NCBI GenBank assembly: GCA_963707215.1
Contig: CAVPPB010000001.1
Coordinates: 64,001 to 128,000, forward strand
Direction: 5' to 3'
Source: an uncultured Chloroflexia bacterium
Lineage (GTDB): Bacteria; Chloroflexota; Limnocylindria; Limnocylindrales; CSP1-4
Length of the DNA stretch: 64,000 bases
In this document: positions 1 to 64,000 of the stretch, one piece after another
Position numbering within the stretch: position 1 is the stretch's first letter
Layout of the letters: every line of letters starts with the position of its first letter
Translations under genes and position numbers: made by a program
The notes under the pieces: generated by a model
The model's database searches: none
What the model saw: the letters and a program-made list of their open reading frames with translations, nothing else
Told to the model about the DNA's origin: nothing

Positions 1-655
1 AGAACTGGAGCACGACGTTGCTGCTGGTCGGATCCGGTCCATCGGAGAGGATCGCCAGCTGGTCCGGGTCGGCCGGGTTCGGGGTCGGCTGGCGAAGCCA
101 GTAGAACCAGGTCAGGTCGCCCTTGCTGTACTCGCCGCTGGCGAGCTCCTCGACCGTCTCGCCGTCGGGCGAGATCCGCATCAGCAGCGGATAGCTCATG
201 GTGTAGTAGACCGGGCGGCCGGTCAGCCCCGGCCAGAAGCCGCGGCCCGACTTGGTCCGGATGAAGTAGATCCACTCGCCGTCGGGCGACCAGGCGGGGT
301 CGGAATCGTCCTCGCCCGAGGTGAGCTGGCGGGCGGTCGAGCCGCTCTGGATCCAGAGGCTGCCCTGCTTGACGTAGACGATGCTGCCCGGCACGTCGGC
401 TCGCGGATCCTTGGGGACCACGACGACGTTCGATGGCGCCGGGGTGGCGTCAGGCCCGGGGCCTCCGGCGCCGTTGCCACCCGACCCACCGCCGACGAAT
501 GGCAGGTTCCCATTCATCAACCCGAGCGTGAGGACCGCGACGATGACCAGCCCCCCGAACGCGAGCAGGGGCCCGAGCGGCGCGCCTGCAGGGAACAGGC
601 CGTACGGATCGCGCGGGGTCCGGCGCCGGGGCGCGGGGGCGGAGCGTCGCGTCAT
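1..655 (-). CDS. TolB-like/PD40 beta-propeller membrane-anchored protein (runs off the window edge)
   Basis: ATG at 655 overlaps the recJ stop (ATGA). Manual translation MTRRSAPAPRRR...LLAFGGLVIVAVLTLGL (TM)...RQLTSGEDDSDPAWSPDGEWIYF (PD40-type repeat). Not in the ORF track because it is truncated. Confidence 0.75.
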   Translation of the reverse strand, partial: MTRRSAPAPRRRTPRDPYGLFPAGAPLGPLLAFGGLVIVAVLTLGLMNGNLPFVGGGSGGNGAGGPGPDATPAPSNVVVVPKDPRADVPGSIVYVKQGSLWIQSGSTARQLTSGEDDSDPAWSPDGEWIYFIRTKSGRGFWPGLTGRPVYYTMSYPLLMRISPDGETVEELASGEYSKGDLTWFYWLRQPTPNPADPDQLAILSDGPDPTSSNVVLQF

Positions 656-2427
656 CGAGGTTCCCCGTGGAGCAGCGCCGCCTCGGCGGCGACCGGCCCT
701 CTCGACGGATCGAGGTGGCTCGCCGTGACGCCCGATCCCCCCGCTGGGCCGACGTCACGGACGTCCAGCTGCAGGGACTCGAACCCCCCGAACGCCCGGC
801 TCGCGAGTCGCGCCACCACGTCGACGCGTTCGCCCTCGATCAGCGATCCCGCCAGATCGGACCGTCCGAAGGCGATCCCATCAAGGACATCCGGGTCGCG
901 GCGCAGGACGAGCTGCGTGTGGCCGCCGTTGGCGGGCCGGACGCGGGAGACTTCGAGGTCGAGGACGACGACGAGCGGCTCCGGGTTGCCCGGCCCGAAT
1001 GGACCGAGCCGCCGGAGCTCATGGACCAGCGGGTAGTCGACACGACGGGCCGGCAGCGCGAGATCGACGGCCAGGGTCGCGGGCGCCGGTCCGGGCATCG
1101 TCGCACCGGCGAGCGCCAGGAACCGGGCCCGGAGCTCGTCCCAGCGGTCGGCGGCGACCTCGAAACCGGCGGCGCCCGAATGGCCACCGTGCCGGATGAG
1201 CAGGTCGTCGAGGCTCGCGAGCAGGGCGGCGAGGTCGAATCCCGGACCGCTCCGGCAGGACGCGCGGACGATGGGCCCCTGGTCGCTGCCGACGATCGCC
1301 GGACGCCCGGAGTCCTCGGCGAGGCGCGAGGCGACCAGGCCGACCACGCCGACCGGCCACGGGCCCCGGACCATGACCGCCGCCTCACCTGGGTCCCCGG
1401 CGATCGCCCGTGCCTCGTCGATCGCCTGGCGGGTGAGCTCCCTGCGGGTGGTGTTGGCAGCCTCGAGCGTATCGGCGTGGGCCGCCGCCTCGTCCGGCGT
1501 GTCCGCGAGCAGCAGCCGGGCCGCATCGAGCGCATCGCCGACCCGACCGGCGGCGTTGAGGCGTGGGGCGATGACGAAGCCGACGGCCTCAAGGTCGACG
1601 GTCTCCGCCGGTGTCCGAGCGCGCTCGAGCAGCGCCGCGAGGCCGGGCCGCGGCCCGGACCGGATCCGCTCGAGGCCGAGCTGGGCGATCGCTCGGTTCT
1701 CGCCGACGAGGGGTGCCATGTCCGAGACGGTACCGATGGTCGCCAGGTCGGCGAGATCGATGGCGGCCTCGGGCCCACCGGGCTCATCGGCCAGGATGAG
1801 CTGGGCGACCTTGAAGGCGACCCCGCTGCCGGTCAGGCGACGATCCGGATACGTCGCATCGGTACGGTGCGGGTTGACGACAGCGACGGCCGGCGGCGGT
1901 GCTGCGGGCATCCGGTGATGGTCGGTCACCAGCACGTCGATGCCTCGCGCCGACGCCGCCTCGATCTCACGGCCGCTGGTGCTGCCGCAGTCGACGGTGA
2001 CGATGACGGTCGCACCGAGCGTGGCAGCTGCCTCCACCGCAGCGAGTGAGAGACCGTGACCCTCCCCGGTCCGGTCGGGCACGTACGGGATCGCTTCGAC
2101 GCCGAGCCGCCCGAGCGCCAGGACCAGGATCGCCAACCCCGTCAGGCCGTCGGCATCGAAGTCGCCGACCACCAGGACCCGCTCGCCGTCTCGTCGCACC
2201 CGCCGGACCCGCTCGAGCACCAGGGCCGCGTCCGGCAGGCGGCCCGGGTCGTGAAGGCCGACGCGAGGCTCTGCGAAGAACGAGGCCATCTCATCGGGAC
2301 CCACGATCCCGCGGCCAGCCAGGACGGTCACGGCGGGCGGGCCGAGGCCGATGGCGGCACCCGCCTCCAGGAGGGCCACCGACGGTGCGGCCTCCGGCAG
2401 GACCCAGCGGAAACGAGGTTCGATCAC
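652..2427 (-). CDS. recJ: ssDNA-specific exonuclease RecJ
   Basis: DHH-family motifs GDFDADG, TVDCG, TDHH, PRLNAAGR, GGHSGAAG; C-terminal LGPFGPGNPEP and OB fold. Confidence 0.95.
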   Translation of the reverse strand: MIEPRFRWVLPEAAPSVALLEAGAAIGLGPPAVTVLAGRGIVGPDEMASFFAEPRVGLHDPGRLPDAALVLERVRRVRRDGERVLVVGDFDADGLTGLAILVLALGRLGVEAIPYVPDRTGEGHGLSLAAVEAAATLGATVIVTVDCGSTSGREIEAASARGIDVLVTDHHRMPAAPPPAVAVVNPHRTDATYPDRRLTGSGVAFKVAQLILADEPGGPEAAIDLADLATIGTVSDMAPLVGENRAIAQLGLERIRSGPRPGLAALLERARTPAETVDLEAVGFVIAPRLNAAGRVGDALDAARLLLADTPDEAAAHADTLEAANTTRRELTRQAIDEARAIAGDPGEAAVMVRGPWPVGVVGLVASRLAEDSGRPAIVGSDQGPIVRASCRSGPGFDLAALLASLDDLLIRHGGHSGAAGFEVAADRWDELRARFLALAGATMPGPAPATLAVDLALPARRVDYPLVHELRRLGPFGPGNPEPLVVVLDLEVSRVRPANGGHTQLVLRRDPDVLDGIAFGRSDLAGSLIEGERVDVVARLASRAFGGFESLQLDVRDVGPAGGSGVTASHLDPSRGPVAAEAALLHGEPR

Positions 2428-2479
2428 GGGGTCAGCATACGGCGGGGACCTTCACGGCGCCTTCGCCGTGGGCTGGACA

Positions 2480-3601
2480 TCAGGCCGTGGTCGTGCGGAC
2501 CGGCCGGGACCGCGGGACCCGACCGTGCCGACGGTCCTCCCAGTCCTGCCACTCGACCAGGATCGGGCTGGCCACGAAGATCGAGGAGTAGGTCCCCGAG
2601 ACGATCCCGATGAGCAGGGCCAGCACGAAGTTGGTGATCGACGGCCCGGCGAAGAGCAGCAGCGACAGCAAGGTCAGGATGACGGTGAAGCTGGTCATCA
2701 GGGATCGGCCGAGGGTCTGCAGGACCGAGTGGTTGACGATCTGGGCGAACGGCTCGCCGGCGTGACGGGCGCGATTCTCGCGGACGCGGTCGAAGACGAC
2801 GATCGTGTCGTGAACGCTGAAGCCGATGACCGTCAGCATCGCGGTCACGAACAGGCCGTCGACCTGGACCCGCAGGAAGGTGCCCAGGATCGCGAAGATC
2901 CCGAGGACCACCAGGACGTCGTGGACGAGGGCGATGAGCGCCGAGACGCCGAACTTCACGTCGTGGAAGCGGATGGTGATCCAGAGCAGGATGCCCAGCG
3001 AACCGATCGCGATGAGCAGCAGCGCCTGCTGGATCAGATCGGCCGAGACGATCGGACCGATGGTGGTGAGGACCGCCTGCTCGAAGGGGCCGTAGGTGTC
3101 CTCGAGGTCGGCCGCGATCTCGCCGAGCTGGCCGCTGGTCGGGATCTGGCCGGCTCCGGGAGCGATCGGCGAAGGGCTGGGCTCGGGAGAGGCCGAGGGG
3201 CTGGGCTCGGGAGAGGCCGAGGGACTAGGCGACGCGCTGCCCTGCGGCTCCGCCGCGGCGGACGGCCGCGGCGACGCTCCGGGGGATGGGCTGGGCAGCG
3301 GCGTCGGAGCCTCCTGCAGGTCCAGAGGCTCGGTCCGGATGTCGAGGAAGCCCTCGGCGGTCGTGGCCACGGTCGTGCCGGCGAGGCCCCGCTCCAGGAA
3401 GACCGCCTTCACGTCGTCGGGGCTGACGGACTCGTCGTCGAAGCGGATGACCCACTGGGTGCCACCCGTGTAGTCGATCGAGAATTGGAGGCCGATCGCA
3501 CCGCCGGAGATGGGCGTAAGGAGGATGAAGACGAGGCCAGGGATGGTCACCAGGGCCGAGAACAGGAAGAACCAGCGACGCTTGCCGACGATGTCAAACA
3601 C
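2480..3601 (-). CDS. secF: Protein translocase subunit SecF
   Basis: SIDYTGGT, HDVL, GFSVHDTIVVFDRVREN, GTYSSIFVA; GTG start at 3601 overlaps the secD stop. Confidence 0.95.
   Translation of the reverse strand: MFDIVGKRRWFFLFSALVTIPGLVFILLTPISGGAIGLQFSIDYTGGTQWVIRFDDESVSPDDVKAVFLERGLAGTTVATTAEGFLDIRTEPLDLQEAPTPLPSPSPGASPRPSAAAEPQGSASPSPSASPEPSPSASPEPSPSPIAPGAGQIPTSGQLGEIAADLEDTYGPFEQAVLTTIGPIVSADLIQQALLLIAIGSLGILLWITIRFHDVKFGVSALIALVHDVLVVLGIFAILGTFLRVQVDGLFVTAMLTVIGFSVHDTIVVFDRVRENRARHAGEPFAQIVNHSVLQTLGRSLMTSFTVILTLLSLLLFAGPSITNFVLALLIGIVSGTYSSIFVASPILVEWQDWEDRRHGRVPRSRPVRTTTA
3174..3221 (-). repeat. 2 x 24-nt tandem repeat encoding a Pro/Ser linker in SecF
   Basis: gggctgggctcgggagaggccgag at 3174-3197 and 3198-3221 (SASPEPSP x2). 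Confidence 0.9.
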
Positions 3602-4955
3602 GGCTGGTCGCCTCTGCGCGCCGGGTCGGGCGGGCGGTCGGCCGGGCCACGAACTCCTCGTCGGACACGCCGTAGTACGAGGCTTTCTGGAAGGTCCGCC
3701 GCGAGACAACCCAGCGGAGGACCGTCCGGCTGACCGTGATCGCAGTGAACATCGAGATCAGGACACCGATGATCAGCACCAGGGCGAAGCCGCGGATCAC
3801 CGAGGTCCCGACGGTGAAGAGGATGGTCGCCGTGATCAGGCTCGACACGTTCGAATCGAAGATCGAGTTCCAGGCCCGGTTGAAGCCGGCCTCCGTCGCG
3901 GCGGACAGCGACTTGCCGGCGCGCAGCTCCTCCTTCATCCGCTCGAAGATCAGGATGTTGGCGTCGACCGCCATGCCGACCGAGAGGACGAAGCCGGCGA
4001 TGCCGGCCAGGGTGAGGGTGACCGGGACGAGCCGGAAGATGGCCAGGACGAGGACCGTGTAGTAGGCCAGCGCCCCGACCGCGACCACGCCCGGGAGCCG
4101 GTAGTGGAGGATCATCAGGAGCGCGACCAGGAGGATCCCGACGAGGGCAGCAAGGACCCCCTGCTGAAGGAAGGCGTCGCCGAGGGTCGGGGCGATCGTC
4201 TCGTAGGCCGCCTCCTGGACCGGGAACGGCAGTGAGCCGTACCGGAGGACGGTGATGAGGCTGTTGGCTTCGTCGGCCGAGAAGCCCCCGGCGCCGCCGG
4301 CAGTGATCTGGCCCTCGCCATTGGTGATCGGGCTCTGGATGACCGGGGCAGAGACGATCGTCCCGTCGAGGACGATGGCGAACTGGTTGCCGACGTTGTT
4401 CGAGGTGTACTCGGCGAAGAGCGCGGCGCCCTCGGACTTCAGGGTGAACGAGACTGCCAGGCCACCGAACTGGTCGGTCCCGGCCGCCGCGTTGCTGACC
4501 TGATCGCCGGAGAACAGCGGCGGGTACTGCTCGAGATCGATGGCCTGGCCCTGGGCGACCTGGTTGCCGGGCGGGATGGGCACGAACTCGACCCGACCGG
4601 TCTGGCCGACGAGGTCGCGGACGATCTGCGGGTTGTCGACGCCAGGCAGCTCGACGACGATCCGGTCGGCGCCCTGGGTCTGGACGACCGGCTCCGCCAC
4701 GCCGACGGCATTCACCCGCTGCTCCATGATGTCGCGGATGACCGCCATGTCCGACTGGGTCGGGGCCTGACCCTCGACCGGCTGGGCCTGGTAGACGACC
4801 CGGAGACCTCCCTCGAGATCGAGGCCGAGCTTCGTCTCGAGCGTCCGGGGACCGCCGTCGGGCCCGCCGAAGGGCACCGTCAGACCCGGCACGAAGCTGA
4901 AGACAAGGGCAGCGACGCCCACAAGGACGATCAGGATGGGGATAGCGCGGCGCAT
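3594..4955 (-). CDS. secD: Protein translocase subunit SecD
   Basis: LGLDLEGG, GVAEP, RIVVELPG, GMAVDANILIFERMKEE, DSNV; start MRRAIPIL at 4955. Confidence 0.95.
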   Translation of the reverse strand: MRRAIPILIVLVGVAALVFSFVPGLTVPFGGPDGGPRTLETKLGLDLEGGLRVVYQAQPVEGQAPTQSDMAVIRDIMEQRVNAVGVAEPVVQTQGADRIVVELPGVDNPQIVRDLVGQTGRVEFVPIPPGNQVAQGQAIDLEQYPPLFSGDQVSNAAAGTDQFGGLAVSFTLKSEGAALFAEYTSNNVGNQFAIVLDGTIVSAPVIQSPITNGEGQITAGGAGGFSADEANSLITVLRYGSLPFPVQEAAYETIAPTLGDAFLQQGVLAALVGILLVALLMILHYRLPGVVAVGALAYYTVLVLAIFRLVPVTLTLAGIAGFVLSVGMAVDANILIFERMKEELRAGKSLSAATEAGFNRAWNSIFDSNVSSLITATILFTVGTSVIRGFALVLIIGVLISMFTAITVSRTVLRWVVSRRTFQKASYYGVSDEEFVARPTARPTRRAEATSRV

Positions 4956-5010
4956 CGGGGCGGGATGATACACGCTCGGCGGCGGCACCGCCGACGACGA
5001 GGAGACCGGC

Positions 5011-6871
5011 TCAGGACTCCAGGCCCGCTTTGATCCGGGCCGCCAGGGCCGGCCCGATCCCGGGCACCGCGGCGATCTGCTCGACGGGCGCCTCTCGGAC
5101 CCGCTTCGCCGACCCGAAGACCCGGAGGAGCGCCTGACGTCGCTTCGGCCCCACCCCTGCGAGCTCATCGAACGCCGATCGCGTGGCCCGCTTCGAGCGG
5201 AGCGACCGGTGGTACGTGATGGCGAACCGATGGGCCTCGTCCCGGAGGCGCTGGACGAGGTACAAGGCCGGTGACGTCGCCTCGAGCAGGATCGGCTCGC
5301 TGCGCCCCGGCAGGAAGAGCTCCTCGCGCTCCTTGGCCAGGCCGACGACCGGCAGATCGCCGAGCCCGGCCTCCGCCAGGACCGCCGCGGCGGCCCGTAC
5401 CTGGCCGCGACCGCCGTCGATCACGACGAGATCCGGCATCGCCCAGCGGCGCTCTTCCTCGACCCCCTCCTGGCCCGCCGCGGTCTGACGGAAGCGCCGC
5501 CGAAGGATCTCGCGGTGGCTGGCGACGTCGTCGGGGCGATCCGCCACCGAGCGGACCCGGAAGCGTCGGTACTCCGAGCGTGCGGGGCCGTCCCTCCGCG
5601 AACACGACCATCGAGCCGACCGTCTCGCGACCCTGGAACGTGCTGATGTCGTAGCACTCGATCCGCATCGGTGGGCCGGGCAGGTCGAGTGCCGTCGCCA
5701 GGCCCTCGAGCGCCGCCAGCGTCCGCCCCTCGTCCGCAAGCCAGCGGGCGTGCTCGCGGGCGAGCACCTCGGTGGCGTTCCGCTGGGCCAGCTCGAGGAG
5801 CTGACGCTTCTCGCCGCGACGCGGTACCGCCAGGCCGACCGAGGCGCCGCGACGCTCGGCCAGGAACGCCTCGAGTTCGGCCGTCTCCGCCGGCAGGGTC
5901 GGCACGAGGATCCGCGGCGGCACCGACGTGGCCCGCGTGTAGTACTGGAGCAGGAACGAACCGAGGACCTCCTCGTCCGAGGCCTCGCGCACCGCGTCGA
6001 GAAGGAAGACGTCCCGGCCGACCATCGCCCCGGCCCGGACGACGAAGAGCTGGATCGCCGCCTGGTTGTCCTGGCGAGCAAGCCCGAGGAGGTCGAGCTC
6101 GGTCCGGGCGAAGGCGGCCATCTTCTGGGACTCCATCGTCCGCTCGATCGCCCGCACCTTGTCGCGCAGGGCGGCGGCCCGCTCGAACTCCAGGCGCTCC
6201 GCAGCCGTCTCCATCTCAGATCGCAGCGCAGCGGCGACCGCTTCCTGGCGGCCCTCCAGGAAGAGCTCGATCTGAGCGATGTCGTCCCGGTAGGCGGCCC
6301 GATCGACGGCCTCGATGCAGGGCCCCTGGCAGCGCTTGATGTGGTACAGCAGGCAAGGCCGCTGGAGCGCCCGCTCCCCCTCGACGATCCGGATCGCGCA
6401 CGTCCGGAATGGGAAGAGCCGTCGGATCAGGTTCATCGCCTCGTCGACCGACGAGGCCGATGCATACGGCCCGAAGTAGCGCGAGCCGTCCTGGATGAGC
6501 TTGCGGGTCCGCTCGACCCGCGGGAAATCCTCGGCCGCGGTGATCCGGATGTAGGGGTAGCTCTTGTCGTCCTTGAGGCGGACGTTGAAGCGGGGCTGGT
6601 AGCGCTTGATCAGGTTGGCCTCGAGCAGGAGGGCTTCGGAGACCGAGTCGGTGACGGTCCACTCGAGGTCCACCACGCGATCGATGGCGGAGCGGATCCG
6701 CTGGCTGTCACCCGGCCCCCGACCGGAGGAGCGCTGCCAGTAGCTGCGGACCCGGCTCCGGAGGCGCTGCGCCTTGCCGACGTACAGGACCGTGCCGCGA
6801 CCGTCGCGCATGAGATAGACGCCCGGCCGGTCGGGCAGTCGCTTGAGGGTGGCCTGGAGCTCCGGCGTCAC
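5011..6871 (-). CDS. uvrC: Excinuclease ABC subunit C (one frameshift near 5580)
   Basis: GIY-YIG (PGVYLM..LYVGKA), DDKSYPY, RIECYDIS in ORF 5165-6871; DGGRGQ, RDEAHRFA and HhH in ORF 5011-6081. Confidence 0.93.
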
Positions 6872-6937
6872 GCGCCGATGCTAGGGCACCGTTCCGCCCT
6901 CCGTCGCGGACCGCCGGTTCGCGGGCCGTCGCATCCG

Positions 6938-8032
6938 TCAGCGATCGGCCCGGGCGCCTCCCCCCGCCAAGGACGCGGAGTCGACCAGCCCGAACCCGCC
7001 CACCACGCGTCCGTCCAGGCGGACGTCGACCCGGAGACAGCCGGCGAGACCGGCCGTCCGGAGGTTGGCCGTCCAGCGGCCACCGGACAGCGCCAGCGAG
7101 GCCGGAGCCGATCGGGCCACCCCGGGGGAGCAGTCGCCGGGGACGAGGTCCACCCTCCCCTGCCGGATCGGCTGGCCCGCGCGCTCGAGATGGACCTTGA
7201 CCGGCAGCGTCCGGGCCCCTGGCAGGATCACCCCGGTACCGAGCCTGATCGGTGCCTCGAACCTGACCGTGACAGGCGTCTCGTACTGGACGGTCACGGT
7301 GAACCCGCCGGTCACGAGATGCCCGGCGCTGTCCTCGGTCGAGCAGTCGACCTCTGTCGTGCCCACCGGGAACCAGGATCCACTCGGCGGCGAGCAGGTG
7401 ACCGACGGACCCGGATCGTCCTCGGCGTCGGCCGCGGCGACGGCGAACTCGATGAAGGCACCCGCCGGGTCGGTCGTCAGGACGGTGAGGTCCTCCGGCA
7501 GGTGGAGGGTCGGCGGCTCGTCGGCACCGACCGAGAGGCGCAGGCGCACCTCGAGGAGGCTGGAGATGCCGGCGAGGGGCGACGGGGAGGTCGCCCGGAA
7601 GAGGATGACGTACTCGTACGGGCCGCCGACAGCCGACGGAGCCGTCAGGGTCACGGTCGCGGGGGGGACGGCTGCGGTCTCGGCCGGGCTCGAGCAGGGC
7701 ACGCCATCGGCCGGCCAGCTCGACGGTGGGCTGAAGGAGGTCCCAGCGACGACCGCGGCACCGCCCGTCGGGACCGTGACCCCGCCGAAGGGGGACAGGC
7801 TCACGACCTGGCCCTGGTCCAGGTGCGAGGTCCCGGAGCAGGTCAGGCGGAAGGCCACCGGCGCGATGAGCTGCGCGCCGGGCGCGACGCTGCCCAGGTC
7901 CACCAACTCCTGAGGGCCGGGATCGAGGGCGTCGCCGTCGGCGACGAGCGTGTCCGCTGCGGCCACCCCGGCCATGATGAGCGATGCCGCGACGGCCAGC
8001 CCGACTGCGCGACGCAAGGCCCGTGAGCGCAT
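6938..8032 (-). CDS. Secreted HYR-domain protein with PxKF-like C-terminal domain
   Basis: Signal peptide; HYR-like PPSGSWFPVGTTEVDCSTEDSAG; C-terminal GARTLPVKVHL. Confidence 0.7.
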   Translation of the reverse strand: MRSRALRRAVGLAVAASLIMAGVAAADTLVADGDALDPGPQELVDLGSVAPGAQLIAPVAFRLTCSGTSHLDQGQVVSLSPFGGVTVPTGGAAVVAGTSFSPPSSWPADGVPCSSPAETAAVPPATVTLTAPSAVGGPYEYVILFRATSPSPLAGISSLLEVRLRLSVGADEPPTLHLPEDLTVLTTDPAGAFIEFAVAAADAEDDPGPSVTCSPPSGSWFPVGTTEVDCSTEDSAGHLVTGGFTVTVQYETPVTVRFEAPIRLGTGVILPGARTLPVKVHLERAGQPIRQGRVDLVPGDCSPGVARSAPASLALSGGRWTANLRTAGLAGCLRVDVRLDGRVVGGFGLVDSASLAGGGARADR

Positions 8033-8166
8033 GACGACCGACTCCTCCCCCGAACCCCCGGCGACGTGGTCCGGTCGATCGTCAGGTGGCGGCGCGCGGG
8101 CGTCGATGGGCCGATGGGGTCGCTCGGTGCGCGAGCGCGCCGCCCGTCCGTACCGGTGCGCCGACG

Positions 8167-8200
8167 CACGACGGCCGGCCCGCCCGGGCCGGCCGTCGTG
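8167..8200 (-). terminator. 15-bp GC hairpin downstream of the 5'-nucleotidase gene
   Basis: cacgacggccggccc-gccc-gggccggccgtcgtg; no U tract. Confidence 0.55.
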
Positions 8201-8216
8201 GCGTGTGGAGCTGGGC

Positions 8217-10073
8217 CTAGAGGCGGACGATCCTGCCCTCGCCCCCGAACGGGTAGTCCGCTGCGCTCACGACGCCGCCGAGTCCCGCCTCCAGGAAGGC
8301 GGCCAGGGCCTGCTGGTAGGTGAAGCCGACGACCTCGAACGGCAGGCCCCGGAACGGGTACTGATCCCCGCCGCGGGCCAGGAAGTCGATCGTCGCCACG
8401 TCGATCGGATCGCCGGGCACGACCGCCCCGCCGGTCACGATGACGGTGCCATCGTCGAGCTGGACCTCCCGGACCCGGTCACCGGCCTGGGTGACGTTGC
8501 CGTCCAGGTCCAAGAGCTGCGGCGTCCCGGTCGGGTCGTACTGGACCGCGAAGCCGGCGATCTGGGCGAAGCGCCCGTCGACGAACTCCACGCGCGAGTA
8601 GGCGTTCTCCAGGATCTCCTTGAACTGCTCGCGTGGGACGTCCTCGACGATCGCGACGAAGTTCGGGAACGGCACCATCGAGAAGGTGTCGAGCTCGGTC
8701 AATGGTCCGGCCGGGATGATGTTGTTGTTCCGGATGCCGCCACCGTTCTGGAGCGCGACCTGCGGCGCGTCGACGCCGTAGTCGGGAGCGACCTCGGTGG
8801 CCTGCCAGAGCAACGAATCGGCGATCAGGTCGCCCTCGTTCGTCTCGGCGACCCGGACGCCGGCATCACCGGCCGCGCGGCGCCCGTCGAGATCGACCTC
8901 CGAGGTGGCGACGACGGTGGCAGCCAGCTCCTCGAGGCCGGCCGCAACGGGATCGACCACCATGGCCTGCATCGTCGGATCGGGCAGCACCGCATCGTCG
9001 CAGGGCATCGTGCCGCTGCAGTCGCCGGAGGCGACGCGGACGGGGCCGCTCCGATCCTGCTCGATCATGAGGACCTGGCCGTCCTGGTCGAAGCCGACGA
9101 CCAGCTGGCCGACGTACTTGTACTCGCCCGACGTCGTGACGACCGGGACCATGTCGCCATCCATGTCGGTGGCCATCATCGGGTAGCTGCCGTAGACGGA
9201 GCCCTCATCGCCAGGGATGAGGAGGTCGTCGCCGTCGGCCAGGAGCTCGTCACCGCCCCCGGCGATGATCACGTCGAGGCCGTCGACCATCCCGGCCAGG
9301 TCGACCTCATTCTCGATGCTCTGCAGGTGGCTGCTCAGGATGATCATCTCGACGCCCATTCCCTGGAGGTGATCGACCTGGGCCTGGACGATGGCGGCGA
9401 GATCGTCCGAGACCTCCACGTTTCGCGGCGACGAGATGAAGGGCAGATTCGGGGTCTCGAGTCCGATGACACCGATCAGCTCACCGCGCTCCCTGATGAC
9501 CGTCGCAGGCATGATCACGCCGGCATCGACGTAGGCCTGGAGACGAGGCTCGCCGCTGAAGTCGAGGTTGGCGCTCACATACGTCGGCGGGACCGCGTAG
9601 CCGTCGATGAAGTCGGCCAGGACGTCCGGCCCGAAGTCGAAGTCGTGGTTGCCGAGGTTGACCGCGTCGTAGCCGATGAGCTCCATCGCGATCGTGTCGT
9701 AGAACGGCACGCCGTGCTCGAGCCCGACGTTGAACTCGGGTCCGGCGAGGAAGTTGTCGCCGGACGAGATCATGACGACGCCGCGCTTGGCGCCGCGCTG
9801 CGGCCACGGGCCGTTCGTGGCATCCCAGCGCAGCTCATCGACGACCGTCTTGAAGCGCGCGGCACCGCCGAAGTCCTCGAGGCCGGGCCCGGCGTCGAGG
9901 ACCTGGGACTCACCATCGTTGTTGTGCAGGATCGTCAGCCACAGAGCCACCTTGGGCTCCGCCGCGGCGGCCGGACCGGCGAGCGCCCCGACGAGCAGGG
10001 CGACCGAGGCGAGCAGGGCGATGATCCGGGAGTGGAGAGCCGATCCGCCGATCGGCCCCGAGCGTGTCGACAT
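8217..10073 (-). CDS. Secreted bifunctional metallophosphatase/5'-nucleotidase
   Basis: Signal peptide; LHNND, SSGDNF, GNHDFD, ETNEGDLIAD, NGGGIR, FLARGGDQY. Confidence 0.92.
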   Translation of the reverse strand: MSTRSGPIGGSALHSRIIALLASVALLVGALAGPAAAAEPKVALWLTILHNNDGESQVLDAGPGLEDFGGAARFKTVVDELRWDATNGPWPQRGAKRGVVMISSGDNFLAGPEFNVGLEHGVPFYDTIAMELIGYDAVNLGNHDFDFGPDVLADFIDGYAVPPTYVSANLDFSGEPRLQAYVDAGVIMPATVIRERGELIGVIGLETPNLPFISSPRNVEVSDDLAAIVQAQVDHLQGMGVEMIILSSHLQSIENEVDLAGMVDGLDVIIAGGGDELLADGDDLLIPGDEGSVYGSYPMMATDMDGDMVPVVTTSGEYKYVGQLVVGFDQDGQVLMIEQDRSGPVRVASGDCSGTMPCDDAVLPDPTMQAMVVDPVAAGLEELAATVVATSEVDLDGRRAAGDAGVRVAETNEGDLIADSLLWQATEVAPDYGVDAPQVALQNGGGIRNNNIIPAGPLTELDTFSMVPFPNFVAIVEDVPREQFKEILENAYSRVEFVDGRFAQIAGFAVQYDPTGTPQLLDLDGNVTQAGDRVREVQLDDGTVIVTGGAVVPGDPIDVATIDFLARGGDQYPFRGLPFEVVGFTYQQALAAFLEAGLGGVVSAADYPFGGEGRIVRL

Positions 10074-10273
10074 GGCGACCTCCGCGTGGGCACGGGCACA
10101 GGACGTGCGGGACGCTGGGGCCTCGATTCTACCGCCCGAGTCTTGTCCGGAGGCCCTTCGGCCCGGTCAGCGCGCCGCGACCGAGCCGATGCGGTGCGCC
10201 GACGCACCGCCGAACGACCGACCCGGGTCGCGCGATAGGCCGCCGATGAGGCGACCTCGTCACGATCGACCGC

Positions 10274-12172
10274 ATGACCATCCCTGCCGGCCTGCCACCG
10301 ACGGTCCGGGACCGACTCGGGTCGCTGGCCCCGGATCAGCGGGTGGCGGCCATGGCGCCGCCCGGGCCGGTCCTCTGCGTCGCCCCGGCCGGATCGGGCA
10401 AGACGACGACCATCGTCGCCCGGGTCGCCTGGCGGGTCGCCAGTGGCGCGGACCCGGCGTCCATCACGGCGATCGCCTTCAACCGCCGCGCGGCGGTCGA
10501 GCTCGGTGAGCGTCTCGATGGGGCCCTGGCCCCGCTCGGCTGCGCAGCGGGAGCCGTCAGGGTGCGGACCTTCCATGCGCTGGGCCTCGAGATCCTCCGC
10601 GACGCGGGGCGCGACGTCCGCGTCGTCGATCGTGCCGCCATCCTCCGACGCCTCCGGCCGACGGCGACCGCCGACGAGCTCGCCCGGCTCGACACAGCGA
10701 TCTCACGGCTCAAGGTCGAGCTGGGCGTCACCCTGTCCGACGTGGTCACCGATGAGGACCCGGGCGACCTCGGCCGCGCCTACGTCGAGTACCAGGCCAC
10801 GCTGGATGCGCTCGAGGTCGTCGACTTCGACGACCTGATCACCGAGGCTGGGCGGGCGCTCCAGACCGCACCCGATCTGCTCCGGCGGTGGCACGCGCGC
10901 TGCGCCGACCTGCTCGTTGACGAGGTCCAGGACCTCGACCGCGCCCAGCTGGAGCTGGCGAGATCGCTCGCCGGGGACCGCGGGAACATGTTCCTCGTCG
11001 GCGACGACGACCAGTCGATCTACGGCTGGCGGCTGGCAGACGTCCGCCGGCTCCTCGAGGTCGCGGCCGCTACTCCGGGCCTGGTCCGGGTCGACCTCGA
11101 GGTGAACTACCGCTGTCCGGCGCCGGTCGTCGAGCGAGCGGCCCGCCTCGTCGAACGGAACCGGGAGCGACTCGCGAAGCGGATCCGGCCGCGGTCCGGT
11201 GCGGTCGGCTGGCTTGCGCTCGTCGCGGACGGTCGTCCGGATCCCCTCCGACTCGGCGCCGTCCTGAGACAGCTCCCGACGGCTGGCGGTACCCAGGCGT
11301 TCCTGGCCCGTACGAACCGCGAGCTGCTGCCGGCCATCGTGACGGCCGTCGCCATGGAGCGACCGTTTCGCTGCGAGATCGCCCTGCCGATCGAGGATGA
11401 CTGGGTCGACGAGGTCATCGCGGGCCTCCGGACCGAGGCGTCGGTCGGGCCCCTGCTCCCACGGATCGACCGCGTTGCCCACCGGCTCCTCCAGGAGGCC
11501 GGGGAGGGGCCGCTGGCCGAGCCGGCCGATGACGATCGCAAGTGCTCTGGCGACGACCTCGACGCTGCGCCGCCGCCGCTCCATTCCCGCGAGGCGATCG
11601 GCCGATCGATCCTGGGCTGGGCCGCGGGCCTCTCTGACGTCGACGCACTCGCCGGATCGGTCGCCCGGATGCGGGCGCGACTCACCGCTCTCCGCCGCCC
11701 GGATGCGGCCCTCGTCCTCTCGACGGCCCATGCCACGAAGGGCCTCGAGTTCGACGACGTCATCGTGATCATGGACGAGGGTCGGTTTCCGTCGCCCCGC
11801 GCGATCGCCGGCTCGCTCGAGCCGGCTCGGGCGCTGGAGGAGGAGCGGCGTCTCGCCTACGTGGCGTGGACCCGCGCCCGGCGGTCGCTCACCCTCGTGT
11901 ACGACCCCTTGAGCCCGTCCTCGTTCCTGGCCGAGGCCTTCACCCCCGGCGAGCTCGGGATCCCGGTCGACGAACTCGCCCGAGGGCCGCCCGACCGCTC
12001 CCGCGGGTGCCCCACGGCGTCCCGGATACGTCACGGAACCGACTCGGGCGCGTCACCGATGAGCCATCGCCCGGTCATCCGAGGTCGTCACCGTGGGGCC
12101 CATGCCCGGCCGGACCGCCGGGACGGCGCAGGGCCCGCCCGAGCTGGCCTATCCAAGGAGGGATCGCGATGA
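10274..12172 (+). CDS. Compact UvrD/REP-family ATP-dependent helicase (3' end uncertain)
   Basis: APAGSGKT, AFNRRAA, DEVQD, GDDDQSIYGWR, NYRC, STAHATKGLEFD, EEERRLAYVAWTRAR. Confidence 0.88.
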   Translation: MTIPAGLPPTVRDRLGSLAPDQRVAAMAPPGPVLCVAPAGSGKTTTIVARVAWRVASGADPASITAIAFNRRAAVELGERLDGALAPLGCAAGAVRVRTFHALGLEILRDAGRDVRVVDRAAILRRLRPTATADELARLDTAISRLKVELGVTLSDVVTDEDPGDLGRAYVEYQATLDALEVVDFDDLITEAGRALQTAPDLLRRWHARCADLLVDEVQDLDRAQLELARSLAGDRGNMFLVGDDDQSIYGWRLADVRRLLEVAAATPGLVRVDLEVNYRCPAPVVERAARLVERNRERLAKRIRPRSGAVGWLALVADGRPDPLRLGAVLRQLPTAGGTQAFLARTNRELLPAIVTAVAMERPFRCEIALPIEDDWVDEVIAGLRTEASVGPLLPRIDRVAHRLLQEAGEGPLAEPADDDRKCSGDDLDAAPPPLHSREAIGRSILGWAAGLSDVDALAGSVARMRARLTALRRPDAALVLSTAHATKGLEFDDVIVIMDEGRFPSPRAIAGSLEPARALEEERRLAYVAWTRARRSLTLVYDPLSPSSFLAEAFTPGELGIPVDELARGPPDRSRGCPTASRIRHGTDSGASPMSHRPVIRGRHRGAHARPDRRDGAGPARAGLSKEGSR

Positions 12173-12585
12173 TGCGACGACTCGGCCTGGCGCTCTCCGG
12201 GGCGCTCCTCATCTCCGCTTTCGCCGTCGGGACGACGGCCGCCGGAGGCCCGCCGCATGTCGGCTTCTACGTCGACGGTGCGCTCTACCGGACCATCGGC
12301 ACGCCGACCGACTTCTCGGGCACCGGCGCACCGGCCCACTCCTTCGACCGGATCTTCGCGCTGGGCGACGGCCTGACGAACGTCGCCGAGGCCAAGCCCG
12401 GCGATCGTGACTTCAACGGAGGCCGCTGGATGGTCATCCCGGTCGACTGGGCGGGCTACACCCCCACGCAGCTGACCTCGGCCGACGACCTGATCGCCCT
12501 CGAGGCCGCGGGCATGATCTCGTTCGGTGACCCGGTCAAGTACTTCGAGTGCCCGGTGATCCCGCTGCCCGGCAACCAGCGCTGA
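12169..12585 (+). CDS. Small secreted hypothetical protein
   Basis: RBS AAGGAGG before ATG; signal peptide MMRRLGLALSGALLISAFAVGTTAA; strong codon bias. Confidence 0.75.
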   Translation: MMRRLGLALSGALLISAFAVGTTAAGGPPHVGFYVDGALYRTIGTPTDFSGTGAPAHSFDRIFALGDGLTNVAEAKPGDRDFNGGRWMVIPVDWAGYTPTQLTSADDLIALEAAGMISFGDPVKYFECPVIPLPGNQR

Positions 12586-12667
12586 CATCGCCCAGGACCA
12601 CCTTGCGTGGTCCCGGACGTCCCCACTGCGGGCCCGGCCGACCGGCCGGGCCCGCTAGCATGCCCAG

Positions 12668-13147
12668 ATGGCCAGACCACTCCCCTCCCTCGGTCCCCGC
12701 GGCGAGGGCTGGGTCGCGCTCCAGGTGGTCCTTCTCGTCGTCATCGCCTGGGCGGGCACGACCGGTCCCGCCTGGGATGGAGCCATCAGGATGGCGACCT
12801 CCGCCCTCGGGGCCGTGCTCCTGGCCGCGGGTGGGATCCTCGCCCTGCGCGGCCTCGTCGACCTCCGCGAGAACCTCACCCCGCTCCCCCACCCCCGGGC
12901 GAACGGTCGGCTCATCGCCCACGGCGCCTATCGGCTGGCGCGCCACCCCATCTACGGTGGCATCGTCATCGGCGCGCTCGGCTGGGGCCTGCTGACGGCC
13001 GCCCCGCTCGCGCTGGCCATGGCCGGGATCCTGATTGCCTTCTTCGACCTGAAGTCCCGGCGCGAGGAAGCCTGGCTCCTCGATCACTACCCGGGCTACG
13101 CGGAGTACCGGGCGACGACGCGTCGCCTCATCCCCTGGCTCTACTGA
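12668..13147 (+). CDS. Isoprenylcysteine carboxylmethyltransferase/PEMT-family membrane protein
   Basis: GAYRLARHPIY, REEAWL, YAEY...RLIPWLY. Confidence 0.88.
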   Translation: MARPLPSLGPRGEGWVALQVVLLVVIAWAGTTGPAWDGAIRMATSALGAVLLAAGGILALRGLVDLRENLTPLPHPRANGRLIAHGAYRLARHPIYGGIVIGALGWGLLTAAPLALAMAGILIAFFDLKSRREEAWLLDHYPGYAEYRATTRRLIPWLY

Positions 13148-13521
13148 GCCGACGGGCGGGCCGCCTCCCGGGCCAGGAGCCGCAGTAGCTGGTCGACGGC
13201 ATCGCGGAGGGGACCGGTGACCTCCGGCTCGAGGATCTCGAGGATGGAATCCTTCGGCCCGATGGCGGCACGGGTCCGCAGGGCGACGGCCCGCAGCTCC
13301 CCGATCGGGGCGTCGCGCAGCCCATCGGGGATCGGCTCGAGGTAGCGCTCCCACCGTCCGGCGCCGATCGCCCGGCAGGCGACGATCGTCCGGTCGACCG
13401 CCCTGGCCGCTTCGAGGGCCGCCGCGTCGATCTCCGGGCGCTCGTGGCGCGACGGACCGACGGTCGCCCGTCGGCCGCCGGTCGACGGGCTCACGGTGCG
13501 ACCCTCATGCGTCGCGGGCAC
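13141..13521 (-). CDS. Hypothetical protein
   Basis: ORF with typical GC3 bias, co-oriented with the upstream genes; start uncertain. Confidence 0.55.
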   Translation of the reverse strand: MPATHEGRTVSPSTGGRRATVGPSRHERPEIDAAALEAARAVDRTIVACRAIGAGRWERYLEPIPDGLRDAPIGELRAVALRTRAAIGPKDSILEILEPEVTGPLRDAVDQLLRLLAREAARPSAQ

Positions 13522-13943
13522 CTCCCGGCTGGTCGGGCGACTCGGCGCGCCGGACGATCTGCAGCGGCAATCGCTTGCGCTCCGAACCGTTGACCAGGAT
13601 CCGGACCGAGTAGTCGCCCGGCGTCGGGAAGGTCACGTTCCAGAGGTCGATCGAGAACGTCAGCAGGGTGTCCCGACCGTCCTGGCTGGCCATGCGCGAC
13701 GATCGAGCCGGTCGCGCCGGTGACCTCGCGGCCGTCCGGATCGAGGAGGACGAACCGGATCGCGTGTTCGTGATCCAGCTCGCTGGCGGTGACGATCAGG
13801 CCCACGACCAGGCACAGGTGCGGCTGGTGGAGCGGGAACGTCGGACCGCCGATCCGGTTGATCCCGCCGCCGAGGACGTGGAACTTCTGGCCGGGTACCG
13901 TCTCGGCGGCGTCGGCCAGGAAGGCGAAGTCGATCTCGGGCAT
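13505..13943 (-). CDS. DUF6941-like small beta protein (frameshift near 13693)
   Basis: MPEIDFAFLADAAETVPGQKFHVLGGG joins TFPTPGDYSVRILVNG in another frame; TACCAT -10 lies 6 nt before ATG. Confidence 0.7.
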
Positions 13944-14014
13944 GGCAGCATGGTACGCCGCCCCGACGATGGGTCGTCGGGGGCCACTCGGGCCCCCCGG
14001 ACGCCGGCGCGCCC

Positions 14015-14601
14015 TCAGGACGGGCCGCTCGACTCCCACTCGTCGCGGAGGATGGCCATCCGAAGCACGTCGTGGAACGTCGCCGGCCGAGTACATCGCC
14101 CGTCGAAGCGTCCCTTCGTGGACGAAGCCGACCTTCTCGTACGAGCGGATGGCCGGGTCGTTCTGGGCGACGACATCAAGCCAGATGCGCTCGAGGCGGA
14201 GCTCTTCGAAGCCCAGGTCCAGGATCGCCCGCATCGCATCGGTCCCCAGACCCTCGCCGCGAGCCTCGCCGAGGGCGATGCCGACCTGGGCCGACCCGTT
14301 GGGCTGGTCGATGTCCCCGAGCGCGACGGTGCCGATCGGTCGATCGTCCTGGCGCCGGCAGACCACGAAGTACCACATCTCGCGTGCCGTGACGCTCGAG
14401 CATCTGATCGAACCAGCGCTTCTCCTTGGCGAGCGAGAGCGGTGAGCGCGTCGCAAGGAAGCGAGCCGTCTCCGCGTCGCTGAGCCAGCGGACGAACCTG
14501 GGGATGTCGTCACGCTCGGCGGGTCGCAGGTAGACGCCACCGCTCGCGAGCATCGGGCGCTCGGGCGGCGCCCCCTCGACTACAGGCTCCTCGGCGGCCA
14601 T
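14015..14601 (-). CDS. RimJ/RimL-type GNAT acetyltransferase (frameshifted)
   Basis: VYLRPAERDD, GEGLGTDAM, GFEELRLERIWLDV..NDPAIRSYEKVGFVHEG, DVLRMAILRDEW across three frames. Confidence 0.85.
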
Positions 14602-14630
14602 GCCGTTCCCTCCTTCCGCCTGGCGACGGC

Positions 14631-17696
<3,066 letters not shown>

Positions 17697-17724
17697 GAAC
17701 GCATTCTACGCCGCCGACGGCCTA

Positions 17725-17740
17725 TCGCACACCTGTTCTA
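17725..17740 (-). promoter_or_regulatory. LexA/SOS box upstream of uvrA (one mismatch)
   Basis: TAGAACAGGTGTGCGA on the minus strand, overlapping the -35 region of a TAGAAT -10 (17708-17703). Confidence 0.75.
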
Positions 17741-17782
17741 TTCCACGGGCCCGCACCCAGCGGAGTGGCGCGGGCGACGCCG

Positions 17783-18634
17783 TCACCGGGCGATGGGCGG
17801 TCCGGCCTCCACGCGGGCGAGCAGCTCGTCGACCGGGCCGCGCATCCCGGACAGGCTCTCGAGCCACCAGGTGGCGCCGGCCGCCTCGTAGCCGGCGGCG
17901 AGATCGGCGCCCTGTCGCCCTGCCTCGGAGAAGGCGAAGACCGCGACATCGAACGGCGCGCCCGCTCGACCGAGTCGCTCCCGCTCGGCATCGACGTCGG
18001 CGGCCATCCGGGCGAGCCCATCGGCGGGCAGGTCGATCGCCGAGCCGTCCTCGGTCACCGCGACGGCGATCCAGCCGTCGAGCCGGGCGGCCCGCCGGAG
18101 AGCGGCCGGCCGCATGCCGCCGAACCAGAGCGGCGGCCGTGGCTGCTGGATCGGCCGGGGTCCGACCGCGACGCCGTCGATGCGATAGGCGGGCCCCTCG
18201 TGGGTCACAGTCTCGCCGCGGAGGAAGGCGTCGACGAGACCGATGCCCTCGTCCATGGCCGCCAGCCGGGCCGACCGGTCGAACGACTCGCCGAAGGCCG
18301 TGAAGTCCTCGGGGTCGCCGCCGGCGCCGACCCCCAGGACCAGCCTCCCGCCGCTCAGACGATCGAGGGTCGCCGCCGCCTGGGCGACCAGGTGGGGACG
18401 GCGGCGGGGCAGGGCGACGACCGACAGGATCAGGGCGATCCGCTCGGTGGCGGACGCCACGGCGGCCAGCGCGACGAACGGGTCCGGCGCGACCGTGCCC
18501 ATCGAGACCCCGGTCGAATCCCAGGTGCTGAGGCCGTCCCAGCCGCTGGCCTCGGCGACCCGGGCGAGCCGTACGATCGTCACTGGGTCGGACAGCTCGT
18601 CGCCGAGCGGGGCGATGTCGATGGCGTAGCGCAT
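17783..18634 (-). CDS. LLM-class (luciferase-like) flavin-dependent oxidoreductase
   Basis: AEASGWDG, DPFVALAAVASATERI, LDRLSGGRLVLGVGAG, RAARLDGW. Confidence 0.9.
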   Translation of the reverse strand: MRYAIDIAPLGDELSDPVTIVRLARVAEASGWDGLSTWDSTGVSMGTVAPDPFVALAAVASATERIALILSVVALPRRRPHLVAQAAATLDRLSGGRLVLGVGAGGDPEDFTAFGESFDRSARLAAMDEGIGLVDAFLRGETVTHEGPAYRIDGVAVGPRPIQQPRPPLWFGGMRPAALRRAARLDGWIAVAVTEDGSAIDLPADGLARMAADVDAERERLGRAGAPFDVAVFAFSEAGRQGADLAAGYEAAGATWWLESLSGMRGPVDELLARVEAGPPIAR

Positions 18635-18638
18635 CGGC

Positions 18639-20999
<2,361 letters not shown>

Positions 21000-21030
21000 G
21001 GCCGGAGGATAGCACCGGCGCACGACCGGG

Positions 21031-21046
21031 TCGAACACCTGTTCGA
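21031..21046. promoter_or_regulatory. LexA/SOS box upstream of uvrB
   Basis: TCGAAC-ACCT-GTTCGA, perfect palindromic arms, 20 nt upstream of the TATCCT -10. Confidence 0.9.
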
Positions 21047-21175
21047 TGGCATGAGGACCGGACCGGTGACCGGATGGCGGGTCCAGGGTGGGACGACCGG
21101 GTCATACCCGACCCGTCGCGGCGTGTCGAGGATGGGCGGGACAGGGAAGCCAGCCCGGAGGTCGGTCGCGCCCGC

Positions 21176-21733
21176 ATGCGCCTCGTCGGTCGTCCATCGT
21201 CGCCCAGCGCTCGCGGTGCGGCCACGCACCGCGAAGGGGCCCGCGGTCAGAGCCTCGTCGAGTTCGCCCTGATCGTCACGCCGCTCTTCCTGCTGCTCCT
21301 CGCGGTCGTCCAGTTCGGCTTCATCTTCAACGCCTACGTCACGCTGACCAACGCGGCCCGGGAGGCCGCGAGGACGGGCACGATCGTCGTCTACGACCGG
21401 AACCTCTCGAAGGCCGCCAACGACCTGGTCCGCCACGAGGCCGTCCGCGACACGCTCGTCGGCTCGATGAACCTGCTGGGGACGAGCAGCCCACAGCTCG
21501 TCAACGGGTCGACCTGGACCCAGAGCGGGTCGACCTACACGAACGGCGACATCGTCATCTCCTACGAGCTCCCGGGCGGCATGCTCGAGAGCGACCCGCG
21601 GACCGGCCAGCGGCTGACCGTTCGGGCGACCTACCACCTCGACCTGATCGTCCCACTCATCTCGAACCTGCTGCCGAAGGACCTCGGCGGGCGCCTGGCG
21701 CTCCCGGCCGAGGTCACGATGGTCATCAACTGA
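21176..21733 (+). CDS. tadE: TadE-family pseudopilin
   Basis: RGQSLVEFALIVTPLFLLLL...NAAREAARTG. Confidence 0.9.
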   Translation: MRLVGRPSSPSARGAATHREGARGQSLVEFALIVTPLFLLLLAVVQFGFIFNAYVTLTNAAREAARTGTIVVYDRNLSKAANDLVRHEAVRDTLVGSMNLLGTSSPQLVNGSTWTQSGSTYTNGDIVISYELPGGMLESDPRTGQRLTVRATYHLDLIVPLISNLLPKDLGGRLALPAEVTMVIN

Positions 21734-23650
21734 TGGCTACGCGCGGCAGCGGTCCGCGGGGTCAGGTCCTCGTCATCTTCGCCTTCGCCCTGGTGGGGCT
21801 GTTCGCGGCAGCCGGCATCGCCTTCGACATCGGGCGCTTCTACGCCGAGCAGCGCTTCCTCCAGAACGCCGCCGACGCGGCGGCGCTGGCGGCTGCCAAC
21901 GCGCTGATCCGCGGCGAGACCGTGACCTGCGCCGATGCGGAGGCACGGGCCGTCCTGGCCCGCAACTTCCGACGAGCCCGAACGCCAGCAGCCCGGCCCT
22001 GCCGCCGACCAGTCCCGTCTATCGTCCGGCAATGCGGGCGTCGCGACCGAGCTCGTCAACGGCATCCTCATCACCGGGTGCGGAGGTGCGGGTCGCCGTG
22101 CAGAGCACGTCCCCTACACCTTCGGGCGGATCGTCGGTCTCGTGGACAACACGATGATGGCCCGGGCCCGAACGCGAACCGACGGCGACCTGCTGCCGAT
22201 CGCGGTCCGCCGCTTCGTCAACATGCCGGGTCCCAACTCGGGCGCGTCTGCCCCCTGTCCCGCGAACCCGAACCACTTCGTCGACTTCTTCGCCACCGCG
22301 AACACCGCCTGCCTCGGGACGGATACCGATGGTGCGCTGCGAACGACGCCATCGCCTGGTTCGCCGTTCGACTCCACGACCCCGGGCAGCGACCCGACCA
22401 GCCACGGTCCGGTCATGACGATCCTGGGCCAGGGCGCTCAGCCGAGCAACGGCGCCGACTTCCGGGGGTTCGTCGCCCTCGACATCCGCAACTTCTCGAC
22501 GAGCACCTCCCAGCTCTACTACAACGGCGTCACCTCCGGTACCGGCCGCAACCAGCTCAAGGACATGGAGTCGGGCTGGATCCGGACCGGCTACCCGGGC
22601 CCGGCCTTCCCGCCGGCCATGACCCCACCAGACCCCAACGACCAGGTAGCCGTCATCAGCGGCAACGACACCGGCATCGCGATCGATGCCATGGCCGACC
22701 GCTACGTGCCGGGCGACGAGATCCTCGTCGCCGTCTACCCGGGCGTGGTCATGCAGATCCCCGACTTCTCGATCAGCCCGCCGGCAACGATCGACCTGCC
22801 CACCACCGGCACGGTCGGCGATGCCGGGACGTTCCGAGTGTCCCGCAACCAGGCCTTCAGCGGCACGGTCGCCCTCAGCACCGTCGCCGACCTCCTCGAC
22901 CCCGCCCATCCGATGGTCACCGGAGCGATGGACCCGGTGACGCCGATCGACTACGACCCGTCGCTCGTCACCCCGTCGATCGGGTCAGGGACGCCGGTGG
23001 GAATGGAAGACGTCACGACCACGGGAGCGACACCCGGCATCTACACCCTCTGGATCCGGGGCGAGGCCGGCAGCCCCTACCTGACCGTCAAGTTCACGCC
23101 CTTCGCCGTCAACGTCGGCGGGGTCGAGCGCGACTTCACGATCACCTCCTCGGTCGGCGAGCTGGAGGCGGCGAACGCCGGCGACGTCGTCACGACGACG
23201 CTGACCCTCAAGAAGTCCGGCTCCGGCAGCACCTTCGGCGGAACGGTGACGATGAGCCTGGACGGTCCGCTGCCGACCGGCCTCGGCACGGTCAGCTTCG
23301 GCGCGACCTCGGTGACGCCGACCGGCGGGACCGGCACCTCGACGACCCTGACCATCAACACGGGAACCGTGGCCCCGGGCGTGTACGACCTCGTCGTCCG
23401 GGCGACCGGCCTCAACGGTGACGCGACACCGCGCAAGGTCACCCACCTCCTGCCGCTGCGGCTGCGGGTCGGGGCGACCGGCTCCAGCGGCGGCAAGCCG
23501 TACGTCGACATCACCGGCTTCGCCGTCATGCGCGTCGCCTACGTCGACGCCAACCGCGTCGACGCCTACGCCATCAGCGGCGTCTACGCCGACCAGAACG
23601 ACCCAGCCCTCCGCCGCGGTCAGGTGGCCCGGCTGGTGCCCTGGAGCTAG
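21733..23650 (+). CDS. TadG-like pilus assembly/adhesin protein (frameshifts ~21970-22110)
   Basis: RGQVLVIFAFALVGL..AFDIG..LQNAADAAALAAA N-terminus, then a long Thr/Gly-rich beta region. Confidence 0.8.
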
Positions 23651-23708
23651 CCGGTCGGGCACGGCATCACCCGCCCGGCGGACCCGGGCGACAACGGGAG
23701 GCACCTCC

Positions 23709-24602
23709 ATGGAGCTCGAGTACAAGGACGAGAGTCGACGCGGTCGGTTCATCGTCGTCATCGGCCTGATCCTCGCCGTCATCGCCGGCGGGGCGGCCTT
23801 CTACCTCGTCAGCCAGGCCCAGCAGCAGGCCTCGGCGACGGCGGTCACGACCCCCGCCGTCGTGGCCATCCGGGCGATCCCGGCCCGCAAGCCGATCGAG
23901 GCCGCCGACGTCGTCGTTCGCGACGTCCCGATCGACCCGACGAACGCGTCGGGGATCGTGGCCGACCCCAACCTGGTCGTGGGCCGCCTCCCGGTCGTCA
24001 CGATCCTCGAGGGCCAGCTCGTCACGACGAACCTGCTGGCGTCCTCCGACGAGGGCGGCCAGTTCTCGATCCTGGGCCCGGAGGAAGCCATCGCCGTCGA
24101 CTCGATCGCCTGGCGCGCGGTGTCGATCACGGCGCCCGACGAGCGGGCCGTCGGCGGCCTGCTGGAGCCCGGCCAGACCGTCGACGTCTTCGTGACGGCC
24201 ACGGTCAACGTCGCGGAGGACCTCATCGAGGAGGGCAAGTTCTACACCGACAAGTCCACCAAGGTGACGTACCAGGACATGCTCATCCTGGCCAAGTCGG
24301 GCCAGTTCTACGTCCTGAAGGCCCCGCTCGACATCGCGGAGGAGATCTCGCACCTCCAGGCCAGCGGCACGGCGGCCTTCAGCCTGGTCCTCCGACCCGA
24401 CGTGGATACTCGCCAGATCGACGTCGCCGAGTACGGCAACACGACGAACCGGATCATCACCAAGTACGGGCTGCCGGTCCCGGAGACGTACCCGGCCGGC
24501 AACGGTCCCGTCCGGACGCCGCCGCCCCTCGCCTCACCTACCCCGTTCCCGTCTCCCATTCCGACGGTCGAGCCGTCGGTCGCCCCTTCGCCGGTCCCGT
24601 AG
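23709..24602 (+). CDS. cpaB: Flp pilus assembly protein CpaB/RcpC
   Basis: RBS GGGAGG; N-terminal TM; SAF domain; RAVSI..AVGGLLEPGQTVDV. Confidence 0.85.
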   Translation: MELEYKDESRRGRFIVVIGLILAVIAGGAAFYLVSQAQQQASATAVTTPAVVAIRAIPARKPIEAADVVVRDVPIDPTNASGIVADPNLVVGRLPVVTILEGQLVTTNLLASSDEGGQFSILGPEEAIAVDSIAWRAVSITAPDERAVGGLLEPGQTVDVFVTATVNVAEDLIEEGKFYTDKSTKVTYQDMLILAKSGQFYVLKAPLDIAEEISHLQASGTAAFSLVLRPDVDTRQIDVAEYGNTTNRIITKYGLPVPETYPAGNGPVRTPPPLASPTPFPSPIPTVEPSVAPSPVP

Positions 24603-24734
24603 GCGCACGGTCGCGGCCGGGCGGCCCCCACCGGCCCGATCCGCGGGCCTCCCGGGTCGCCCGGGATCTCCTGCGCCGCTGACCCGGCGCGCCTCCCGTG
24701 GCCGCTCGGTCCCTTCCGGGGCCGAGCGGCCCGT

Positions 24735-25380
24735 TCATGTCCGGTCGTCGGGCCGCCGGGCGAGCGCCTGCTCGAGCGCCTCGTGGACCCGCAGCCGGGC
24801 CGCCTCGGCATCGCCACCCGTGTCGATCACCCGGGTCGCGGCCGGCTCGAGCCGGGCCGCCAGGTCGCCCTGGGCCCGGATCCGCCGCTCGGCGTCATCG
24901 GCGGGCATCCCCCTGGTCAGGAGGCGATCCCGCTGCTCCCCTGGCGGACAGGTCACCAGCCAGACCTCGTCGCACTGCTCGGCCAGGCCGCCCTCGACGA
25001 GCTTGATCGCCTCGACCACGACGACCGCCGCGCCGGCCTCGTCAGCTCCTCGGAGGGCGTCGAGGATCACCGGACGGACCGCCGGGTGGACGATCGCTTC
25101 GAGGCGGGCCAGCGAGCCCGGGTCCTCGAAGACCCGGGCGGCCAGCGCCGCCCGGTCGAGAGCGCCGTCAGCGGCGACCACCGCCGTGCCGAAGGTCTCG
25201 ACCACGGCCCGGAACGCCGGGCGCGCCCGGTTCCACGACCTCGCGGGCGATCCGATCGGCGTCGACCACGACCACACCGCGCTCGGCGAGCCAACCCGCG
25301 ACCGTAGACTTGCCGCAGCCGATCGGCCCGGTGAGCCCGATGCGGAGTGCTCGGCGCGCGGTCCCGGCTTGGGCGATCAC
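24735..25380 (-). CDS. coaE: Dephospho-CoA kinase (frameshift near 25220)
   Basis: [36 protein letters not shown]; GTG overlaps the ABC-F stop. Confidence 0.92.
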
Positions 25381-27497
25381 GGCGCCTGGTCCTCGAGCTC
25401 GAGCCACGCCTCCTCGGCCGCCTCGAGGGCGACGTCGACGTCCGCAAGCTCGCTGGTGACCCGGCGGAGCTCGACGAAGTTGGCCTGGACGACGGGGTCG
25501 CCGAGGGCCAGCTCGAGGTGGTTCTTGCGAAGGCCGAGCCGGGTCAACTCGGCCTCGACGGCCGCCGAGCGTCGCCGGTAGGCATCCTTCGAGAGCTTCG
25601 GCCGCCGGGACCGGGAGCTGGGTCGGGCCGGCGCCCCTGTCGCGGCCGCGCCCGGCACGCTGGACCGGGCGCCCGACGATGGTCGCCTGGTCGCCGGCGG
25701 CGGCGCTGGGGCCCGATCGGCCCGGCCCGGACGCTGGGATGGCCGGAGACGCGCGGCCTCACGCTCGACCGCCACGGCCGGCGTCCACCCGTCGGCCACC
25801 GCTGCCCGCCACTCCCGATAGGTGCCGTCGAACGGCACGACGAGCTCGTCGGCAACCACCCAGAGGCGCTCGCAGACCGTGTCGAGGAGCCGCCGGTCAT
25901 GGCTGACCAGGAGGACGGTCGCGGGGACTTCGCGAAGGAACGTCTCGATGGCCTCCCGGGCCGGGATGTCGAGATGGTTCGTCGGCTCGTCGAGGAGCAG
26001 GAGGTTGGCCGGCAGGATCCCGAGCAGGGCCATCTCGAGGCGGGAGCGTTCCCCGCCGGACAGCGAGCGGACCTCCTTGAAGGCTTCGTCGCCGCGGAAC
26101 AGGAAGCGGGCCAGGTAGGCGCGGGCCTCTCCCGGAGTGATCGGGAGGGCGTCCAGGATCGCCTCGAGCACGGTGGCTCCGGGGATCGCGGCGCCGCGAA
26201 GCTGAGCCAGGTAGCCGAGCTGTACCTGGTGGCCGAAGACGAGGCTGCCGTCGAGCGGCGGCAGCTCCCCGGCGATGGTTCGCAGGAGCGTCGTCTTGCC
26301 GGCGCCGTTGGGACCTACGATGCCGATCCGTTCGCCCCGGGCCGCGGCGATGAACGGGGCCCTGGCGATGGCGGTCGGCCCGGTCCGCAGTGGTGCCCCC
26401 TCGCCGGCGCCGGTCACGGCCGCGTCGCCGGCCAGGGCTGCGTCATCGCCGACCTCGACCGTCCGGGGCGCCTCCCGGCCGGGCAGGTAGCCGACGACGA
26501 GGTCCTCCAAGCGGACGACCATCTCGCCCGAACGGACCGGAGCGCCGCCGGCCAGCGCCTGACTCGGCAGGGCCAGCCTGCGCCCGCGACGCGGGGCCTC
26601 GCGGCGCTCGCCCTCGAGCCGCTCGAGGCGGGCCTCGTGCTCATGCATCTTCGAGTACTTGCGGTGGCTCCGATAGCGCTGGACGAGCTCGCGCTCGCGC
26701 TCGATCGCGGCAGCCTGGGTCCCGGCCTCCTTCGCCGCCCGCGCGTCGCGCTCGTCGCGCTGTCGGCGGAAGGCCGAGTAGTCGCCGCGGAAGACGGTCA
26801 GCCGGCGGTCGCGAAGCTCCCAGATCCGGGTCGCCGTGGCGTCGAGGAAGGCCCGGTCATGGGAGGCGACCAGCAGCGAGCCGCTCCGCCGACGGAGATG
26901 CTCCTCGAGCCACTCGAGCGCGGCCAGGTCGAGGTGGTTCGTCGGCTCGTCGAGGAGGAGCAGGTCCGGGTCGGCGACGACCAGGCGGGCGAGGGCCGCC
27001 CTGGTCTGCTGGCCGCCCGAGAGGGTCGTCGGGGGTCGCTCCCACGTGGAACGAGGGAAGCCAAGGCCCGAGAGCGTGGCGTCGACGCGGACGTCGAGAG
27101 CGTAGCCGCCGAGGGCGTCGAAGCGGCCCCGGAGCTCCGCGTACGTCGCCTCGCCGGCCTGGCCGGACCGCTCCAGGTCGGCGAGCTCCAGCTCGAGCCG
27201 CTCGAGATCCGCCGCCCCATGCCGGACCGCTTGGCGCAGCGTCCCGGCTGCCATGAACCGCTCGTCGAGGTGGGCCTCCTGGGCCAACAGGCCAAGGGTG
27301 AGGCCACGCTTGCGGCCCACCGAGCCCCGGTCCGGCTCCTCGATGCCGACCGCGATGCGGAGCAGGGTCGTCTTGCCTGCCCCGTTCGGCCCGACGAGGC
27401 CGATCCGGTCGCCGAGCGCGATCGCGGCATCGATCCCGTCGAGGATGACGAAGTCGCCGATCTCACGGACGACGCCCTCGAGCCGGAGGAGCGACAT
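25377..27497 (-). CDS. ABC-F family ATP-binding protein (Uup-like)
   Basis: Two [24 protein letters not shown] domains, no TM segments, C-terminal coiled coil. Confidence 0.93.
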
Positions 27498-28576
27498 CAG
27501 GCACCCCCCTGGGTCGAACGGCGGGCCTCGACCGGGGCCGTTCCCGCTCTCGCGGCGGCCCGGCGCGCGGCCGCCGCTCGTCGGGTCGCCGCCGCTCGCT
27601 CGGCCCCGACCGTACCGAGCGCCCCGGACCCGTCGAGCTCGACCCAGCGGCGTCCCCGGCGCCCGGGAGGCCGGCCGGGTCGGGGCGTCATCCCGGCCAG
27701 GATCGTCGCGGCGCCGACCCGCTCCACAGCCGGCAGCCGCTGGCACCACGAGCAGAAATGGGTCGCCCGACCGCCGACGACGATCCGCCGGATCGGCCGG
27801 CCGCATCGCTCGCAGGGCTGTCCCGTCCGCTGGTAGACGAGGAGCCGCTCCTGCATCTCCCCGTCGCCATCGGGCGCCGTGTAGTCGTCGATCGAGGAGC
27901 CGCGCCGTTCGACCGCCTCGGTCAGGATCCGCAGGAGCTCCACATAGAGCCGCCGTTCGTCGGCCGGCCGGAGCGACCGGGCGGAGCGGAGCGGATGGAG
28001 GCGACTCGCCCAGAGCGCCTCGTCGGCGTAGATGTTGCCCACCCCGGCCAGGAACGCCTGGTCGGTGATGAGCGGCTTGAGCCGGGTCCGCCGCCCCCGG
28101 ATCCGCCGCCGGAAGGCCCGCAGGTCGAAGCCGGGCTCGAGCGGCTCGGGCCCCAGGCCGGCGAAGGGGTCGTCGTCGGACGCATCGCGGGCATCCCCGG
28201 TCGCCTCGTCACGCCGGTACAGGCCGATCCGGCCGAACTTGCGGATGTCCCGGAAGCGGACCTCGCGCCCGTCGGCGAGCACCAGCGTCACCCGGACGTG
28301 CGGGTCGCCGGGGGCCGACGACGGCACCACGAAGAGCTGGCCGGTCATCTTGAGGTGGATGGTGAGCAGGGCGCCGCCGGAGAGCTCGGCGACGATGAGC
28401 TTGGCCCGGCGTCCGACCGCCTCGACGCGGCGGCCCCGGACCCCGGCGGCGAAGGCGTCCGGGTCGCCGCCGCGGATCGTCCGCGGCCAGGCCACCCGGG
28501 CATCGGCGATCGTCGCCCCGAGGACATGCCGGCGGAGGTCGCCGGCGACCGTCTCGACCTCGGGCAGCTCAGGCAT
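27497..28576 (-). CDS. mutM: Formamidopyrimidine-DNA glycosylase
   Basis: MPELPEVET, HLKMTG, GVGNIYADE, zinc finger CERC...CSWCQ. Confidence 0.97.
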   Translation of the reverse strand: MPELPEVETVAGDLRRHVLGATIADARVAWPRTIRGGDPDAFAAGVRGRRVEAVGRRAKLIVAELSGGALLTIHLKMTGQLFVVPSSAPGDPHVRVTLVLADGREVRFRDIRKFGRIGLYRRDEATGDARDASDDDPFAGLGPEPLEPGFDLRAFRRRIRGRRTRLKPLITDQAFLAGVGNIYADEALWASRLHPLRSARSLRPADERRLYVELLRILTEAVERRGSSIDDYTAPDGDGEMQERLLVYQRTGQPCERCGRPIRRIVVGGRATHFCSWCQRLPAVERVGAATILAGMTPRPGRPPGRRGRRWVELDGSGALGTVGAERAAATRRAAAARRAAARAGTAPVEARRSTQGGA

Positions 28577-28588
28577 CGCTCGCGGCGG

Positions 28589-31488
28589 TCAGACGCCGAC
28601 GCCGCCGGGCGCCTCATCGGCCTCGACACGCACCGCGTCGGCCCGGGTCAGCGGCGTCATCGACTCCCAGTCGGGTCCCACCTTGACGTCGACGGTCAGC
28701 GGCACGTCGAGCGGGACGGCGCCCTCCATCGTCTCGCGGACCGCCGCCGCCAGGCGCTCGACCTCGGCCTCGGGCACCTCGAACAGGAGCTCGTCGTGGA
28801 CCTGCAGGAGCATCCGGGCAGGTGACCCGTCCGCCCGGAGCCGGTCGGCGACCCGGATCATCGCGATCTTCATGACGTCGGCCGCCGTGCCCTGGATGGG
28901 CATGTTGATGGCCATCCGCTCCCCTGCCCCGCGCAGGGCGGGATTGCGCGCCGTCAGCTCGGGGATGGAGCGACGGCGCCCCAGCAGGGTGGTGACGTGG
29001 CCCTGCTGCTTGGCCGTCTCCTTGATGTGGAGCATGTAGTAGCTGATGCCGGAGTAGGTCGAGAAGTACGAGTTGATGAAGTCCTGGGCCTCCTGGCGGC
29101 TGATGCCGGCCCGGGTCGAGAGTCCGAAGTCGCTCATCCCGTAGGCGATCCCGAAGTTGACCATCTTCGCCATCGAGCGCTCGTCGGCGGTCACCTCGGC
29201 CGGGTCCTTGTGGAGGACGCGTGCGGCGGTCTCGCGGTGGATGTCGGCCTCTCGGGCGAAGGCCTCGCGAAGGTGCTCGTCGCCGGAGACGTGGGCGAGG
29301 ATCCGCAGCTCGATCTGGGAGTAGTCGGCGGCCAGCAGCACGAGGCCACTCCCCCCGGCCACGAAGGCGCGACGGATCCGCCGTCCCAGAGGGGTCCGGA
29401 TCGGGATGTTCTGGAGGTTCGGATCGGACGACGAGAGCCGGCCCGTGGCGGCGACGGCCTGGTGGAACGTCGTGTGCAGGCGACCGTCGTCGGCGATGAG
29501 CTCGGGCAGCGCCTCCACGTAGGTCGAGCGCAGCTTCGTGTAGACCCGCCACTCCAGCAGCCGCTCGACCATCGGGTGGGCGGCCCGGAGCTCCTCGAGG
29601 ACGGTCGCGTCGGTCGAGAAGCCGGTCTTGGTCCGCTTGCCCTTGGGCAGGTCGAGCTCGTAGAAGAGGACCTGCTCGAGCTGCTTCGGGCTGCCGAGGT
29701 TGAACTCGTGGCCGACGGCGTCGTAGATCTCGCGCTCCAGCCGGTCGATCTCGGTGCCGAACTCGCGATCGAGCGCCGCCAGCGCCTCGAGGTCGAGGGC
29801 GACGCCGGTGGCCTCCATCCGGGCGAGGACCGGGATGAGCGGCAGCTCGACCTCGGCGAAGAGCCGGTCGAGCGCGTCGGCCGCCAGGGCCTCGGCCAGG
29901 ACCGGACGGACCGCGAGCACGGCCAGGGCCTCGATCCCGGCCCGCAGGCCCGGGGAGAGGTCGGCTGGCGGCGGCAGCATCACGTCGAGCCGCTCCGCCA
30001 CGACGTCGGCGATCGCCTGGCTGCGCAAGGCCGCGTTGAGGAGGTAGGCCGCGACCTGGGTGTCGAAGGCGACCGACAGCGGCGACCCGGCCGGATCGTC
30101 GGCATAGCCGGCGGTCAGCAGCGGCTTGACCTCGTGGCCGACGAGGCCCGGACGCGCCGTGTCGAGGGCCCGTCGGGCCGCGGACACCGCCTCGGGACCC
30201 TCGGCGACGACCACCCGTCCATCGTGGCCCGCCATGGCAAGGGCGAGCGGCTCGCCCTTGCGCGGTCGCGGGTCGGAGCCGACGAAGGCCACGCCGACGT
30301 CGGGCTGCGCCCGCAGCCACGACGTCAGGTCGTCGATCGCCTCCGGAGCGAGGCGCTCGATCCGGGCCGGGTCGACGAGGGCCGCCCGAAGGGCGCCGAC
30401 CGGGTCGCCGGGGACCACCTCGAGGGGCGACCGCGCCGGAACCACCCTCCGCTCCGGTCCCGACCGGGCCGACCGCGTCGAAGTCGAGGCTCAGCTGGAG
30501 GCCGGCGCCCTGGGCGAGGAGCGAGGGACGTCCGGCCGCCGGGCGCCCGGGCGGCCCGGGTCGCCCCGCTGGCATCCCGGAGCGCCGCGGCCGTGTCCTC
30601 CGGCCGCTCGCCCTCGACCGGCGGGAGCCGCTCGATGAGGGTCCGGAACTCGTACTCGCGGAACAGGCGGATCACGGCCTCGCGGTCGTAGCGCCCGATG
30701 CGGGCCGCCTCGAGGTCGAGCTCGACGGGGACGTCGTGGACGAGGCGCATGAGCTCACGGCTCTCGAGGACCCGCTCCCGGGCCTCCCCCAGCTTCGGGC
30801 GCAGCTTCTCGGGGACGACCTCGTCGAGGTGCTCGTAGAGCGCATCGAGCGTGGCCCAGGTCCGGATCAAGGTCGAGGCGGTCTTCTCGCCTACCCCCGC
30901 GACCCCCGGGATGTTGTCGGTCGAGTCGCCCTTCAGGGCCTTGTAGTCGACCATCTGGTCCGGGCGGAGGCCGTAGCGTTCGTCGATCCGGGCGAGGTCG
31001 TAGACGACCGTGTTGGCCACCCCGCCCCGGAGCGAGACCACGAGCCGGGTCCGCTCGCTGACGAGCTGGAGCATGTCCAGGTCGCCGGTGACGACGGTCG
31101 TCGCCAGGTCGCGCGCCTCGGCCTGGTCCACCAGGCTGGCGATGACGTCGTCGGCCTCGTAGCCCTCGGCCTCGTAGACCGGGATCGCGAGCGCGGCCAC
31201 GACCTCGCGGACCTTGGGGAACTGGTCGCGCAGGTCGTCGGGCATCCGCTGGCGGGTCGCCTTGTACTCCGCGTACCGCTCGTGCCGGAAGGTCGGCTTG
31301 CCGAGGTCGAAGGCGATGGCGATGTGGCTCGGGGCGACGTCCTGGATGGCCCGCAGGACGATGTTCGTGAACCCGAAGACGGCGTTGACGAGCTCGCCCT
31401 TCGACGTCGTCAGGGGCGTGTCGATCAGGGCGTAGTAGCCGCGGTAGATGAGCCCGTTGCCGTCGAGCAGCATCAGGCGGTCGGTCAC
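28589..31488 (-). CDS. polA: DNA polymerase I (frameshift ~30440-30560)
   Basis: 5'-3' exonuclease (EADDVIA, GDSTDNIPGV) in 30325-31488; polymerase motifs DYSQIELR, KMVNFGIAYG, LQVHDEL in 28589-30445. Confidence 0.95.
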
Positions 31489-31557
31489 GGGATCCTCGGC
31501 GGGCGGATGCTGACGCCGCCAGTGTACCCGCGGGTGCCGGCCCCACCGGGTCCGGGG

Positions 31558-32238
31558 TCAGCGGAAGGCCGTTGCCAGGCCCGCGAGCAGCGGACGTCGA
31601 CCGGCCCGTCGACGGCCGGCCAGGATCGCCCGCAGCAGCGGTGCCGCGTCGGGGGGCGCCAGGCTCGCGGTCCGCCCGCTCCGCTCGGCCAGGAACCGCT
31701 GGGTGCCCGAGGCCGTCCGCGGCGGGATCACGACGGTGAGGCTGACCCCCGGAGCGTCACTGGCTAGGACCTCGCGGCGAGCTTCGCACCAGGTCCAGAG
31801 CGCCCCCTGTGGCGCCGAGATATCGCCGAGGCCGGCGAGCCCCAGGCGACCGTTCTGGCCGACGAGCACTCCGATCCGGCCACTCCCCCGCTCCGTCATG
31901 CGCCGGGCCACCTCGTCGACTAGGGCGGCCGGTGCGAGGTAGTCGGTCGTCGCCATGGTGACCCGGTCCCCGTCGGTGGAGATCGCGGCGTGGACGAGGA
32001 CGTCCGGGGTGGCCCGGAGTGCCTCGGGCAGCGCGGCCAGGATGTCGTCGACCGACGGCGGGTCGGCCAGGTCGAAGGGGACGAGCGCCCAGCGCCGCTG
32101 CTGCGTCCCGGCGTAGGCGGCGAGCTCCGGGGCATCGTGTCGCCCGAGGGCGACGACATCGAAGGCGGATTCGAGGAGGGCCCGACCGATGGCCCCGCCC
32201 CACGCCCCGGTCGCGCCGGTGATCCAGGCGACGCTCAT
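31558..32238 (-). CDS. Atypical SDR-family oxidoreductase
   Basis: ITGATGAWG Rossmann motif; no YxxxK (DISAPQGAL instead); ATGA overlap with the upstream gene. Confidence 0.75.
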   Translation of the reverse strand: MSVAWITGATGAWGGAIGRALLESAFDVVALGRHDAPELAAYAGTQQRRWALVPFDLADPPSVDDILAALPEALRATPDVLVHAAISTDGDRVTMATTDYLAPAALVDEVARRMTERGSGRIGVLVGQNGRLGLAGLGDISAPQGALWTWCEARREVLASDAPGVSLTVVIPPRTASGTQRFLAERSGRTASLAPPDAAPLLRAILAGRRRAGRRPLLAGLATAFR

Positions 32239-33017
32239 GACGCCGCTCCGCCGACCCGCTCGAGGGTCAGGACCCCGAAGAGCCCGAGGGGCTCCCGCTC
32301 GACGGTCAGGGCTCGCCAGCCCAGCGGCTCGGCCGCCGCGACGACCGCCTCGGCGCTCCGGGTGACCGCCGTCCACGGCTTCCGGTCCCAGTCGACCAGG
32401 ACGTCGTGGAGGAGCCGCAGGTCCGGGTGCCCCTCCATGACCGAGAGGACCCAGCAGGCTCCGGGCGCCGTGCCCCGGGCACCAGCGGCGAGGAGCCTTC
32501 GGACGTCGACGTCGTCGACGAGCAGGTCGAAGAACCCCGAAGCGACCAGGATGTCGAAGGTCGGGTGCGGCCAGCTGGCCGGGTCGAAGGCGTCGGCCGG
32601 GACGAACCTGATGTCCGCCCGGCCCTCGGCCTCGGCCCTGGCCGTGCCCCGCGCGCGCTCGTCGGCGTCGATGTCGCCGGCGTAGTACTCGGCACCATCC
32701 CTCGGCAGCTCGAAGAGGTACGAGCCGGGACCCGCGGCCACGTCGAGGAGTCGCTGGCCCGGCCGGCGGCGGATCGCCGTCTCCAGCTGGCCGATCAGCA
32801 GCCGGCGCCGACCGCGCACGCCCCGCCAGACGGGATGGTCGAGCATGACCCGGTCGACGAGCGTCCCGATCGGCGTGATGCCGTGGGCCCGGTCGGCGTA
32901 CACGTAGTCGACCATCGTCCCCGAGTTGAAGCCCTCGCGGTAGCCGAGGCGGATGCCGTCCGACAGCTGCCCTCCGGTCCGCATGAGGAACCGCATCAGC
33001 GGGTAGTAGAGCTCCAT
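32235..33017 (-). CDS. Class I SAM-dependent methyltransferase (like the YnbC C-terminal domain)
   Basis: GIRLGYREGFNSGTMVDYVY, WRGVRGRR, LLDVAAGPGSY, ASGFFD. Confidence 0.85.
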   Translation of the reverse strand: MELYYPLMRFLMRTGGQLSDGIRLGYREGFNSGTMVDYVYADRAHGITPIGTLVDRVMLDHPVWRGVRGRRRLLIGQLETAIRRRPGQRLLDVAAGPGSYLFELPRDGAEYYAGDIDADERARGTARAEAEGRADIRFVPADAFDPASWPHPTFDILVASGFFDLLVDDVDVRRLLAAGARGTAPGACWVLSVMEGHPDLRLLHDVLVDWDRKPWTAVTRSAEAVVAAAEPLGWRALTVEREPLGLFGVLTLERVGGAAS

Positions 33018-33033
33018 CGGTCTCCCCTCCTGC

Positions 33034-33615
33034 TCAGGCGCGCCCGAGCTCGCGGACGGTCCGCGAGATGCGCAGGACGAGGGTCGGGATCGACAGGACG
33101 ACGATCAGGACGCAGACCCAGGTCAGGTCGAAGGTGACGAAGGTCCGGATGCCCGCGGCGACGAGGACGATGGCGATCCGGTCGGGCTGCCCGGCCGGGC
33201 CCACCGGCTGCGGCGACCCCCCGGCGATCGCCGGCAGCACGGCGCAGACGTTGACCAGCCAGGCCGAGCCCAGGAGCAGGACCAGCCAGGCCGGATCGAC
33301 CCACGGCCACAGTCCCAGGAACAGGGCGATGTCCCCGATCTCCTGGGGCAGCCGGTTGAGGTAGGGTCCGATCCGGGTCTTCTTCCCGTAGGCCTCGGCG
33401 AGCAACCCGTCCATGACCGTGAGGGCCATCCGGCCGAGGATCCCCATGATGACGAGCGGCCACCAGCCGAACCACAGGCTCACGGCCGCCAGGCCCGATG
33501 GGACGAGCGAGGCCAGGGAGACCGCGTTGGGGCTCAGCCGCTCGACCCCGGGGATCCGGTCGAGCCAGCGACGGAGCGCGTACTTGGTCTGGTACAGCCC
33601 GATGTCGGGGCTCAT
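33034..33615 (-). CDS. CDP-alcohol phosphatidyltransferase family (YnbA-like)
   Basis: LYQTKY, SPNAVS, DGLLAE...GPYLN...GD, GPAGQPDR; multiple TM segments. Confidence 0.8.
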   Translation of the reverse strand: MSPDIGLYQTKYALRRWLDRIPGVERLSPNAVSLASLVPSGLAAVSLWFGWWPLVIMGILGRMALTVMDGLLAEAYGKKTRIGPYLNRLPQEIGDIALFLGLWPWVDPAWLVLLLGSAWLVNVCAVLPAIAGGSPQPVGPAGQPDRIAIVLVAAGIRTFVTFDLTWVCVLIVVLSIPTLVLRISRTVRELGRA

Positions 33616-34325
33616 CGGTCACCTCCCTCCTGCGACACGTCGAGTCGACCGTGGCGGTCCCAGAACGCGAGCAGGTCTGCCGAGAGCGCGCGTCCGTCGA
33701 CGGTGTCGATCGGATCGCCGAACGTGACCCGGATCGTCCGGAACGGCCGCCAGTACGCGCGGCCCACGGGCCAGGCCTCGGCGGTCCCGGCCAGGCCGAC
33801 CGGCAGGACCGTCCAGCCCGCATGGGCGAGCACGCCGGCCAGCCCGATGTGCGGCTCGAGACGCTTCCGGCTCCCGCTCGGGTAGATGAGGAACCAGCCG
33901 GCCTCGATCGTGGGCAGCAGGCGGGCCCAGCGGCGGAGCTCGGCCAGCTCGGCGCCCCGGTCGAAGGCCGCCGCCTGCCCGAAGAGGCTGGCGGCGATCG
34001 CGGCAGCCCGTCGCTCGAAGAAGTAGTCGCGGGCCGCCAGCACCGTGATCCGCCGTCGGTAGCGCTCCGGCAGGACCGCCAGGATGGCCATCGTGTCGAG
34101 GTGGCTCTGGTGGTTCGGCATCAGGGCGAGGCGAGGCACGTCGGGTACCGACCCGACGACCTCCAGGCGGAACTGGGCCCGGAAGAAGGCGGCCGCGGCG
34201 CGCCGACCCAGCGCCCGGGCTGTGTCGTACAGCAGGTCCGGCTGGCGCGGGTACTGCCCCAGGCGTGCCGCAAGTGGCAGCTCGAGGTCCGGGAACGGTT
34301 CGTACTCGAACCTGGCACCGCTCAT
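33612..34325 (-). CDS. Lysophospholipid acyltransferase (PlsC family)
   Basis: NHQSHLD, AARDYFF, YPSGSR, VLPVGLAG; ATGA overlap. Confidence 0.85.
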   Translation of the reverse strand: MSGARFEYEPFPDLELPLAARLGQYPRQPDLLYDTARALGRRAAAAFFRAQFRLEVVGSVPDVPRLALMPNHQSHLDTMAILAVLPERYRRRITVLAARDYFFERRAAAIAASLFGQAAAFDRGAELAELRRWARLLPTIEAGWFLIYPSGSRKRLEPHIGLAGVLAHAGWTVLPVGLAGTAEAWPVGRAYWRPFRTIRVTFGDPIDTVDGRALSADLLAFWDRHGRLDVSQEGGDR

Positions 34326-35278
34326 TCCGGGAACCCGCCGAAGAGATAGCCCATGAAGTGGGCGAACGCCGGCGCCGTGACCATGAGCGAGTTGAGGCGA
34401 TCGGTCAGACCGCCGTGGCCCGGCAGGATCGCCCCGAAGTCCTTGACCCCGGCATTGCGCTTGACGTTGGCCATCGTGAGGTCGCCGACCTGTCCGCCGA
34501 TCGTGATGATCAGCCCGGCCGCCAGGACGCCGAGCGGCGGCACCCAGGGGAAGGCGATCGGGGCCTGGAGGAACGTCAGGACGACGATCGTCACGCCGGC
34601 CAGGAGCGAGCCCTCCAGCGTCTTGTTCGGGCTGATCGGAGTCCAGCGACGCCGCCCGACGGCCTTGCCGTAGATGAACTGGAGGGCGTCGTTCAGCTGC
34701 GTCATCAGCAGCACGAACAGGAGGTAGCCGAGCCCGAGCGATGACGCGTAGAGATAGCTCAGGTGGGCCAGGAAGTAAGCGAAGAAGATGACCCCGACGA
34801 CCGAGAGGGCGAACCACTGGAGCATCCCGTCGGTCCGGCGGAGGACGATCGGGACCAGGGCCAGGGCGAGCACGGCCCACGTCGGGATCGCCATGAACAC
34901 GTCGTAGCGCCCCACGAAGGCGAAGACGTTCTCGGCGATGACGGCGCCGTAGACGAGGACGACGAAGAGCCGCTGCCGGTAGAGCCCGGTGACCCGGGCG
35001 TACTCCTTGAACGCCAGGATCGACACCACGGCGACCAGGACCGTCCAGGCGCCCTGCCCCAGCCACATCGCCCCCAGGGCGATCGGCAGGATGAGGAACC
35101 AGGTCCGCAGCGGGATCCAGGCACCTGGGATGCGAAGGACCGCCAGGAGGACGCTCGTGACGGCGACCGTGGCGATGGCGGCCACCGTGTAGAAGCGGAG
35201 GGGGTCGCCCGTCAGCTCGTCGAGTCCCACGCGGTCCTCCGGCACGTCGTCCGGGCGCCCGGGCCGGCGGTCAGCCAC
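34322..35278 (-). CDS. Phosphatidate cytidylyltransferase (YnbB/CdsA family)
   Basis: TQLNDALQFIYGK, ISPNKTLEG, GDL..KRNAGVKDFGAILPGHGGLTDRLNS. Confidence 0.92.
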   Translation of the reverse strand: MADRRPGRPDDVPEDRVGLDELTGDPLRFYTVAAIATVAVTSVLLAVLRIPGAWIPLRTWFLILPIALGAMWLGQGAWTVLVAVVSILAFKEYARVTGLYRQRLFVVLVYGAVIAENVFAFVGRYDVFMAIPTWAVLALALVPIVLRRTDGMLQWFALSVVGVIFFAYFLAHLSYLYASSLGLGYLLFVLLMTQLNDALQFIYGKAVGRRRWTPISPNKTLEGSLLAGVTIVVLTFLQAPIAFPWVPPLGVLAAGLIITIGGQVGDLTMANVKRNAGVKDFGAILPGHGGLTDRLNSLMVTAPAFAHFMGYLFGGFPE

Positions 35279-35423
35279 CGACGGCCGGCCGGACGCTCGT
35301 CATGGCGACGCACGTGCCCGCGTCGTGTTGCACGGACCGATCACTGGGCCACAGCCGACGGCCCCGGCCCGAGCGGATGCCGGAGGCGACCCGAGGGGCG
35401 CCGTGGGTCAGGCGCGCTGGAGG

Positions 35424-36143
35424 TCAGGCGCGCTCGCCGGCTCGACGCAGGAGGACCAGGGCCACGCCACCGCCGATCAGGGCGACCGAGCCGATCGGGA
35501 TCCACGGCATCCCGGGGCCATCGCTTTGCTGGCCGGCGGCGTCCACGCCGTTGGGGCGGACCTCAGCGGGACCCTCGTCCGTACCGCCGCCGCCCATAGG
35601 AGCAGGCGGCGGGGTAGCGGCCGTGTCGACCTCCGGGGCCGCCGGCTCACCGCCGAACTCGCCCTGCGTGTCCCGCTCCGAGCCCGCGCCGGCACCGTCA
35701 CCGACAGGCGCTCCGACGGTGGACAGGATGACCTGCGGGTCCGGGACGACGGCCGTGAGCATGAGGCCCGCGAGCCCGACCGTCGCCAGCCCGACGCCCA
35801 GGGGCCGGGCGAAGGCGAGGCGAGGAGCCCCGAAGCCCGCGACGATGCGTCGCCAGCCGCCGGGCCGGAGCCGCACGGCCTGCTCCTCGGTCAGCCGGAA
35901 GTCACGGGGTCGTACCGGCGACGGCAGGGCGCGGGTCGCCGAGGCGATCGCGACGAGATCCACGTAGACCTCCCCGCAGGCCGGACAGGCGGCCACCAGG
36001 GATCGAGCGTCGTCGAGCTCCGGGCCGGTCAGGTCGTCGGCCGAAAGCGCGGCCACCAGGGTGAGGTCGTGGTCGGTGTGGAGGGTCGTGGTCACGTTCG
36101 TCTGACGCCCCATCTCCGGTCCCGGTTCCCGCCGCCCGCTCAT
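35424..36143 (-). CDS. Membrane-anchored anti-sigma factor (ZAS-like)
   Basis: ATGA-coupled to the ECF sigma; CPAC, PVRPRDFRLT, TM segments. Confidence 0.75.
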   Translation of the reverse strand: MSGRREPGPEMGRQTNVTTTLHTDHDLTLVAALSADDLTGPELDDARSLVAACPACGEVYVDLVAIASATRALPSPVRPRDFRLTEEQAVRLRPGGWRRIVAGFGAPRLAFARPLGVGLATVGLAGLMLTAVVPDPQVILSTVGAPVGDGAGAGSERDTQGEFGGEPAAPEVDTAATPPPAPMGGGGTDEGPAEVRPNGVDAAGQQSDGPGMPWIPIGSVALIGGGVALVLLRRAGERA

Positions 36144-36805
36144 CGGTCGCCCCGGAAGAGATCGAGCCGCGGCTCGAGGACGGCGCGCAGGGCCAGCCGT
36201 CCCCGGTGGATCCGTGACTTCACGGTCCCCAGCGAGACGCCGGTGAGCTCGGCGATCTCGGCATAGTCGTAGCCCTCGACGTCGAAGAGGACGATCGCCG
36301 TTCGCTGGTCGGCCCCGATCCTGGCCAGGGCATCGGCCAGGGCGCGGGATCGCTCGGCCGCGACCACGACCCGCTCCGGATCCTCCGACGCGTCGGCCGG
36401 TGGCTGCCAGCTCTCGTCCTCCAGCTCCGGGTACGGCTGAGCGGGCCGCCGCTTGCGGTAGCGCTGGGTGTCCATGGCCGCGTTGATGGCGATCCGCCCC
36501 AGCCATGACCGGACGCTGCCGCCGCGGAAGGACCGCAGGTTCCGGTAGGCGCTGAAGAACGCCTCCTGGACGGCGTCGGCGGCCTGGTCCCGGTCCGGAA
36601 CGAGCCGGGCGACCAGCCCGTAGAGGTGGTCCTGGTGGAGCTCGACGAGGTCGTTGAAGGCGTCGAGGTCGCCGTCCCTGGCACGCTCGACGAGCCACAG
36701 GTCGCGACGCCGGGCCACGTCGTCGCCGGGCGAGGGCACGCGACGATCGTCAGCCAGCGGCGGGTCCCTCCGGACGGGGATGGCAAGGCGGGCCGAGTCT
36801 AGCAT
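36140..36805 (-). CDS. ECF RNA polymerase sigma factor (start uncertain)
   Basis: GDLDAFNDLV, DAVQEAF, SWLGRIAINAAMD, YAEIAELTGVSLGTVKSRIHRGR. Confidence 0.93.
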   Translation of the reverse strand: MLDSARLAIPVRRDPPLADDRRVPSPGDDVARRRDLWLVERARDGDLDAFNDLVELHQDHLYGLVARLVPDRDQAADAVQEAFFSAYRNLRSFRGGSVRSWLGRIAINAAMDTQRYRKRRPAQPYPELEDESWQPPADASEDPERVVVAAERSRALADALARIGADQRTAIVLFDVEGYDYAEIAELTGVSLGTVKSRIHRGRLALRAVLEPRLDLFRGDR

Positions 36806-36920
36806 CGGGTCTGCGCTACTCGACGCGCCTCGGCGCGCCTCGGTTCCCTGGCTCGTCCTCGACGCGGCCCGGAGCCCCCGGCCGCGGGCACGGGCAGACG
36901 GGCGCTACGATGAGCGTCCG

Positions 36921-37007
36921 GCCGGAGTGGCGGAACTGGCAGACGCGTCGGTCTCAAACACCGATGAGGGCAACCTCGTGCGGGTTCAAATCCCGCCTCC
37001 GGCACCA
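36921..37007 (+). tRNA. tRNA-Leu (anticodon CAA)
   Basis: GCCGGAG/CTCCGGC acceptor stem, TGG D-loop, tcggt-ctCAAac-accga anticodon arm, long variable arm, GGTTCAAATCC, encoded CCA. Confidence 0.97.
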
Positions 37008-37025
37008 GCGTTTCGTGCGTGAAGA

Positions 37026-37056
37026 GTGAGGGCCCGGCCGTTGGCCGGGCCCTCAC
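37026..37056 (+). terminator. 14-bp hairpin after tRNA-Leu
   Basis: gtgagggcccggcc-gtt-ggccgggccctcac. Confidence 0.7.
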
Positions 37057-37200
37057 GACTGGCCGAGGTGTAGCCAAACTGAGTCTTGCTGACCACCACG
37101 GCCCTCGCTCCGGGCCGGCTGGCGCGATCTCGCTGACCCAGGGGGGAAGGCGACCAGCCCACGGCCGGGCGACGGGGGCCGTCTACGGGCGCGCTGCCTC

Positions 37201-37229
37201 TTGCAGGACGCGTTACACGACGTCACCGT
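37201..37229 (+). promoter_or_regulatory. Putative sigma70 promoter of cassette A
   Basis: TTGCAG-N17-CACCGT, ending about 10 nt before riboswitch P1. Confidence 0.55.
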
Positions 37230-37239
37230 GCCCCCATGC

Positions 37240-37314
37240 GCGGGGGGCAGTGACGCGCGGCCAATCGCCTACGGCCGCCGGGACCGCGCCGAGCCACTGG
37301 CGAGACCGACCCGC
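37240..37314 (+). ncRNA. c-di-GMP-II-like (GAG variant) riboswitch, copy A
   Basis: P1 GCGGG/CCCGC, kink-turn TGACG..GAG, P3 CGCGG/CCGCG, pseudoknot CGG-C-CGCC with GGCG-AGA-CCG. Confidence 0.8.
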
Positions 37315-37396
37315 TGGAAACCGGATCCGCAAGAGGACCGGCCAAGTTCGATCAGGCTGAGATGGGCCTTCGGCATCAGGCGGTGAGAGGACTGCG

Positions 37397-37765
37397 ATGA
37401 CGACTGAGCGATCTCGTCTGACCGCCGCACTGTCTCTGGCGGTCGCGGTCGTCGTGATCGTCGTCAGCCCGATGCTGCTCGACGCCCCGAACCCGCTGTC
37501 GACGCCCGCTGCGGTGATCGTCGCGGTCGGCTGTGGCGGTGCGTTGCTCGGTGGGCGTGGCGCTGAGTGGGTCGCGTTGGCCGTCAGCGTGGCCGGGCTC
37601 GTGTTGTCCGTCCTGTGGCTCTGGCTCGCGAGCGATGGCTTCGGGCAGGGCACGCCCTGGTGGGACGACATCGTCGAGGCCGCGATCCTCGCTGCGGCAT
37701 TCCTCGTCGCGCTCGCCTTCCTGCTGCTTGCACGTCGGCAACGAGCACGGTCGCGAGCGACCTGA
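37397..37765 (+). CDS. Small 4-TM membrane protein (cargo A)
   Basis: RBS GAGAGG; four hydrophobic segments and a basic tail. Confidence 0.7.
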   Translation: MTTERSRLTAALSLAVAVVVIVVSPMLLDAPNPLSTPAAVIVAVGCGGALLGGRGAEWVALAVSVAGLVLSVLWLWLASDGFGQGTPWWDDIVEAAILAAAFLVALAFLLLARRQRARSRAT

Positions 37766-37971
37766 CCGCGCACAGCACCACCGCCGTCAAGGTCGCCTGG
37801 CAGCGTCTTCGGGTAGCCCGCGACGAGCGCGGCACTAACCCTCGCCCCAGCCCCGGCTCCACGTGTCGCCCTCGATCACGGCCTCGCCGTCCAGAGGAGC
37901 GGCAGCGTCCGGGGTCAGTTCGGGACCGCCGCCTCTAGGCAGTAGGTAGGCGTCACGCATCCTCCTGGCCT

Positions 37972-38050
37972 GGGCGAGAGGCCCTGACGCGCGGCCAATC
38001 GCCTCTGCCCGCCGGGACCGCGCCGAGCCACTGGCGAGACCGACCCGCCC
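37972..38050 (+). ncRNA. c-di-GMP-II-like riboswitch, copy B (pseudoknot partly mutated)
   Basis: Near-identical to copy A; ACGGCCGCC changed to CTGCCCGCC; invariant 24-nt block at 38025-38048. Confidence 0.72.
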
Positions 38051-38073
38051 TAGGTTTAGGGGAGGGCGCCCCG

Positions 38074-38187
38074 ATGGGCAGATCCTCGTGGGCGGCCGTG
38101 CCAGCCGCCCTCACACCTCCGGTGGCCGCCGGTCTCCTGCTCGCGACGGTAGTGGTGGGCGCCGAGTACCGACCCCCCGGGTCCTGA
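38074..38187 (+). pseudogene. 37-aa signal-peptide remnant (cargo B)
   Basis: GGAGG RBS then MGRSSWAAVPAALTPPVAAGLLLATVVVGAEYRPPGS-stop. Confidence 0.45.
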
Positions 38188-38221
38188 CCAGCCCGCGGCC
38201 GGGCGACGGGAGCCGCTCGGC

Positions 38222-38824
38222 CTACCGAGCGCGACGATGTCGCTGGGAGCGTCGGTTGGCCGTCAACCCGAGCCCGGCCATCAGCGCCAGGAGACCAAGC
38301 CCGGCCGGTCCCCGCGGCGGTGATGGCTGACGGGCCGCGGCGGCGGTATCGGTCTCTGGCAGGACGGCGAAGCGATGGGTGACCGTGACCGAGTAGTCGC
38401 TCGAGCCCATGACGACGACATCGCTCCAGATGACCCGCTGCCCGTAGGTCTCGCCGCCATCGGCATCGGCATAGAAGCCGATCGACCAGCGGTACTCGAC
38501 CCGCGCCCCAGGCGGGACGGGGAACGACACCACATAGATCCGGCCGTTCTCGCAGGGCGGTGGCAGGTAGGGACCTCCCGGGTAGTCGGCCTGGACCGAC
38601 TTTGGCTCGCAGATGGTGGTGCCGGACGTTCCCTCCTCGTGCATGAAGAAGACGTTCGCCGGGACGGGGCCTCTGAGGGCCAGGCGCAGCGTCAAGGTGG
38701 GCCAGTCCGACTCGGCGGTCGCGACCGCGACGGTCTGGGCCGCGGCTGACGGCACCTGGCTCAACAGCAGGGCGACGCCGCACGCAAGTAGGGCCAACCG
38801 CGCCGTCCATCGATGAGCGCGCAT
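38222..38824 (-). CDS. Secreted protein with C-terminal LPETD + TM + basic-tail sorting-like signal
   Basis: Signal peptide ..VPSAAA; C-terminus VLPETDTA...GLGLLALMAGLGL..RRSQRHRRAR. Confidence 0.75.
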   Translation of the reverse strand: MRAHRWTARLALLACGVALLLSQVPSAAAQTVAVATAESDWPTLTLRLALRGPVPANVFFMHEEGTSGTTICEPKSVQADYPGGPYLPPPCENGRIYVVSFPVPPGARVEYRWSIGFYADADGGETYGQRVIWSDVVVMGSSDYSVTVTHRFAVLPETDTAAAARQPSPPRGPAGLGLLALMAGLGLTANRRSQRHRRAR

Positions 38825-38933
38825 CGCTCGTCATCCCTCCGGATGAGTTGAAGCCATGGCTTGAAGCTCGTGGATGAGACGCGCACAGCCGGCCAGCGTG
38901 AGCACAAGCCCACAGCCACCCCCGCCGGCCGCT

Positions 38934-39006
38934 CAGGCCCTCGGTCTCTTGCCCGGTACGTTCCACGACCGGCACCCTCGACGCCATAGCGCGGGGGGTG
39001 CTGCGC
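38934..39006 (+). promoter_or_regulatory. Cassette leader copy C: promoter plus only the first ~15 nt of the riboswitch
   Basis: CAGGCCCTCGG..TTGCCC-N18-CACCCT..GCCATAGCGCGGGGGGTGCTG matches leaders D and E, then diverges. Confidence 0.75.
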
Positions 39007-39056
39007 TCTCTCCTGCCAGCCCGCCTCGCGACGAGGCGTCCCGGGAGGCAGCGACA

Positions 39057-39596
39057 GTGCGCGGCATCCTGCGAACGATTGCCGTCACGCTTGCGACCGC
39101 GACGCTCACCGGGGTCGCTCTTCTCGGCGATGCTCCGCCCGCCTAGGGCGAGGAGCTTGGGCTGGGCGGGCCGAGCCGCGTCGTCGGCGTGACATACGTG
39201 CAGCCACAGTGCGGCGATGCCATCTTCGCCGGCGACTCGGTCGGCTCGGTTCGCATCCAGAGGCCCTTCTCGGAGGCCCACCAGAACTACGACGGGATCT
39301 ACATCACATATAGGTTCAAGGGGCCGTGGTGCCTGATCCAGCCCGACCTGTTCTGGTCGATCTACCTGACGACCGATACGCACCCGAGAACCAGGCTCCA
39401 GAACTTCAACATGCCCTGCAGCGGCTCTCGGGATCGCGAGTACGAGTCGACCATCTATCTCCGATACCTTGGCATCGACTACACAGAGGCTGAGCTCTTC
39501 GCCGAGACCGTGACATTCGAGGTCCACCTCGAGGGCGACGACGGCTTCTCGGGGATCTGGGCGCCCTTCATGGTTGGATCGAGTCCGAGCGAGTAG
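39057..39596 (+). pseudogene. Secreted protein (cargo C) with in-frame TAG at 39144-39146
   Basis: GGGAGG RBS, GTG start, signal peptide VRGILRTIAVTLATATLTGVALLGDAPPA-stop-G, continuing in frame into ORF 39189-39596. Confidence 0.65.
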
Positions 39597-39725
39597 CCCG
39601 CCGCTCCACCGCCCGCGCCTCCAGCCCGTCCCAGAACGCCGAGGTGGCGCGCTGGCGGCCCTCGGCCCCGGCCTGCGCCTCCCAAGGCCGCCACGGCCGC
39701 CTCGGCCGCCTCCGGGGGCGTATCC
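39597..39725 (-). pseudogene. Small conserved ORF family, copy S1 (5'-truncated, frameshifted)
   Basis: TPPEAAEAAVAA/WEAQAGAEGRQRATSAFWDGLEARAV. Confidence 0.65.
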
Positions 39726-39733
39726 GGCTGGAC

Positions 39734-39775
39734 GAGATCGCTATCCGGCCACGGAGCCGGGGGCGAGCGACACCC
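39734..39775 (-). repeat. ~40-nt hairpin element H1
   Basis: Minus strand GGGTGTCGCTCGCCCCCGGCTCCGTGGCCGGATAGCGATCTC; matches 45051-45089. Confidence 0.75.
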
Positions 39776-39783
39776 TAGGTGGT

Positions 39784-40158
39784 TCACCTGGTCGAGAGCC
39801 ACCATCCGGCGGCGCACCCGGCGGAATAGGCGAGCACCCCGGCTGTGCCCGCGATGAGCCAGTAGGGGTAGAGGTCGGGGTCGACCCGGCCGACGACGAG
39901 GGTCCACAGGTGGGGAAAGACGGTAAAGGCAAGCCAGCCGCCGAGGGCACCCGCGATCGCGGCCCAGATCGTCCGGCCACCCCACCGGGCAGTGGCTGCC
40001 CCGACCATGACGGCCAGCAGGGGCGGAAGGGCGAAGAGCACCAGCGCGCCGAAGCTGAGCATGAGGGCCGGAAGCTCGAAGAGCGCCGCCCAGCCGGCCA
40101 CGGCGACCGCCGTTCCGATCGAGCCGATCACAAAGGCCCGGCCGGTGCCGATCGCCAT
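39784..40158 (-). CDS. Small 4-TM membrane protein
   Basis: MAIGTGRAFVIG...; four hydrophobic segments. Confidence 0.65.
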   Translation of the reverse strand: MAIGTGRAFVIGSIGTAVAVAGWAALFELPALMLSFGALVLFALPPLLAVMVGAATARWGGRTIWAAIAGALGGWLAFTVFPHLWTLVVGRVDPDLYPYWLIAGTAGVLAYSAGCAAGWWLSTR

Positions 40159-40271
40159 GGCCCAACGGTCGCCGTCACCGCTGCCTGCGAGCGGGCTGAC
40201 CCCTTGTGACTTCATCTCGGAAGGGTTGACGCCGCAGGCGACGAACCGTTGCACGAGCCAGCCCGCGGCCA

Positions 40272-40367
40272 GGCGACGGCGTCCGTTCAGGCCCTCGGCC
40301 TCTAGACCCGTACGTTCCGCGACCGGCACCCTGACCGCCATAGCGCGGGGGGCGCTGACGCACGGTC
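40272..40367 (+). repeat. 96-nt leader shared with 44173-44268 (4 mismatches), including the TAGACC-N18-CACCCT promoter
   Basis: Direct manual alignment. Confidence 0.92.
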
Positions 40368-40423
40368 GATGAGCCACGGCCGCCCAAGACGACCCTGCTG
40401 AGCCACTGGCGAGACCGACCCGC
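40345..40423 (+). ncRNA. c-di-GMP-II-like riboswitch, copy D
   Basis: GCGGG..TGACG..ACGGCCGCC..GAGCCACTGGCGAGACCGACCCGC, ~10 nt before the RBS. Confidence 0.8.
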
Positions 40424-40442
40424 CTGCCCGAGAGATGGAGTC

Positions 40443-41603
40443 TTGCGCATGCACAGGCGACTGTTCGCCGGCGCCATCGCGGTCTTGGCAACGCTGGCAA
40501 TCGCTTCGCCGGCGGTCGCTGCACCGCCGGCCAACGACACCTACTCCGGCCGGGAGTTGCTCCTCGACCCGCTGCCGATCATGGTCATGGCGGATACCAC
40601 CGAGGCAACCACTGACGCAGACGACGCCGAGCTGGATGTCCAGTGCGGTGCGTCGGCGGTCGATGCTAGCGTGTGGTACGAGTACACGCCCACGCTGGCC
40701 GGCGACTACGAGATCAACACCCTCGCCTCGGACTACAGCGTCGGCGCGATCGTGGCCATCGGCGGCCCGGGCGGCTGGACCCTGTTGAGTTGCGGTCCCG
40801 GGACCATCCCCTTCACTGCGATCGCCGGGGAGACGTACGCGATCCTGATCTTCGACGACCAGACCGACGGAGGCGGCAACGGCGGCTATCTGGAGTTCTC
40901 GATTGCGCCGGTGGTGCCGAACGAGCCGCCGGTGGCCGACCCGAACGGGCCGTACCTGGGCGCGGTTGGTGCCGCGATCTCGTTTGACGGCACTCGATCG
41001 TCGGACCCCGAAGGCGACACGCTCACCTACGACTGGGACTGGGGCGACGGCACGTCCTCTACTGACGTTGGGTCCACGCCGACCCACACCTACGATGCCG
41101 CCGGCATCTACGACGTGTGTCTGACGGTGACCGACCCATCCGGCGCATCGGGTAGGGCCTGCACGTCGGCCGTCGTCTACGACCCGTCGGCTGGGTTCGT
41201 TACCGGCGGCGGCTGGATCGACTCGGTGGCCGGCGCATACGTGCCCGACCCGACGCTGACAGGCAAGGCGACCTTCGGGTTCGTGTCCAAGTACACGAAG
41301 GGCGCCGCTACCCCGACCGGCAACACCGAATTCGTGTTCCAGACCGCCGACCTCAACTTCCATGCGACGAGCTACGACTGGCTGGTCGTGACCGGCAGCG
41401 ACTACGCCCGCTACAAGGGCATCGGCACGATCAACGGCACGGGCGACTACAAGTTCCTGCTGTGGGCCGGCGACAACGACCCGGACACGTTCCGGATCAA
41501 GATCTGGACCGAAGACGCGGCCGGCGTCGAGGCCGTCGTCTATGACAACGGGATGGATCAGCCCATCTCGGGCGGCAGCATCGTCGTCCACACCAAGAGG
41601 TAG
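40443..41603 (+). CDS. Secreted PKD-domain surface protein (cargo D)
   Basis: Signal peptide, APPANDT, ASVWYEY, PKD (NEPPVAD..SSDPEGDTLTYDWDWGDG..HTY), C-terminal GFVTGGGWI domain. Confidence 0.88.
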   Translation: MRMHRRLFAGAIAVLATLAIASPAVAAPPANDTYSGRELLLDPLPIMVMADTTEATTDADDAELDVQCGASAVDASVWYEYTPTLAGDYEINTLASDYSVGAIVAIGGPGGWTLLSCGPGTIPFTAIAGETYAILIFDDQTDGGGNGGYLEFSIAPVVPNEPPVADPNGPYLGAVGAAISFDGTRSSDPEGDTLTYDWDWGDGTSSTDVGSTPTHTYDAAGIYDVCLTVTDPSGASGRACTSAVVYDPSAGFVTGGGWIDSVAGAYVPDPTLTGKATFGFVSKYTKGAATPTGNTEFVFQTADLNFHATSYDWLVVTGSDYARYKGIGTINGTGDYKFLLWAGDNDPDTFRIKIWTEDAAGVEAVVYDNGMDQPISGGSIVVHTKR

Positions 41604-41605
41604 GA

Positions 41606-41735
41606 GCGACCGCCCACGCGTCCAGATCCGCCCAGAACGCCGAGGTGCCGCGCTCACGGCCCTCGGCGTCCCCTCGCACCTCCCAGGCCATCATCGCCGC
41701 CACGGCCTCCCCGGCAGCCTCCTGGGTGCATGCGC
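41606..41735 (-). pseudogene. Small conserved ORF family, copy S2 (degenerate)
   Basis: QEAAGEAVAAMMAWEVRGDAEGRERGTSAFWADLDAWAV. Confidence 0.6.
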
Positions 41736-42000
41736 GGTCGCGTGGACGGGGCGACCCTGGAAGACCGCGCTCTACTCCGGGCGCTCTCCTGGCTCCTCAG
41801 CCCGGAGGCCTCGGGCCTGCTCGCCTCCCACGGGTCCGGTGGTCGCATCCCGAGCCCAGTTGGTCGGATCCATCAGGCGAGAGAACCGCGCACCCAGCGC
41901 AGCCAGGCCGCCAGCACTCAGCGCGGCTAGCTCCTCATCGGCTTGGGCGCGATCCGCCTGCTGCTGCAGTGCTTCGTCGACGGCGATGAGCGCTTCGGAC

Positions 42001-42225
42001 ATGGCCTCGGCCGACCAGCCGTTCACGATCCGCTTCGCCAACAACGACGCTGGGGTCCCCCACAACGCCGAGATCAAGGACGGATCCGGAGCGACGGTCT
42101 TCCTGGGCGAGATCTTCAACGGCGTCGACACCCGCGACTATGCCGTGCCGGCGCTGCCGGCCGGGACCTACACCTTCGTCTGCACGGTCCACCCGAACAT
42201 GACCGGCACCCTGACGATCGGATAG
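42001..42225 (+). pseudogene. Cupredoxin domain fragment lacking the N-terminus and signal
   Basis: FTIRFANND..PHN...GTYTFVCTVHPNMTGTL type-1 copper ligands; no RBS or export signal upstream. Confidence 0.7.
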
Positions 42226-42280
42226 GCGACCAGCCCGTCCCCTGGGTTGCCCTCGACGTGACACTTGGATACGAATCCAC

Positions 42281-42703
42281 GTGCACGGGAGGATCGCCTT
42301 GGAGATCGCGCTCGCCGGCTTGCTCACCCTGGCGGTGCTGACGCCGGTCGCCATGTACGTGCTTCGGCGTCTCGATGAGCCAGGGCCGTCGGCGTACGCC
42401 GATCCGATGGATTCCGTCTACAGAGCGAACGCGACGGTCGATGAGCTGCTACCGACGTATGCGGCCCTCGGGTACGCGGTAGTCTCCCGCTCCGAGTTCC
42501 AGGCTCACCTCTTCCGGACCGAACCAAGCCACAAGAGGGACTCGAGCCGGAACCGACCACGAGAGATTCGACTCCACACTGACTTCACCGACAATGTCTG
42601 GGCCGACGGTCGGGGCGCCGTCTGCCCTGTATGCGGCCATCCGCGCCGTGGCGAATTCCGCTGCGCGAGGTGCAAGTCGAGCGAGACGGGACTTCCAGCG
42701 TGA
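42281..42703 (+). CDS. Membrane-anchored hypothetical protein with C-terminal zinc ribbon
   Basis: N-terminal TM; CPVC...CARC. Confidence 0.55.
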   Translation: MHGRIALEIALAGLLTLAVLTPVAMYVLRRLDEPGPSAYADPMDSVYRANATVDELLPTYAALGYAVVSRSEFQAHLFRTEPSHKRDSSRNRPREIRLHTDFTDNVWADGRGAVCPVCGHPRRGEFRCARCKSSETGLPA

Positions 42704-42934
42704 TGGACCTTCGCTGGAGGGTGACTGGCGGTTCACCAAGCGGGAGTCGCGACCGGCCAAGGCGGCTGCCAAGGGCTTCCACCTAGCCTCCCGCCACGGC
42801 CCCCGCTTCCCAGTACGCCCCATCGCCGCGCTGGCGGCCCTCGGCCTCGGCCAGAGCGGATCCGTCGTTTCGTCGTTCATCAGGGGCATCGTAGTCTGGC
42901 GCGGGCTCGGCCAGCCGGAGACGGGGGCGGCCGA

Positions 42935-43528
42935 CTAGACCTTCCCGACCGCGGCCGTGCCCACCGAGATGGTCGGTTCGCGGAACGGGCTGCGGTCCGC
43001 GAGCCGGGTGAACGTCACCGTGACGAGCACGGAGCCCTTCAGGAAGTACCCACGCTCCAGATCGTCGACCCAGAGGGCGCCATCGCCGATGTCGAGCGCC
43101 TCCGCTCGGTCAGCCAGCGCCTGCTTGGTGTCGGCGAACGTGTTGGCCCCGTTGCCGGGCTCGACCATCACCGACAAGCCACCCCAGTCCTCGACCCAGC
43201 GACATTCGGTCACATTCGGATCCTGGTCGGATCCGAGCCGGTTGAGGTCACCGTCAGTGGCGCTGGCGGCGTCCAGGCCCAGGGCCGCGGCGACGTCAGC
43301 GGCGGTGACCAGCTGACACGCGGTCAGGTCGGTGCCCGGGGCCGCCGGGGCACCCCCACTCTCGTTCTCGCCGGTGCCCTCGCTCGCCTCGGCCTCGGGC
43401 GATGACGTGGCCGAGGCCCCACTCGGGGCGCTGGTGGTCGCCGCACCGCCGCAGCCCGCGGTCGCGAGCAGCACGCTCAGGACGATCGTGGCGGTCGTAC
43501 GACCGCCGATTACGTGGACGCTCAACAT
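42935..43528 (-). CDS. Lipoprotein (DUF3558-like)
   Basis: Lipobox LATAGC, Ser/Ala linker, ACQLVTAADV..CRW, DIGDGALW. Confidence 0.75.
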   Translation of the reverse strand: MLSVHVIGGRTTATIVLSVLLATAGCGGAATTSAPSGASATSSPEAEASEGTGENESGGAPAAPGTDLTACQLVTAADVAAALGLDAASATDGDLNRLGSDQDPNVTECRWVEDWGGLSVMVEPGNGANTFADTKQALADRAEALDIGDGALWVDDLERGYFLKGSVLVTVTFTRLADRSPFREPTISVGTAAVGKV

Positions 43529-43750
43529 CGCGCCACCCCCTTCTCCTGCATCGTGGGCGGCACCAGTCGAAGCGCCGCCGGCCGGGACCTACGGAGAGCT
43601 GCCTCGACCTCGCAGGCGTCCCTCGAATCGTACGACCAAGCACCAGCCCCTCCAGGGCCTAACACCCGGTGGCGAGGTGACCGACAGGCCGTTCCGGGCG
43701 CAACACTCGAGCCCGATGGGCGTCATCCCGCTGATCGAAGGAAGGTGCCG

Positions 43751-43990
43751 ATGTCCCTTGGCTGTTCCGGGCGGGCGGCGATCTTCGCGCTCGTCCTCCT
43801 CGTCGGCGCGCTGCCCGCTGGGGTGATCGCGGGAGCCGTGCCAGGCCGGATCGTTGGGCTGCTACAGCGGCGTGGGGCCGTTCCTCCTCCTCGTGGTGGT
43901 CGTGGTTGCCGCGGCTCTGATCGCGGCCTCACTCCCCTGGGCGAGAGGACGAGCCCGGATGGACGCTGGCCGCTGCATCGCCCGCGACCG
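43751..43990 (+). pseudogene. Small membrane protein remnant (frameshifted)
   Basis: GAAGGAAGGT RBS; hydrophobic segments in two frames. Confidence 0.3.
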
Positions 43991-44245
43991 CAACGGCTTC
44001 GAGGGCATCCTCGAGGCCGGCCACGTCGGTCCCCATGCGGCCTCCAGGGTGATCCGGAGCTGGGTCGACGAGCCCACGCCGCCCACCGAGAAGGAGTCGG
44101 CAGGCGTACTGGCCGAGGAAGCCACGACGGCAACCCCGGACCAACCCCACGGTCCTGACAAGCCCACGACCGGGCGACGCCGTCCGTTCAGGCCCTCGGC
44201 CTCTAGACCCGTACGTTCCACGACCGGCACCCTGACCGCCATGGC

Positions 44246-44324
44246 ACGGGGGGCGCTGACGCACGGTCCCAGAGCTACGGCCGCCTGAGCGGACCGTGCC
44301 GAGCCACTGGCGAGACCGACCCGC
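44246..44324 (+). ncRNA. c-di-GMP-II-like riboswitch, copy E
   Basis: P3 CACGGTCC/GGACCGTG, ACGGCCGCC loop, invariant 3' block at 44301-44324. Confidence 0.82.
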
Positions 44325-44368
44325 TGGACCCATCCGCAACGACGCGGAAGCTCGGGAGGAACACGGTC

Positions 44369-45022
44369 ATGGGTTCGGTCTCGCACTTGCGGCGCTGGCG
44401 CCTCGTCGTCGGCATCATGATCCTGAGCCTATTCGCGATCCCGGCAGCGGGCATCGTGGTCGGCGCCACGACGCCCTTCCAGCAGGTCATCGTGACCAAC
44501 CCCGAGGAGAGTCCAATCCCCGTGTCGCTGACGGGCAGCAACGCGATCTCGGGCACCGTCACTGTCGGCAACCTGCCCGCGACCCAGCCCGTCTCGGGGA
44601 CGGTAAACGTGGGGAACAGCCCGACGGTGCAACTCGCCTCCGACTCGATAGTGGCCGTCGTCAACCCGACAGACGACCAGCCGCTTCTGGTTCAGGAGGT
44701 TGCTTCGGCGACGCCGTCACCCGCGGAGATCCTGCCACCGACTGGCAACACCATCATCGGCCCTGCCCGGCTCCAGATGGACTCCGTTGGCACATATCCA
44801 ATCCTGAGGGGCACGGTGTCGCTCGACTTCTGCATCACGGTCGTTCTCCTCGATGCCAACGGCTACGCGGAATTCCAAGCGAACCCGACCAGTGATTCCA
44901 CCTGGTACGGCATCTGGCCCGATGGCCCATTGGCAAGGTGTGAGGCGAGCAAGCAGAACGCCAACATCGACAATCATGTGGCCGGGACAGCTCTGGTCTA
45001 TCGCATCGACAGAATCCCCTAA
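44369..45022 (+). CDS. Secreted hypothetical protein (cargo E)
   Basis: GGGAGG RBS; signal peptide; QVIVTNP..PIPV, SGTVTVGN/SGTVNVGN repeats. Confidence 0.75.
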   Translation: MGSVSHLRRWRLVVGIMILSLFAIPAAGIVVGATTPFQQVIVTNPEESPIPVSLTGSNAISGTVTVGNLPATQPVSGTVNVGNSPTVQLASDSIVAVVNPTDDQPLLVQEVASATPSPAEILPPTGNTIIGPARLQMDSVGTYPILRGTVSLDFCITVVLLDANGYAEFQANPTSDSTWYGIWPDGPLARCEASKQNANIDNHVAGTALVYRIDRIP

Positions 45023-45050
45023 CGATTGGGGCCGAGCCGTCACCTCCCAG

Positions 45051-45089
45051 GGGTGTCGCTCCCCGGCTCCGTGGCCCGCTAGCGATCTC
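45051..45089 (+). repeat. ~40-nt hairpin element H2
   Basis: GGGTGTCGCTCCCCGGCTCCGTGGCCCGCTAGCGATCTC, about 30 nt after the cargo E stop. Confidence 0.75.
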
Positions 45090-45322
45090 CCACCGAGTAG
45101 CACCGCGACGACAACGTCCTGCCTGCGCCACGGTTCGGACATAGCCCGACGCTAGCCCTTGCTCAGAGGCACGCCGATGCGGATGTCCCGCAACCAGGGC
45201 GACCGGCCCAGGGAAGGGACGCGGGCCGTTGCGTCGACGCACCGGGTTCGCAGGCCCTCAGGCCGGCTGGTCGAGGATCGCGGGCTGCGTCTGGAGCACC
45301 GGTGGCCTACGCTCGGGGCATC

Positions 45323-45402
45323 GGCGGGAGGCACTGACGCAAGATCCGAGCCCACGGCCGCCGCACCGGACCGCGCCGAGCCACTGGCGAGACCGACCCG
45401 CC
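45323..45402 (+). ncRNA. c-di-GMP-II-like riboswitch, copy F
   Basis: GGCGGG/CCCGCC P1, TGACG, ACGGCCGCC, invariant block at 45378-45401; TACGCT -10 at 45308-45313. Confidence 0.8.
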
Positions 45403-45425
45403 CGTCTTACCCTGGAGGTGGCGGT

Positions 45426-45977
45426 ATCCGCAGGATCGGTCTCGTCGCGCTGGTGGTGCTCGCCTTGATGGCGTCCGCGACGATCGTCTCGGCCGACAAC
45501 GGCAAGGCGGTCCCCGGCTGGAACTCGAACTCCAGCAAGTACACGGCCATCTCGGTCGCCAACCCCAACGACCCGAGCGAGGTGTCGGCCACCCTGGTCC
45601 GCGAGCGAACCTCCGACGCGGTCCTCGACCAGCACATCACGGCCCTCAACAACTGTGACTGGGCCGGGCTGATGCAGCAGTACCCCGATCAGTACGAGCT
45701 GCGACTCCCCGGCGGGGTACTCGTCTCCGGTCGGGAGGAAGCGGCCGAGACGTTCGCCGGCTTCGTCAAGCCATACACCGAGGGCGGGCTCTGCGGGATC
45801 ATCTTCAGCGAGGTCTCCCGCGATGTCGTCGCCGGCACCCTGGCGGTGAGCTGGGTCGCCGATGCCCCCTTCCTGGCTGAGCCGTACTACGGCGCGGACG
45901 CCTACATCACCGACGACGGCCTGATGGTCTCGATGGTCAGCACCTTCGACGGCGCGGAGCTGGTCTTCGCTCCCTAG
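45426..45977 (+). CDS. Secreted NTF2/SnoaL-like protein (cargo F), apparent ATC start
   Basis: GGAGGT, 6 nt, then ATC-RRIGLVALVVLALMASATIVSA; VLDQHITALNNCDW..GRE..DAYITDDGLMV. Confidence 0.75.
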   Translation: MRRIGLVALVVLALMASATIVSADNGKAVPGWNSNSSKYTAISVANPNDPSEVSATLVRERTSDAVLDQHITALNNCDWAGLMQQYPDQYELRLPGGVLVSGREEAAETFAGFVKPYTEGGLCGIIFSEVSRDVVAGTLAVSWVADAPFLAEPYYGADAYITDDGLMVSMVSTFDGAELVFAP

Positions 45978-46159
45978 GCCGTCCTGGACGCGAAGAACGC
46001 CGGGGTGCCGCGCCCTCGGCCCTCGGCCTCAGCCAGCCCCTCCCAGGCCGCTACGGCCTCCTCGGCCGCCTCCGGGGGCATCCGGGCGACATCGCGCAAC
46101 CGGGCGACTTGGGCGGCCCGGGGGGCCTGGTGGATGCGCTCGGGATCGCGACGTCGCAT
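45974..46159 (-). CDS. Small conserved ORF family, copy S3 (61 aa, most complete)
   Basis: MRRRDPERIHQAPRAAQVARLRDVARMPPEAAEEAVAAWEGLAEAEGRGRGTPAFFASRTA. Confidence 0.65.
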   Translation of the reverse strand: MRRRDPERIHQAPRAAQVARLRDVARMPPEAAEEAVAAWEGLAEAEGRGRGTPAFFASRTA

Positions 46160-46264
46160 GGCGGCGCGGTCGGGCCCGGGGGTTGACCTGCCGCTTGACG
46201 CGAGGCGGACGATCCCATCAGCGGCGACCTGCCCCGGGCATCGACGATCGACGAGGACCCTTCG

Positions 46265-46660
46265 ATGGACGTGCGACGGATCGGCTTCGTGGGGACGCGG
46301 ACCGACCACTTCTCCGAGACCACCCGGTTCTTTCGCGACGTCCTCGGGCTGGCCACGTACTACGAGCGGCCCGACTTCGTGATGCTCGCGCTGCCCGGCG
46401 CCGAACACGATTTCGTGGAGATCATCGGTCCCGACGCAGAGGGCTCGGAGTTCCAGGCCGCCACCTACACGACGGGCCCGGTGGTCTCGTTCGAGGTCAG
46501 CGACCTGGTCGCCGCCCGGGACGAGCTCGAGGCGGCGGGCGTCGAGTTGCTCGACGACATCACCTGGTCGCGCAGCATCGCCGGCTTCGGCTGGTTCCAC
46601 TTCCGGGGACCGGACGGCAACGTCTACGGGATGCAGGGCTCCCGGGCCAGCGGCGGCTGA
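46265..46660 (+). CDS. VOC/glyoxalase family protein
   Basis: RFFRDVLGL, SFEVSDL..LEAAGV, FRGPDGNVY. Confidence 0.9.
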   Translation: MDVRRIGFVGTRTDHFSETTRFFRDVLGLATYYERPDFVMLALPGAEHDFVEIIGPDAEGSEFQAATYTTGPVVSFEVSDLVAARDELEAAGVELLDDITWSRSIAGFGWFHFRGPDGNVYGMQGSRASGG

Positions 46661-46786
46661 GGCCCGCTTGTACCTGGGCGAGCAGGGACTGGGTCGGGGG
46701 CGACCGGCCGCTTCGCCGGGGCGGGGCGCTGATCCGCCCGCCTGATCCACGGTCCGCAGCCGGCCAGCCCGGACATCAGCGCGCGA

Positions 46787-47266
46787 CTAGCGAGCCAGGC
46801 GGACCCTCGGACCGTCGGTCCCGGCTCGCCAGGACTCGACGACGTGGGCGTCCCGGGTCTCGTTGAGGCGCACCAGCGAGGCGTCCTCGAGCTCGATCCG
46901 GAAGAGTGCGAGGCCGCCCGGACCCAGGTCATGCGGGATCCGTGCCACGAATTCGTCGAGCGCAGGGCCCCCGGTGACCTCGACGGCCCGACCGTGCAGC
47001 TTCGCCTCCCCGTCGGTCGCGGCGGCCTCCGCCCCGGCGCTGTGGAGTGACATCCGGGGATCCCGCCGAAGGTCCGCAGCCTTCATCGACTCCGGCATCC
47101 CCAGCCAGAGCTCGCCGTCGGCGAACGTCGGGACCACGCCGCTGATCCGCGGGAACCCGTCGGCCCGAAGCGAACCCAGCAGCGCATGGCTGCCCGACTC
47201 CAGGCGCGCCCTCACAGCCGCCGCCAGGTCCGGAGCGGAACGTTCGAAGCCTGCCCACGACATCAC
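46787..47266 (-). CDS. Pyridoxamine 5'-phosphate oxidase family protein
   Basis: LGSLRADGFPRISG, SMKAADLRRDPRMSLH. Confidence 0.88.
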   Translation of the reverse strand: MMSWAGFERSAPDLAAAVRARLESGSHALLGSLRADGFPRISGVVPTFADGELWLGMPESMKAADLRRDPRMSLHSAGAEAAATDGEAKLHGRAVEVTGGPALDEFVARIPHDLGPGGLALFRIELEDASLVRLNETRDAHVVESWRAGTDGPRVRLAR

Positions 47267-47435
47267 GACCGAGTCTACCGCCCGGCCGGAGCGTCAGCTC
47301 CAGATGGCATGTCCCACGCGGCCGCCTCGCTCCGGCGTCGGTCGCTCGTGGAGCGACGGGCCTTTGTGACAGAAGTCCCTAGGCGACCCTCCCTGCGACC
47401 CGGAGCATCGCGACAACCGTAGCCGGAGGGACTTG

Positions 47436-48869
47436 ATGACCGAGACCGTGATCGGACCTGTGGGCGGGGGAATCGACTCGGAGGCCGCCCTGGTGGACGG
47501 ATCACGGATCGCGGTGATCGGCGGTGGGCCGGCGGGATCGCTGTTCACCTACTTCCTGCTCGACATGGCCGAGCGGGTCGACACCCGCCTCGACGTCGAC
47601 ATCTACGAGCCGCGCGTCTTCTCCAAGGCCGGAGCGGTCGGCTGCAACATGTGCGGCGGGATCATCTCCGAGTCGCTCGTCCAGAACCTCGCGGTCGACG
47701 GTGTCTGGCTCTCCACCGACGTGGTCCAGCGCGGCATCGACTCCTACGTGCTCCACACGGACGTCGGCAGCGTCCGGATCGCGACCCCCAACGACGAGAT
47801 GCGGATCGGGGCCGTCCATCGCGGCGGCGGACCGCGGGACGTCACCGAGACCAAGTGGGAGTCGTTCGACCAGCACCTGATCGACAGCGCGATCGAGCGC
47901 GGCGCGAAGTTCATCAACGCCCGCGTCGAGGACGTCGGCCGCGCCGACGGTCGGCCGACGATCCAGGTCAAGGGAGGCGAGCCCGTCCCGTACGACCTCG
48001 TCGTCGTCGCGACCGGCGTCAACACCTCGATCCTCAAGATGTTCGAGAGCATCGGGATCGGCTACGAGCGGCCCAAGCTCACCAAGACGCTCATCCGCGA
48101 GTACTACCTGGGCACCGACGTGATCAACGAGGCGATCGGCACCTCGATGCACGTGTTCCTGCTCAACATCCCGCGCCTCGAGTTCGCCGCCCTGATCCCG
48201 AAGGGCGACTACGTGACCATGTGCCTGCTGGGCGAGGACATCGACAACGATCTCGCGGACGCCTTCGCGGCAGCGCCCGAGGTCCGGGCGGTCATGCCCG
48301 AGGGCTGGGACTCGGAGGCCAAGAGCTGTCAGTGCCTGCCGCACATCAACATCCACGGGGTGGAGAAGCCGTACGCCGACCGGGTGGTCTTCATCGGCGA
48401 CAGCGGCATCACCCGCCTGTACAAGGACGGCATCGGCGCGGCCTACCGGACCGCCAAGGCAGCCGCCCGGACGGCCCTCTTCGAGGGCGTCTCGGAGCGG
48501 GCGTTCCGGGAGCACTACATGCCGGTCTGCCAGTCCATCCGCGGCGACAACCGGATCGGTGAGTACGCCTTCGTCCTGACCCGCGTGGCCCAGCGCCTCC
48601 GGATCATGCGTCGCGCGATCATCGCCATCGCCCGCGACGAGCAGACGACCGGCCGTCGGCCGCGGCTCAGCGGGATCCTTTGGGACATCTTCTCCGGCAG
48701 CGCGCCGTACAGCGACATCTTCCGGCGGATGTTCGACCCGATGCTCGCCGTTCGTGGCGTCGTCGCGATGCCGGGGGTCCTCGTGTCGACCGTGCGCGGC
48801 TCGAGCGCGGCGCCCCCGGCGACCGCGCCGCCACCAGCAGGACCTGGATCCCAGGAGGTGGGCTCATGA
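47436..48869 (+). CDS. FAD/NAD(P)-dependent oxidoreductase (geranylgeranyl reductase-like)
   Basis: VIGGGPAG, CNMCGG, VVATG, IGDSG..LYKDGIGAA; RBS GGAGG. Confidence 0.85.
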   Translation: MTETVIGPVGGGIDSEAALVDGSRIAVIGGGPAGSLFTYFLLDMAERVDTRLDVDIYEPRVFSKAGAVGCNMCGGIISESLVQNLAVDGVWLSTDVVQRGIDSYVLHTDVGSVRIATPNDEMRIGAVHRGGGPRDVTETKWESFDQHLIDSAIERGAKFINARVEDVGRADGRPTIQVKGGEPVPYDLVVVATGVNTSILKMFESIGIGYERPKLTKTLIREYYLGTDVINEAIGTSMHVFLLNIPRLEFAALIPKGDYVTMCLLGEDIDNDLADAFAAAPEVRAVMPEGWDSEAKSCQCLPHINIHGVEKPYADRVVFIGDSGITRLYKDGIGAAYRTAKAAARTALFEGVSERAFREHYMPVCQSIRGDNRIGEYAFVLTRVAQRLRIMRRAIIAIARDEQTTGRRPRLSGILWDIFSGSAPYSDIFRRMFDPMLAVRGVVAMPGVLVSTVRGSSAAPPATAPPPAGPGSQEVGS

Positions 48870-49273
48870 GCGAGGCGGCCCTCGGACGCTTCTACGAGGA
48901 CGGCGAGGTCATCGTCCGGCAGGGCGATGTGGGCGAGTGCATGTTCGTCATCCAGGACGGCGAGGTCGAGATCGTCCGCGAGGAGGACGGGCACGAGATC
49001 CACGTCGGATCGGCCGGCCGCAACGAGGTCCTCGGCGAGATGGCGATCTTCGACCGCCAGCCCAGGTCGGCGACGATCAAGGCCAAGGGCCGTGCCCGGG
49101 TGCTCACCCTCGACAAGCGGAACTTCCTGCGGCGGATCAACGAGGATCCGTCCCTCGCCTTCCGGATGGTCGAGACGATGTCGCACCGCGTCCGGGAGCT
49201 GAACGACCAGGTCGTCGCGCTGCAGGCCCAGCTCGACCAGGGCGACGGGCAACGTGGGCCGGGCGAGGCCTGA
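48866..49273 (+). CDS. Stand-alone cyclic nucleotide-binding domain protein
   Basis: GEVIVRQGDVGECMFVIQDGEV, GEMAIFDRQPRSAT; ATGA overlap; no HTH. Confidence 0.9.
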   Translation: MSEAALGRFYEDGEVIVRQGDVGECMFVIQDGEVEIVREEDGHEIHVGSAGRNEVLGEMAIFDRQPRSATIKAKGRARVLTLDKRNFLRRINEDPSLAFRMVETMSHRVRELNDQVVALQAQLDQGDGQRGPGEA

Positions 49274-49303
49274 CCGGCGGAGCGCGCCGACGAGCCTGGC
49301 TGC

Positions 49304-50176
49304 CTAGTAGGTGCCGTAGCCCGAGATCGCCAGCGAGCGCGGTGGCTCGACGCTGTCCGACAGGAGCAGCAGGCCCGGCGGAGCGGTCAGCCGCAGCCCC
49401 GAGTCGATCGCCACCCGGACGAGCGACCGGGAGGACCCCGGGATCATGAGTGTCGCCGATGGCCCGCGGCCGAGCTCGGCCCGGAGCGCTGCCGCGGCAC
49501 CGACCTCGTCGAGCCCGCCGAGCGGCCCGATCTTGCCGCTCGGCCAGCGGTACGAGTAGGCGACGGGTTCGCCGTCGCGTCGCCACAGCGTGGGGGCCGC
49601 CTGGGTCGCCCAGTACTCGTGGTCGACCGCGCGGTCGAAGCCGTAGACAGCTTGGTCGAGTCGTGCGAGCGCCGCCGAGTCCGGCTCCCCCGCAACCAGC
49701 CTCGGCGGCCCGTCGACCGCCGCCGTTCCCCCGAAGCCCAGGATCGGCGTGATCGGTAGCATCCCGTGCTTCGTGTACAGGGCATTCGATATCGGCTGGA
49801 TCGCGTCGCTGATCGTCATCCGCTGGCGCGGCGCCCCGGCCATCGCGAGCCCGATCAGCCGACGACCGACGCCCTGCCCCTGGAAGGCGGGGTCGATGAA
49901 CAGCCCGGCCAGGAACCAGGCATCGCCGCGGACCCAGGCCGCCGAGTAGCCCACGACCCGACCCTCGGACTCGGCCACGAAGCAGCGGTCAGCGTCGTTC
50001 CGCAGGAAGTGACGGAAGCCCGGCGCCAGTGCGTCGACCGGGGGCGGCGTCGCCCATCCGAAGCCGTGCCGGTCGAGCAGCTCGCCCTCCGCGGCGAGGA
50101 AGGCAGCGTGCTGGCCGCCGATGTCGCCGTCGGTGGCTGCCCGGTACGAGACACCTGATGCGGTCGAAGCGCTCAT
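49304..50176 (-). CDS. GNAT acetyltransferase
   Basis: LFIDPAFQGQGVGRRL, ALYTKHG, GKIGPL. Confidence 0.85.
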   Translation of the reverse strand: MSASTASGVSYRAATDGDIGGQHAAFLAAEGELLDRHGFGWATPPPVDALAPGFRHFLRNDADRCFVAESEGRVVGYSAAWVRGDAWFLAGLFIDPAFQGQGVGRRLIGLAMAGAPRQRMTISDAIQPISNALYTKHGMLPITPILGFGGTAAVDGPPRLVAGEPDSAALARLDQAVYGFDRAVDHEYWATQAAPTLWRRDGEPVAYSYRWPSGKIGPLGGLDEVGAAAALRAELGRGPSATLMIPGSSRSLVRVAIDSGLRLTAPPGLLLLSDSVEPPRSLAISGYGTY

Positions 50177-50363
50177 CGGGAACCCCTCCATCGATCCGGC
50201 GAGGTGAAGCGTACGGCAGCCACCCACCGGCAGGCGGCCGCCGACCGCCGAGACCGGCGTCCCGGGGGAGGCGCGGAGGTCGACCCGTCCGTGCGTGGAC
50301 GGGTCGACGTGTCGTCTCGGACGGTGCCAGGGCCTCGGCGAGCGACGCCTCGGCTTGCCGGCC

Positions 50364-50885
50364 CTAGAAGCCGAGCGACGGCTTCATGACCATGAGCAGG
50401 ACCATGGCGACCGACAAGGCCATGAGGACCAGGCCGTTGCGGCGACTCCGACCGATGTCGGCCAGGAGCTCGGGCGGCGGGCCGCCGGCCGCACCGGGCC
50501 CGGGCGAGGCCAGAGCCGGGATCGGGGCGCCACTTGGAACCTCGCTCAGCCGGATGATGCGAAGGGTCGTCGGCCTCTGGACGAGCCAGGCGATCGCGGT
50601 GGCACCGACATAGAGGACGATCGACAGCAGCAGCCAGCGGTAGGCGGGCTCGAAGACCGGCACGTTCCGCGACCAGATGAGGAGCACGCCGGTCACGCCG
50701 ACGACGACGATCGACGGCTCGACCATGCGGTCGCTGATGGCGTGGGTCAGCCGGGTGGCGAAGTTCGCGAAGCGCGGCTCGCGGCCGCCCATCATCCCGA
50801 TGAGCGGGAAGGCGAATGCGGGCCCCAGCGCCACGATGGAGAACATCGTGTGCAGGAAGAGCAGGAACGGGAACAGCTCGGACAT
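50364..50885 (-). CDS. DUF2269-like membrane protein
   Basis: LFLHTM..ALGP, GVTGVLL, LLMVMKP C-terminus; GGAGG RBS. Confidence 0.8.
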   Translation of the reverse strand: MSELFPFLLFLHTMFSIVALGPAFAFPLIGMMGGREPRFANFATRLTHAISDRMVEPSIVVVGVTGVLLIWSRNVPVFEPAYRWLLLSIVLYVGATAIAWLVQRPTTLRIIRLSEVPSGAPIPALASPGPGAAGGPPPELLADIGRSRRNGLVLMALSVAMVLLMVMKPSLGF

Positions 50886-51159
50886 CCTTGACCCTCCGTG
50901 TTTGGTGGTGGGACCCACGGTGTGCCGGGTCGCGTCGCGGGACCATCGCTTCGGGACGAGGACCGGGCGGGACGGATGACGTAGCCGATCGAGGCAAGCA
51001 CGTTCCTGACCTCGGGCCCTAGACCCGCCCCGGACCAGGGAGGCACCCTGAGCCGGACGGGGCCCGGTCGCGCCGCTTCCTCTGTGGCTCCCGTCGCGTC
51101 GAGCCGAGCCGCCGGCGGCCCGCGACGCGCCGGCGTCGCGTCCCGGGAAGGACCGTGCC

Positions 51160-51864
51160 GTGCTCCGCATCATCGTCGTCCTCGCGGGCCTGCTGCTGCT
51201 GGGGGCGACCGTCGCCGGCGCCGTGCTCGCCGCCTCCAAGCCCACCCGGAAGCGTCTCTTCTTCTCGATCGCCGTGCCCCGCGGGCGGGTCGGGCGCCTC
51301 GTCGCCAGGACCATCCCGAACTTCCATCGACCCGTCTACCCGCTGGTGGCCGACGTGCTGGAGCTCGAGCCCGAGGACGACCTCCTCGAGGTCGCCTGTG
51401 GATCCGGTGAGTTCCTTGCCGAGCACGCCGAGCACGTCGGCCGGATCACCGGCCTCGACCTGTCGCCCGTCGAGGTCAGCCTGGCTCGCGAGCTGCACGC
51501 GGCCCGGATCGAGGCCGGGACGGCCGAGATCCTCGAGGGGGATGCGGCCGCGCTGCCGTGGGAGGATGGCCGCTTCAGCGCCGTCACCTGCATGGGCAGC
51601 CTCGAATTCTTCGAGCAGCCCCAGGGGGCGATCCGCGAGATGCTGCGGGTCCTCCGGCCCGGCGGCCGGGCCGTCCTGACGATCGGTTGGCGGAGCGACG
51701 ATCAGAAGGAGTCGGGCGCGACGGACGCCCTTGGGCTCTGGAGCTGGACCGAGGCTGACGTGCGCCGGATGATGGCCGAGGCGGGGTTCAGCGACGTCAG
51801 CGTGACCTACGGGCCGTGGGGCGGCCAGGAGGCGCGGTTGGTCCGCGGCGTCAAGGCAGTCTAG
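51160..51864 (+). CDS. Class I SAM-dependent methyltransferase with N-terminal TM
   Basis: LLEVACGSG, GLDLS, GDAAALPW, EMLRVLRPGGR. Confidence 0.9.
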   Translation: MLRIIVVLAGLLLLGATVAGAVLAASKPTRKRLFFSIAVPRGRVGRLVARTIPNFHRPVYPLVADVLELEPEDDLLEVACGSGEFLAEHAEHVGRITGLDLSPVEVSLARELHAARIEAGTAEILEGDAAALPWEDGRFSAVTCMGSLEFFEQPQGAIREMLRVLRPGGRAVLTIGWRSDDQKESGATDALGLWSWTEADVRRMMAEAGFSDVSVTYGPWGGQEARLVRGVKAV

Positions 51865-51942
51865 GGAGAGTCGGTCGCTCGCGGCAGACATGCGACGGCC
51901 CGCCGCTCGCGCGACGGGCCGTCGTTCCGGGGGCGGAGGTGG

Positions 51943-54063
51943 CTAGCCGGTGACCCTCCGCGCGCTGGCTGACATCGGCGTCATCTCCGGTGGCTGGCCC
52001 GGCTGCACGGGACCGATCCGGAACGGCCGCATCATCTCGTTGTCCTCGTGCTCGACGATGTGGCAGTGCCAGACGTACTGGCCGGGCACCATGAACCGGG
52101 CCCGCACCCGGGTGACCTGTCCGGGATACGCGATGACCGTGTCCTTGAAGCCGGTCTCCCATGGCTCGGGCGGGGTGACCAGGCCATCGAGCTGGATCGG
52201 CTCCACCACCTCGTCGTCCTCGTCGAGGACGAGGCCCTCCCGATCCACGACTTCGAAGACGACCTCGTGGACGTGCATCGGGTGGGCATCGCCGGTCGTG
52301 TTGTAGAACTCCCAGACCTCGGTGGCACCGACAGCCGGGTTCTCGGTGACGGGCTCCATCCACAGGCGCTCCGTGGCCTCGCCGGAGTCGACGGTCCCGA
52401 GGAGCGCTTCGACCGGGCCCTCGAGCTCGTTGCCGTTGGCGTCGTATCCCATCCCCATCTTCTCGATGAGGGCGAGGGGGCGCGTGACGGTCTCCGGGGG
52501 CAGCGGCACGATGGCCGGCAGCTGGAGGAACTGCGGCGGGGTCGAGTCATCCACGAGATCGAGCGAGGGGACGACCCGGAACTGCATGACCTGCCCGCTC
52601 GACCCCGGATCTGCTGGATCGAAGTCGACACCGGGGACGCCGCCGCCGAACGGCTCGTCGGGTCCCACGTTGCCGAGCACGTAGTTCCCGAGCGGGACGT
52701 TCGTGAAGTCGACGATGACGTCGGCCCGCTCGGCCAGTCCCATGAGGAGCCGATTGCCGTGATCGGCCGTGATGTTGACCGGGGCGGCGAGGAAGCCGCC
52801 CTCGTTCCCGATCTGCCAGACCTCGACGCCGGGGACCTGGTTGAAGTCGAGGATCAGGAAGCGTGACTGGCATCCGTTGAGGAAGCGGAACCGGTAGCGG
52901 CGCTGCTCGACCGTCTGGTACGGCCAGGTGTTGCCGTTGGCGATGATCATGTTGCCGAAGAACTCGGGGTTCCAGATCGGCGAGAACTCCCCGTCCGGGA
53001 TGTACGGGCTGGCGATCCCGTCGAAGAACTCGCGGGTGTCCGGGTAGAAGAGCGAGCCGTCCGCGTTGAACGAGCGGTCCTGGATGGCGATCGCGATCTC
53101 TCGGTACGGCTTGTTGGATGGGAACTTGTCATTCGCGCTCGGCGCCGGGCCCGGCAGGCTCGCCGGCTTCCCGGTCCGGCTGTCGAGGCAGACATCGTCA
53201 GGCCCGCCGCGGATGAGGTAGAAGCCGGCCGGACCGGCGTAGACGTTGAGCCGGGTCATCCCGAGGGTGTGGTCGTGGTACCAGATCGTAGACGCACGGT
53301 TGTCGTTCGGGTACATGAAGGTGGCGGAGCCGGGACCCCAGGCCTCGCCGTAGCTCGCCAGTGCCTTGTCCCTGAAGAAGTCGTACCAGGTGCCCTCGGT
53401 CGCGTAGCCGCCCGGGATGTCGTCGGCATCGGGCAGGTACCACGCCTCGGCGTAGCCGTCGCTTTCGTCGCCCACGCCGACGGCGCCGTGGACATGGGTG
53501 ACCATCGGGACCGGCCCCATGTAGGCGCCCGGTGTCGGCATGCCTGTGTAGTCGGGGCGCGTATCGCGGCCGGCCGTGCCGCCCGGCGGGTTCGCCCAAT
53601 GGAGCGTCGGATCGACCGGCAGCAGGTGCGAGCGGTACGTCCCGTCGGTGTTCTTGAGATCGTTGATCCACTTGACGACGACCGGGCGCTGCCACATCGC
53701 CTCGATCGTCAAGGACGGCGCATTGTGGATGAGCAGGCCGCGCTTGCTCCTCGATGCCACCGCTCCGTATCCCCAGACCGGCGTCGGAGCGAAGCCGAGC
53801 GGCAGGATCTGCTGCGGGAACTGCCTGACCGAGATCTCGTAGTAGTCGGCGTTCTTGCCGCCGGGCATCTTCTTCGTCCCCGCCGTCGGCATGACCGGCG
53901 GGATAAGCATCGGCGTCTGGTACTTGGGGACGGAGTTCGGGTCGAGCGTCCCGCCGGGGATCTGGGCGAGCGCGACCTTCACGCCCCCGACGTACTGGTA
54001 CAGGATCAGGCCGGTGCCCGCCGCGGCGGAGCCTACGAGGAACTGGCGCCTGGAAAGTGGCAT
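51943..54063 (-). CDS. Tat-exported multicopper oxidase (CotA/bilirubin oxidase-like)
   Basis: SRRQFL, THVHG, WYHDH, HPMHVH, WHCHIVEHEDNEMM. Confidence 0.95.
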   Translation of the reverse strand: MPLSRRQFLVGSAAAGTGLILYQYVGGVKVALAQIPGGTLDPNSVPKYQTPMLIPPVMPTAGTKKMPGGKNADYYEISVRQFPQQILPLGFAPTPVWGYGAVASRSKRGLLIHNAPSLTIEAMWQRPVVVKWINDLKNTDGTYRSHLLPVDPTLHWANPPGGTAGRDTRPDYTGMPTPGAYMGPVPMVTHVHGAVGVGDESDGYAEAWYLPDADDIPGGYATEGTWYDFFRDKALASYGEAWGPGSATFMYPNDNRASTIWYHDHTLGMTRLNVYAGPAGFYLIRGGPDDVCLDSRTGKPASLPGPAPSANDKFPSNKPYREIAIAIQDRSFNADGSLFYPDTREFFDGIASPYIPDGEFSPIWNPEFFGNMIIANGNTWPYQTVEQRRYRFRFLNGCQSRFLILDFNQVPGVEVWQIGNEGGFLAAPVNITADHGNRLLMGLAERADVIVDFTNVPLGNYVLGNVGPDEPFGGGVPGVDFDPADPGSSGQVMQFRVVPSLDLVDDSTPPQFLQLPAIVPLPPETVTRPLALIEKMGMGYDANGNELEGPVEALLGTVDSGEATERLWMEPVTENPAVGATEVWEFYNTTGDAHPMHVHEVVFEVVDREGLVLDEDDEVVEPIQLDGLVTPPEPWETGFKDTVIAYPGQVTRVRARFMVPGQYVWHCHIVEHEDNEMMRPFRIGPVQPGQPPEMTPMSASARRVTG

Positions 54064-54389
54064 CTGGGGGGCCTCCCTCCCCTATCGACCCCGGTCTCGG
54101 CACTGGGGCGCTGCGAGACGGGTCGGGGGCCGGAGGCGCGCGAGACGCTGGGGGCGTCGGGCAGGCCGTGGGCACGACCGGTCTCTGGACTCGACCACCC
54201 TCCCCCGGGCGGGCTTCCCGCGACGGTAGGCCGGACGTTGTGGCGAGGCACCGTCTATGGGTCCCGACCGCGGGGGCCGGAAGTCATGCCCGGCTGGGGA
54301 TGTGCGCATCCATGCGGCCATCGGGTGGGACGATGTCCGCCGGGCGACCGGGGTAGCATGAGGGGCCCGAACACCCGATAGGAGATCCC

Positions 54390-54983
54390 ATGTTCCGACG
54401 GCTCTTCGGCGACGACCCGACCGCATCGGGATCCTCGGCGCCGTCCGGCGGCGACGCCGCCGCGCCCGCCGGCTCGGCCGCCGAGACCGCCACGGTCCGC
54501 CAGATCGTCGGCCGACTCGAATCCCTGCCGCCCGACCGGGCCCGCTACATCGCCTGTGCCGCCTACGTCGTGACCCGGGCGGCCAACGCGGACATGCTCA
54601 TCGCACCCGAAGAGACCGCGTTCCTGGAGAAGGCCCTCCAGGACTATGCCGGGCTCGACGAGGCCCAGTCGGTCCTGGTGATCGAGATGGCGAAGCTCCA
54701 GGCGATGACCGTCGGCGGGACCGAGGACTACCTGGTGACCCGCGAGTTCCGCAAGGTCTCGACGCTCGAGCAGCGCCGCAACGTCCTGCGGGCCTGCCTG
54801 GTGGTTGCCGCGGCCGACGACACGATCACGGCGGAGGAGAGCGCGGTCGTCAACCAGATCGCCAGCGAGCTCGACATCGACCAGCCGGAGCTGTCGGCCA
54901 TGCGGGCCGAGTTCACCGACAAGTTCGCTGCCATCCAGGCCGCCCATCGGGCCGTCAAGGAGCATCGGCTGCCCGAGGGCTGA
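54390..54983 (+). CDS. TerB-family protein
   Basis: RAANADMLIAPEE, VAAADDTITAEE..QIASEL; AGGAG RBS. Confidence 0.85.
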   Translation: MFRRLFGDDPTASGSSAPSGGDAAAPAGSAAETATVRQIVGRLESLPPDRARYIACAAYVVTRAANADMLIAPEETAFLEKALQDYAGLDEAQSVLVIEMAKLQAMTVGGTEDYLVTREFRKVSTLEQRRNVLRACLVVAAADDTITAEESAVVNQIASELDIDQPELSAMRAEFTDKFAAIQAAHRAVKEHRLPEG

Positions 54984-55043
54984 TCCCACCCCGGCCGACC
55001 GGCGAGGGCCGCAACGCAGCCGCCCGTCCGGCGTCTCCTTGCC

Positions 55044-56111
55044 ATGACCGGGTCGAACGGCCAGACGACACCTCGGCCACCGACCGCCCGGGCGTCGGGT
55101 CGGCGCCGCGGTCGACTCGTGGGCGTCGGGCTGGCGGTCGTCGGGCTGGTCGGGCTGGCGGTCCTCGTCGGCTACCTCGGCATCGGCGCCATCGCCTACG
55201 ACCACCTGTCCAGCCTGGAGCCACAGGCCGCCGGACGCTGGCCGGGCCAGGATCCGTCCAACTTCGAGGCCCGTCGCGACCCCGTGAGCGGCGAGATCCG
55301 GCTCGACGCGACGGCATACCGCTTCACCGACTTCACCGACGTTGACTTCCCGAGTCGCGACGACATCGGCCTGACGATCCGGGCCTGGTTCGCCCCCACC
55401 GCCGCTGGCACCGACGCACCGGTCGTCATCGTCGTCCACGGCAAGGGCTCGAGCCGCCGCGACCCCGTCGTGCTGCTGCCGGCCGGCATGCTCCACCGGG
55501 CGGGCTTCGCGGTGCTTGTGCCCGACCTCCGAGACCACGGCGATTCGGACGTGGAGGACATGCGCTGGGCCGGTGGCGTCGAGGAGTACCTCGACGTCCT
55601 TGGAGCCTTCGACTGGCTCGTGGCCCACGGCTACGACCCCGACCGGATCGGCCTCATGGGCTCGTCGCTTGGGGCCGCGACGATCACGATCGCGATGGGC
55701 CAGGAAGCGGCCGTCGCCGCGACCTGGGCCGACAGCTCGTACTCGGAGTTCGACGTGGCCGCCCGGGAGTACACGGTCAACGGCGGCTACCCCGAGTGGG
55801 TCTTCGGGGCCGGGGTGCTCATGGGGCGGATCCTCAGCGGCGATGAGCTCGGAGCGCTGGATCCGGCCGATGCGCTCACCCGGCTGGCGGGTCGGCCCTA
55901 CGCCATCACCCACTGCGACGCGGACCGGACCGTCTACGTCCACCACGCCGGCGAGAACGCAGCCATCGCAGCCGCGGCCGGCACCGCGGTCACCCCGTGG
56001 ATCCTGCCGGGGTGCGGACACGTGGAGGGGATGTTCGTCGAGCCGGTCGAGTACGAGGCCCGCCTGCTTCGCTTCTTCCACGACGCGCTGGCCGGCCCCG
56101 ACACCGGGTAG
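55044..56111 (+). CDS. Membrane-anchored alpha/beta hydrolase
   Basis: VHG, PDLRDHGDS, GSSLG nucleophile, D and H in HCDAD/GHVEG. Confidence 0.88.
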   Translation: MTGSNGQTTPRPPTARASGRRRGRLVGVGLAVVGLVGLAVLVGYLGIGAIAYDHLSSLEPQAAGRWPGQDPSNFEARRDPVSGEIRLDATAYRFTDFTDVDFPSRDDIGLTIRAWFAPTAAGTDAPVVIVVHGKGSSRRDPVVLLPAGMLHRAGFAVLVPDLRDHGDSDVEDMRWAGGVEEYLDVLGAFDWLVAHGYDPDRIGLMGSSLGAATITIAMGQEAAVAATWADSSYSEFDVAAREYTVNGGYPEWVFGAGVLMGRILSGDELGALDPADALTRLAGRPYAITHCDADRTVYVHHAGENAAIAAAAGTAVTPWILPGCGHVEGMFVEPVEYEARLLRFFHDALAGPDTG

Positions 56112-56164
56112 CCGACCCGGAAGCCGTGCGGGCGCAGCGGCGGCGACCCGCCCCGCCCTGCGGC

Positions 56165-59100
56165 TCAGCCGAGCTGCAACTCCACCAGGCCCTCGCCCAG
56201 CCGCCGCCGGACCTCGGCGAGCAGCTCCGCGTCGTAGGCGACGCCCCGGCGGAGCTCCATCGGCAGCGGATCGCCGCTGCCGGAAGGTACGTGGAGGACG
56301 ACCCTCGTCGGCCCGGGCCGCCCCCGAAGCACCGTCCGGAACGCCTCCATCGCGGAGACGAGTCGGTCCGGGCCGGCGTGGGCCGAGAAGTGCACGTGGA
56401 GGACGTTGGCCGGCCCCGCATCGAGCGCCGGCGTCGGTCCCGCCGCCGAGGCGGCGGCGGACGCGCGAACCTCATCGGGAAGGGCCGGCTCGTCGTCGCG
56501 GTCGGGGGCGGCGATCCGGGCACCCTCGGGCTCGCTGTACGTCGGGATCGGGTCGCCCGGGGCGATCGCCGGGAGGACCCCGAGCGCATCGGCGCTCGGG
56601 GGACGGGCCTCCGGCCGAAGGGGCGACACGTACGGGACGCCGGGTCGCGGCATCGGGCGGGCCGGCGCGGTCGTCTCGGCCACGGGAGCGGTAGGGGGGA
56701 CGGGCCGTCCGGCGGCCGCCTCCGGCACGACCCGCGCGACGCGGCCGGTACCGGACGCCCCTGGGGAGGCGGGCGCCGCTGCCACGACCGGAGCCGCTCG
56801 CTCCCCGCCGTTCCCGACCCGGCCGGCCGGACCCGGACCGTTGCCGCCGGGACCGCCGCCGCCCCGACGTCGGGGAGCGCCCCGGTCACCTGCCGAGACC
56901 TCACGGGCGAAGGCCTCGGGCCCGCGGGCCTGGGCACTCTCCCACTCGGTCACCAGGTCGGCGAGGAGGGACACGTCCTCGCCGCGATGATCGATCCGGC
57001 CCGCGACCAGGAGGATCGCGCCTTCCTGCCAGACCGGTCCGGTAGCCTCCCAGGTCCGCGGGAAGACGACGACCTCGATGGAGCCCTGGACGTCCTCGAG
57101 GGTCGCCACGGCCATCGTCTGGCGGGCCTTGGTGACGACCGTTCGGAGCCCGGTCACGATGCCCGCCACGACGACCCGCTGACCGTCGAGCGACTCGTCG
57201 CCGAGGTCCGTGCTGTAGGCCGTCACGAACGGTCCGACGTGCTCGGCGATCTCGCCCATCGGGTGCTCGGACAGATAGAGCCCCAGGAGCTCCTTCTCCC
57301 AGCGGAGCCGCTCCCGGACCGGCAACTCCGGAGTCGAGGGAAGGGGGCGCTCCAGGCCGGTCGCCTCGTCGGCCGCCAGCTCGAAGAGCGAGGCCTGTCC
57401 GGTGGCCCGGTCGCGCTGGGCGGCCTGACCGGCGGCCAGCGCATCGTCGAGCCCGGCGATCACCTGGGCGGGATGGCCCAGCGCGTTGAGGGCCCCCACC
57501 CGGGCCAGCGACTCGACGACCTTGCGGTTGGCCAGCCGGAGGTCGATCCGGCCGCAGAAGTCGGTCAGGGAGCTGAACGGGCCGTCGGCCTCGCGAGCCG
57601 CGATGATCGACTCGATCGCACCCTCGCCGACGTTCTTCACGGCCAGGAGGCCGAAGCGGATGGCGTCCCCCTCGACGGTGAACTCGAGGTGGCTGGCGTG
57701 GATGTCGGGCGGGCGGACCTCGATGCCCAGGCGGCGGCACTCGGCGATCGCCGCGGCGACCTTCTCGGCGTTGTCCCGGAAGGCCGTCAGGACGGCCGTC
57801 ATGTACTCGACCGTGAAGTTCGCCTTGAGGTAGGCAGTCTCGTAGGCGACCAGGCCGTAGCAGGTGGCGTGGGCCTTGTTGAAGCCGTAGCGCTCGAACG
57901 GCTGGAAGGCCTGGAAGACCGCGTCGATGGTCTGGGCCGGGACGCCCCGCTCGGCCGCCTGGGAGACGAACTTGTCCTTCGAGCGACCGCAGGACCGACG
58001 ACTTCTTCTTGCGGATCGCGTAGCCCAGGGTGTCGGCCTCGGGACCGGTGAAGCCGCCAAGGGCCATGGCCGCGGCCATGATGTCCTCCTGGTAGACGAA
58101 GATCCCGTAGGTCCGCTCCAGGAACGGCTCGAGCAGCGGGTGGAGGTACGTCACCGGCTCCTGGCCGTGCTTGCGCCGGATGTAGGCCGGGATGTTGTCC
58201 ATCGGTCCGGGCCGGTAGAGGGCGACCATGGCCGCCAGGTCGTACACGGACGTCGGTCGCAGCTCGCGGATGTAGCGCCGCATCCCCGCCGACTCCAGCT
58301 GGAAGATGCCGGTCGTCTCGCCCGAGGCGAGCAGCTCGAAGGTCTTCGGGTCGTCGAGGGGGATCCGCTCGATGTCGATCTCGACGCCCTCGTGCTCGCG
58401 GATCAGGTCGATGGCGTGGCGGAGGATGGTCAGGTTCGAGAGGCCCAGGAAGTCGAACTTGAGCAGGCCGAGCGCCTCGACGGCGTGCATCTCGTACTGC
58501 GTCATCAGGGCTTCCGAGTTGGTCGCCTTCTGGAGCGGCATGATCTCGGTCAGCGGCTCGCGGCTGATGACGACCCCGGCGGCGTGGGTCGAGGCGTTCC
58601 GCGCGACGCCCTCGAGCTGCCGGGCCAGGTCGACGAGGCGGCCGACCTGGGGATCGGCATCGACCTGCTCGCGGAGGGCCGGCGCGATCTCGAGGGCCTC
58701 CTCGAGCTTGATCCCGAGCTGGTTGGGCACCGCCTTGGCGATCCGGTCGACCTCGCCGTAGCCGAAGCCGAGGACCCGGCCGACGTCGCGGATGGCGGCC
58801 CGGGCCAGCATCGTGCCGAAGGTGATGATCTGGGCGACGTGGTCCTGCCCGTACTTCCGGGTGACGTAGGCGATGACCTCGTCGCGCCGGCCGTCCTCGA
58901 AGTCGACGTCGATGTCCGGCATCGTCACCCGGTCGGGGTTCAGGAAGCGCTCGAAGGGCAGCCCGTAGCCGATCGGGTCGACCGGCGTGATGCCGAGCGT
59001 GTAGGTCACGATCGAGCCGGGCGCGGAACCCCGGCAGGTGGTGTAGATGCCCGACTCACGGGCGAAGCGGACGAAGTCGGCCACGATCAGGAAGTAGCCG

Positions 59101-60120
59101 GCGTAGCCCATCGAGGTGATGACGCCGAGCTCGTAGTCGAGCCGCTGGCGGAGCTCCGGGGTCACCTCGCCGTAGCGCCAGGCCAGGCCCGCGCTCGCAC
59201 TCGCTTGCGGAGCCAGCTCTCGACGGTCTCGCCGTCGGGCACCGGGAAGTGCGGGATCCGCGAGACGTCGAGCGGTAGCGTCGACGTCGCACATCTCGGC
59301 GATCCGCGCGGGTGTTGAGGATGGCCTCGCGCTGGTCCGGGAAGAGGGCCGCCATCTCGGCCGCGCTCTTGAGGTAGAACTCCTGCGTCTCGAAGCGGAG
59401 GCGGCCCGGCGTGTCGAGGTTGCTGCCCGTCCCGACGCAGAGGAGGACGTCGTGCGCCTCCGCCTGGGCCTGGCGGACGTAGTGGAGGTCGTTCGTCACG
59501 ACGAGGGGCAGGCCGATCTCCGGGGCGAGCTCGCAGGAGCTGCCCGTTGAGGCGGCGCTGCTCGGGCAGGCCGTGGTCCTGGAGCTCGAGGTAGAAGCCG
59601 TCCGGCCCGAAGATGTCCGAGTACTCGCCGGCAACCGTTGCGGGCCAGCTCCCGGTCCTCGACCTCGAGCGCCTTGGGCGATCTCGCCGCCGAGGCAGGC
59701 GGACAGGCCGATCAGACCCGCGCTGTGGCGGGCCAGGTGCTCCCGGTCGATCCGCGGCTTGTAGTAGTAGCCGTCGACGTGGGCGTCGGTGATGAGCCGG
59801 CAGAGGTTCTGATAGCCGGTCCAGTCGCGGGCCAGGAGGACCAGGTGGTGGGGCTGGGCGTCGGCCTTGCCCTCCTTGTCGGTCATCGACCGCCGGGCGA
59901 CGTAGGTCTCGACCCCGAGGATGGGTCGGATGCCCTTGGCGGTCGCGGCCTGGTAGAAGGCGACCGCGCCGTAGAGCGCCCCGTGGTCGGTCAGGGCCAG
60001 GCTGTCGAAGCCCTGCGCCGCCGCCGCGTCGACGAGATCGGGGATCCGCCCGAGGCCGTCGAGGAGGCTGAACTCCGAGTGGACGTGGAGGTGGGTGAAG
60101 TCGTTGGGGGCCAGGGTCAC
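56165..60120 (-). CDS. dnaE: DNA polymerase III alpha subunit (several frameshifts)
   Basis: HLHVHSEFSLLDG PHP domain, RGSAPGS, MPDIDVD, HAAGVVI, KFDFLGL, YGFNKAHA, OB fold. Confidence 0.95.
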
Positions 60121-60173
60121 GGGAGCCTTATGGTAGCCGAGCCCGATCGCCCGGGATGGGTCATCATCGGGTC

Positions 60174-60587
60174 GTGGATCCGCGAGCCCATCCCCCCGGC
60201 ACCGACGACGAGGTCGACTTCGAGGCGCTCGTCGTCCGGGCCCTCGACGAGCTGCCCGAGGAGTTCCGCCAGCGCCTCGGGACGGTCGCCGTGGTGGTCC
60301 AGGACGAGCCGACGGCCGCCCAGCTGGCCCGCACCCGGGCCGGTGGGCTGCTGGGGCTCTACGAGGGCGTGCCGCGGACCGTCTTCGGGGCCACGCTCGC
60401 CCCGGTCGCCAGCAAGATCACGATCTTCCGGGGGCCGCACGTGCGGCGATTCCGCACTCGAGCCGCGCTCGAGGACGCCGTCGGCGAGACCGTTCGGCAC
60501 GAGGTCGCCCACCACTTCGGGATCTCGGACGCCCGGCTCGGGGAGCTCGCGTCCGAGCGTCGGCGCCAGCGCGGCGGCTACCGCTAG
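60174..60587 (+). CDS. Zincin-like metallopeptidase (DUF1025/minizincin)
   Basis: LLGLYEGVP, ITIFRGP, HEVAHHFG. Confidence 0.88.
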   Translation: MDPRAHPPGTDDEVDFEALVVRALDELPEEFRQRLGTVAVVVQDEPTAAQLARTRAGGLLGLYEGVPRTVFGATLAPVASKITIFRGPHVRRFRTRAALEDAVGETVRHEVAHHFGISDARLGELASERRRQRGGYR

Positions 60588-61246
60588 GCGCCCTGGCGAC
60601 CGACACCGCGCCCCGGGGCGCTGGACCTGTCCCGAAGGAGGCGGTCGGCGACGGGCAGGATCCGCTCGTCGACCCAGCGGGCATACTGCCGACCGCTGGG
60701 GTGCAGACCGTCCGCGGCGACCGACAGCGGGTCGCGTCCGGCCTCCAGCGAGAGGTCGTGGATATCGGCGAGGGCGATCCCCCACTCGGCCGCGAGACGC
60801 GCCAGCGCGGCGTTGACGGCCCGGATGCCTGCCGATCGCTCGATCGGGTCGCCATAGTCGGAGCCGGCCGGGGTCACCGTGTAGTCGGGGGTCGTGACGA
60901 GCAGCACTCCGGCCCTCCCGACGAGCCCGGCGAGCGCCTCGAGGATCGCGCTCACGGTGGCCCGGTAGGTCGCCGGCGGCACGCCCTGGACCACGTCGTT
61001 GACCCCGACGAGCAGCGACACCAGATCCGGCTCGAGCGACGCCAGCTTGGGCACCTGGCCGTCGAGGACGTCGCGCGAGGTCGAGCCGTCGACGGCAAGG
61101 TTGGCCACGAGCTCCAGACGGCCGGGCGCCTGGCCCAGCGCGACGACGAGGCGGTCCGGCCAGCGCTCGGATGGTGCGACGGCCGTCCCGATGGTGTAAG
61201 AGTCGCCGAGCGCGACGTAGCGGACCGCGCCGAGCGGGTCCGCCAT
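60584..61246 (-). CDS. SGNH/GDSL hydrolase
   Basis: ALGDSYT, NLAVDG, GVND, DGLHP. Confidence 0.92.
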   Translation of the reverse strand: MADPLGAVRYVALGDSYTIGTAVAPSERWPDRLVVALGQAPGRLELVANLAVDGSTSRDVLDGQVPKLASLEPDLVSLLVGVNDVVQGVPPATYRATVSAILEALAGLVGRAGVLLVTTPDYTVTPAGSDYGDPIERSAGIRAVNAALARLAAEWGIALADIHDLSLEAGRDPLSVAADGLHPSGRQYARWVDERILPVADRLLRDRSSAPGRGVGRQGA

Positions 61247-62214
61247 CAGCCTGCCCGGTCGCGGGATGGGACCGGCTCGCCGCCGACGGTCGCGACCCCC
61301 TCGATGAGCAAGTCGACGAAGCGCTGGCGGTCGATGGCAACGGCGACGTCGGCATTCGGGGGCGGGCCGGGCACGCCCCGGTCGTCGACCACGGTGCGAC
61401 CCCGGGTGAGCTCGCCGGCCGTCTCCACGTCGACCCGGTACGGGATCGTCTCGACGAGAGCCGGCACGGCCAGGTGGGCGACGGCGACGGCATCGTGGAT
61501 CGGCGAGCCGTCCCAGCCGTACCGGTCGGCGTGGAAGCGGGCGAAGAACCGCAGCAGGTCGGCGAATACGGCGCTCACTGGCGTCCCGAGGGCCTCGAGG
61601 CGAGCGACGTCGGCTTCACCGAAGACCGCCCGGTGGGTCACGTCGAGCCCGATCATCGTGATCGGCGATCCGCTGCGGAAGACGATCCGGGCGGCCTCCG
61701 GGTCGACCCAGATGTTGAACTCGGCGGCCGGCGTCCAGTTCCCCTCGTGGATCGCCCCACCCATCAGGCAGATCCGGTCGATCCGATCGGCGAGCTCCGG
61801 GTGGGCGAGGAGGAGTGTGGCGATGTTCGTCAGCGGGCCGGTCGGCACGAGCGTCACCGGCTCTTCCGTGGCCGCGAGGGTCGCCGCCATGAAGGCGAGG
61901 GCACCCTCGGGTCGTGGGTCCGCGAGCGGGTCGGGCAGCTCGGCGCCCTCGAGCCCGCTCACCCCATGGACGTTGTCGGCGACCTCGAGCGGCCGGACCA
62001 GCGGACGGTCGGCGCCGGCCGCGACCGGGATGTCCGTGCGCCCGAGGAGGGCCAGGACCCGCAGTGCATTGCGGGTCGTCGCCTCGAGCGGCGCGTTGCC
62101 GGCGACGGTGGTGATCCCCAGCAGGTCGATCTCGGGTCTGGCCATCGCCAGCACGATGGCGAGGGCGTCGTCGTGGCCCGGGTCACAGTCGAGGATGATG
62201 GGGCGGGTCGGCAC
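61246..62214 (-). CDS. Inosine-uridine preferring nucleoside hydrolase
   Basis: DCDPGHDD, HGVSG, GPLTN, MGGA..AEFNIWVDPEAA, HDA. Confidence 0.95.
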   Translation of the reverse strand: MPTRPIILDCDPGHDDALAIVLAMARPEIDLLGITTVAGNAPLEATTRNALRVLALLGRTDIPVAAGADRPLVRPLEVADNVHGVSGLEGAELPDPLADPRPEGALAFMAATLAATEEPVTLVPTGPLTNIATLLLAHPELADRIDRICLMGGAIHEGNWTPAAEFNIWVDPEAARIVFRSGSPITMIGLDVTHRAVFGEADVARLEALGTPVSAVFADLLRFFARFHADRYGWDGSPIHDAVAVAHLAVPALVETIPYRVDVETAGELTRGRTVVDDRGVPGPPPNADVAVAIDRQRFVDLLIEGVATVGGEPVPSRDRAG

Positions 62215-62367
62215 GGTCGGAGGATGCCACATGGTGACGGGACGGGGCCCATCCCGGTGCGGTAGGATGCGCCCCGAACCAGCCGTTCCGGAAGAGGGAC
62301 GGTGGAGGTGCCGTGTCGACCGGTCGAGCCAAGCGCCGACGTCGACCACGCTCCTGGAGGAGGAAGC

Positions 62368-63499
62368 ATGCACAAGCGCTCCCTGATGCTCAGCCTGTTC
62401 GCGGGCGCGGCGATCGTCGTCGCGGCCTGCTCGGGCGGAGCCACCCCGAGCCCGGAGCCGACGGAGGCGCCGTCGGAGGCGCCGTCGGAGGCGCCGTCGG
62501 CCGGCGCCGTCGCCGTCGCCCGAGGGCCTGACCTGCGAGGTCGCGCTCAAGGTCGGCCTGGTGACCGACGTCGGCCGGGTCAACGACAAGGGCTTCAACC
62601 AGGCGGCCTTCGAGGGCATGGGCCAGGCGGAAGAAGAGGCCCCGACCTGCTTCGAGACCGACTACATCGAGACGACCAACCAGGCTGACTACGCCAAGAA
62701 CATCGGCGAGTTCGCCGACAACGGGTACGACGTCATCATCGGCGTCGGCTTCCTCATGGGCGACGCCATGGGCGATGCCTCGAAGGAGTACCCGGACGCC
62801 AAGTTCATCAGCGTCGACGGCGCCCCGAACCCGGGCCACGACGAGAACTGGATGGTCAACGGCGAGAGCCTCTTCTACGCCGAGGACCAGGCCGGCTACC
62901 TGGCCGGCGTCCTGGCGGCTTCGGTGACCGAGTCGAGCACCATCGGCGTGGTCGGTGGTCTGCTCGTCGTCCCGCCGGTCGAGCGGTTCGTCGAGGGCTA
63001 CATCAACGGCGCCCAGGCGACCAACCCCGACATCAACGTGCTGTTCACCTACACCAGCTCGTTCGTGGAGCCGGAGCAGGGCAAGGCAGCCGCCCAGCAG
63101 ATGATCGATCAGGATGCCGACGTGATCTTCGCGGCCGGCGGCCTGACCGGCAACGGCGCCCTCCTGGCGGCCTGTGACGCAGGCATCCTCGCCATCGGCG
63201 TCGACGTCGACCAGTACGAGACCCTCCCCGAGGCCCAGGCGTGCCTCGTCTCGAGTGCGACCAAGGGCCTGCGCGAGTCCGTCAAGCTCTCGCTCGAGCG
63301 GATCGCCAAGGGCGAGTTCACGCCCGGCTTCACGACCAACGACGCGGCGTCGAACGGCGTCGGACTGGCCCCGTTCCACGACAACGCCGACAAGGTCTCG
63401 GCCGAGACCGTCAAGCTCCTCGCGGAAACGTTCGCGGGCCTGGCCGACGGCTCGATCGACCCCGGCGTGGTCGTCGACGGACAGACGACCGTCGAGTGA
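62368..63499 (+). CDS. BMP-family nucleoside ABC substrate-binding lipoprotein (frameshift ~62510)
   Basis: Lipobox VAAC, 3 x EAPS repeat, DKGFNQ, GYLAG, DVIFAAGG, IGVDVDQ. Confidence 0.9.
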
Positions 63500-63524
63500 C
63501 CTCGTATCGCTGACCCAGCGCTGA

Positions 63525-63557
63525 ATGACGGCGAGGCTCACCGAGCCTCGCCGTCAT
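63525..63557 (+). terminator. 15-bp perfect hairpin between the BMP and ATPase genes
   Basis: atgacggcgaggctc-acc-gagcctcgccgtcat. Confidence 0.65.
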
Positions 63558-63590
63558 CGTTCATCCGGAGTGACCGAGGGAGGATCGCCG

Positions 63591-64000
63591 GTGACCGAGG
63601 GACCGACCCCGACGCCCGCCCAGGGGCCGCCGCCGACCGCGGTGCCGGCCCGGGCGCCGAGCCCACCCCAAGGGGAGAACGTCGCGCCGAGCCTGACGAT
63701 GCGCGGCATCACCAAGCAGTTCCCCGGCGTCCTCGCCAACGACCACATCGATCTCGACGTCAAGCCCGGCGAGATCCACGCTCTTCTCGGAGAGAACGGC
63801 GCCGGCAAGAGCACGCTGATGAACATCCTCTACGGGCTCATCCAGCCCGACTCTGGGGAGGTCCTCATCAACGGCCAGGCGGTCCGGATCAGCGGGCCAT
63901 CCGACGCCATCGCCCGGGGTATCGGGATGGTCCACCAGCACTTCATGCTGGTCCCGGTCTTCAACGTGACCGAGAACATCATCCTGGGCGACGAGACGAT
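63591..64000 (+). CDS. Nucleoside/sugar ABC transporter ATP-binding protein (partial)
   Basis: [37 protein letters not shown]. Confidence 0.92.

Follow-up and report, generated by a model that had tools for sequence, protein, structure and literature searches.

The variable region to the right of tRNA-Leu(CAA) described here is probably an accessory islet linked to the tRNA gene and made up of single-gene units under riboswitch control, which have been reshuffled by homologous recombination between shared flanks. It lies on contig C1 of an uncultured soil Chloroflexota MAG of the Limnocylindrales type (84.8% complete, five contigs), within a stretch of 64,000 nucleotides that is referred to as the window. 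The modular anatomy proposed in an initial annotation of this DNA is supported by our analysis, whereas the integron-like mechanism proposed along with it is not supported.

Dataset and overview of the region

The source genome is designated G000 and its contigs C1, C2 and C3; G001 is a congeneric MAG, and G002 and G005 represent other genera. The G001 assembly consists of 330 contigs, a fragmentation that limits the locus comparison. Aptamers were searched for with the Rfam covariance model RF03169 at a gathering score of 40 bits, and aptamer clustering and tRNA proximity were each evaluated with 20000 random placements. The features of the region are as follows (window coordinates, strand).

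36921..37007, +, tRNA-Leu(CAA), left edge of the variable region
37097..37182, +, U element, sole full 86-nt copy in the window
37234..37320, +, aptamer of leader A, 63.5 bits
37397..37765, +, cargo A, 122-aa multi-TM protein, no Pfam family above cut-off
37968..38054, +, aptamer of leader B, 55.3 bits, 90% identity to A across 78 nt, confined to the aptamer
38074..38187, +, remnant cargo B: Shine-Dalgarno site, ATG, 37-aa hydrophobic ORF
38222..38824, -, gene of a secreted 200-aa protein, convergent with leader B; G001 homologue with 73% aa identity
38923..39059, +, leader C, aptamer-less "C-type" variant
39060..39596, +, cargo C: signal-like start, in-frame TAG (39144-39146), then a 150-aa domain
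39598..39743, -, small ORF copy 1, frameshifted
39728..39782, -, U 5' half, inverted, 100% identical to C3:185808-185862
39784..40164, -, TM protein gene, divergent from leader D
40256..40428, +, leader D: U 3' box, upstream block, aptamer 40339-40428 (57.5 bits)
40443..41603, +, cargo D, 386-aa secreted PKD-domain protein (Pfam E-value 2e-22)
41609..41763, -, small ORF copy 2, without proper start or stop
42003..42225, +, 3' fragment of a cupredoxin-like gene, 97% identical to C2:327163-327380
42281..42703, +, 140-aa ORF of no known family, without leader
42808..42857, -, small ORF copy 3, short remnant
42935..43528, -, 197-aa lipoprotein-like gene, weak DUF3558 match below cut-off
44157..44328, +, leader E: U 3' box, upstream block, aptamer 44240-44328 (62.3 bits)
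44369..45022, +, cargo E, 217 aa, hydrophobic N-terminus, no family
45048..45089, +, U 5' half
45318..45407, +, leader F, aptamer only, 57.0 bits
45426..45977, +, cargo F, secreted SnoaL/NTF2-like protein (weak, E-value 2e-4, below cut-off) with a signal-like start
45974..46159, -, small ORF copy 4, 61-aa open frame, C-terminally short against the ~70-aa family

Riboswitch leaders

Five full-length aptamers of the c-di-GMP-II-GAG family RF03169 (leaders A, B, D, E and F; model positions 1-86) were found in the window, all on the plus strand and all above the gathering score (55.3-63.5 bits), and a start codon follows each of them on the same strand at a distance of 14-76 nt. They represent 5 of the 17 aptamers in the genome and lie within 8.2 kb, a density that none of the 20000 random placements reached. 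The initial annotation had described six plus-strand leaders, each with a putative promoter and a c-di-GMP-II-like RNA; the aptamer was recovered in five of them, and leader C gave no RF03169 match even at E<=1. This leader is composed of the upstream block, ~19 nt of the aptamer 5' end, a substitute segment of ~45 nt and a Shine-Dalgarno site, and five copies of the C-type leader, alignable over about 140 nt, occur across two species. As for the promoter, a scan for the sigma-70 consensus gave no sites. In G005, at least 11 of 18 aptamers (counted by eye) abut the promoter TTGACA-N17-19-(C/T)ATACC, and by comparison with these the conserved upstream block of the leaders is a putative promoter.

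Leaders D and E have 147 of 164 positions in common (90%), and the 92 identities in their best 96-nt window agree exactly with the initial annotation, as does their location before non-homologous genes, encoding a PKD protein and a protein without family, respectively. The variable aptamer loops are common to A and B and likewise to D and E. The nearest copies of leader F are found at C1:740191-740268 (91%) and C3:153509-153587 (90%). Folding of the expression platforms yielded neither a clear ON nor a clear OFF model. The GAG variant is not known to have an established ligand, and literature searches found nothing documenting one; the aptamer would sense c-di-GMP or a close relative and may gate translation initiation and/or read-through.

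Cargo genes

The cargos had been annotated as unrelated proteins with a signal peptide or TM segment, and this was confirmed: besides the multi-TM protein A and the remnant B, they comprise proteins with signal-like starts, the PKD protein, a protein with a hydrophobic N-terminus and the weakly SnoaL/NTF2-like protein. The ORF of cargo B stops where a copy of the U 3' box (38186-38215) starts. An N-terminal homologue of cargo D in G002 is also headed by a riboswitch, and no homologue of cargo E was found in G001, G002, G005 or G014. Cargo F, whose start is uncertain and possibly an ATC codon after a Shine-Dalgarno site, is paralogous to the C-terminal part of a 530-aa protein encoded at C1:49575-51167.

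At least three genes of the array lie on the minus strand; one of them, 39784..40164, is duplicated together with leader D at C3:182263-182901 (77%). Gene fragments between the modules, already recorded in the initial annotation, are exemplified by the cupredoxin-like fragment at 42003..42225, whose copper-site motif was judged by eye and for which Pfam gave no match.

The small convergent ORF and the U element

The small convergent ORF is present in four copies in the window, directly after cargos C, D and F as originally annotated, and additionally as the short remnant at 42808-42857. The stop of copy 4 overlaps that of cargo F. The ORF represents a real family of ~70 aa that is decayed in most copies, and no recombinase-like family or fold was detected for it. 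Three cargos without similarity to one another (best BLASTP E-value 2.2) sit between copies of the C-type leader and of the small ORF. The proposed unit of leader, variable cargo and convergent small ORF proved to be sound.

The U element, a repeat specific to the genus, occurs at unit junctions and has 14 matches in G001. Such an element could serve a true cassette system, in which a site-specific tyrosine recombinase acting in trans excises single-gene units (leader and cargo, with or without the small ORF) and inserts them at U or tRNA-linked sites, giving rise to integron-like arrays. This explanation, which we consider rather unlikely, is favoured by the occurrence of U or U halves at nearly every unit junction (37097, 38186, 39728, 40256, 44157, 45048) and by the U 3' part (from about 51-56 to 86) standing alone at seven places. 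However, the partial copies start at varied positions (about 26-56), and neither a stable nor a covarying fold was found: five single-strand folds gave z-scores of -1.5 to +1.3, and RNAalifold of 14 copies gave a covariation term of +0.24, with any double change in 2 of 17 pairs. U is conserved in sequence and not in structure, and in this it differs from attC.

Locus comparison and traces of recombination

Homology to G001 spans 33039-37015 and ends 8 nt past tRNA-Leu, where a different leader type follows in G001, so that synteny breaks off at the tRNA 3' end as in tRNA-linked islands. A comparison of cargo content at this locus, which the initial annotation had suggested for strains, showed that it differs between the two congeners. 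Only one gene inside the array has a match in G001 at the DNA level (38222-38824, minus strand); among cargos D, E and F as protein queries, E had no match and D and F had domain-level matches only. To the right of tRNA-Leu, no protein in common with G005, G011 or G012 was found.

Within the genome, patch 39219-39728 is 96% identical to G000:C3:399052-399559 and patch 43937-44258 is 96% identical to C3:154512-154832. Including 42003-42220 and 39728-39782, such patches reach 96-100% identity, compared with 82-92% in the orthologous G001 flanks. The unit at C3:154.7k is E-like on its left side and C-type on its right side, with the breakpoint inside the leader; crossovers between copies are located inside the shared leader, and cargo replacement between shared flanks is nearly exact, from start codon to stop. 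Upstream regions of 80-164 nt with 82-96% similarity precede non-homologous genes both within one genome and between two species, and in 6 of 8 cases the reused leader is accompanied by the small ORF as a conserved 3' flank. The suggestion that the flanks act as recombination anchors for cargo exchange holds with regard to the shared flanks and the crossovers inside the leader, but not with regard to an integron-like capture machinery.

It is very improbable that the array or its near-identical patches are an assembly artefact in which strain variants were joined into chimeras at short repeats. The MAG is incomplete, and the ~96% patch identity lies within the range of strain variation. On the other hand, the array repeats are short (<=164 nt) and just 75-90% alike, the genome is contained in only five contigs, the independent congeneric MAG has the same modules with its U matches, and an unrelated sediment run contains contigs of 151-194 nt identical to cargos C, D and E, none of which bridges a junction. 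As the genome is a MAG, strain chimeras could account for some of the 96% patches.

Genome-wide distribution and linkage to tRNA genes

Twelve of the 17 aptamers above cut-off lie outside the array. When three weaker matches are included, an ORF of at least 50 aa begins 5-85 nt downstream in 18 of 20 cases; 16 of these 18 have hydrophobic N-termini by eye, and they encode mostly exported or membrane proteins. GGDEF matches number 11, at about 10 places. U, promoter block, small ORF and aptamers cluster at 16 loci genome-wide. The initial annotation had held that leaders scattered without any link to the small ORF would speak against its reading; they are indeed scattered genome-wide, with leader blocks and small ORF clustering at these 16 loci.

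For seven of the 16 loci, a tRNA gene is no more than 2.5 kb away, as opposed to a mean of 1.3 loci for random placement, and seven were reached in 1 of 20000 placements; six of the seven are on the tRNA 3' side. At a tRNA-Gly gene, an exact 54-nt repeat of the 3' half (to ~78 nt at ~95%) bounds a 4.7-kb islet with a riboswitch unit. At a tRNA-Pro gene, a 5'-half repeat (36 nt, 94%) bounds a 1.5-kb islet with one cargo, and a frameshifted phage-type integrase remnant in three frames lies alongside tRNA-Lys, adjoining a module locus. None of the 18 riboswitches of G005 has a tRNA within about 3 kb, and the tRNA linkage of riboswitch units is therefore not general in the family.

The units may simply form a regulon, with leaders kept alike by functional constraint on aptamer and promoter, and be old and vertically inherited without special mobility. 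This is unlikely, even though riboswitches are numerous in many genera of the family (matches in 14 of 18 other genomes, up to 25 per genome), the cargo D homologue of another genus is riboswitch-headed as well, and G005 has its own upstream repeat and promoter. Constraint of this kind does not account for the sharing of non-functional parts, namely decayed small ORFs, U halves and patches of 96-100% identity across ORF fragments, nor for the similar variable loops in A/B and D/E, the enrichment of loci at tRNA genes and the cargo content unlike that of G001.

A profile search of contig C1 gave no match to tyrosine integrases, rve transposases or resolvases. PF00589 gave four matches at three places, all on C3 (the decayed integrase and two further tyrosine recombinase genes), and the rve and resolvase profiles gave none in this 84.8% complete genome. 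The window contains neither a copy of the tRNA-Leu 3' end nor a direct repeat of it, and the absence of integrase, transposase and tRNA 3' duplication had been noted correctly. The cassette system discussed above gains from the near-exact cargo swaps, the loci beside tRNA genes with the small tRNA-Pro islet, and the recombinase genes on C3, but it is opposed by the lack of a recombinase on C1, the lack of direct repeats in the window, the apparent promoter blocks of the individual units, and the minus-strand genes and gene fragments in the array. For the integron-like logic of the initial annotation, the scattering of the leaders and a small ORF that is not recombinase-like add to these objections, and the proposal is not supported. 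There is likewise little probability in an "expression socket", where a leader (U box, promoter, riboswitch or aptamer-less variant, first signal-peptide codons) and the convergent ~70-aa ORF flank unrelated, exchangeable exported-protein genes, and a tyrosine recombinase acting in trans multiplies these sockets and carries them from one tRNA 3' flank to another.

In the preferred reading, an islet reshuffled by homologous recombination, each unit would consist of a U 3' box, a promoter-like block, a c-di-GMP-II-GAG aptamer and one gene for an exported or membrane protein, so that a single second-messenger signal would control a set of surface and exported proteins. The units and their flanks have probably multiplied within the genus and are still being reshuffled by homologous recombination at the leader, U and small-ORF blocks that they share, which leaves unrelated cargos within identical flanks, units in partial decay and fragments of foreign genes. 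Because of the preference for tRNA 3' flanks, the tRNA-half repeats at two sister loci and the decayed integrase at a third, the units probably also travel on small integrase-delivered islets inserted at tRNA genes. For the window itself, which has neither a tRNA-Leu direct repeat nor a recombinase and thus retains no footprint of integration, such an insertion is only an analogy with the sister loci. Ordinary homologous recombination and past integrase-mediated islet insertion at tRNA genes explain the data without a new mechanism.

Relation to known systems and significance

The array resembles the c-di-GMP-II regulons (Rfam clan CL00127) in the 5' position of the aptamer before surface and exported protein genes and in the many copies per genome. 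Tandem c-di-GMP-II riboswitches, according to a passage in a review (PMC9481103), mostly precede a putative surface-anchor protein gene. In contrast, the switches of the array are single, one per gene, in five separate units within a Chloroflexota MAG host, and outside the aptamer its leaders have in common an upstream block and a U box that are specific to the genus. With integrons (IntI, attI, attC) it shares small, mostly single-gene units, unrelated cargo and a short recurrent junction element, but it has no IntI or other recombinase, and units with an apparent promoter and riboswitch of their own, in mixed orientations and interspersed with gene fragments, differ from promoterless cassettes in one orientation behind Pc. 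Like tRNA-linked genomic islands and integrative elements, it is located at a tRNA 3' end and variable in content, with tRNA-half repeats and a decayed integrase at sister loci; it deviates in the missing integrase and direct repeat in the window, the very small size of the islets (1.5-9 kb) and the one recurring regulatory module. Homologous upstream sequence before non-homologous genes is also shared with promoter reuse and "putative mobile promoters" (Nijveen, Matus-Garcia and van Passel, 2012; PMC3575422); here, however, a riboswitch belongs to the reused piece, the small ORF accompanies it as a 3' flank in 6 of 8 cases, and the copies are concentrated at tRNA genes.

On present evidence, the known processes of riboswitch control, homologous recombination and decayed integrative islets suffice as an explanation. 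Should site-specific mobility be demonstrated, the region would represent a gene-cassette system of a new kind, and the expression socket, if true, would mean a riboswitch-equipped, integron-like build-up of a second-messenger-controlled surface repertoire. Irrespective of this, the region is an unusually clear natural case of a riboswitch leader reused before many unrelated genes, with recent exchange between loci and a tie to tRNA-adjacent accessory islets. In addition, an uncultured soil lineage of the Chloroflexota here offers a compact regulon of the GAG variant, which is poorly understood. This regulon consists almost wholly of small exported or membrane proteins without known function and could help in finding the ligand and the physiology under its control.

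Leaders, aptamers and their distribution

The array beside tRNA-Leu had been described in the initial annotation as six related + strand leaders (A to F), each preceding an exported or membrane protein gene. Rfam covariance models detected five full-length + strand aptamers of the c-di-GMP-II-GAG family (RF03169) in the window with 55-63.5 bits, the gathering score of this model being 40 bits. The sixth, leader C (38923-39059), had no Rfam match even at E<=1; it has the upstream block and the initial ~19 nt of the aptamer in common with D and E, after which a segment of ~45 nt that differs from theirs precedes the Shine-Dalgarno site. The six leaders are thus real, with the corrections that C has no aptamer and that several units are decayed. 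Leaders D and E are identical at 147/164 positions over the full alignment, and the earlier value of 92/96 was reproduced as the best 96-nt window, while the 90% identity between A and B is confined to the 78-nt aptamer core. Folding of the expression platforms gave no informative structure.

tRNA gene and aptamers of the array
36921-37007, tRNA-Leu(CAA)
37234-37320, +, aptamer A, c-di-GMP-II-GAG (RF03169)
37968-38054, +, aptamer B, c-di-GMP-II-GAG (RF03169)
40339-40428, +, aptamer D, c-di-GMP-II-GAG (RF03169)
44240-44328, +, aptamer E, c-di-GMP-II-GAG (RF03169)
45318-45407, +, aptamer F, c-di-GMP-II-GAG (RF03169)

The leaders form a genome-wide regulon. In the source genome G000, a MAG of 3.26 Mb on 5 contigs with 84.8% completeness, contigs C1, C2 and C3 together carry 20 matches, of which 17 are aptamers over the cut-off and 3 are weaker. 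Five of the 17 lie inside 8.2 kb, which none of 20000 random placements reached. Of the 20 matches, 18 are followed after 5-85 nt by the start of an ORF that has 50 aa or more and a coding-type G+C pattern, and 16 of these 18 ORFs have a signal- or TM-like N-terminal segment as judged by eye, no predictor being used. With 11 GGDEF matches at ~10 places in the genome, c-di-GMP signalling is present. Aptamer matches also occur in 14/18 other genomes of the family (maximum 25 per genome) and in 1/12 genomes of a neighbouring small-genome family. In the portions of literature that the search covered, the GAG variant was met by name only in model lists and nothing was found on its ligand.

In G005, a genome of another genus, a promoter of the form TTGACA-N17-19-(C/T)ATACC abuts at least 11 of 18 aptamers (counted by eye). 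The corresponding position in G000 holds CTCTTGCC or CTCTAGAC, 17 nt and then CACCCT. Because a strict sigma-70 consensus scan rejects these hexamers (0 sites), we only infer that each unit has one promoter of its own. In addition, a ~70-nt repeat particular to G005 (extracted stretches L037, L038, L070-L079) stands upstream of aptamers and also occurs without them; for one member of its cluster (L038:2801-2871) the best-scoring model is the GCG variant RF03170.

Cargo genes and the pieces between units

As the window has 71.5% G+C, real genes were told from spurious frames by codon-position G+C.

Cargo genes and intervening genes of the array
Cargo A, 122-aa multi-TM protein
38074-38187, +, cargo B, 37-aa hydrophobic remnant
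38222-38824, -, gene convergent with leader B, 200-aa secreted protein
Cargo C, signal-like start, in-frame TAG at 39144-39146, 150-aa domain
39784-40164, -, TM gene between units
Cargo D, 386-aa PKD-domain protein (Pfam E 2e-22)
42003-42225, 3' fragment of a cupredoxin-like gene
42281-42703, ORF of 140 aa
42935-43528, -, lipoprotein-like gene
Cargo E, 217-aa protein of no family
Start at 45426, cargo F, secreted, weak SnoaL/NTF2 match

The remnant cargo B ends where the 30-nt 3' box of the junction repeat U (see below) starts, with the convergent gene 38222-38824 (-) ahead. Leader B is aimed at this gene, so that read-through would be antisense to it; the C-terminus of its product (LPETD, then hydrophobic residues and a basic tail) is what we take to be a sequence like a sortase sorting signal. 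For cargo F the sole well-placed start is an ATC at 45426 after the Shine-Dalgarno site GGAGGTG. This ATC is either a start codon of a rare kind or the relic of a damaged one; use of the next GTG in frame would truncate the signal peptide. The C-terminus of a 530-aa protein encoded at a different tRNA-linked locus is similar to cargo F, and cargo D has an N-terminal homologue in the related genome G002 that is likewise headed by a riboswitch.

Same flanks, unrelated cargo

Of the aptamer-less leader type of C, G000 has two copies and G001, the sole and fragmented congener genome, has three; all five can be aligned for ~140 nt through the GTG start and the first codons. In three of the five units a small convergent ORF follows the cargo on the opposite strand, and here homology restarts ~20-30 nt past the cargo stop codon. 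The cargos enclosed, window cargo C, a 179-aa secreted protein (C3:154887) and a 136-aa lipoprotein-like protein (G001:C270), have no similarity to one another by BLASTP (best E 2.2), which was chosen because tblastx aligned the cargos only in short stretches and in several frames, as is typical of high-GC sequence. With 6/8 small-ORF copies of G000 directly convergent to a leader-headed cargo, the proposed unit of leader, variable cargo and convergent small ORF is borne out. The leaders are scattered genome-wide, and they are linked to the small ORF.

Small ORF copies in the window
39598-39743, copy 1, frameshifted or partial
41609-41763, copy 2, frameshifted or partial
42808-42857, copy 3, frameshifted or partial
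45974-46159, copy 4, open 61-aa frame, the sole open one in the window

The small ORF encodes a true protein family of ~70 aa: it has 78 homologues, in which R, A, E and W positions are conserved, and in one named source, a Candidatus Limnocylindrales bacterium, it is annotated as a hypothetical protein. It has no family in Pfam, NCBIfam or PHROG. Its AlphaFold model is helical (pLDDT 79), with no PDB match by Foldseek (best E 2.2) and no usable ESM Atlas match. A role as excisionase or recombinase was considered and is unsupported, because the protein is without a family or structural match. The family is present in 8/61 genomes of the taxonomic family, and a riboswitch is near it at 1/11 loci outside the genus of G000 and G001 (in G033); a tie to leaders is therefore not the rule beyond this genus. 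A contig search, in its closer alignment subset, gave 3 loci in two Chloroflexi MAGs, none with an Rfam riboswitch or tRNA match within 6 kb. The sole intact-looking copy of G000 lies at C3:185889-186110, and we read the copies in the window as remnants that hitch-hiked with duplicated units and mark where these end on the 3' side, not as a recombination factor.

Recurring blocks and mosaic structure

Four recurring blocks were defined by BLAST and nhmmer against G000: the 86-nt element U (14 copies), a ~60-nt upstream 'promoter' block (15 copies), the small ORF (7 copies and 1 short) and the aptamers. U or a half of it stands at 37097, 38186, 39728, 40256, 44157 and 45048, nearly every unit junction of the window, and an inverted repeat noted earlier (39728-39782 / 45048-45089) is its 5' half. 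The element is restricted to the genus, with 14 matches each in G000 and G001 and none in 59 other family genomes (E<=1e-5); a metagenome search with its 29-nt 3' box returned one 1022-nt contig, uninformative as to context. U is conserved in sequence, folds no better than shuffles and has no covariation, on which grounds an attC- or MITE-like hairpin was rejected. Its 3' 30-35 nt stand ~20 nt upstream of the -35-like hexamer, a position in which they could possibly serve as an activator-binding or UP-type site.

Neighbouring segments of the window have their best matches at differing loci of the genome.

Best matches of window segments within G000
39219-39728, C3:399052-399559, 96%
39728-39782, C3:185808-185862, 100%
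39793-40427, C3:182263-182901, 77%
42003-42220, C2:327163-327380, 97%
43937-44258, C3:154512-154832, 96%

The within-genome copies are younger than the species split, because the orthologous flanks of G001 have just 82-92% identity. The unit at C3:154.5-154.9k is E-like on its left (96%) and C-type on its right (90%), and therefore points to a crossover within the shared leader. The cupredoxin-like fragment 42003-42225, within the array, is a gene piece of recent copying; besides the 97% match on C2, it has 77-79% to three further copies. A sediment sequencing run with 5% of the sampled words yielded 151-260-nt contigs, among which were exact matches to cargos C, D and E, with no informative joints.

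Association with tRNA genes and footprints of integration

Merging of the module hits of G000 gave 16 loci. The genome has 52 tRNA genes, and seven of the loci have one at a distance of no more than 2.5 kb (random mean 1.3; seven reached in 1/20000 trials), six of these loci being on the tRNA 3' side. In G005, 0/18 riboswitches have a tRNA within ~3 kb, and the tRNA link is therefore a trait of the genus and not of the riboswitch class.

Footprints of integration are found at several of these loci. The 3' half of tRNA-Gly(CCC) (C1:717584-717659) is repeated with ~35 nt of downstream flank at C1:722381-722457 (54 nt exact, ~78 nt at ~95%), bounding a 4.7-kb islet with a riboswitch unit. This islet (C1:717584-722457) also holds a 517-aa ORF, a 396-aa secreted ORF and a 186-aa ORF, and no integrase. 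An orphan 3' half of the same tRNA, 91-95% identical to the C1 copies and not called as a tRNA by ARAGORN, lies beside U and a riboswitch unit at C3:1266187-1266264 (~4188-4265 of the extracted stretch L035). At tRNA-Pro(TGG) it is the 5' half with upstream flank that has a second copy 1.5 kb upstream (36 nt, 94%; C3:1299042-1300703), enclosing the smallest islet observed, with one leader and one 147-aa cargo. Convergent to tRNA-Lys(CTT) is a phage-type tyrosine integrase broken over three frames (extracted stretch L033:8377-9598, C3 ~399.9-401.1 kb), beside a module locus with 5 U copies, the small ORF and a 96% copy of cargo C. Past this tRNA lies an ORF that appears DUF262-like by eye.

For the array itself, the initial annotation had reported no integrase, transposase or tRNA 3' duplication, in agreement with our results: contig C1 has no recombinase match, and the tRNA-Leu end is not repeated in the window. 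Two intact tyrosine recombinases are encoded elsewhere in G000, in the regions C3:167976-168521 and C3:219909-220382. Homology to G001 ends 8 nt past tRNA-Leu, where G001 has a leader of the D/E type as opposed to U and leader A in G000. To the right of tRNA-Leu, G000 has no protein in common with G005, G011 or G012, and cargo E has no homologue in G001, G002, G005 or G014. To the left, an ECF-type sigma factor gene (36140-36805, -; Pfam Sigma70_r2 and r4_2) is kept beside the tRNA in every relative examined, followed downstream by an ORF of no family (35424-36137, -). The two species seem not to have their arrays at the same positions. In G001, U, a C-type leader, cargo, the small ORF, an A-type leader and U stand beside tRNA-Val(TAC) (C270, extracted stretch L041 2323-4761); the nearest module in G000 is ~2.6 kb from this tRNA.

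Proposed origin and meaning of the array

The array aptamers belong to a known riboswitch family, RF03169, and lie upstream of genes. Each would putatively sense c-di-GMP or a related ligand and so gate expression of the gene that starts 14-76 nt further downstream. Such units would once have been carried by small integrative islets at tRNA genes, an already known kind of element; this past carriage is evident at the sister loci and, by analogy, may be assumed for the window. The units would have multiplied in the genus, with homologous recombination between the shared blocks swapping the intervening sequence, a process documented at the sequence level by the mosaic patches and the crossover inside a leader. 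The conserved flanks had earlier been interpreted as an integron-like machine for the capture of surface protein genes; such a dedicated machine may exist, but none of the findings requires it.

The control of surface proteins by switches of the c-di-GMP-II class is already known (PMC9481103), and so is promoter reuse (PMC3575422). It is the combination that is unusual: a riboswitch leader of ~170-250 nt is reused before many unrelated exported-protein genes, in many cases together with one recurring 3' flank; the copies cluster at the 3' ends of tRNA genes and, by the evidence, have been exchanged recently. Because each aptamer would gate its downstream gene, the islet would add several exported proteins to a second-messenger regulon.

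Follow-up and report, generated by a model that had tools for sequence, protein, structure and literature searches.

A stretch of 64,000 nucleotides from an uncultured Chloroflexia bacterium, below referred to as the window, contains within about 8 kb five elements that resemble class II cyclic di-GMP (c-di-GMP-II) riboswitches with an altered core. This raises the questions of what these elements are, how they act on the genes behind them, and whether they still respond to c-di-GMP.

The five elements belong to the c-di-GMP-II-GAG family

The first-pass annotation of this DNA had pointed to an invariant core in five copies. A search that tolerated 3 mismatches found this 24-nt core exactly five times in the window, at 37291, 38025, 40400, 44301 and 45378, always on the + strand and with 0 mismatches, and 100 dinucleotide shuffles gave 0 matches. 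The annotation had also proposed a search with Infernal and the Rfam models, and when this was run, the c-di-GMP-II-GAG model (RF03169, gathering score 40 bits) matched all five sites with 55.3-63.5 bits over model positions 1-86 of 86:

37234..37320, + strand: aptamer A, c-di-GMP-II-GAG type; 63.5 bits with RF03169 and 83.8 bits with the model built in this analysis; equivalents of G67-A68-G69 at 37302-37304
37968..38054, + strand: aptamer B, the weakest copy; 55.3 bits
40339..40428, + strand: aptamer C; 57.5 bits; equivalents of G67-A68-G69 at 40411-40413
44240..44328, + strand: aptamer D; 62.3 bits; equivalents of G67-A68-G69 at 44312-44314
45318..45407, + strand: aptamer E; 57.0 bits; equivalents of G67-A68-G69 at 45389-45391

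The parent model (RF01786, gathering score 53.5 bits) gave sub-threshold scores of 32.6, 29.5 and 33.2 bits for the copies at 37234, 37968 and 44240, and did not list those at 40339 and 45318 at E ≤ 0.001. The resemblance to the GAG variant that had been suspected is therefore real, and the five elements are members of c-di-GMP-II-GAG (RF03169), an already catalogued family whose aptamer is a naturally occurring variant of the class II c-di-GMP aptamer. A sixth intact copy was found in the window neither with the Rfam models nor with our own model. The variant is said to have been defined by Weinberg et al. in PNAS in 2017, who reportedly already raised the possibility of a different ligand.

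The fold and the pseudoknot are maintained by compensatory changes

The P3 covariation quoted in the first-pass annotation was present when the 37234 and 44240 copies were compared, with pairs GCGCGGCC/GACCGCGC in the former versus GCACGGUCC/GGACCGUGC in the latter, and the loop CGGCCGCC and the strand GGCGAGACCGACC can pair as the pseudoknot described there. In an alignment of 99 related sequences, 97 of them distinct, 87.5% of the cells were paired and 21 of the 26 pairs showed changes on both sides; none of 500 shuffles was as good, and slid controls reached 30-41%. The P2 kink-turn (UGA / GGA) helix, P1 and P3 are upheld by compensatory changes, with both-side changes in 16 of the 18 nested pairs among the 97 distinct sequences, and 80%, 95% and 88% of cells paired in P1, P2 and P3, respectively. 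The pseudoknot, which joins the P3 loop (CGGnCGCC) to J2/1 (GGCG...CCG), was paired in 95.5% and 99.7% of the cells of its helices, the variation in this alignment coming mostly from parent-type rows and J2/1 being fixed by the seeding pattern in 72 of 100 loci. Because the alignment was partly seeded in this way, the invariance of J2/1 across phyla is partly built in. Among the 16 copies of the genome itself, 90.3% of the cells were paired (91.7% and 100% in the pseudoknot), and 9 of 25 pairs had both-side changes.

The ligand pocket differs from the parent at the G-alpha reader

J2/1 reads AGUgGUGCAACCGg in the parent versus AgUGGCGAGACCGa in the variant, and GGCGAGACCG was read in all five window copies and in 13 of the 16 copies of the genome. 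In the numbering of PDB 3Q3Z, G-A-G replaces the parental G-C-A at positions 67-69 (C68 to A, A69 to G), which is presumably the basis of the name "GAG". In the 3Q3Z structure, A69 gives three hydrogen bonds to G-alpha of c-di-GMP, A61 forms the ceiling of the pocket, A70 is the intercalator and G73 reads G-beta (PMC13715770). Compared with these contacts, the variant copies keep A61, A70 and G73, and the position of the G-alpha reader A69 is occupied by G in all five window copies. The comparison with the parent and the alignment thus agrees with the earlier description of a pseudoknot with compensatory changes next to an altered pocket.

The genome, a Limnocylindrales-like Chloroflexota metagenome-assembled genome (MAG), contains 16 GAG-type aptamers and a single canonical c-di-GMP-II aptamer, the latter upstream of an HD_5 (HD-GYP type) gene. 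The five window copies precede five different genes for secreted or membrane proteins, that of B being an ORF of 37 codons only. Genes downstream of such aptamers are mutually unrelated (PKD, SnoaL-like, SRPBCC, methyltransferase, hydrolases, and many without a family), and 44 of 79 distinct downstream ORFs start with a hydrophobic segment; the gene set resembles a second-messenger regulon. Profile searches of the genome gave 11 GGDEF, 3 EAL and 1 DAC matches. In a search for a Hypr-type signature, the residue nine after the conserved Asn of the GGDEF domains, read by eye without a reference alignment, varied (E, E, G, G, E, S, A and D), and it is given no weight here. As a predictor of these aptamers, the presence of GGDEF was rejected: it occurs in 15 of 15 same-family relatives and does not discriminate, because four of them without an aptamer match (G003, G006, G008 and G009) also have it.

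The literature searched names no ligand for c-di-GMP-II-GAG. In that literature the family is an orphan, and any genome that uses it heavily is therefore of help. Judged from the sequences, the ligand would be a cyclic-dinucleotide-type second messenger with at least one guanine. The leading candidate, at slightly less than even chances, is c-di-GMP read in a changed way, which would make the five elements ordinary c-di-GMP riboswitches whose GAG pocket still binds this molecule, perhaps with lower affinity than the canonical one; the c-di-GMP level to which the secreted-protein genes respond would then differ from that of the HD-GYP gene. Of the four pocket residues that stack or make base-specific contacts, three are retained, secreted and surface proteins are the usual output of c-di-GMP, GGDEF domains are plentiful, and SMODS (PF18144) cyclases, the sole family searched for a synthase of another messenger, were found in 0 of 25 genomes (completeness 73-97%). 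However, the adenine with three hydrogen bonds to G-alpha has become G in the window copies, the same genome retains a canonical aptamer with this adenine, and GGDEF domains are also plentiful in the relatives without a GAG aptamer match.

A messenger that is not c-di-GMP, for instance 3',3'-cGAMP, a further hybrid or a linear dinucleotide, is a somewhat weaker but serious candidate, and would imply two riboswitch regulons on one scaffold. The G-alpha reader alone is changed with the G-beta reader G73 kept, the same genome carries parent and variant in front of different sets of genes, and in a Chloroflexi MAG a GAG-type aptamer lies in front of a class III nucleotidyl cyclase domain (locus L119). 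Furthermore, small changes to the c-di-GMP-II scaffold change which cyclic dinucleotide binds, because in BhP1-5delC a single deletion retunes it to cGAMP isomers (PMC13715770). Against this stand the gene associations, which look like those of a c-di-GMP regulon, and the SMODS search, which yielded no candidate synthase. If it were true, the HD-GYP phosphodiesterase gene would be controlled by the canonical aptamer, and a large set of small secreted proteins with rapid turnover by the 16 GAG aptamers, each fused to the common promoter-like cassette; the signal behind the latter would be one to which no riboswitch of the c-di-GMP-II fold has so far been assigned. That the ligand is something else altogether seems unlikely.

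Each aptamer lies in front of its own gene

Around the aptamers, the following features were found:

37224..37229, + strand: putative -10-like hexamer CACCGT of A, 4 nt before the aptamer, with TTGCAG 17 nt upstream
37397..37765, + strand: gene after A, a 122-aa hydrophobic membrane protein; Shine-Dalgarno sequence (SD) GAGAGGA at ~37385-37391; 76-nt spacer from the aptamer
38074..38187, + strand: sole ORF after B, 37 codons, hydrophobic, with a 30-nt dispersed repeat and then a convergent gene immediately behind it
38923..39003, + strand: leader relic, in which ~16 nt from the aptamer 5' end follow a promoter-like leader with 85% identity to the leaders of C and D
40256..40338, + strand: conserved leader of C, with inverted repeat AGGCC-CTC-GGCCT, -35-like TAGACC and -10-like CACCCT (40327-40332)
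40449..41603, + strand: gene after C, a secreted PKD-domain protein (PKD_4, E 2.2e-22; GC3 0.87); SD GGAG at 40437-40440, ATG at 40449
44157..44239, + strand: conserved leader of D, -10-like CACCCT at 44228-44233
44369..45022, + strand: gene after D, a 217-aa protein with an N-terminal hydrophobic segment, without Pfam family
45308..45313, + strand: -10-like TACGCT of E
45426..45977, + strand: gene after E, a secreted, weakly SnoaL-like protein (SnoaL_2 at E 2.4e-4, which is below the cut-off); SD GGAGG at 45414-45418

The protein after A gave no Pfam family above the cut-off. In the gene after E, codon 45426 is ATC, the ortholog has ATG, and the next GTG is at 45453; this protein has one 50% paralog and orthologs at 70-79%. 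Paralogs of the proteins after A, C and D were found neither in the genome nor in the related loci retrieved.

Copy B stands apart. In the alignment, its P1 contains an A-C mismatch and its short pseudoknot helix a C-C mismatch, and since it also has no full-length gene, this copy may be decaying. Its ORF is probably a truncated cargo, because the dispersed repeat and the convergent gene follow directly. It is conceivable, if doubtful, that this one copy is a remnant or works in antisense; its transcript would then run into the convergent surface-protein gene (38222-38824) and control no gene of its own. B has the lowest score of the five, no terminator-like site follows it, and the short ORF gives way to the repeat and then to the convergent gene's 3' end; moreover, a survey that used the RF03169 model proposes antisense-acting riboswitches (PMC9943018). 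On the other hand, B still reaches 55.3 bits, and its SD and ATG are retained at normal spacing.

In the relic at 38923-39003, a short hairpin, GGCGTCCCGGGAGG and a short signal-peptide-like ORF take the place of the remaining aptamer sequence, and neither Rfam nor our own model matched it. It could be the sixth element implied by the labels A-F of the first-pass annotation. The same layout recurs at locus G000:C3:154814.

The downstream sequences point to control of translation

An SD follows the aptamer at 5-65 nt in all five copies, on the same (+) strand. The first-pass annotation had put the end of P1 ~10 nt before the ribosome binding site in two copies, its D and F; the distance is 7-9 nt for the copies at 40339 and 45318, but 25 nt for that at 44240 and 65 nt for that at 37234. 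Its suggestion of translational control remains the best reading of the downstream sequence: a terminator scan of 37000-46200 gave 1 site (1.6 expected), inside the gene after C, and none after any of the five aptamers, and in the relatives an SD comes shortly after P1. An SD and start codon could be called, by the rule of this analysis, in 68 of the 92 variant-type relatives with enough downstream sequence, and in 51 of these 68 the SD begins 0-13 nt past P1.

The direction of switching was approached through pairing between the aptamer and the start site. In D, the start-codon region 44363..44385 (+ strand) is complementary to the aptamer 3' strand 44309-44327, giving an alternative helix of -29.2 kcal/mol (z -3.0; of 100 shuffled strands, 1 scored as low). 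In E, 45419-45447 is complementary to 45385-45407 (-32.5 kcal/mol), and the corresponding duplexes of A, B and C reach merely -13 to -18 kcal/mol. As a family-wide rule, pairing of the aptamer 3' strand with the SD-to-start region was rejected (n=83, mean z -0.20, 48 of 83 below zero; 8 of 83 at ≤5 of 100 shuffled strands each), and it is retained for copies D and E only. Control would take place at translation initiation, the invariant 3' strand GGCGAGACCGACCCGC being locked in P1 and the pseudoknot once ligand is bound. Without ligand, this strand would in D and E pair with the start-codon region, and ligand would therefore turn translation on. On these sequences an ON switch seems slightly favored, and an OFF switch only a little less probable. 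A CGUCCC motif that recurs before the SD in 17 of the 92 relatives could support an OFF design instead, and MFE folds of aptamer plus leader were noisy and did not decide between the two.

Leaders, clusters and the unit of regulation

A separate -10-like hexamer lies 4-6 nt before each of the five aptamers. These hexamers are weak (CACCCT, CACCGT, CATCCT, TACGCT), and a scan for the sigma-70 consensus over 37000-46200 gave 0 promoters (0.4 expected), so that the promoter at copy A is a putative one. At the DNA level, the ~60 nt before the aptamer are conserved in at least 15 loci, in some of which the aptamer itself has decayed or is absent, and C and D have 164 nt in common at 90%. Such conservation and recent duplication of copy pairs are what one would expect from a DNA-level promoter cassette with an incidental RNA fold, or from a structured leader that binds no small molecule (a protein site, stability element or thermosensor), but this is highly improbable given the compensatory changes in P1, P2 and P3, a pseudoknot paired across phyla, the homology to a ligand-binding aptamer of known crystal structure, most of whose pocket residues are retained, and the fixed orientation and distance to the SD.

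A cluster of this density, taken in the first-pass annotation to be unusual, is nothing out of the ordinary in this lineage. Relatives have up to 25 such aptamers per genome, also clustered, with 5 copies in 5.9 kb (G023:C13), 6 in 18.8 kb (G005:C4) and 3 in 2.9 kb (G023:C10), and named MAG records show 3 copies in 1.5-4 kb. The 30-nt dispersed repeat was rejected as a marker of further aptamers (1 aptamer in each of two repeat clusters, 0 in a third).

Overall, the explanation that we hold with good confidence is that the five elements are RF03169 members, which would control translation in response to a cyclic-dinucleotide-type ligand. Each would form an independent unit, in which a promoter-like leader is followed by an aptamer at or near the mRNA 5' end, an SD, and a single secreted- or membrane-protein gene. 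The gene lists indicate that what the signal of the GAG aptamers governs in Limnocylindria and Nitriliruptoria is for the most part small exported proteins whose function is unknown, and that their genes lie in islands with gain and loss of cassettes. The genome offers a natural side-by-side comparison, since one cell carries a canonical aptamer and 16 variants that precede other genes and show a defined difference of one residue at the position that reads G-alpha; this provides clean constructs for ligand screening and reversion mutants. Present knowledge of riboswitch mechanisms is unchanged by these copies.

Comparison with known systems

With Rfam family RF03169 (clan CL00127) the five copies share the P1-P2(kink-turn)-P3 fold, the pseudoknot, the J2/1 sequence and the location in a 5' leader, and no feature excludes membership. 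Local features are a C instead of the consensus U in the loop opposite A68, the shared promoter-like leader, and the high copy number per genome. The canonical c-di-GMP-II aptamer (RF01786; PDB 3Q3Z) has the scaffold, the pseudoknot and A61, A70 and G73 in common with them, whereas the window copies have G at A69 and A at C68, a pseudoknot recoded from GUGC:GCAC to GGCG:CGCC, and an SD directly after the aptamer without a terminator or ribozyme expression platform. The c-di-GMP-II-Bh aptamer (BhP1-5delC) binds both 3',3'- and 2',3'-cGAMP; it is an engineered single-nucleotide deletion of a Bacillus aptamer that retains the adenine, and the upper base is read by its counterpart of A69 (PMC13715770). 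In the natural GAG variant, without a reported ligand, this adenine is instead replaced by G. Finally, tandem c-di-GMP-II riboswitches, of which PMC9481103 lists 59 doublets and 9 triplets, also place aptamers of the clan close together, but there a single gene carries the stacked aptamers in one leader, whereas the aptamers in the window lie 0.7-3.9 kb apart, each with its own promoter-like leader and its own gene.

Five GAG-type aptamers in the window

The first-pass annotation had located an invariant core in five places, and its positions were exact: the core is a 24-mer, GAGCCACTGGCGAGACCGACCCGC, which occurs five times, each time on the + strand. All five sites had 0 mismatches in a window search that permitted 3, and no match was found in 100 dinucleotide-preserving shuffles. 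The assignment of these elements to the c-di-GMP-II-GAG variant was borne out by the covariance-model check that had been proposed. When the whole window was searched with the Rfam 15 models at their gathering thresholds, the GAG variant model RF03169 (cut-off 40 bits) gave five full-length matches, designated A to E by position.

RF03169 matches in the window
Aptamer A, 37234-37320, + strand, 63.5 bits
Aptamer B, 37968-38054, + strand, 55.3 bits
Aptamer C, 40339-40428, + strand, 57.5 bits
Aptamer D, 44240-44328, + strand, 62.3 bits
Aptamer E, 45318-45407, + strand, 57.0 bits

The sole further Rfam match in the window was a tRNA, which ARAGORN identified as tRNA-Leu(CAA) at 36921-37007, and a scan of 36500-47500 with a permissive E-value gave no extra aptamers. 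Our own covariance model, built from the genome's 16 copies and run unfiltered on the whole window, recovered A to E at 73-84 bits, with the runner-up at 19.9 bits. A to E are members of an already known orphan variant class, although the individual elements are new; the original observation is confirmed and its interpretation supported.

Covariation of the fold

The covariation in P3 quoted earlier for these copies is correct. For a broader assessment, 99 matches from relatives and named MAG records were aligned to the model. This alignment is biased in one respect: 72 of the 100 searched loci had been collected with a pattern in which J2/1, the strand joining P2 to P1, was fixed, so that J2/1 conservation and, in part, the outcome for the pseudoknot are built in. 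The Rfam structure including the pseudoknot showed 87.5% standard pairs here, and 21 of 26 pairs had changes on both sides. None of 500 shuffles was as good as the real alignment, and pairing fell to 30-41% when the 3' partners were slid by 1-3 columns. The genome's own 16 copies, chosen without the J2/1 pattern, gave 90.3% pairing, compared to 28-47% in the slid controls, and double changes in 9 of 25 pairs. P1 position 10 is G-C in most copies, A-U in one, and an A-C mismatch in B.

Distribution in the genome and its relatives

The source genome (3.26 Mb in 5 contigs, 85% complete) contains at least 20 RF03169 matches at E<=0.001, based on scoring 150 of approximately 7,000 first-look candidates. 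Seventeen of these 20 were above threshold, one of the 17 being a canonical c-di-GMP-II aptamer. Our own motif scan found the core at 19 of these 20 loci, the exception being this canonical aptamer, which is without the variant core, and gave 13 further weak matches with 3-4 mismatches. Among 40 relatives, a match was present in 19 of the 24 that belong to the same family and in none of the 16 small genomes from the sister family. The highest copy counts were 25, 19, and 18, and clusters occur here as well (5 aptamers within 5.9 kb in one case, 6 within 18.8 kb in another). The exact J2/1 pattern was found in more than 126 stretches of species-representative genomes; the 80 matches listed were mostly from Chloroflexota, Chloroflexia or Limnocylindrales MAGs, with 10 from Nitriliruptoraceae/Nitriliruptorales and a few from Actinomycetes, Acidobacteria, and others. 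The closest orthologs of two regulated proteins were likewise found in Limnocylindrales and Chloroflexia MAGs.

A conserved leader and signs of cassette turnover

A -10-like hexamer whose second base is A and whose sixth base is T (CACCGT, CATCCT, CACCCT, CACCCT, and TACGCT for A to E) precedes each aptamer and ends 4-6 nt from its modelled 5' end. Another hexamer, TTGNNN- or TAGNNN-like, is found 16-18 nt upstream of the first. A strict consensus scan found no promoters, and the promoter reading is therefore one that we infer. The leader shared by C, D, and a broken leader unit, or relic, comprises approximately 60 nt kept at 80-94% in at least 15 genome loci and contains the inverted repeat AGGCC-CTC-GGCCT. 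Since the aptamer is decayed or absent at some of these loci, and comparable upstream motifs are present in other genera, selection seems to act on the promoter region in its own right. The window thus adds a conserved promoter-like cassette to what is known of the class.

The relic leader (38923-39003) showed 85% identity to the C and D leaders in a repeat analysis. Of the aptamer it retains no more than approximately 16 nt at the 5' end, after which come a GCCTCG-CGA-CGAGGC hairpin, GGCGTCCCGGGAGG, and an ORF of 29 codons (39058-39147, ending in a stop) that resembles a signal peptide. The same aptamer-less layout is found at 154736-154900 of contig C3 of the source genome G000 (G000:C3:154814). 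The relic may account for the additional element implied by the labels A to F of the first-pass annotation. Downstream lies a 135-aa ORF (39189-39596) in a frame that differs from that of the relic ORF, with a 97.6% identical paralog at G000:C3:399185-399559; the two ORFs could be a split gene or reflect an assembly frameshift.

Decayed units with a conserved leader and a gene still downstream are located elsewhere in the genome:
G000:C3:1300330-1300543, decayed unit
G000:C1:256691-256900, decayed unit
G000:C1:51050-51250, decayed unit

Their aptamers are without the GGCGAGACCGACCCGC strand or without most of their length, and the C1:51 kb unit lies before a gene whose product is paralogous (50%) to the protein after E. 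Signs of cassette turnover are thus seen in the relic, in copy B, and in these decayed copies.

Two further repeats were observed in this region. A dispersed repeat with the 30-nt core GACCAGCCCACGGCCGGGCGACGGGGGCCG (0-4 mismatches), which contains an inverted repeat ACGGCC...GGCCGT and has no match in Rfam, is present at 37112-37181 and 38186-38215 of the window and has 16 copies in G000, including C1:257-259 kb, C3:181-183 kb, C3:394-398 kb, and C3:1266 kb. Many copies carry approximately 40 nt of additional conserved 5' sequence, and they lie in islands of small genes, mostly upstream of promoter-like leaders. Another repeat of 50-100 nt (39628-39717, 41629-41726, 42808-42857, and 45989-46077, and also G000:C3:399061-399145) lies immediately 3' of several cassette genes, just past the stop codon, its copies being 67-86% identical with an inconsistent reading frame.

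Downstream genes

The five aptamers precede the following:
After A, a 122-aa hydrophobic protein
After B, a 37-codon ORF only, then the dispersed repeat and a convergent gene
After C, a secreted PKD-domain protein
After D, a 217-aa protein with an N-terminal hydrophobic segment and no family
After E, a secreted protein with a SnoaL-like match below threshold

No paralogs of the proteins after A, C, and D were present in the genome. The units are therefore a single regulatory module placed before unrelated genes, and not copies of a duplicated gene family. Other aptamers in the genome precede an ATC_hydrolase-domain protein, an alpha/beta hydrolase, SRPBCC, a methyltransferase, DUF6326, and several proteins without family, and the relatives add SnoaL, SRPBCC, methyltransferase, DUF642, beta-helix, and SCO4226-like proteins. 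A hydrophobic start was seen in 44 of 79 distinct downstream ORFs, a raw count without a control set in which some starts are surely mis-called.

The gene after E has ATC at 45426-45428, 7 nt after the Shine-Dalgarno (SD) sequence, where a 79% identical ortholog (locus L030) has its ATG start, so that it would use either a rare AUC start or GTG at 45453 with a truncated signal peptide. Two other genes lie among the units. A 200-aa secreted protein (38222-38824, - strand), with a C-terminal LPETD, spacer, hydrophobic segment, and basic tail, matched no Pfam family. A cupredoxin-like C-terminal domain (41998-42225, + strand; FTIRF...HPNMTGTLTIG), with no aptamer linked to it, has five paralogs elsewhere in the genome at 37-97% identity.

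Expression platform

No terminator-like site follows any of the aptamers, and an SD sequence starts behind each aptamer end (after 5-7 nt in B, 8-9 in C, 25 in D, 7 in E, and 65 in A). Control of translation initiation is the best-supported mode. Among relatives, 92 variant-type aptamers had enough downstream sequence to be scored; our own rule called an SD and start in 68, and in 51 of these 68 the SD starts within 13 nt. In D, 44309-44327 is predicted to pair with 44363-44385, spanning the ATG (-29.2 kcal/mol), and in E, 45385-45407 with 45419-45447 (-32.5 kcal/mol); with these helices the ligand would act as an activator. Such an alternative helix in the start region was not found in A, B, and C, and start-region pairing was not enriched family-wide (mean z -0.20 over 83 sequences). 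A CGUCCC motif lies 5' of the SD in 17 of the 92 relatives and could be part of another switch design.

Signalling enzymes and the ligand

RF03169 is a curated Rfam family, and our literature search found it named only in method sections, with no paper naming its ligand. Weinberg et al., who defined the variant in 2017, reportedly raised the possibility that variants of this kind sense other signalling molecules. The genome has matches to 11 GGDEF, 3 EAL, and 1 DAC domains. A search of 25 genomes gave no SMODS cyclase, and GGDEF was present in all 15 same-family relatives searched, four of them without an aptamer match; these findings do not discriminate between the ligand hypotheses. A GAG-type aptamer of a Chloroflexi MAG (L119:246-619; 36 bits with our own model) lies approximately 80 nt 5' of an ORF with an N-terminal class III adenylate/guanylate cyclase domain (Guanylate_cyc, E 4.6e-10); among 41 downstream ORFs scanned against Pfam, no other connects the variant with a nucleotide cyclase.

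The canonical aptamer, in locus L017 (G000:C2:19400-20267), is tentatively linked to a membrane HD-GYP-type gene, with an HD_5 domain (E 1.7e-37) approximately 0.8 kb downstream. The intervening ORFs are in three different frames, and the HD_5 gene therefore looks frameshifted, either in the assembly or as a pseudogene.

Comparison of the ligand pocket with canonical c-di-GMP-II

The canonical aptamer is the only one of its kind in the genome (G000:C2:20184-20267) and scored 59.6 bits with the parent model RF01786 (threshold 53.5), whereas the GAG-type loci of the genome scored 29.5-40.9 bits. The strand from P2 to P1 reads AGUgGUGCAACCGg in the parent consensus, taken from the alignment of the canonical aptamer, and AgUGGCGAGACCGa in the variant consensus. 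In the pocket of PDB 3Q3Z, the ceiling is an adenine, A69 makes three hydrogen bonds to G-alpha through its sugar edge, A70 intercalates between both ligand bases, G-beta is read by G73, and the first P2 pair, A14-U60, stacks on the ligand backbone (PMC13715770). We infer the equivalent positions of the variant strand by transferring this numbering; when the first A of the strand is taken as A61, the parent consensus has A, A, and G at positions 69, 70, and 73, and the mapping is therefore self-consistent.

Compared to canonical c-di-GMP-II, positions 61, 70, and 73 are the same in all five window copies, whereas C68 is replaced by A and A69 by G, and the pseudoknot pairs change from GUGC:GCAC to GGCG:CGCC. 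Across the genome's 16 copies, positions 67-69 are GAG in 13, GGG in 2, and further divergent in 1. The loop nucleotide facing A68 is C in the window copies and mostly C in the 99 aligned sequences (C 60, U 29, G 7, A 3), and for this reason a standard pair at A68 is formed in only 38% of cells. The window thus adds a defined pocket difference from canonical c-di-GMP-II, with the canonical aptamer of the same genome as a natural internal control.

Follow-up and report, generated by a model that had tools for sequence, protein, structure and literature searches.

What is the short sequence that recurs tail to tail with unrelated cargo genes on the 3' side of a tRNA-Leu gene in an uncultured Limnocylindrales bacterium, and what part could it play in the island that it punctuates? 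The window analysed, a stretch of 64,000 nucleotides (GCA_963707215.1, contig CAVPPB010000001.1, positions 64,001 to 128,000), contains the island mapped in Table 1, in which the recurring element is called S and the repeats found with it P, Q and U.

Table 1. Map of the tRNA-Leu island, in window coordinates
Feature	Position	Strand	Remarks
tRNA-Leu(CAA)	36921..37007	+	island at its 3' side
Hairpin repeat P, full copy	37102..37186	-	5' part of P-Q-S unit
c-di-GMP-II-GAG riboswitch 1	37234..37320	+	leads 122-aa membrane ORF 37397-37765
c-di-GMP-II-GAG riboswitch 2	37968..38054	+	without clear cargo
P, partial copy	38179..38221	-	
Repeat U (promoter-side leader)	38923..38998	+	no Rfam riboswitch match here
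Cargo ORF, 135 aa	39189..39596	+	no Pfam match
S1	39598..39728	-	frameshifted 3' half of S gene; mosaic of two copy types
Repeat Q (S upstream region)	39725..39785	+	inverted relative to S1
Membrane cargo ORF	39787..40164	-	P orientation; 77% copy at C3:182901-182263
P, partial copy	40212..40292	-	back to back with U
U + riboswitch 3 (40339-40428)	40270..40428	+	
PKD-domain cargo ORF, 384 aa	40449..41603	+	N-terminal hydrophobic leader
S2	41609..41733	-	3' half of S gene, no start, 9-nt insertion
S4	42807..42855	-	49-nt stub of S gene
Lipoprotein-like cargo ORF	42935..43528	-	weak DUF3558, below cut-off
P, partial copy	44151..44193	-	back to back with U
U + riboswitch 4 (44240-44328)	44167..44328	+	leads cargo ORF 44369-45022
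Q, partial copy	45051..45089	-	co-oriented with S
Riboswitch 5	45318..45407	+	leads SnoaL-like cargo ORF ending 45977
S3	45974..46159	-	open 61-codon frame, 3'-truncated

Copies of S in the window and in the genome

A preliminary description had presented S as three open reading frames of 60–70 aa. The sequences, their peptide readings and the shared DNA are all present, and the similarity lies far above chance (S3 versus S1, E 1e-22; S3 versus S2, E 1e-14), but the three copies are a frameshifted, a start-less and a 3'-truncated piece rather than three such frames, and a fourth, the stub S4, had been missed. S1 has no start and changes frame twice relative to the intact copy found elsewhere in the genome (AGYAP / PPEAAEAAVAA / WEAQ...), S2 lacks helix 1 and S4 lacks the 5' half of the gene. 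The frame of S3 stops before helix 3, so that two of the three near-invariant tryptophan residues are lost; it also carries a proline inside helix 1, has neither a promoter nor a TAnnnT upstream, and is probably a pseudogene. Taken together, the window copies S1–S4 are pseudogenes, none of them intact, and represent scars.

As had been proposed, the shared core begins within about 40 nt of the cargo stop, namely 17–37 nt past the stops. Such closeness is not special in this genome, where 167 of 391 convergent gene pairs are separated by 40 bp or less. The stop codons of S3 and of its cargo overlap in CTAG. CTAG/TAG was considered as a crossover core and found to be a weak candidate, TAG ending 37 of 59 S frames (18 of 36 when counted per genome) versus 688 of 2639 genes.

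Six further copies or fragments lie outside the window, giving ten in the genome, of which only one, a 74-aa copy on contig C3, is intact; the count leaves out the hits L009, L010, L031 and L037 and a 25-bit DNA match inside a long gene (C1:899718), all of them judged spurious. Even this intact copy looks relaxed when compared with its homologue in the related genome G001 (dN/dS 0.54).

S as a protein-coding gene

Used as a query, S3 retrieved no homologues, whereas the intact copy did. The family comprises at least 877 clusters at E≤1e-3, with a length of 60–90 aa in 109 of the 148 clusters listed, and was found in 72 of 301 genomes of one Limnocylindrales family, with up to 19 matches per genome and a single copy in many genomes. 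The median dN/dS of 0.27 over 23 pairs at 70–80% identity indicates purifying selection in the relatives; differences by codon position (264/270/629) give a 2.4-fold third-position excess, and the other five frames contain stops in 26–40 of 48 copies, this coding-conservation test having drawn on open copies only. Homologues thus show conservation of the coding type, and the predicted structure consists of three helices (pLDDT 85), in agreement with the small helical protein gene first suggested. S is a lineage-restricted, stand-alone gene for a three-helix cytoplasmic protein of about 70 residues, with a family-specific core of Trp, Arg and Glu and a basic N-terminus, whose residues 1–25 carry a mean net charge of +3.2.

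The family had not been recognised at the outset, and searches with 28 members gave no significant Pfam, NCBIfam, PHROG or PDB profile match (best E 0.009–0.1, from single members only), nor did Foldseek return a match at E≤0.001 against PDB and viral models. Literature searches brought up no paper on the family, and a text search in the accessible part of PMC13212565 gave no passage bearing on it. Phage and plasmid records and the ESM Atlas gave no match, and scans of genome contigs (query P0003), viral contigs (two proteins) and metagenome contigs (7-row alignment) yielded no confirmed loci; all these searches were of low sensitivity, so that their empty results are no proof of absence. S is a real, previously undescribed protein gene of one Chloroflexota family. 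As a marker of the flexible islands in this large uncultured group, it stands for a protein family that has so far gone without annotation.

In its predicted helix arrangement S may resemble small three-helix bundles such as the ArsC1' N-terminal domain (3t38), RuvA domain III and sigma region 2, the top structural match reaching Z 7.1 with an rmsd of 1.9 across 60 residues; it differs from them in its family-specific core and in the lack of sequence or profile support. It seems highly improbable that S mimics sigma region 2 or RuvA domain III and binds RNA polymerase, an anti-sigma factor or RuvB. With the first model, sigma region 2 accounted for about 20 of the 50 highest-ranking structural rows (Z≤6.5), RuvA domain III reached Z 5.8 and rmsd 2.0 with the better one, and ECF sigma factor genes occur in 8 of 36 windows around S versus 9%. 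However, the excess of sigma matches faded once the better model was used, every Z value (5–6.5 for these two folds, none above 7.1) falls in the generic range for helical bundles, and the profile–profile scores of 13.5 for ECF and 11.8 for RuvA-C lie no higher than those of the best among 58 unrelated decoys (up to 15.7), hhalign giving a probability of 0.7% for both folds.

Units, hairpins and tRNA linkage

In this genus S ends a unit formed by the hairpin repeat P, its variant Q, a promoter and S itself; the full unit is present at C3:185770-186113, and C3:396590-396750 contains a second 5' piece. It stands back to back with a second unit made up of the U promoter, a c-di-GMP-II riboswitch and a cargo gene. 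At tRNA 3' ends the two units are stacked into islands, and because of this stacking, each cargo gene led by a riboswitch faces the following S tail to tail, at the 3' end of S. When the 5 kb around S copies are considered, P lies on the same strand as S in 19 of 19 cases, and U and the riboswitch on the opposite strand in 7 of 8 each. The same orientations occur in G001 (P 3/3, U 3/3, riboswitch 2/2), and in other genera 28 of 31 matches to a homologous hairpin point the same way as S. S goes with the upstream hairpin P/Q of the neighbouring unit and not with the cargo that it abuts. The proposal that S belongs to an ancestral module and serves as its 3' anchor stands in part: S belongs to the module and the window copies are patches of homology at cassette joints, but these copies are pseudogenes, and the partners of S are P and Q. 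Linkage to the riboswitch, also suggested for testing, is seen in this genus and in one other genome, only G001 and G021 carrying a c-di-GMP-II leader beside S among 55 loci scanned with Rfam; it is local and not family-wide.

Linkage to tRNA islands, in contrast, holds across the family. Nine of the ten copies lie just 3' of five tRNAs, at 0.3–9.1 kb, although copies within one island are not independent and about five islands are represented; in relatives the link is seen in 18 of 36 cases versus 22% of random windows. Non-core genes occupy the tRNA 3' end, and downstream of tRNA-Leu the content of G001 is different.

Since S is small and basic at its N-terminus, lies 3' of tRNAs, mostly pointing toward them, and has integrase relics in some of its islands (one adjoins tRNA-Lys here), it could be imagined as a recombination directionality factor or excisionase left behind with the relics of tRNA-targeting integrative elements. 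Such an origin is quite improbable, as large serine recombinases were present in 23 of 70 S-positive genomes and in 35 of 80 S-negative ones (p 0.18), only 4 of 39 genomes have pieces of tyrosine integrases clustered with S, and the modelled S appears all-helical, whereas the lambda-type Xis fold has a beta wing. The sigma region 2, RuvA-C and serine-integrase directionality-factor ideas were thus left without support.

A serious possibility, if not the one favoured here, is that S is ordinary useful cargo, a small stress or regulatory protein hitch-hiking in flexible islands, with no part in mobility and with a link to P that is a historical accident of some lineages. Apart from S itself no neighbour is conserved, save ECF sigma factors recurring in 12 of 39 genomes; many genomes, as noted, hold one copy; in 26 of 28 close pairs the homology between copies reaches no further than about -56..+240; and 15 of 39 copies have a leaderless promoter of their own. 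S is nevertheless the most recurrent non-core gene of these islands; in several genera it shares the orientation of the hairpin, and single genomes contain many fragments of it.

The motif CTGTCA-N12-TAnnnT occurs with 14 of 39 copies of S, as against 8 of 2637 genes, the pattern being looser for S. It was also considered as the mark of a host DNA-damage-type regulon, an idea that was not borne out, a matrix of nine S promoters reaching at most 16.9 in the genome versus 26–38 at the training sites. The CTGTCAC core is common to the S promoters and the hairpin loop of other genera; its occurrence in the tRNA-Asp anticodon loop was treated as a coincidence, since the flanks differ. Tentatively, intact S may be an island-borne accessory or regulatory factor whose basic N-terminal helix binds nucleic acid or a partner, acting most likely on the preceding hairpin or promoter motif. 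A role in mobility or regulation, as first put forward, is one that S might have.

Probable reshuffling of the islands and comparison with known systems

Two duplicated segments, each 96% identical, end inside S or U/riboswitch: the 135-aa cargo ORF with S1 recurs at C3:399559-399052 (511 bp), and segment 43937-44258 at C3:154512-154832. The mosaic structure of S1 is significant by permutation (p 0.026 and 0.007), as is that of one U copy (p 0.001), and the fragment ends vary (5' from -119 to +122, 3' from -18 to +209). No joints were seen in one DNA run with a low share. Two XerC/D-like genes and one broken integrase are the recombinases found in the genome, in which Y1, IS110 and serine recombinases gave no match and whose tRNA-Leu island revealed no integrase; as the assembly is 85% complete, a recombinase may be missing from it. 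The mosaic copies, variable breakpoints and lack of a dedicated recombinase suggest homologous reshuffling via the repeats. The mosaics themselves fit either conversion or crossover and do not name the enzyme.

As judged from the mosaics and breakpoints, RecA-type crossover or conversion inside the 60–250-bp repeats S, P, U and riboswitch would reshuffle the stacks, with an illegitimate joint at the other end, and would leave S1–S4 as pseudogene scars that still offer homology. S and the hairpin repeat mark the joints between swappable genes and probably help to reshuffle them. This model of gene, module and scar is, as a whole, probably correct. It has to contend with hairpins that fold only modestly better than shuffles (z -1.3 to -1.8) and with 51 of 70 S-bearing genomes, among them 13 of 13 of genus g28, that gave no hairpin match, although the search in question also missed G001, which has P.

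An integron-like site-specific system, in which the P/R hairpins would be attC-like sites of some recombinase and S an accessory protein or a frequent cassette, is unlikely. In its favour, the start of P often lies right behind a stop codon, P has inverted arms at its termini, and all its copies in an array share one orientation; the hairpin directly flanks S in four genomes (G011, G158, G166 and G228), and the shared CTGTCAC core could be read in the same sense. Against it, fragments of S, P and Q end at many different positions, the XerC/D-like genes are the only recombinase candidates found, and covariation in the hairpin is weak (2 of 9 pairs). Integron attC sites carry the R''/R' core consensus RYYYAAC / GTTRRRY, and by eye no such cores lie at the ends of the aligned repeats. 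Distinctly unlikely is also the bolder idea that Limnocylindrales have an integron-like cassette system without an integrase, with S as its signature protein, which would bind the P/R hairpin through the CTGTCAC loop, whose motif also precedes the promoter of S, and steer host recombination there, so that surface genes under c-di-GMP control could be exchanged between tRNA islands. Should S act on the hairpin, hairpin-punctuated arrays would have in S their missing protein.

Like integron cassette arrays and CALINs, the islands contain co-oriented, imperfect hairpins of about 60–85 nt behind stop codons and between short unrelated genes, palindromic sites whose fold z-scores are weak; unlike in those arrays, no integron integrase was seen in the 85% complete genome, the cargo stands in both orientations, the repeats are often partial and the repeat unit includes a protein gene. 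Tandem genomic islands anchored at tRNA or tmRNA genes are represented in Chloroflexota too, by those at ssrA of Dehalococcoides (McMurdie et al. 2011, PMC3146451), and, in the accessible part of that report, stack non-core cargo at the 3' end of a stable-RNA gene, a likeness to which the integrase relic beside tRNA-Lys adds; here, however, a syntenic integration module is lacking, and the units measure 1–2 kb, occupy five tRNAs as well as non-tRNA sites and are punctuated by P, Q, U and S. A further likeness is to homology-assisted illegitimate recombination, in which, as set out in the available portion of PMC2884548, one homologous anchor and a non-homologous joint replace segments in transformable model species and the RecA threshold is about 30 bp. 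The anchors here are longer and consist of dispersed pseudogene and leader repeats, and the islands would offer a worked case of reshuffling by way of such repeats of their own, in a genome that yielded no dedicated recombinase.

A conserved small protein family

The gene S, of which three copies (S1–S3) had been described preliminarily as a repeated ORF of about 60–70 codons, represents a real protein family. A search with P0003, the 74-aa product of the intact copy X3, returned 7 close proteins and matches in 33 of 301 genomes of the same Limnocylindrales family. A 28-row profile raised this to 72 of 301, a tally that counts in the genome under study and the unpublished genome G097, with up to 19 matches in one genome, many of them partial; it gave 877 clusters (50% identity clustering). 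In a phylum-wide sample, with only 14 candidates scored per genome, S was found in 2 of 23 genomes of the family and in 0 of 377 others. No sequence match was found in Pfam, NCBIfam, PHROG or PDB.

Coding-type conservation, on which the preliminary description had made the family depend, was confirmed by a median dN/dS of 0.27 (23 pairs at 70–80% identity, 48 unique open copies), in a set restricted to open frames and with a single identical pair left out of the identity bins. The same pairs differ at 264, 270 and 629 first, second and third codon positions; dN/dS was 0.33 for 4 pairs above 80% identity and 0.54 between X3 and its homologue in G001, a relative from the same genus. Residues Ala13, Arg15, Leu22, Trp40, Glu41, Trp57 and Trp63 are near-invariant, and AlphaFold predicted three helices (pLDDT 85). 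Rare fusions to longer C-terminal regions occur (P0081 and P0113, 222 and 363 aa), the latter with a weak DUF5677 match.

Many copies may be leaderless single-gene transcripts, as suggested by the placement of TAnnnT at −11 to −14 in 15, and of a CTGTCA-like motif near −30 in 14, of the 39 copies having a start codon. By contrast, copies in genus g38 (L077–L079, L083, L084) show by eye a leader of ~45 nt with a GGAGG ribosome site inside a predicted hairpin. Throughout the genome under study, TAnnnT lies 12–14 nt ahead of the start in 254 of 2637 called genes, and CTAG is about nine-fold rarer than expected (939 vs about 8300).

Window copies and the repeated unit

Five c-di-GMP-II-GAG riboswitches, spanning 37234–45407, occur behind tRNA-Leu(CAA) in the window, which is C1:64001-128000 of this genome of 72% GC. 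The three repeats are present there as described, but comparison with X3 reads them as pseudogene pieces, with frame changes and missing parts, and adds a fourth stub, S4. S1 retains X3 nucleotides 68–198 with two frame changes and S2 nucleotides ~75–185 with a 9-nt insertion; these and S4 are read as pseudogene pieces from their sequence. S3 is open over 61 codons, stops before the third helix, has a proline within helix 1 and has no TAnnnT ahead of its ATG; it is probably a pseudogene piece as well. The window copies are scars.

Coordinates of S copies, partner repeats and associated features
Feature	Position	Size or copies	Remark
tRNA-Leu(CAA)	36921-37007		island region comes after
S4, fourth stub	42807-42855		matches nucleotides 122-167 of X3
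X3	C3:185889-186113	74 aa (P0003)	only intact S copy in genome
P		~85 nt, 22 copies	island repeat
Q			island repeat, variant of P's second half
U		19 copies	precedes the majority of island riboswitches
Second P-Q-S 5' piece	C3:396590-396750		
U copy, mosaic	C3:154745		changes parent midway (p 0.001)
Cargo and S1	39219-39728		96% copy at tRNA-Lys island
Duplicated segment	43937-44258		96% copy at tRNA-Pro island
Cupredoxin-like 3' fragment	42003-42220		97% identical to C2:327380-327163; three further paralogues
Broken tyrosine integrase	L003:8853-9098 (C3:400514-401097)		adjoins tRNA-Lys
455-aa ORF	L001:6325-7692	455 aa	directly upstream of intact P-Q-S unit
Putative ligase fragments, G158	L072:760-830, L073:1378-1930, L075:7650-7700, L076:4730-4800		

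At X3 the hairpin repeats P and Q, the promoter and S follow in unbroken order. P copies no more than 5 kb from an S copy share its strand in 19/19 cases, while the leader repeat U and the riboswitch, at the same distance, lie opposite in 7/8 cases each; 20 chosen contigs of G001 gave the same orientation (P 3/3, U 3/3, riboswitch 2/2), the counts stemming from about five islands whose copies are not independent. From these counts, and from the order at X3 and on G001 contig C270 (P/U, cargo, S in reverse, riboswitch, cargo), the unit is cargo <- riboswitch <- U / P -> Q -> S. In a stack of such units every riboswitch-led cargo faces the 3' terminus of the following unit's S, and this is the tail-to-tail pattern noted at the outset. 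A homologous hairpin in other genera was recognised by MAFFT alignment, although the two separate HMMs failed to cross-detect; this hairpin shares the orientation of S in 28 of 31 matches and directly adjoins S in several genomes. Its occurrence in 19/70 S-positive vs 9/80 S-negative genomes (p 0.02) comes from a test that is circular, the model being built from S-positive genomes, and insensitive, having missed G001.

The genome under study has 17 c-di-GMP-II riboswitch matches above cut-off, many leading small genes with hydrophobic N-termini and about half preceded by U. The 455-aa ORF has no Pfam match and, by eye, a nuclease-like D...EVK pattern. In relative G158 (L072–L076), a different hairpin repeat of ~90 nt, starting TAG-GCTGTCAC, has at least 15 copies.

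Genomic linkage and possible role of S

Nine of ten copies in the genome under study lie 0.3–9.1 kb 3' of tRNA-Leu, -Asn, -Gly, -Pro or -Lys, and X3 sits in a non-tRNA island adjoining mltG. Among relatives, a tRNA occurs in 25 of 48 S windows of at least 17 kb (18 of 36 at one per genome); random 19-kb windows drawn from the genome under study contain one in 22% of cases (p 2e-4, with kin not independent and a baseline from one genome). Across the 55 loci scanned, G001 and G021 alone have the riboswitch next to S; of the two proposed linkages, the one to tRNA islands extends across the family and the one to the riboswitch is local. No gene was found to travel with S, only ECF sigma factors recurring (12 of 39 genomes), and homology is limited to the S gene and its leader in 26 of 28 close pairs.

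The N-terminal 25 residues of S are basic (mean +3.2) and the remainder acidic (−2.1); structural matches are generic (best Z 7.1). That S is ordinary regulatory cargo is quite possible; somewhat more tentatively, S may act on the hairpin/promoter motif as an accessory factor or a regulator, and its steering of mobility through that motif seems unlikely. A directionality factor is less likely still; serine recombinases fail to track S (23 of 70 S-positive vs 35 of 80 S-negative genomes). Mimicry of sigma region 2 or RuvA-C is the most improbable, neither profile rising above 58 decoys; an early excess of sigma region-2 structural rows faded with a better model.

Origin of the scars and relation to known islands

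Both 96% duplicated segments end inside S or U/riboswitch. S1 combines stretches from two types of copy (permutation p 0.026 and 0.007), one U copy is likewise mosaic, and fragment ends differ widely. The recombinases of this 85% complete genome are two XerC/D-like genes and the broken integrase, with no match to Y1, IS110 or serine recombinases.

The G158 islands contain recurring 3' fragments, together with a single 5' piece, of an apparent small ATP-dependent DNA ligase gene, presumably ligase-like by their KxDG motif; this looks like a second gene scattered as scars.

No account of the S family was found in the literature. The simplest mechanism for the scars would be homologous crossover or conversion within the repeats, coupled to illegitimate joining at the opposite end, a process of the kind treated in PMC2884548, and the islands may first have been seeded by tRNA-targeting elements, a known pattern of which PMC3146451 gives an instance. 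S is a new protein family within a variant form of a known kind of island.
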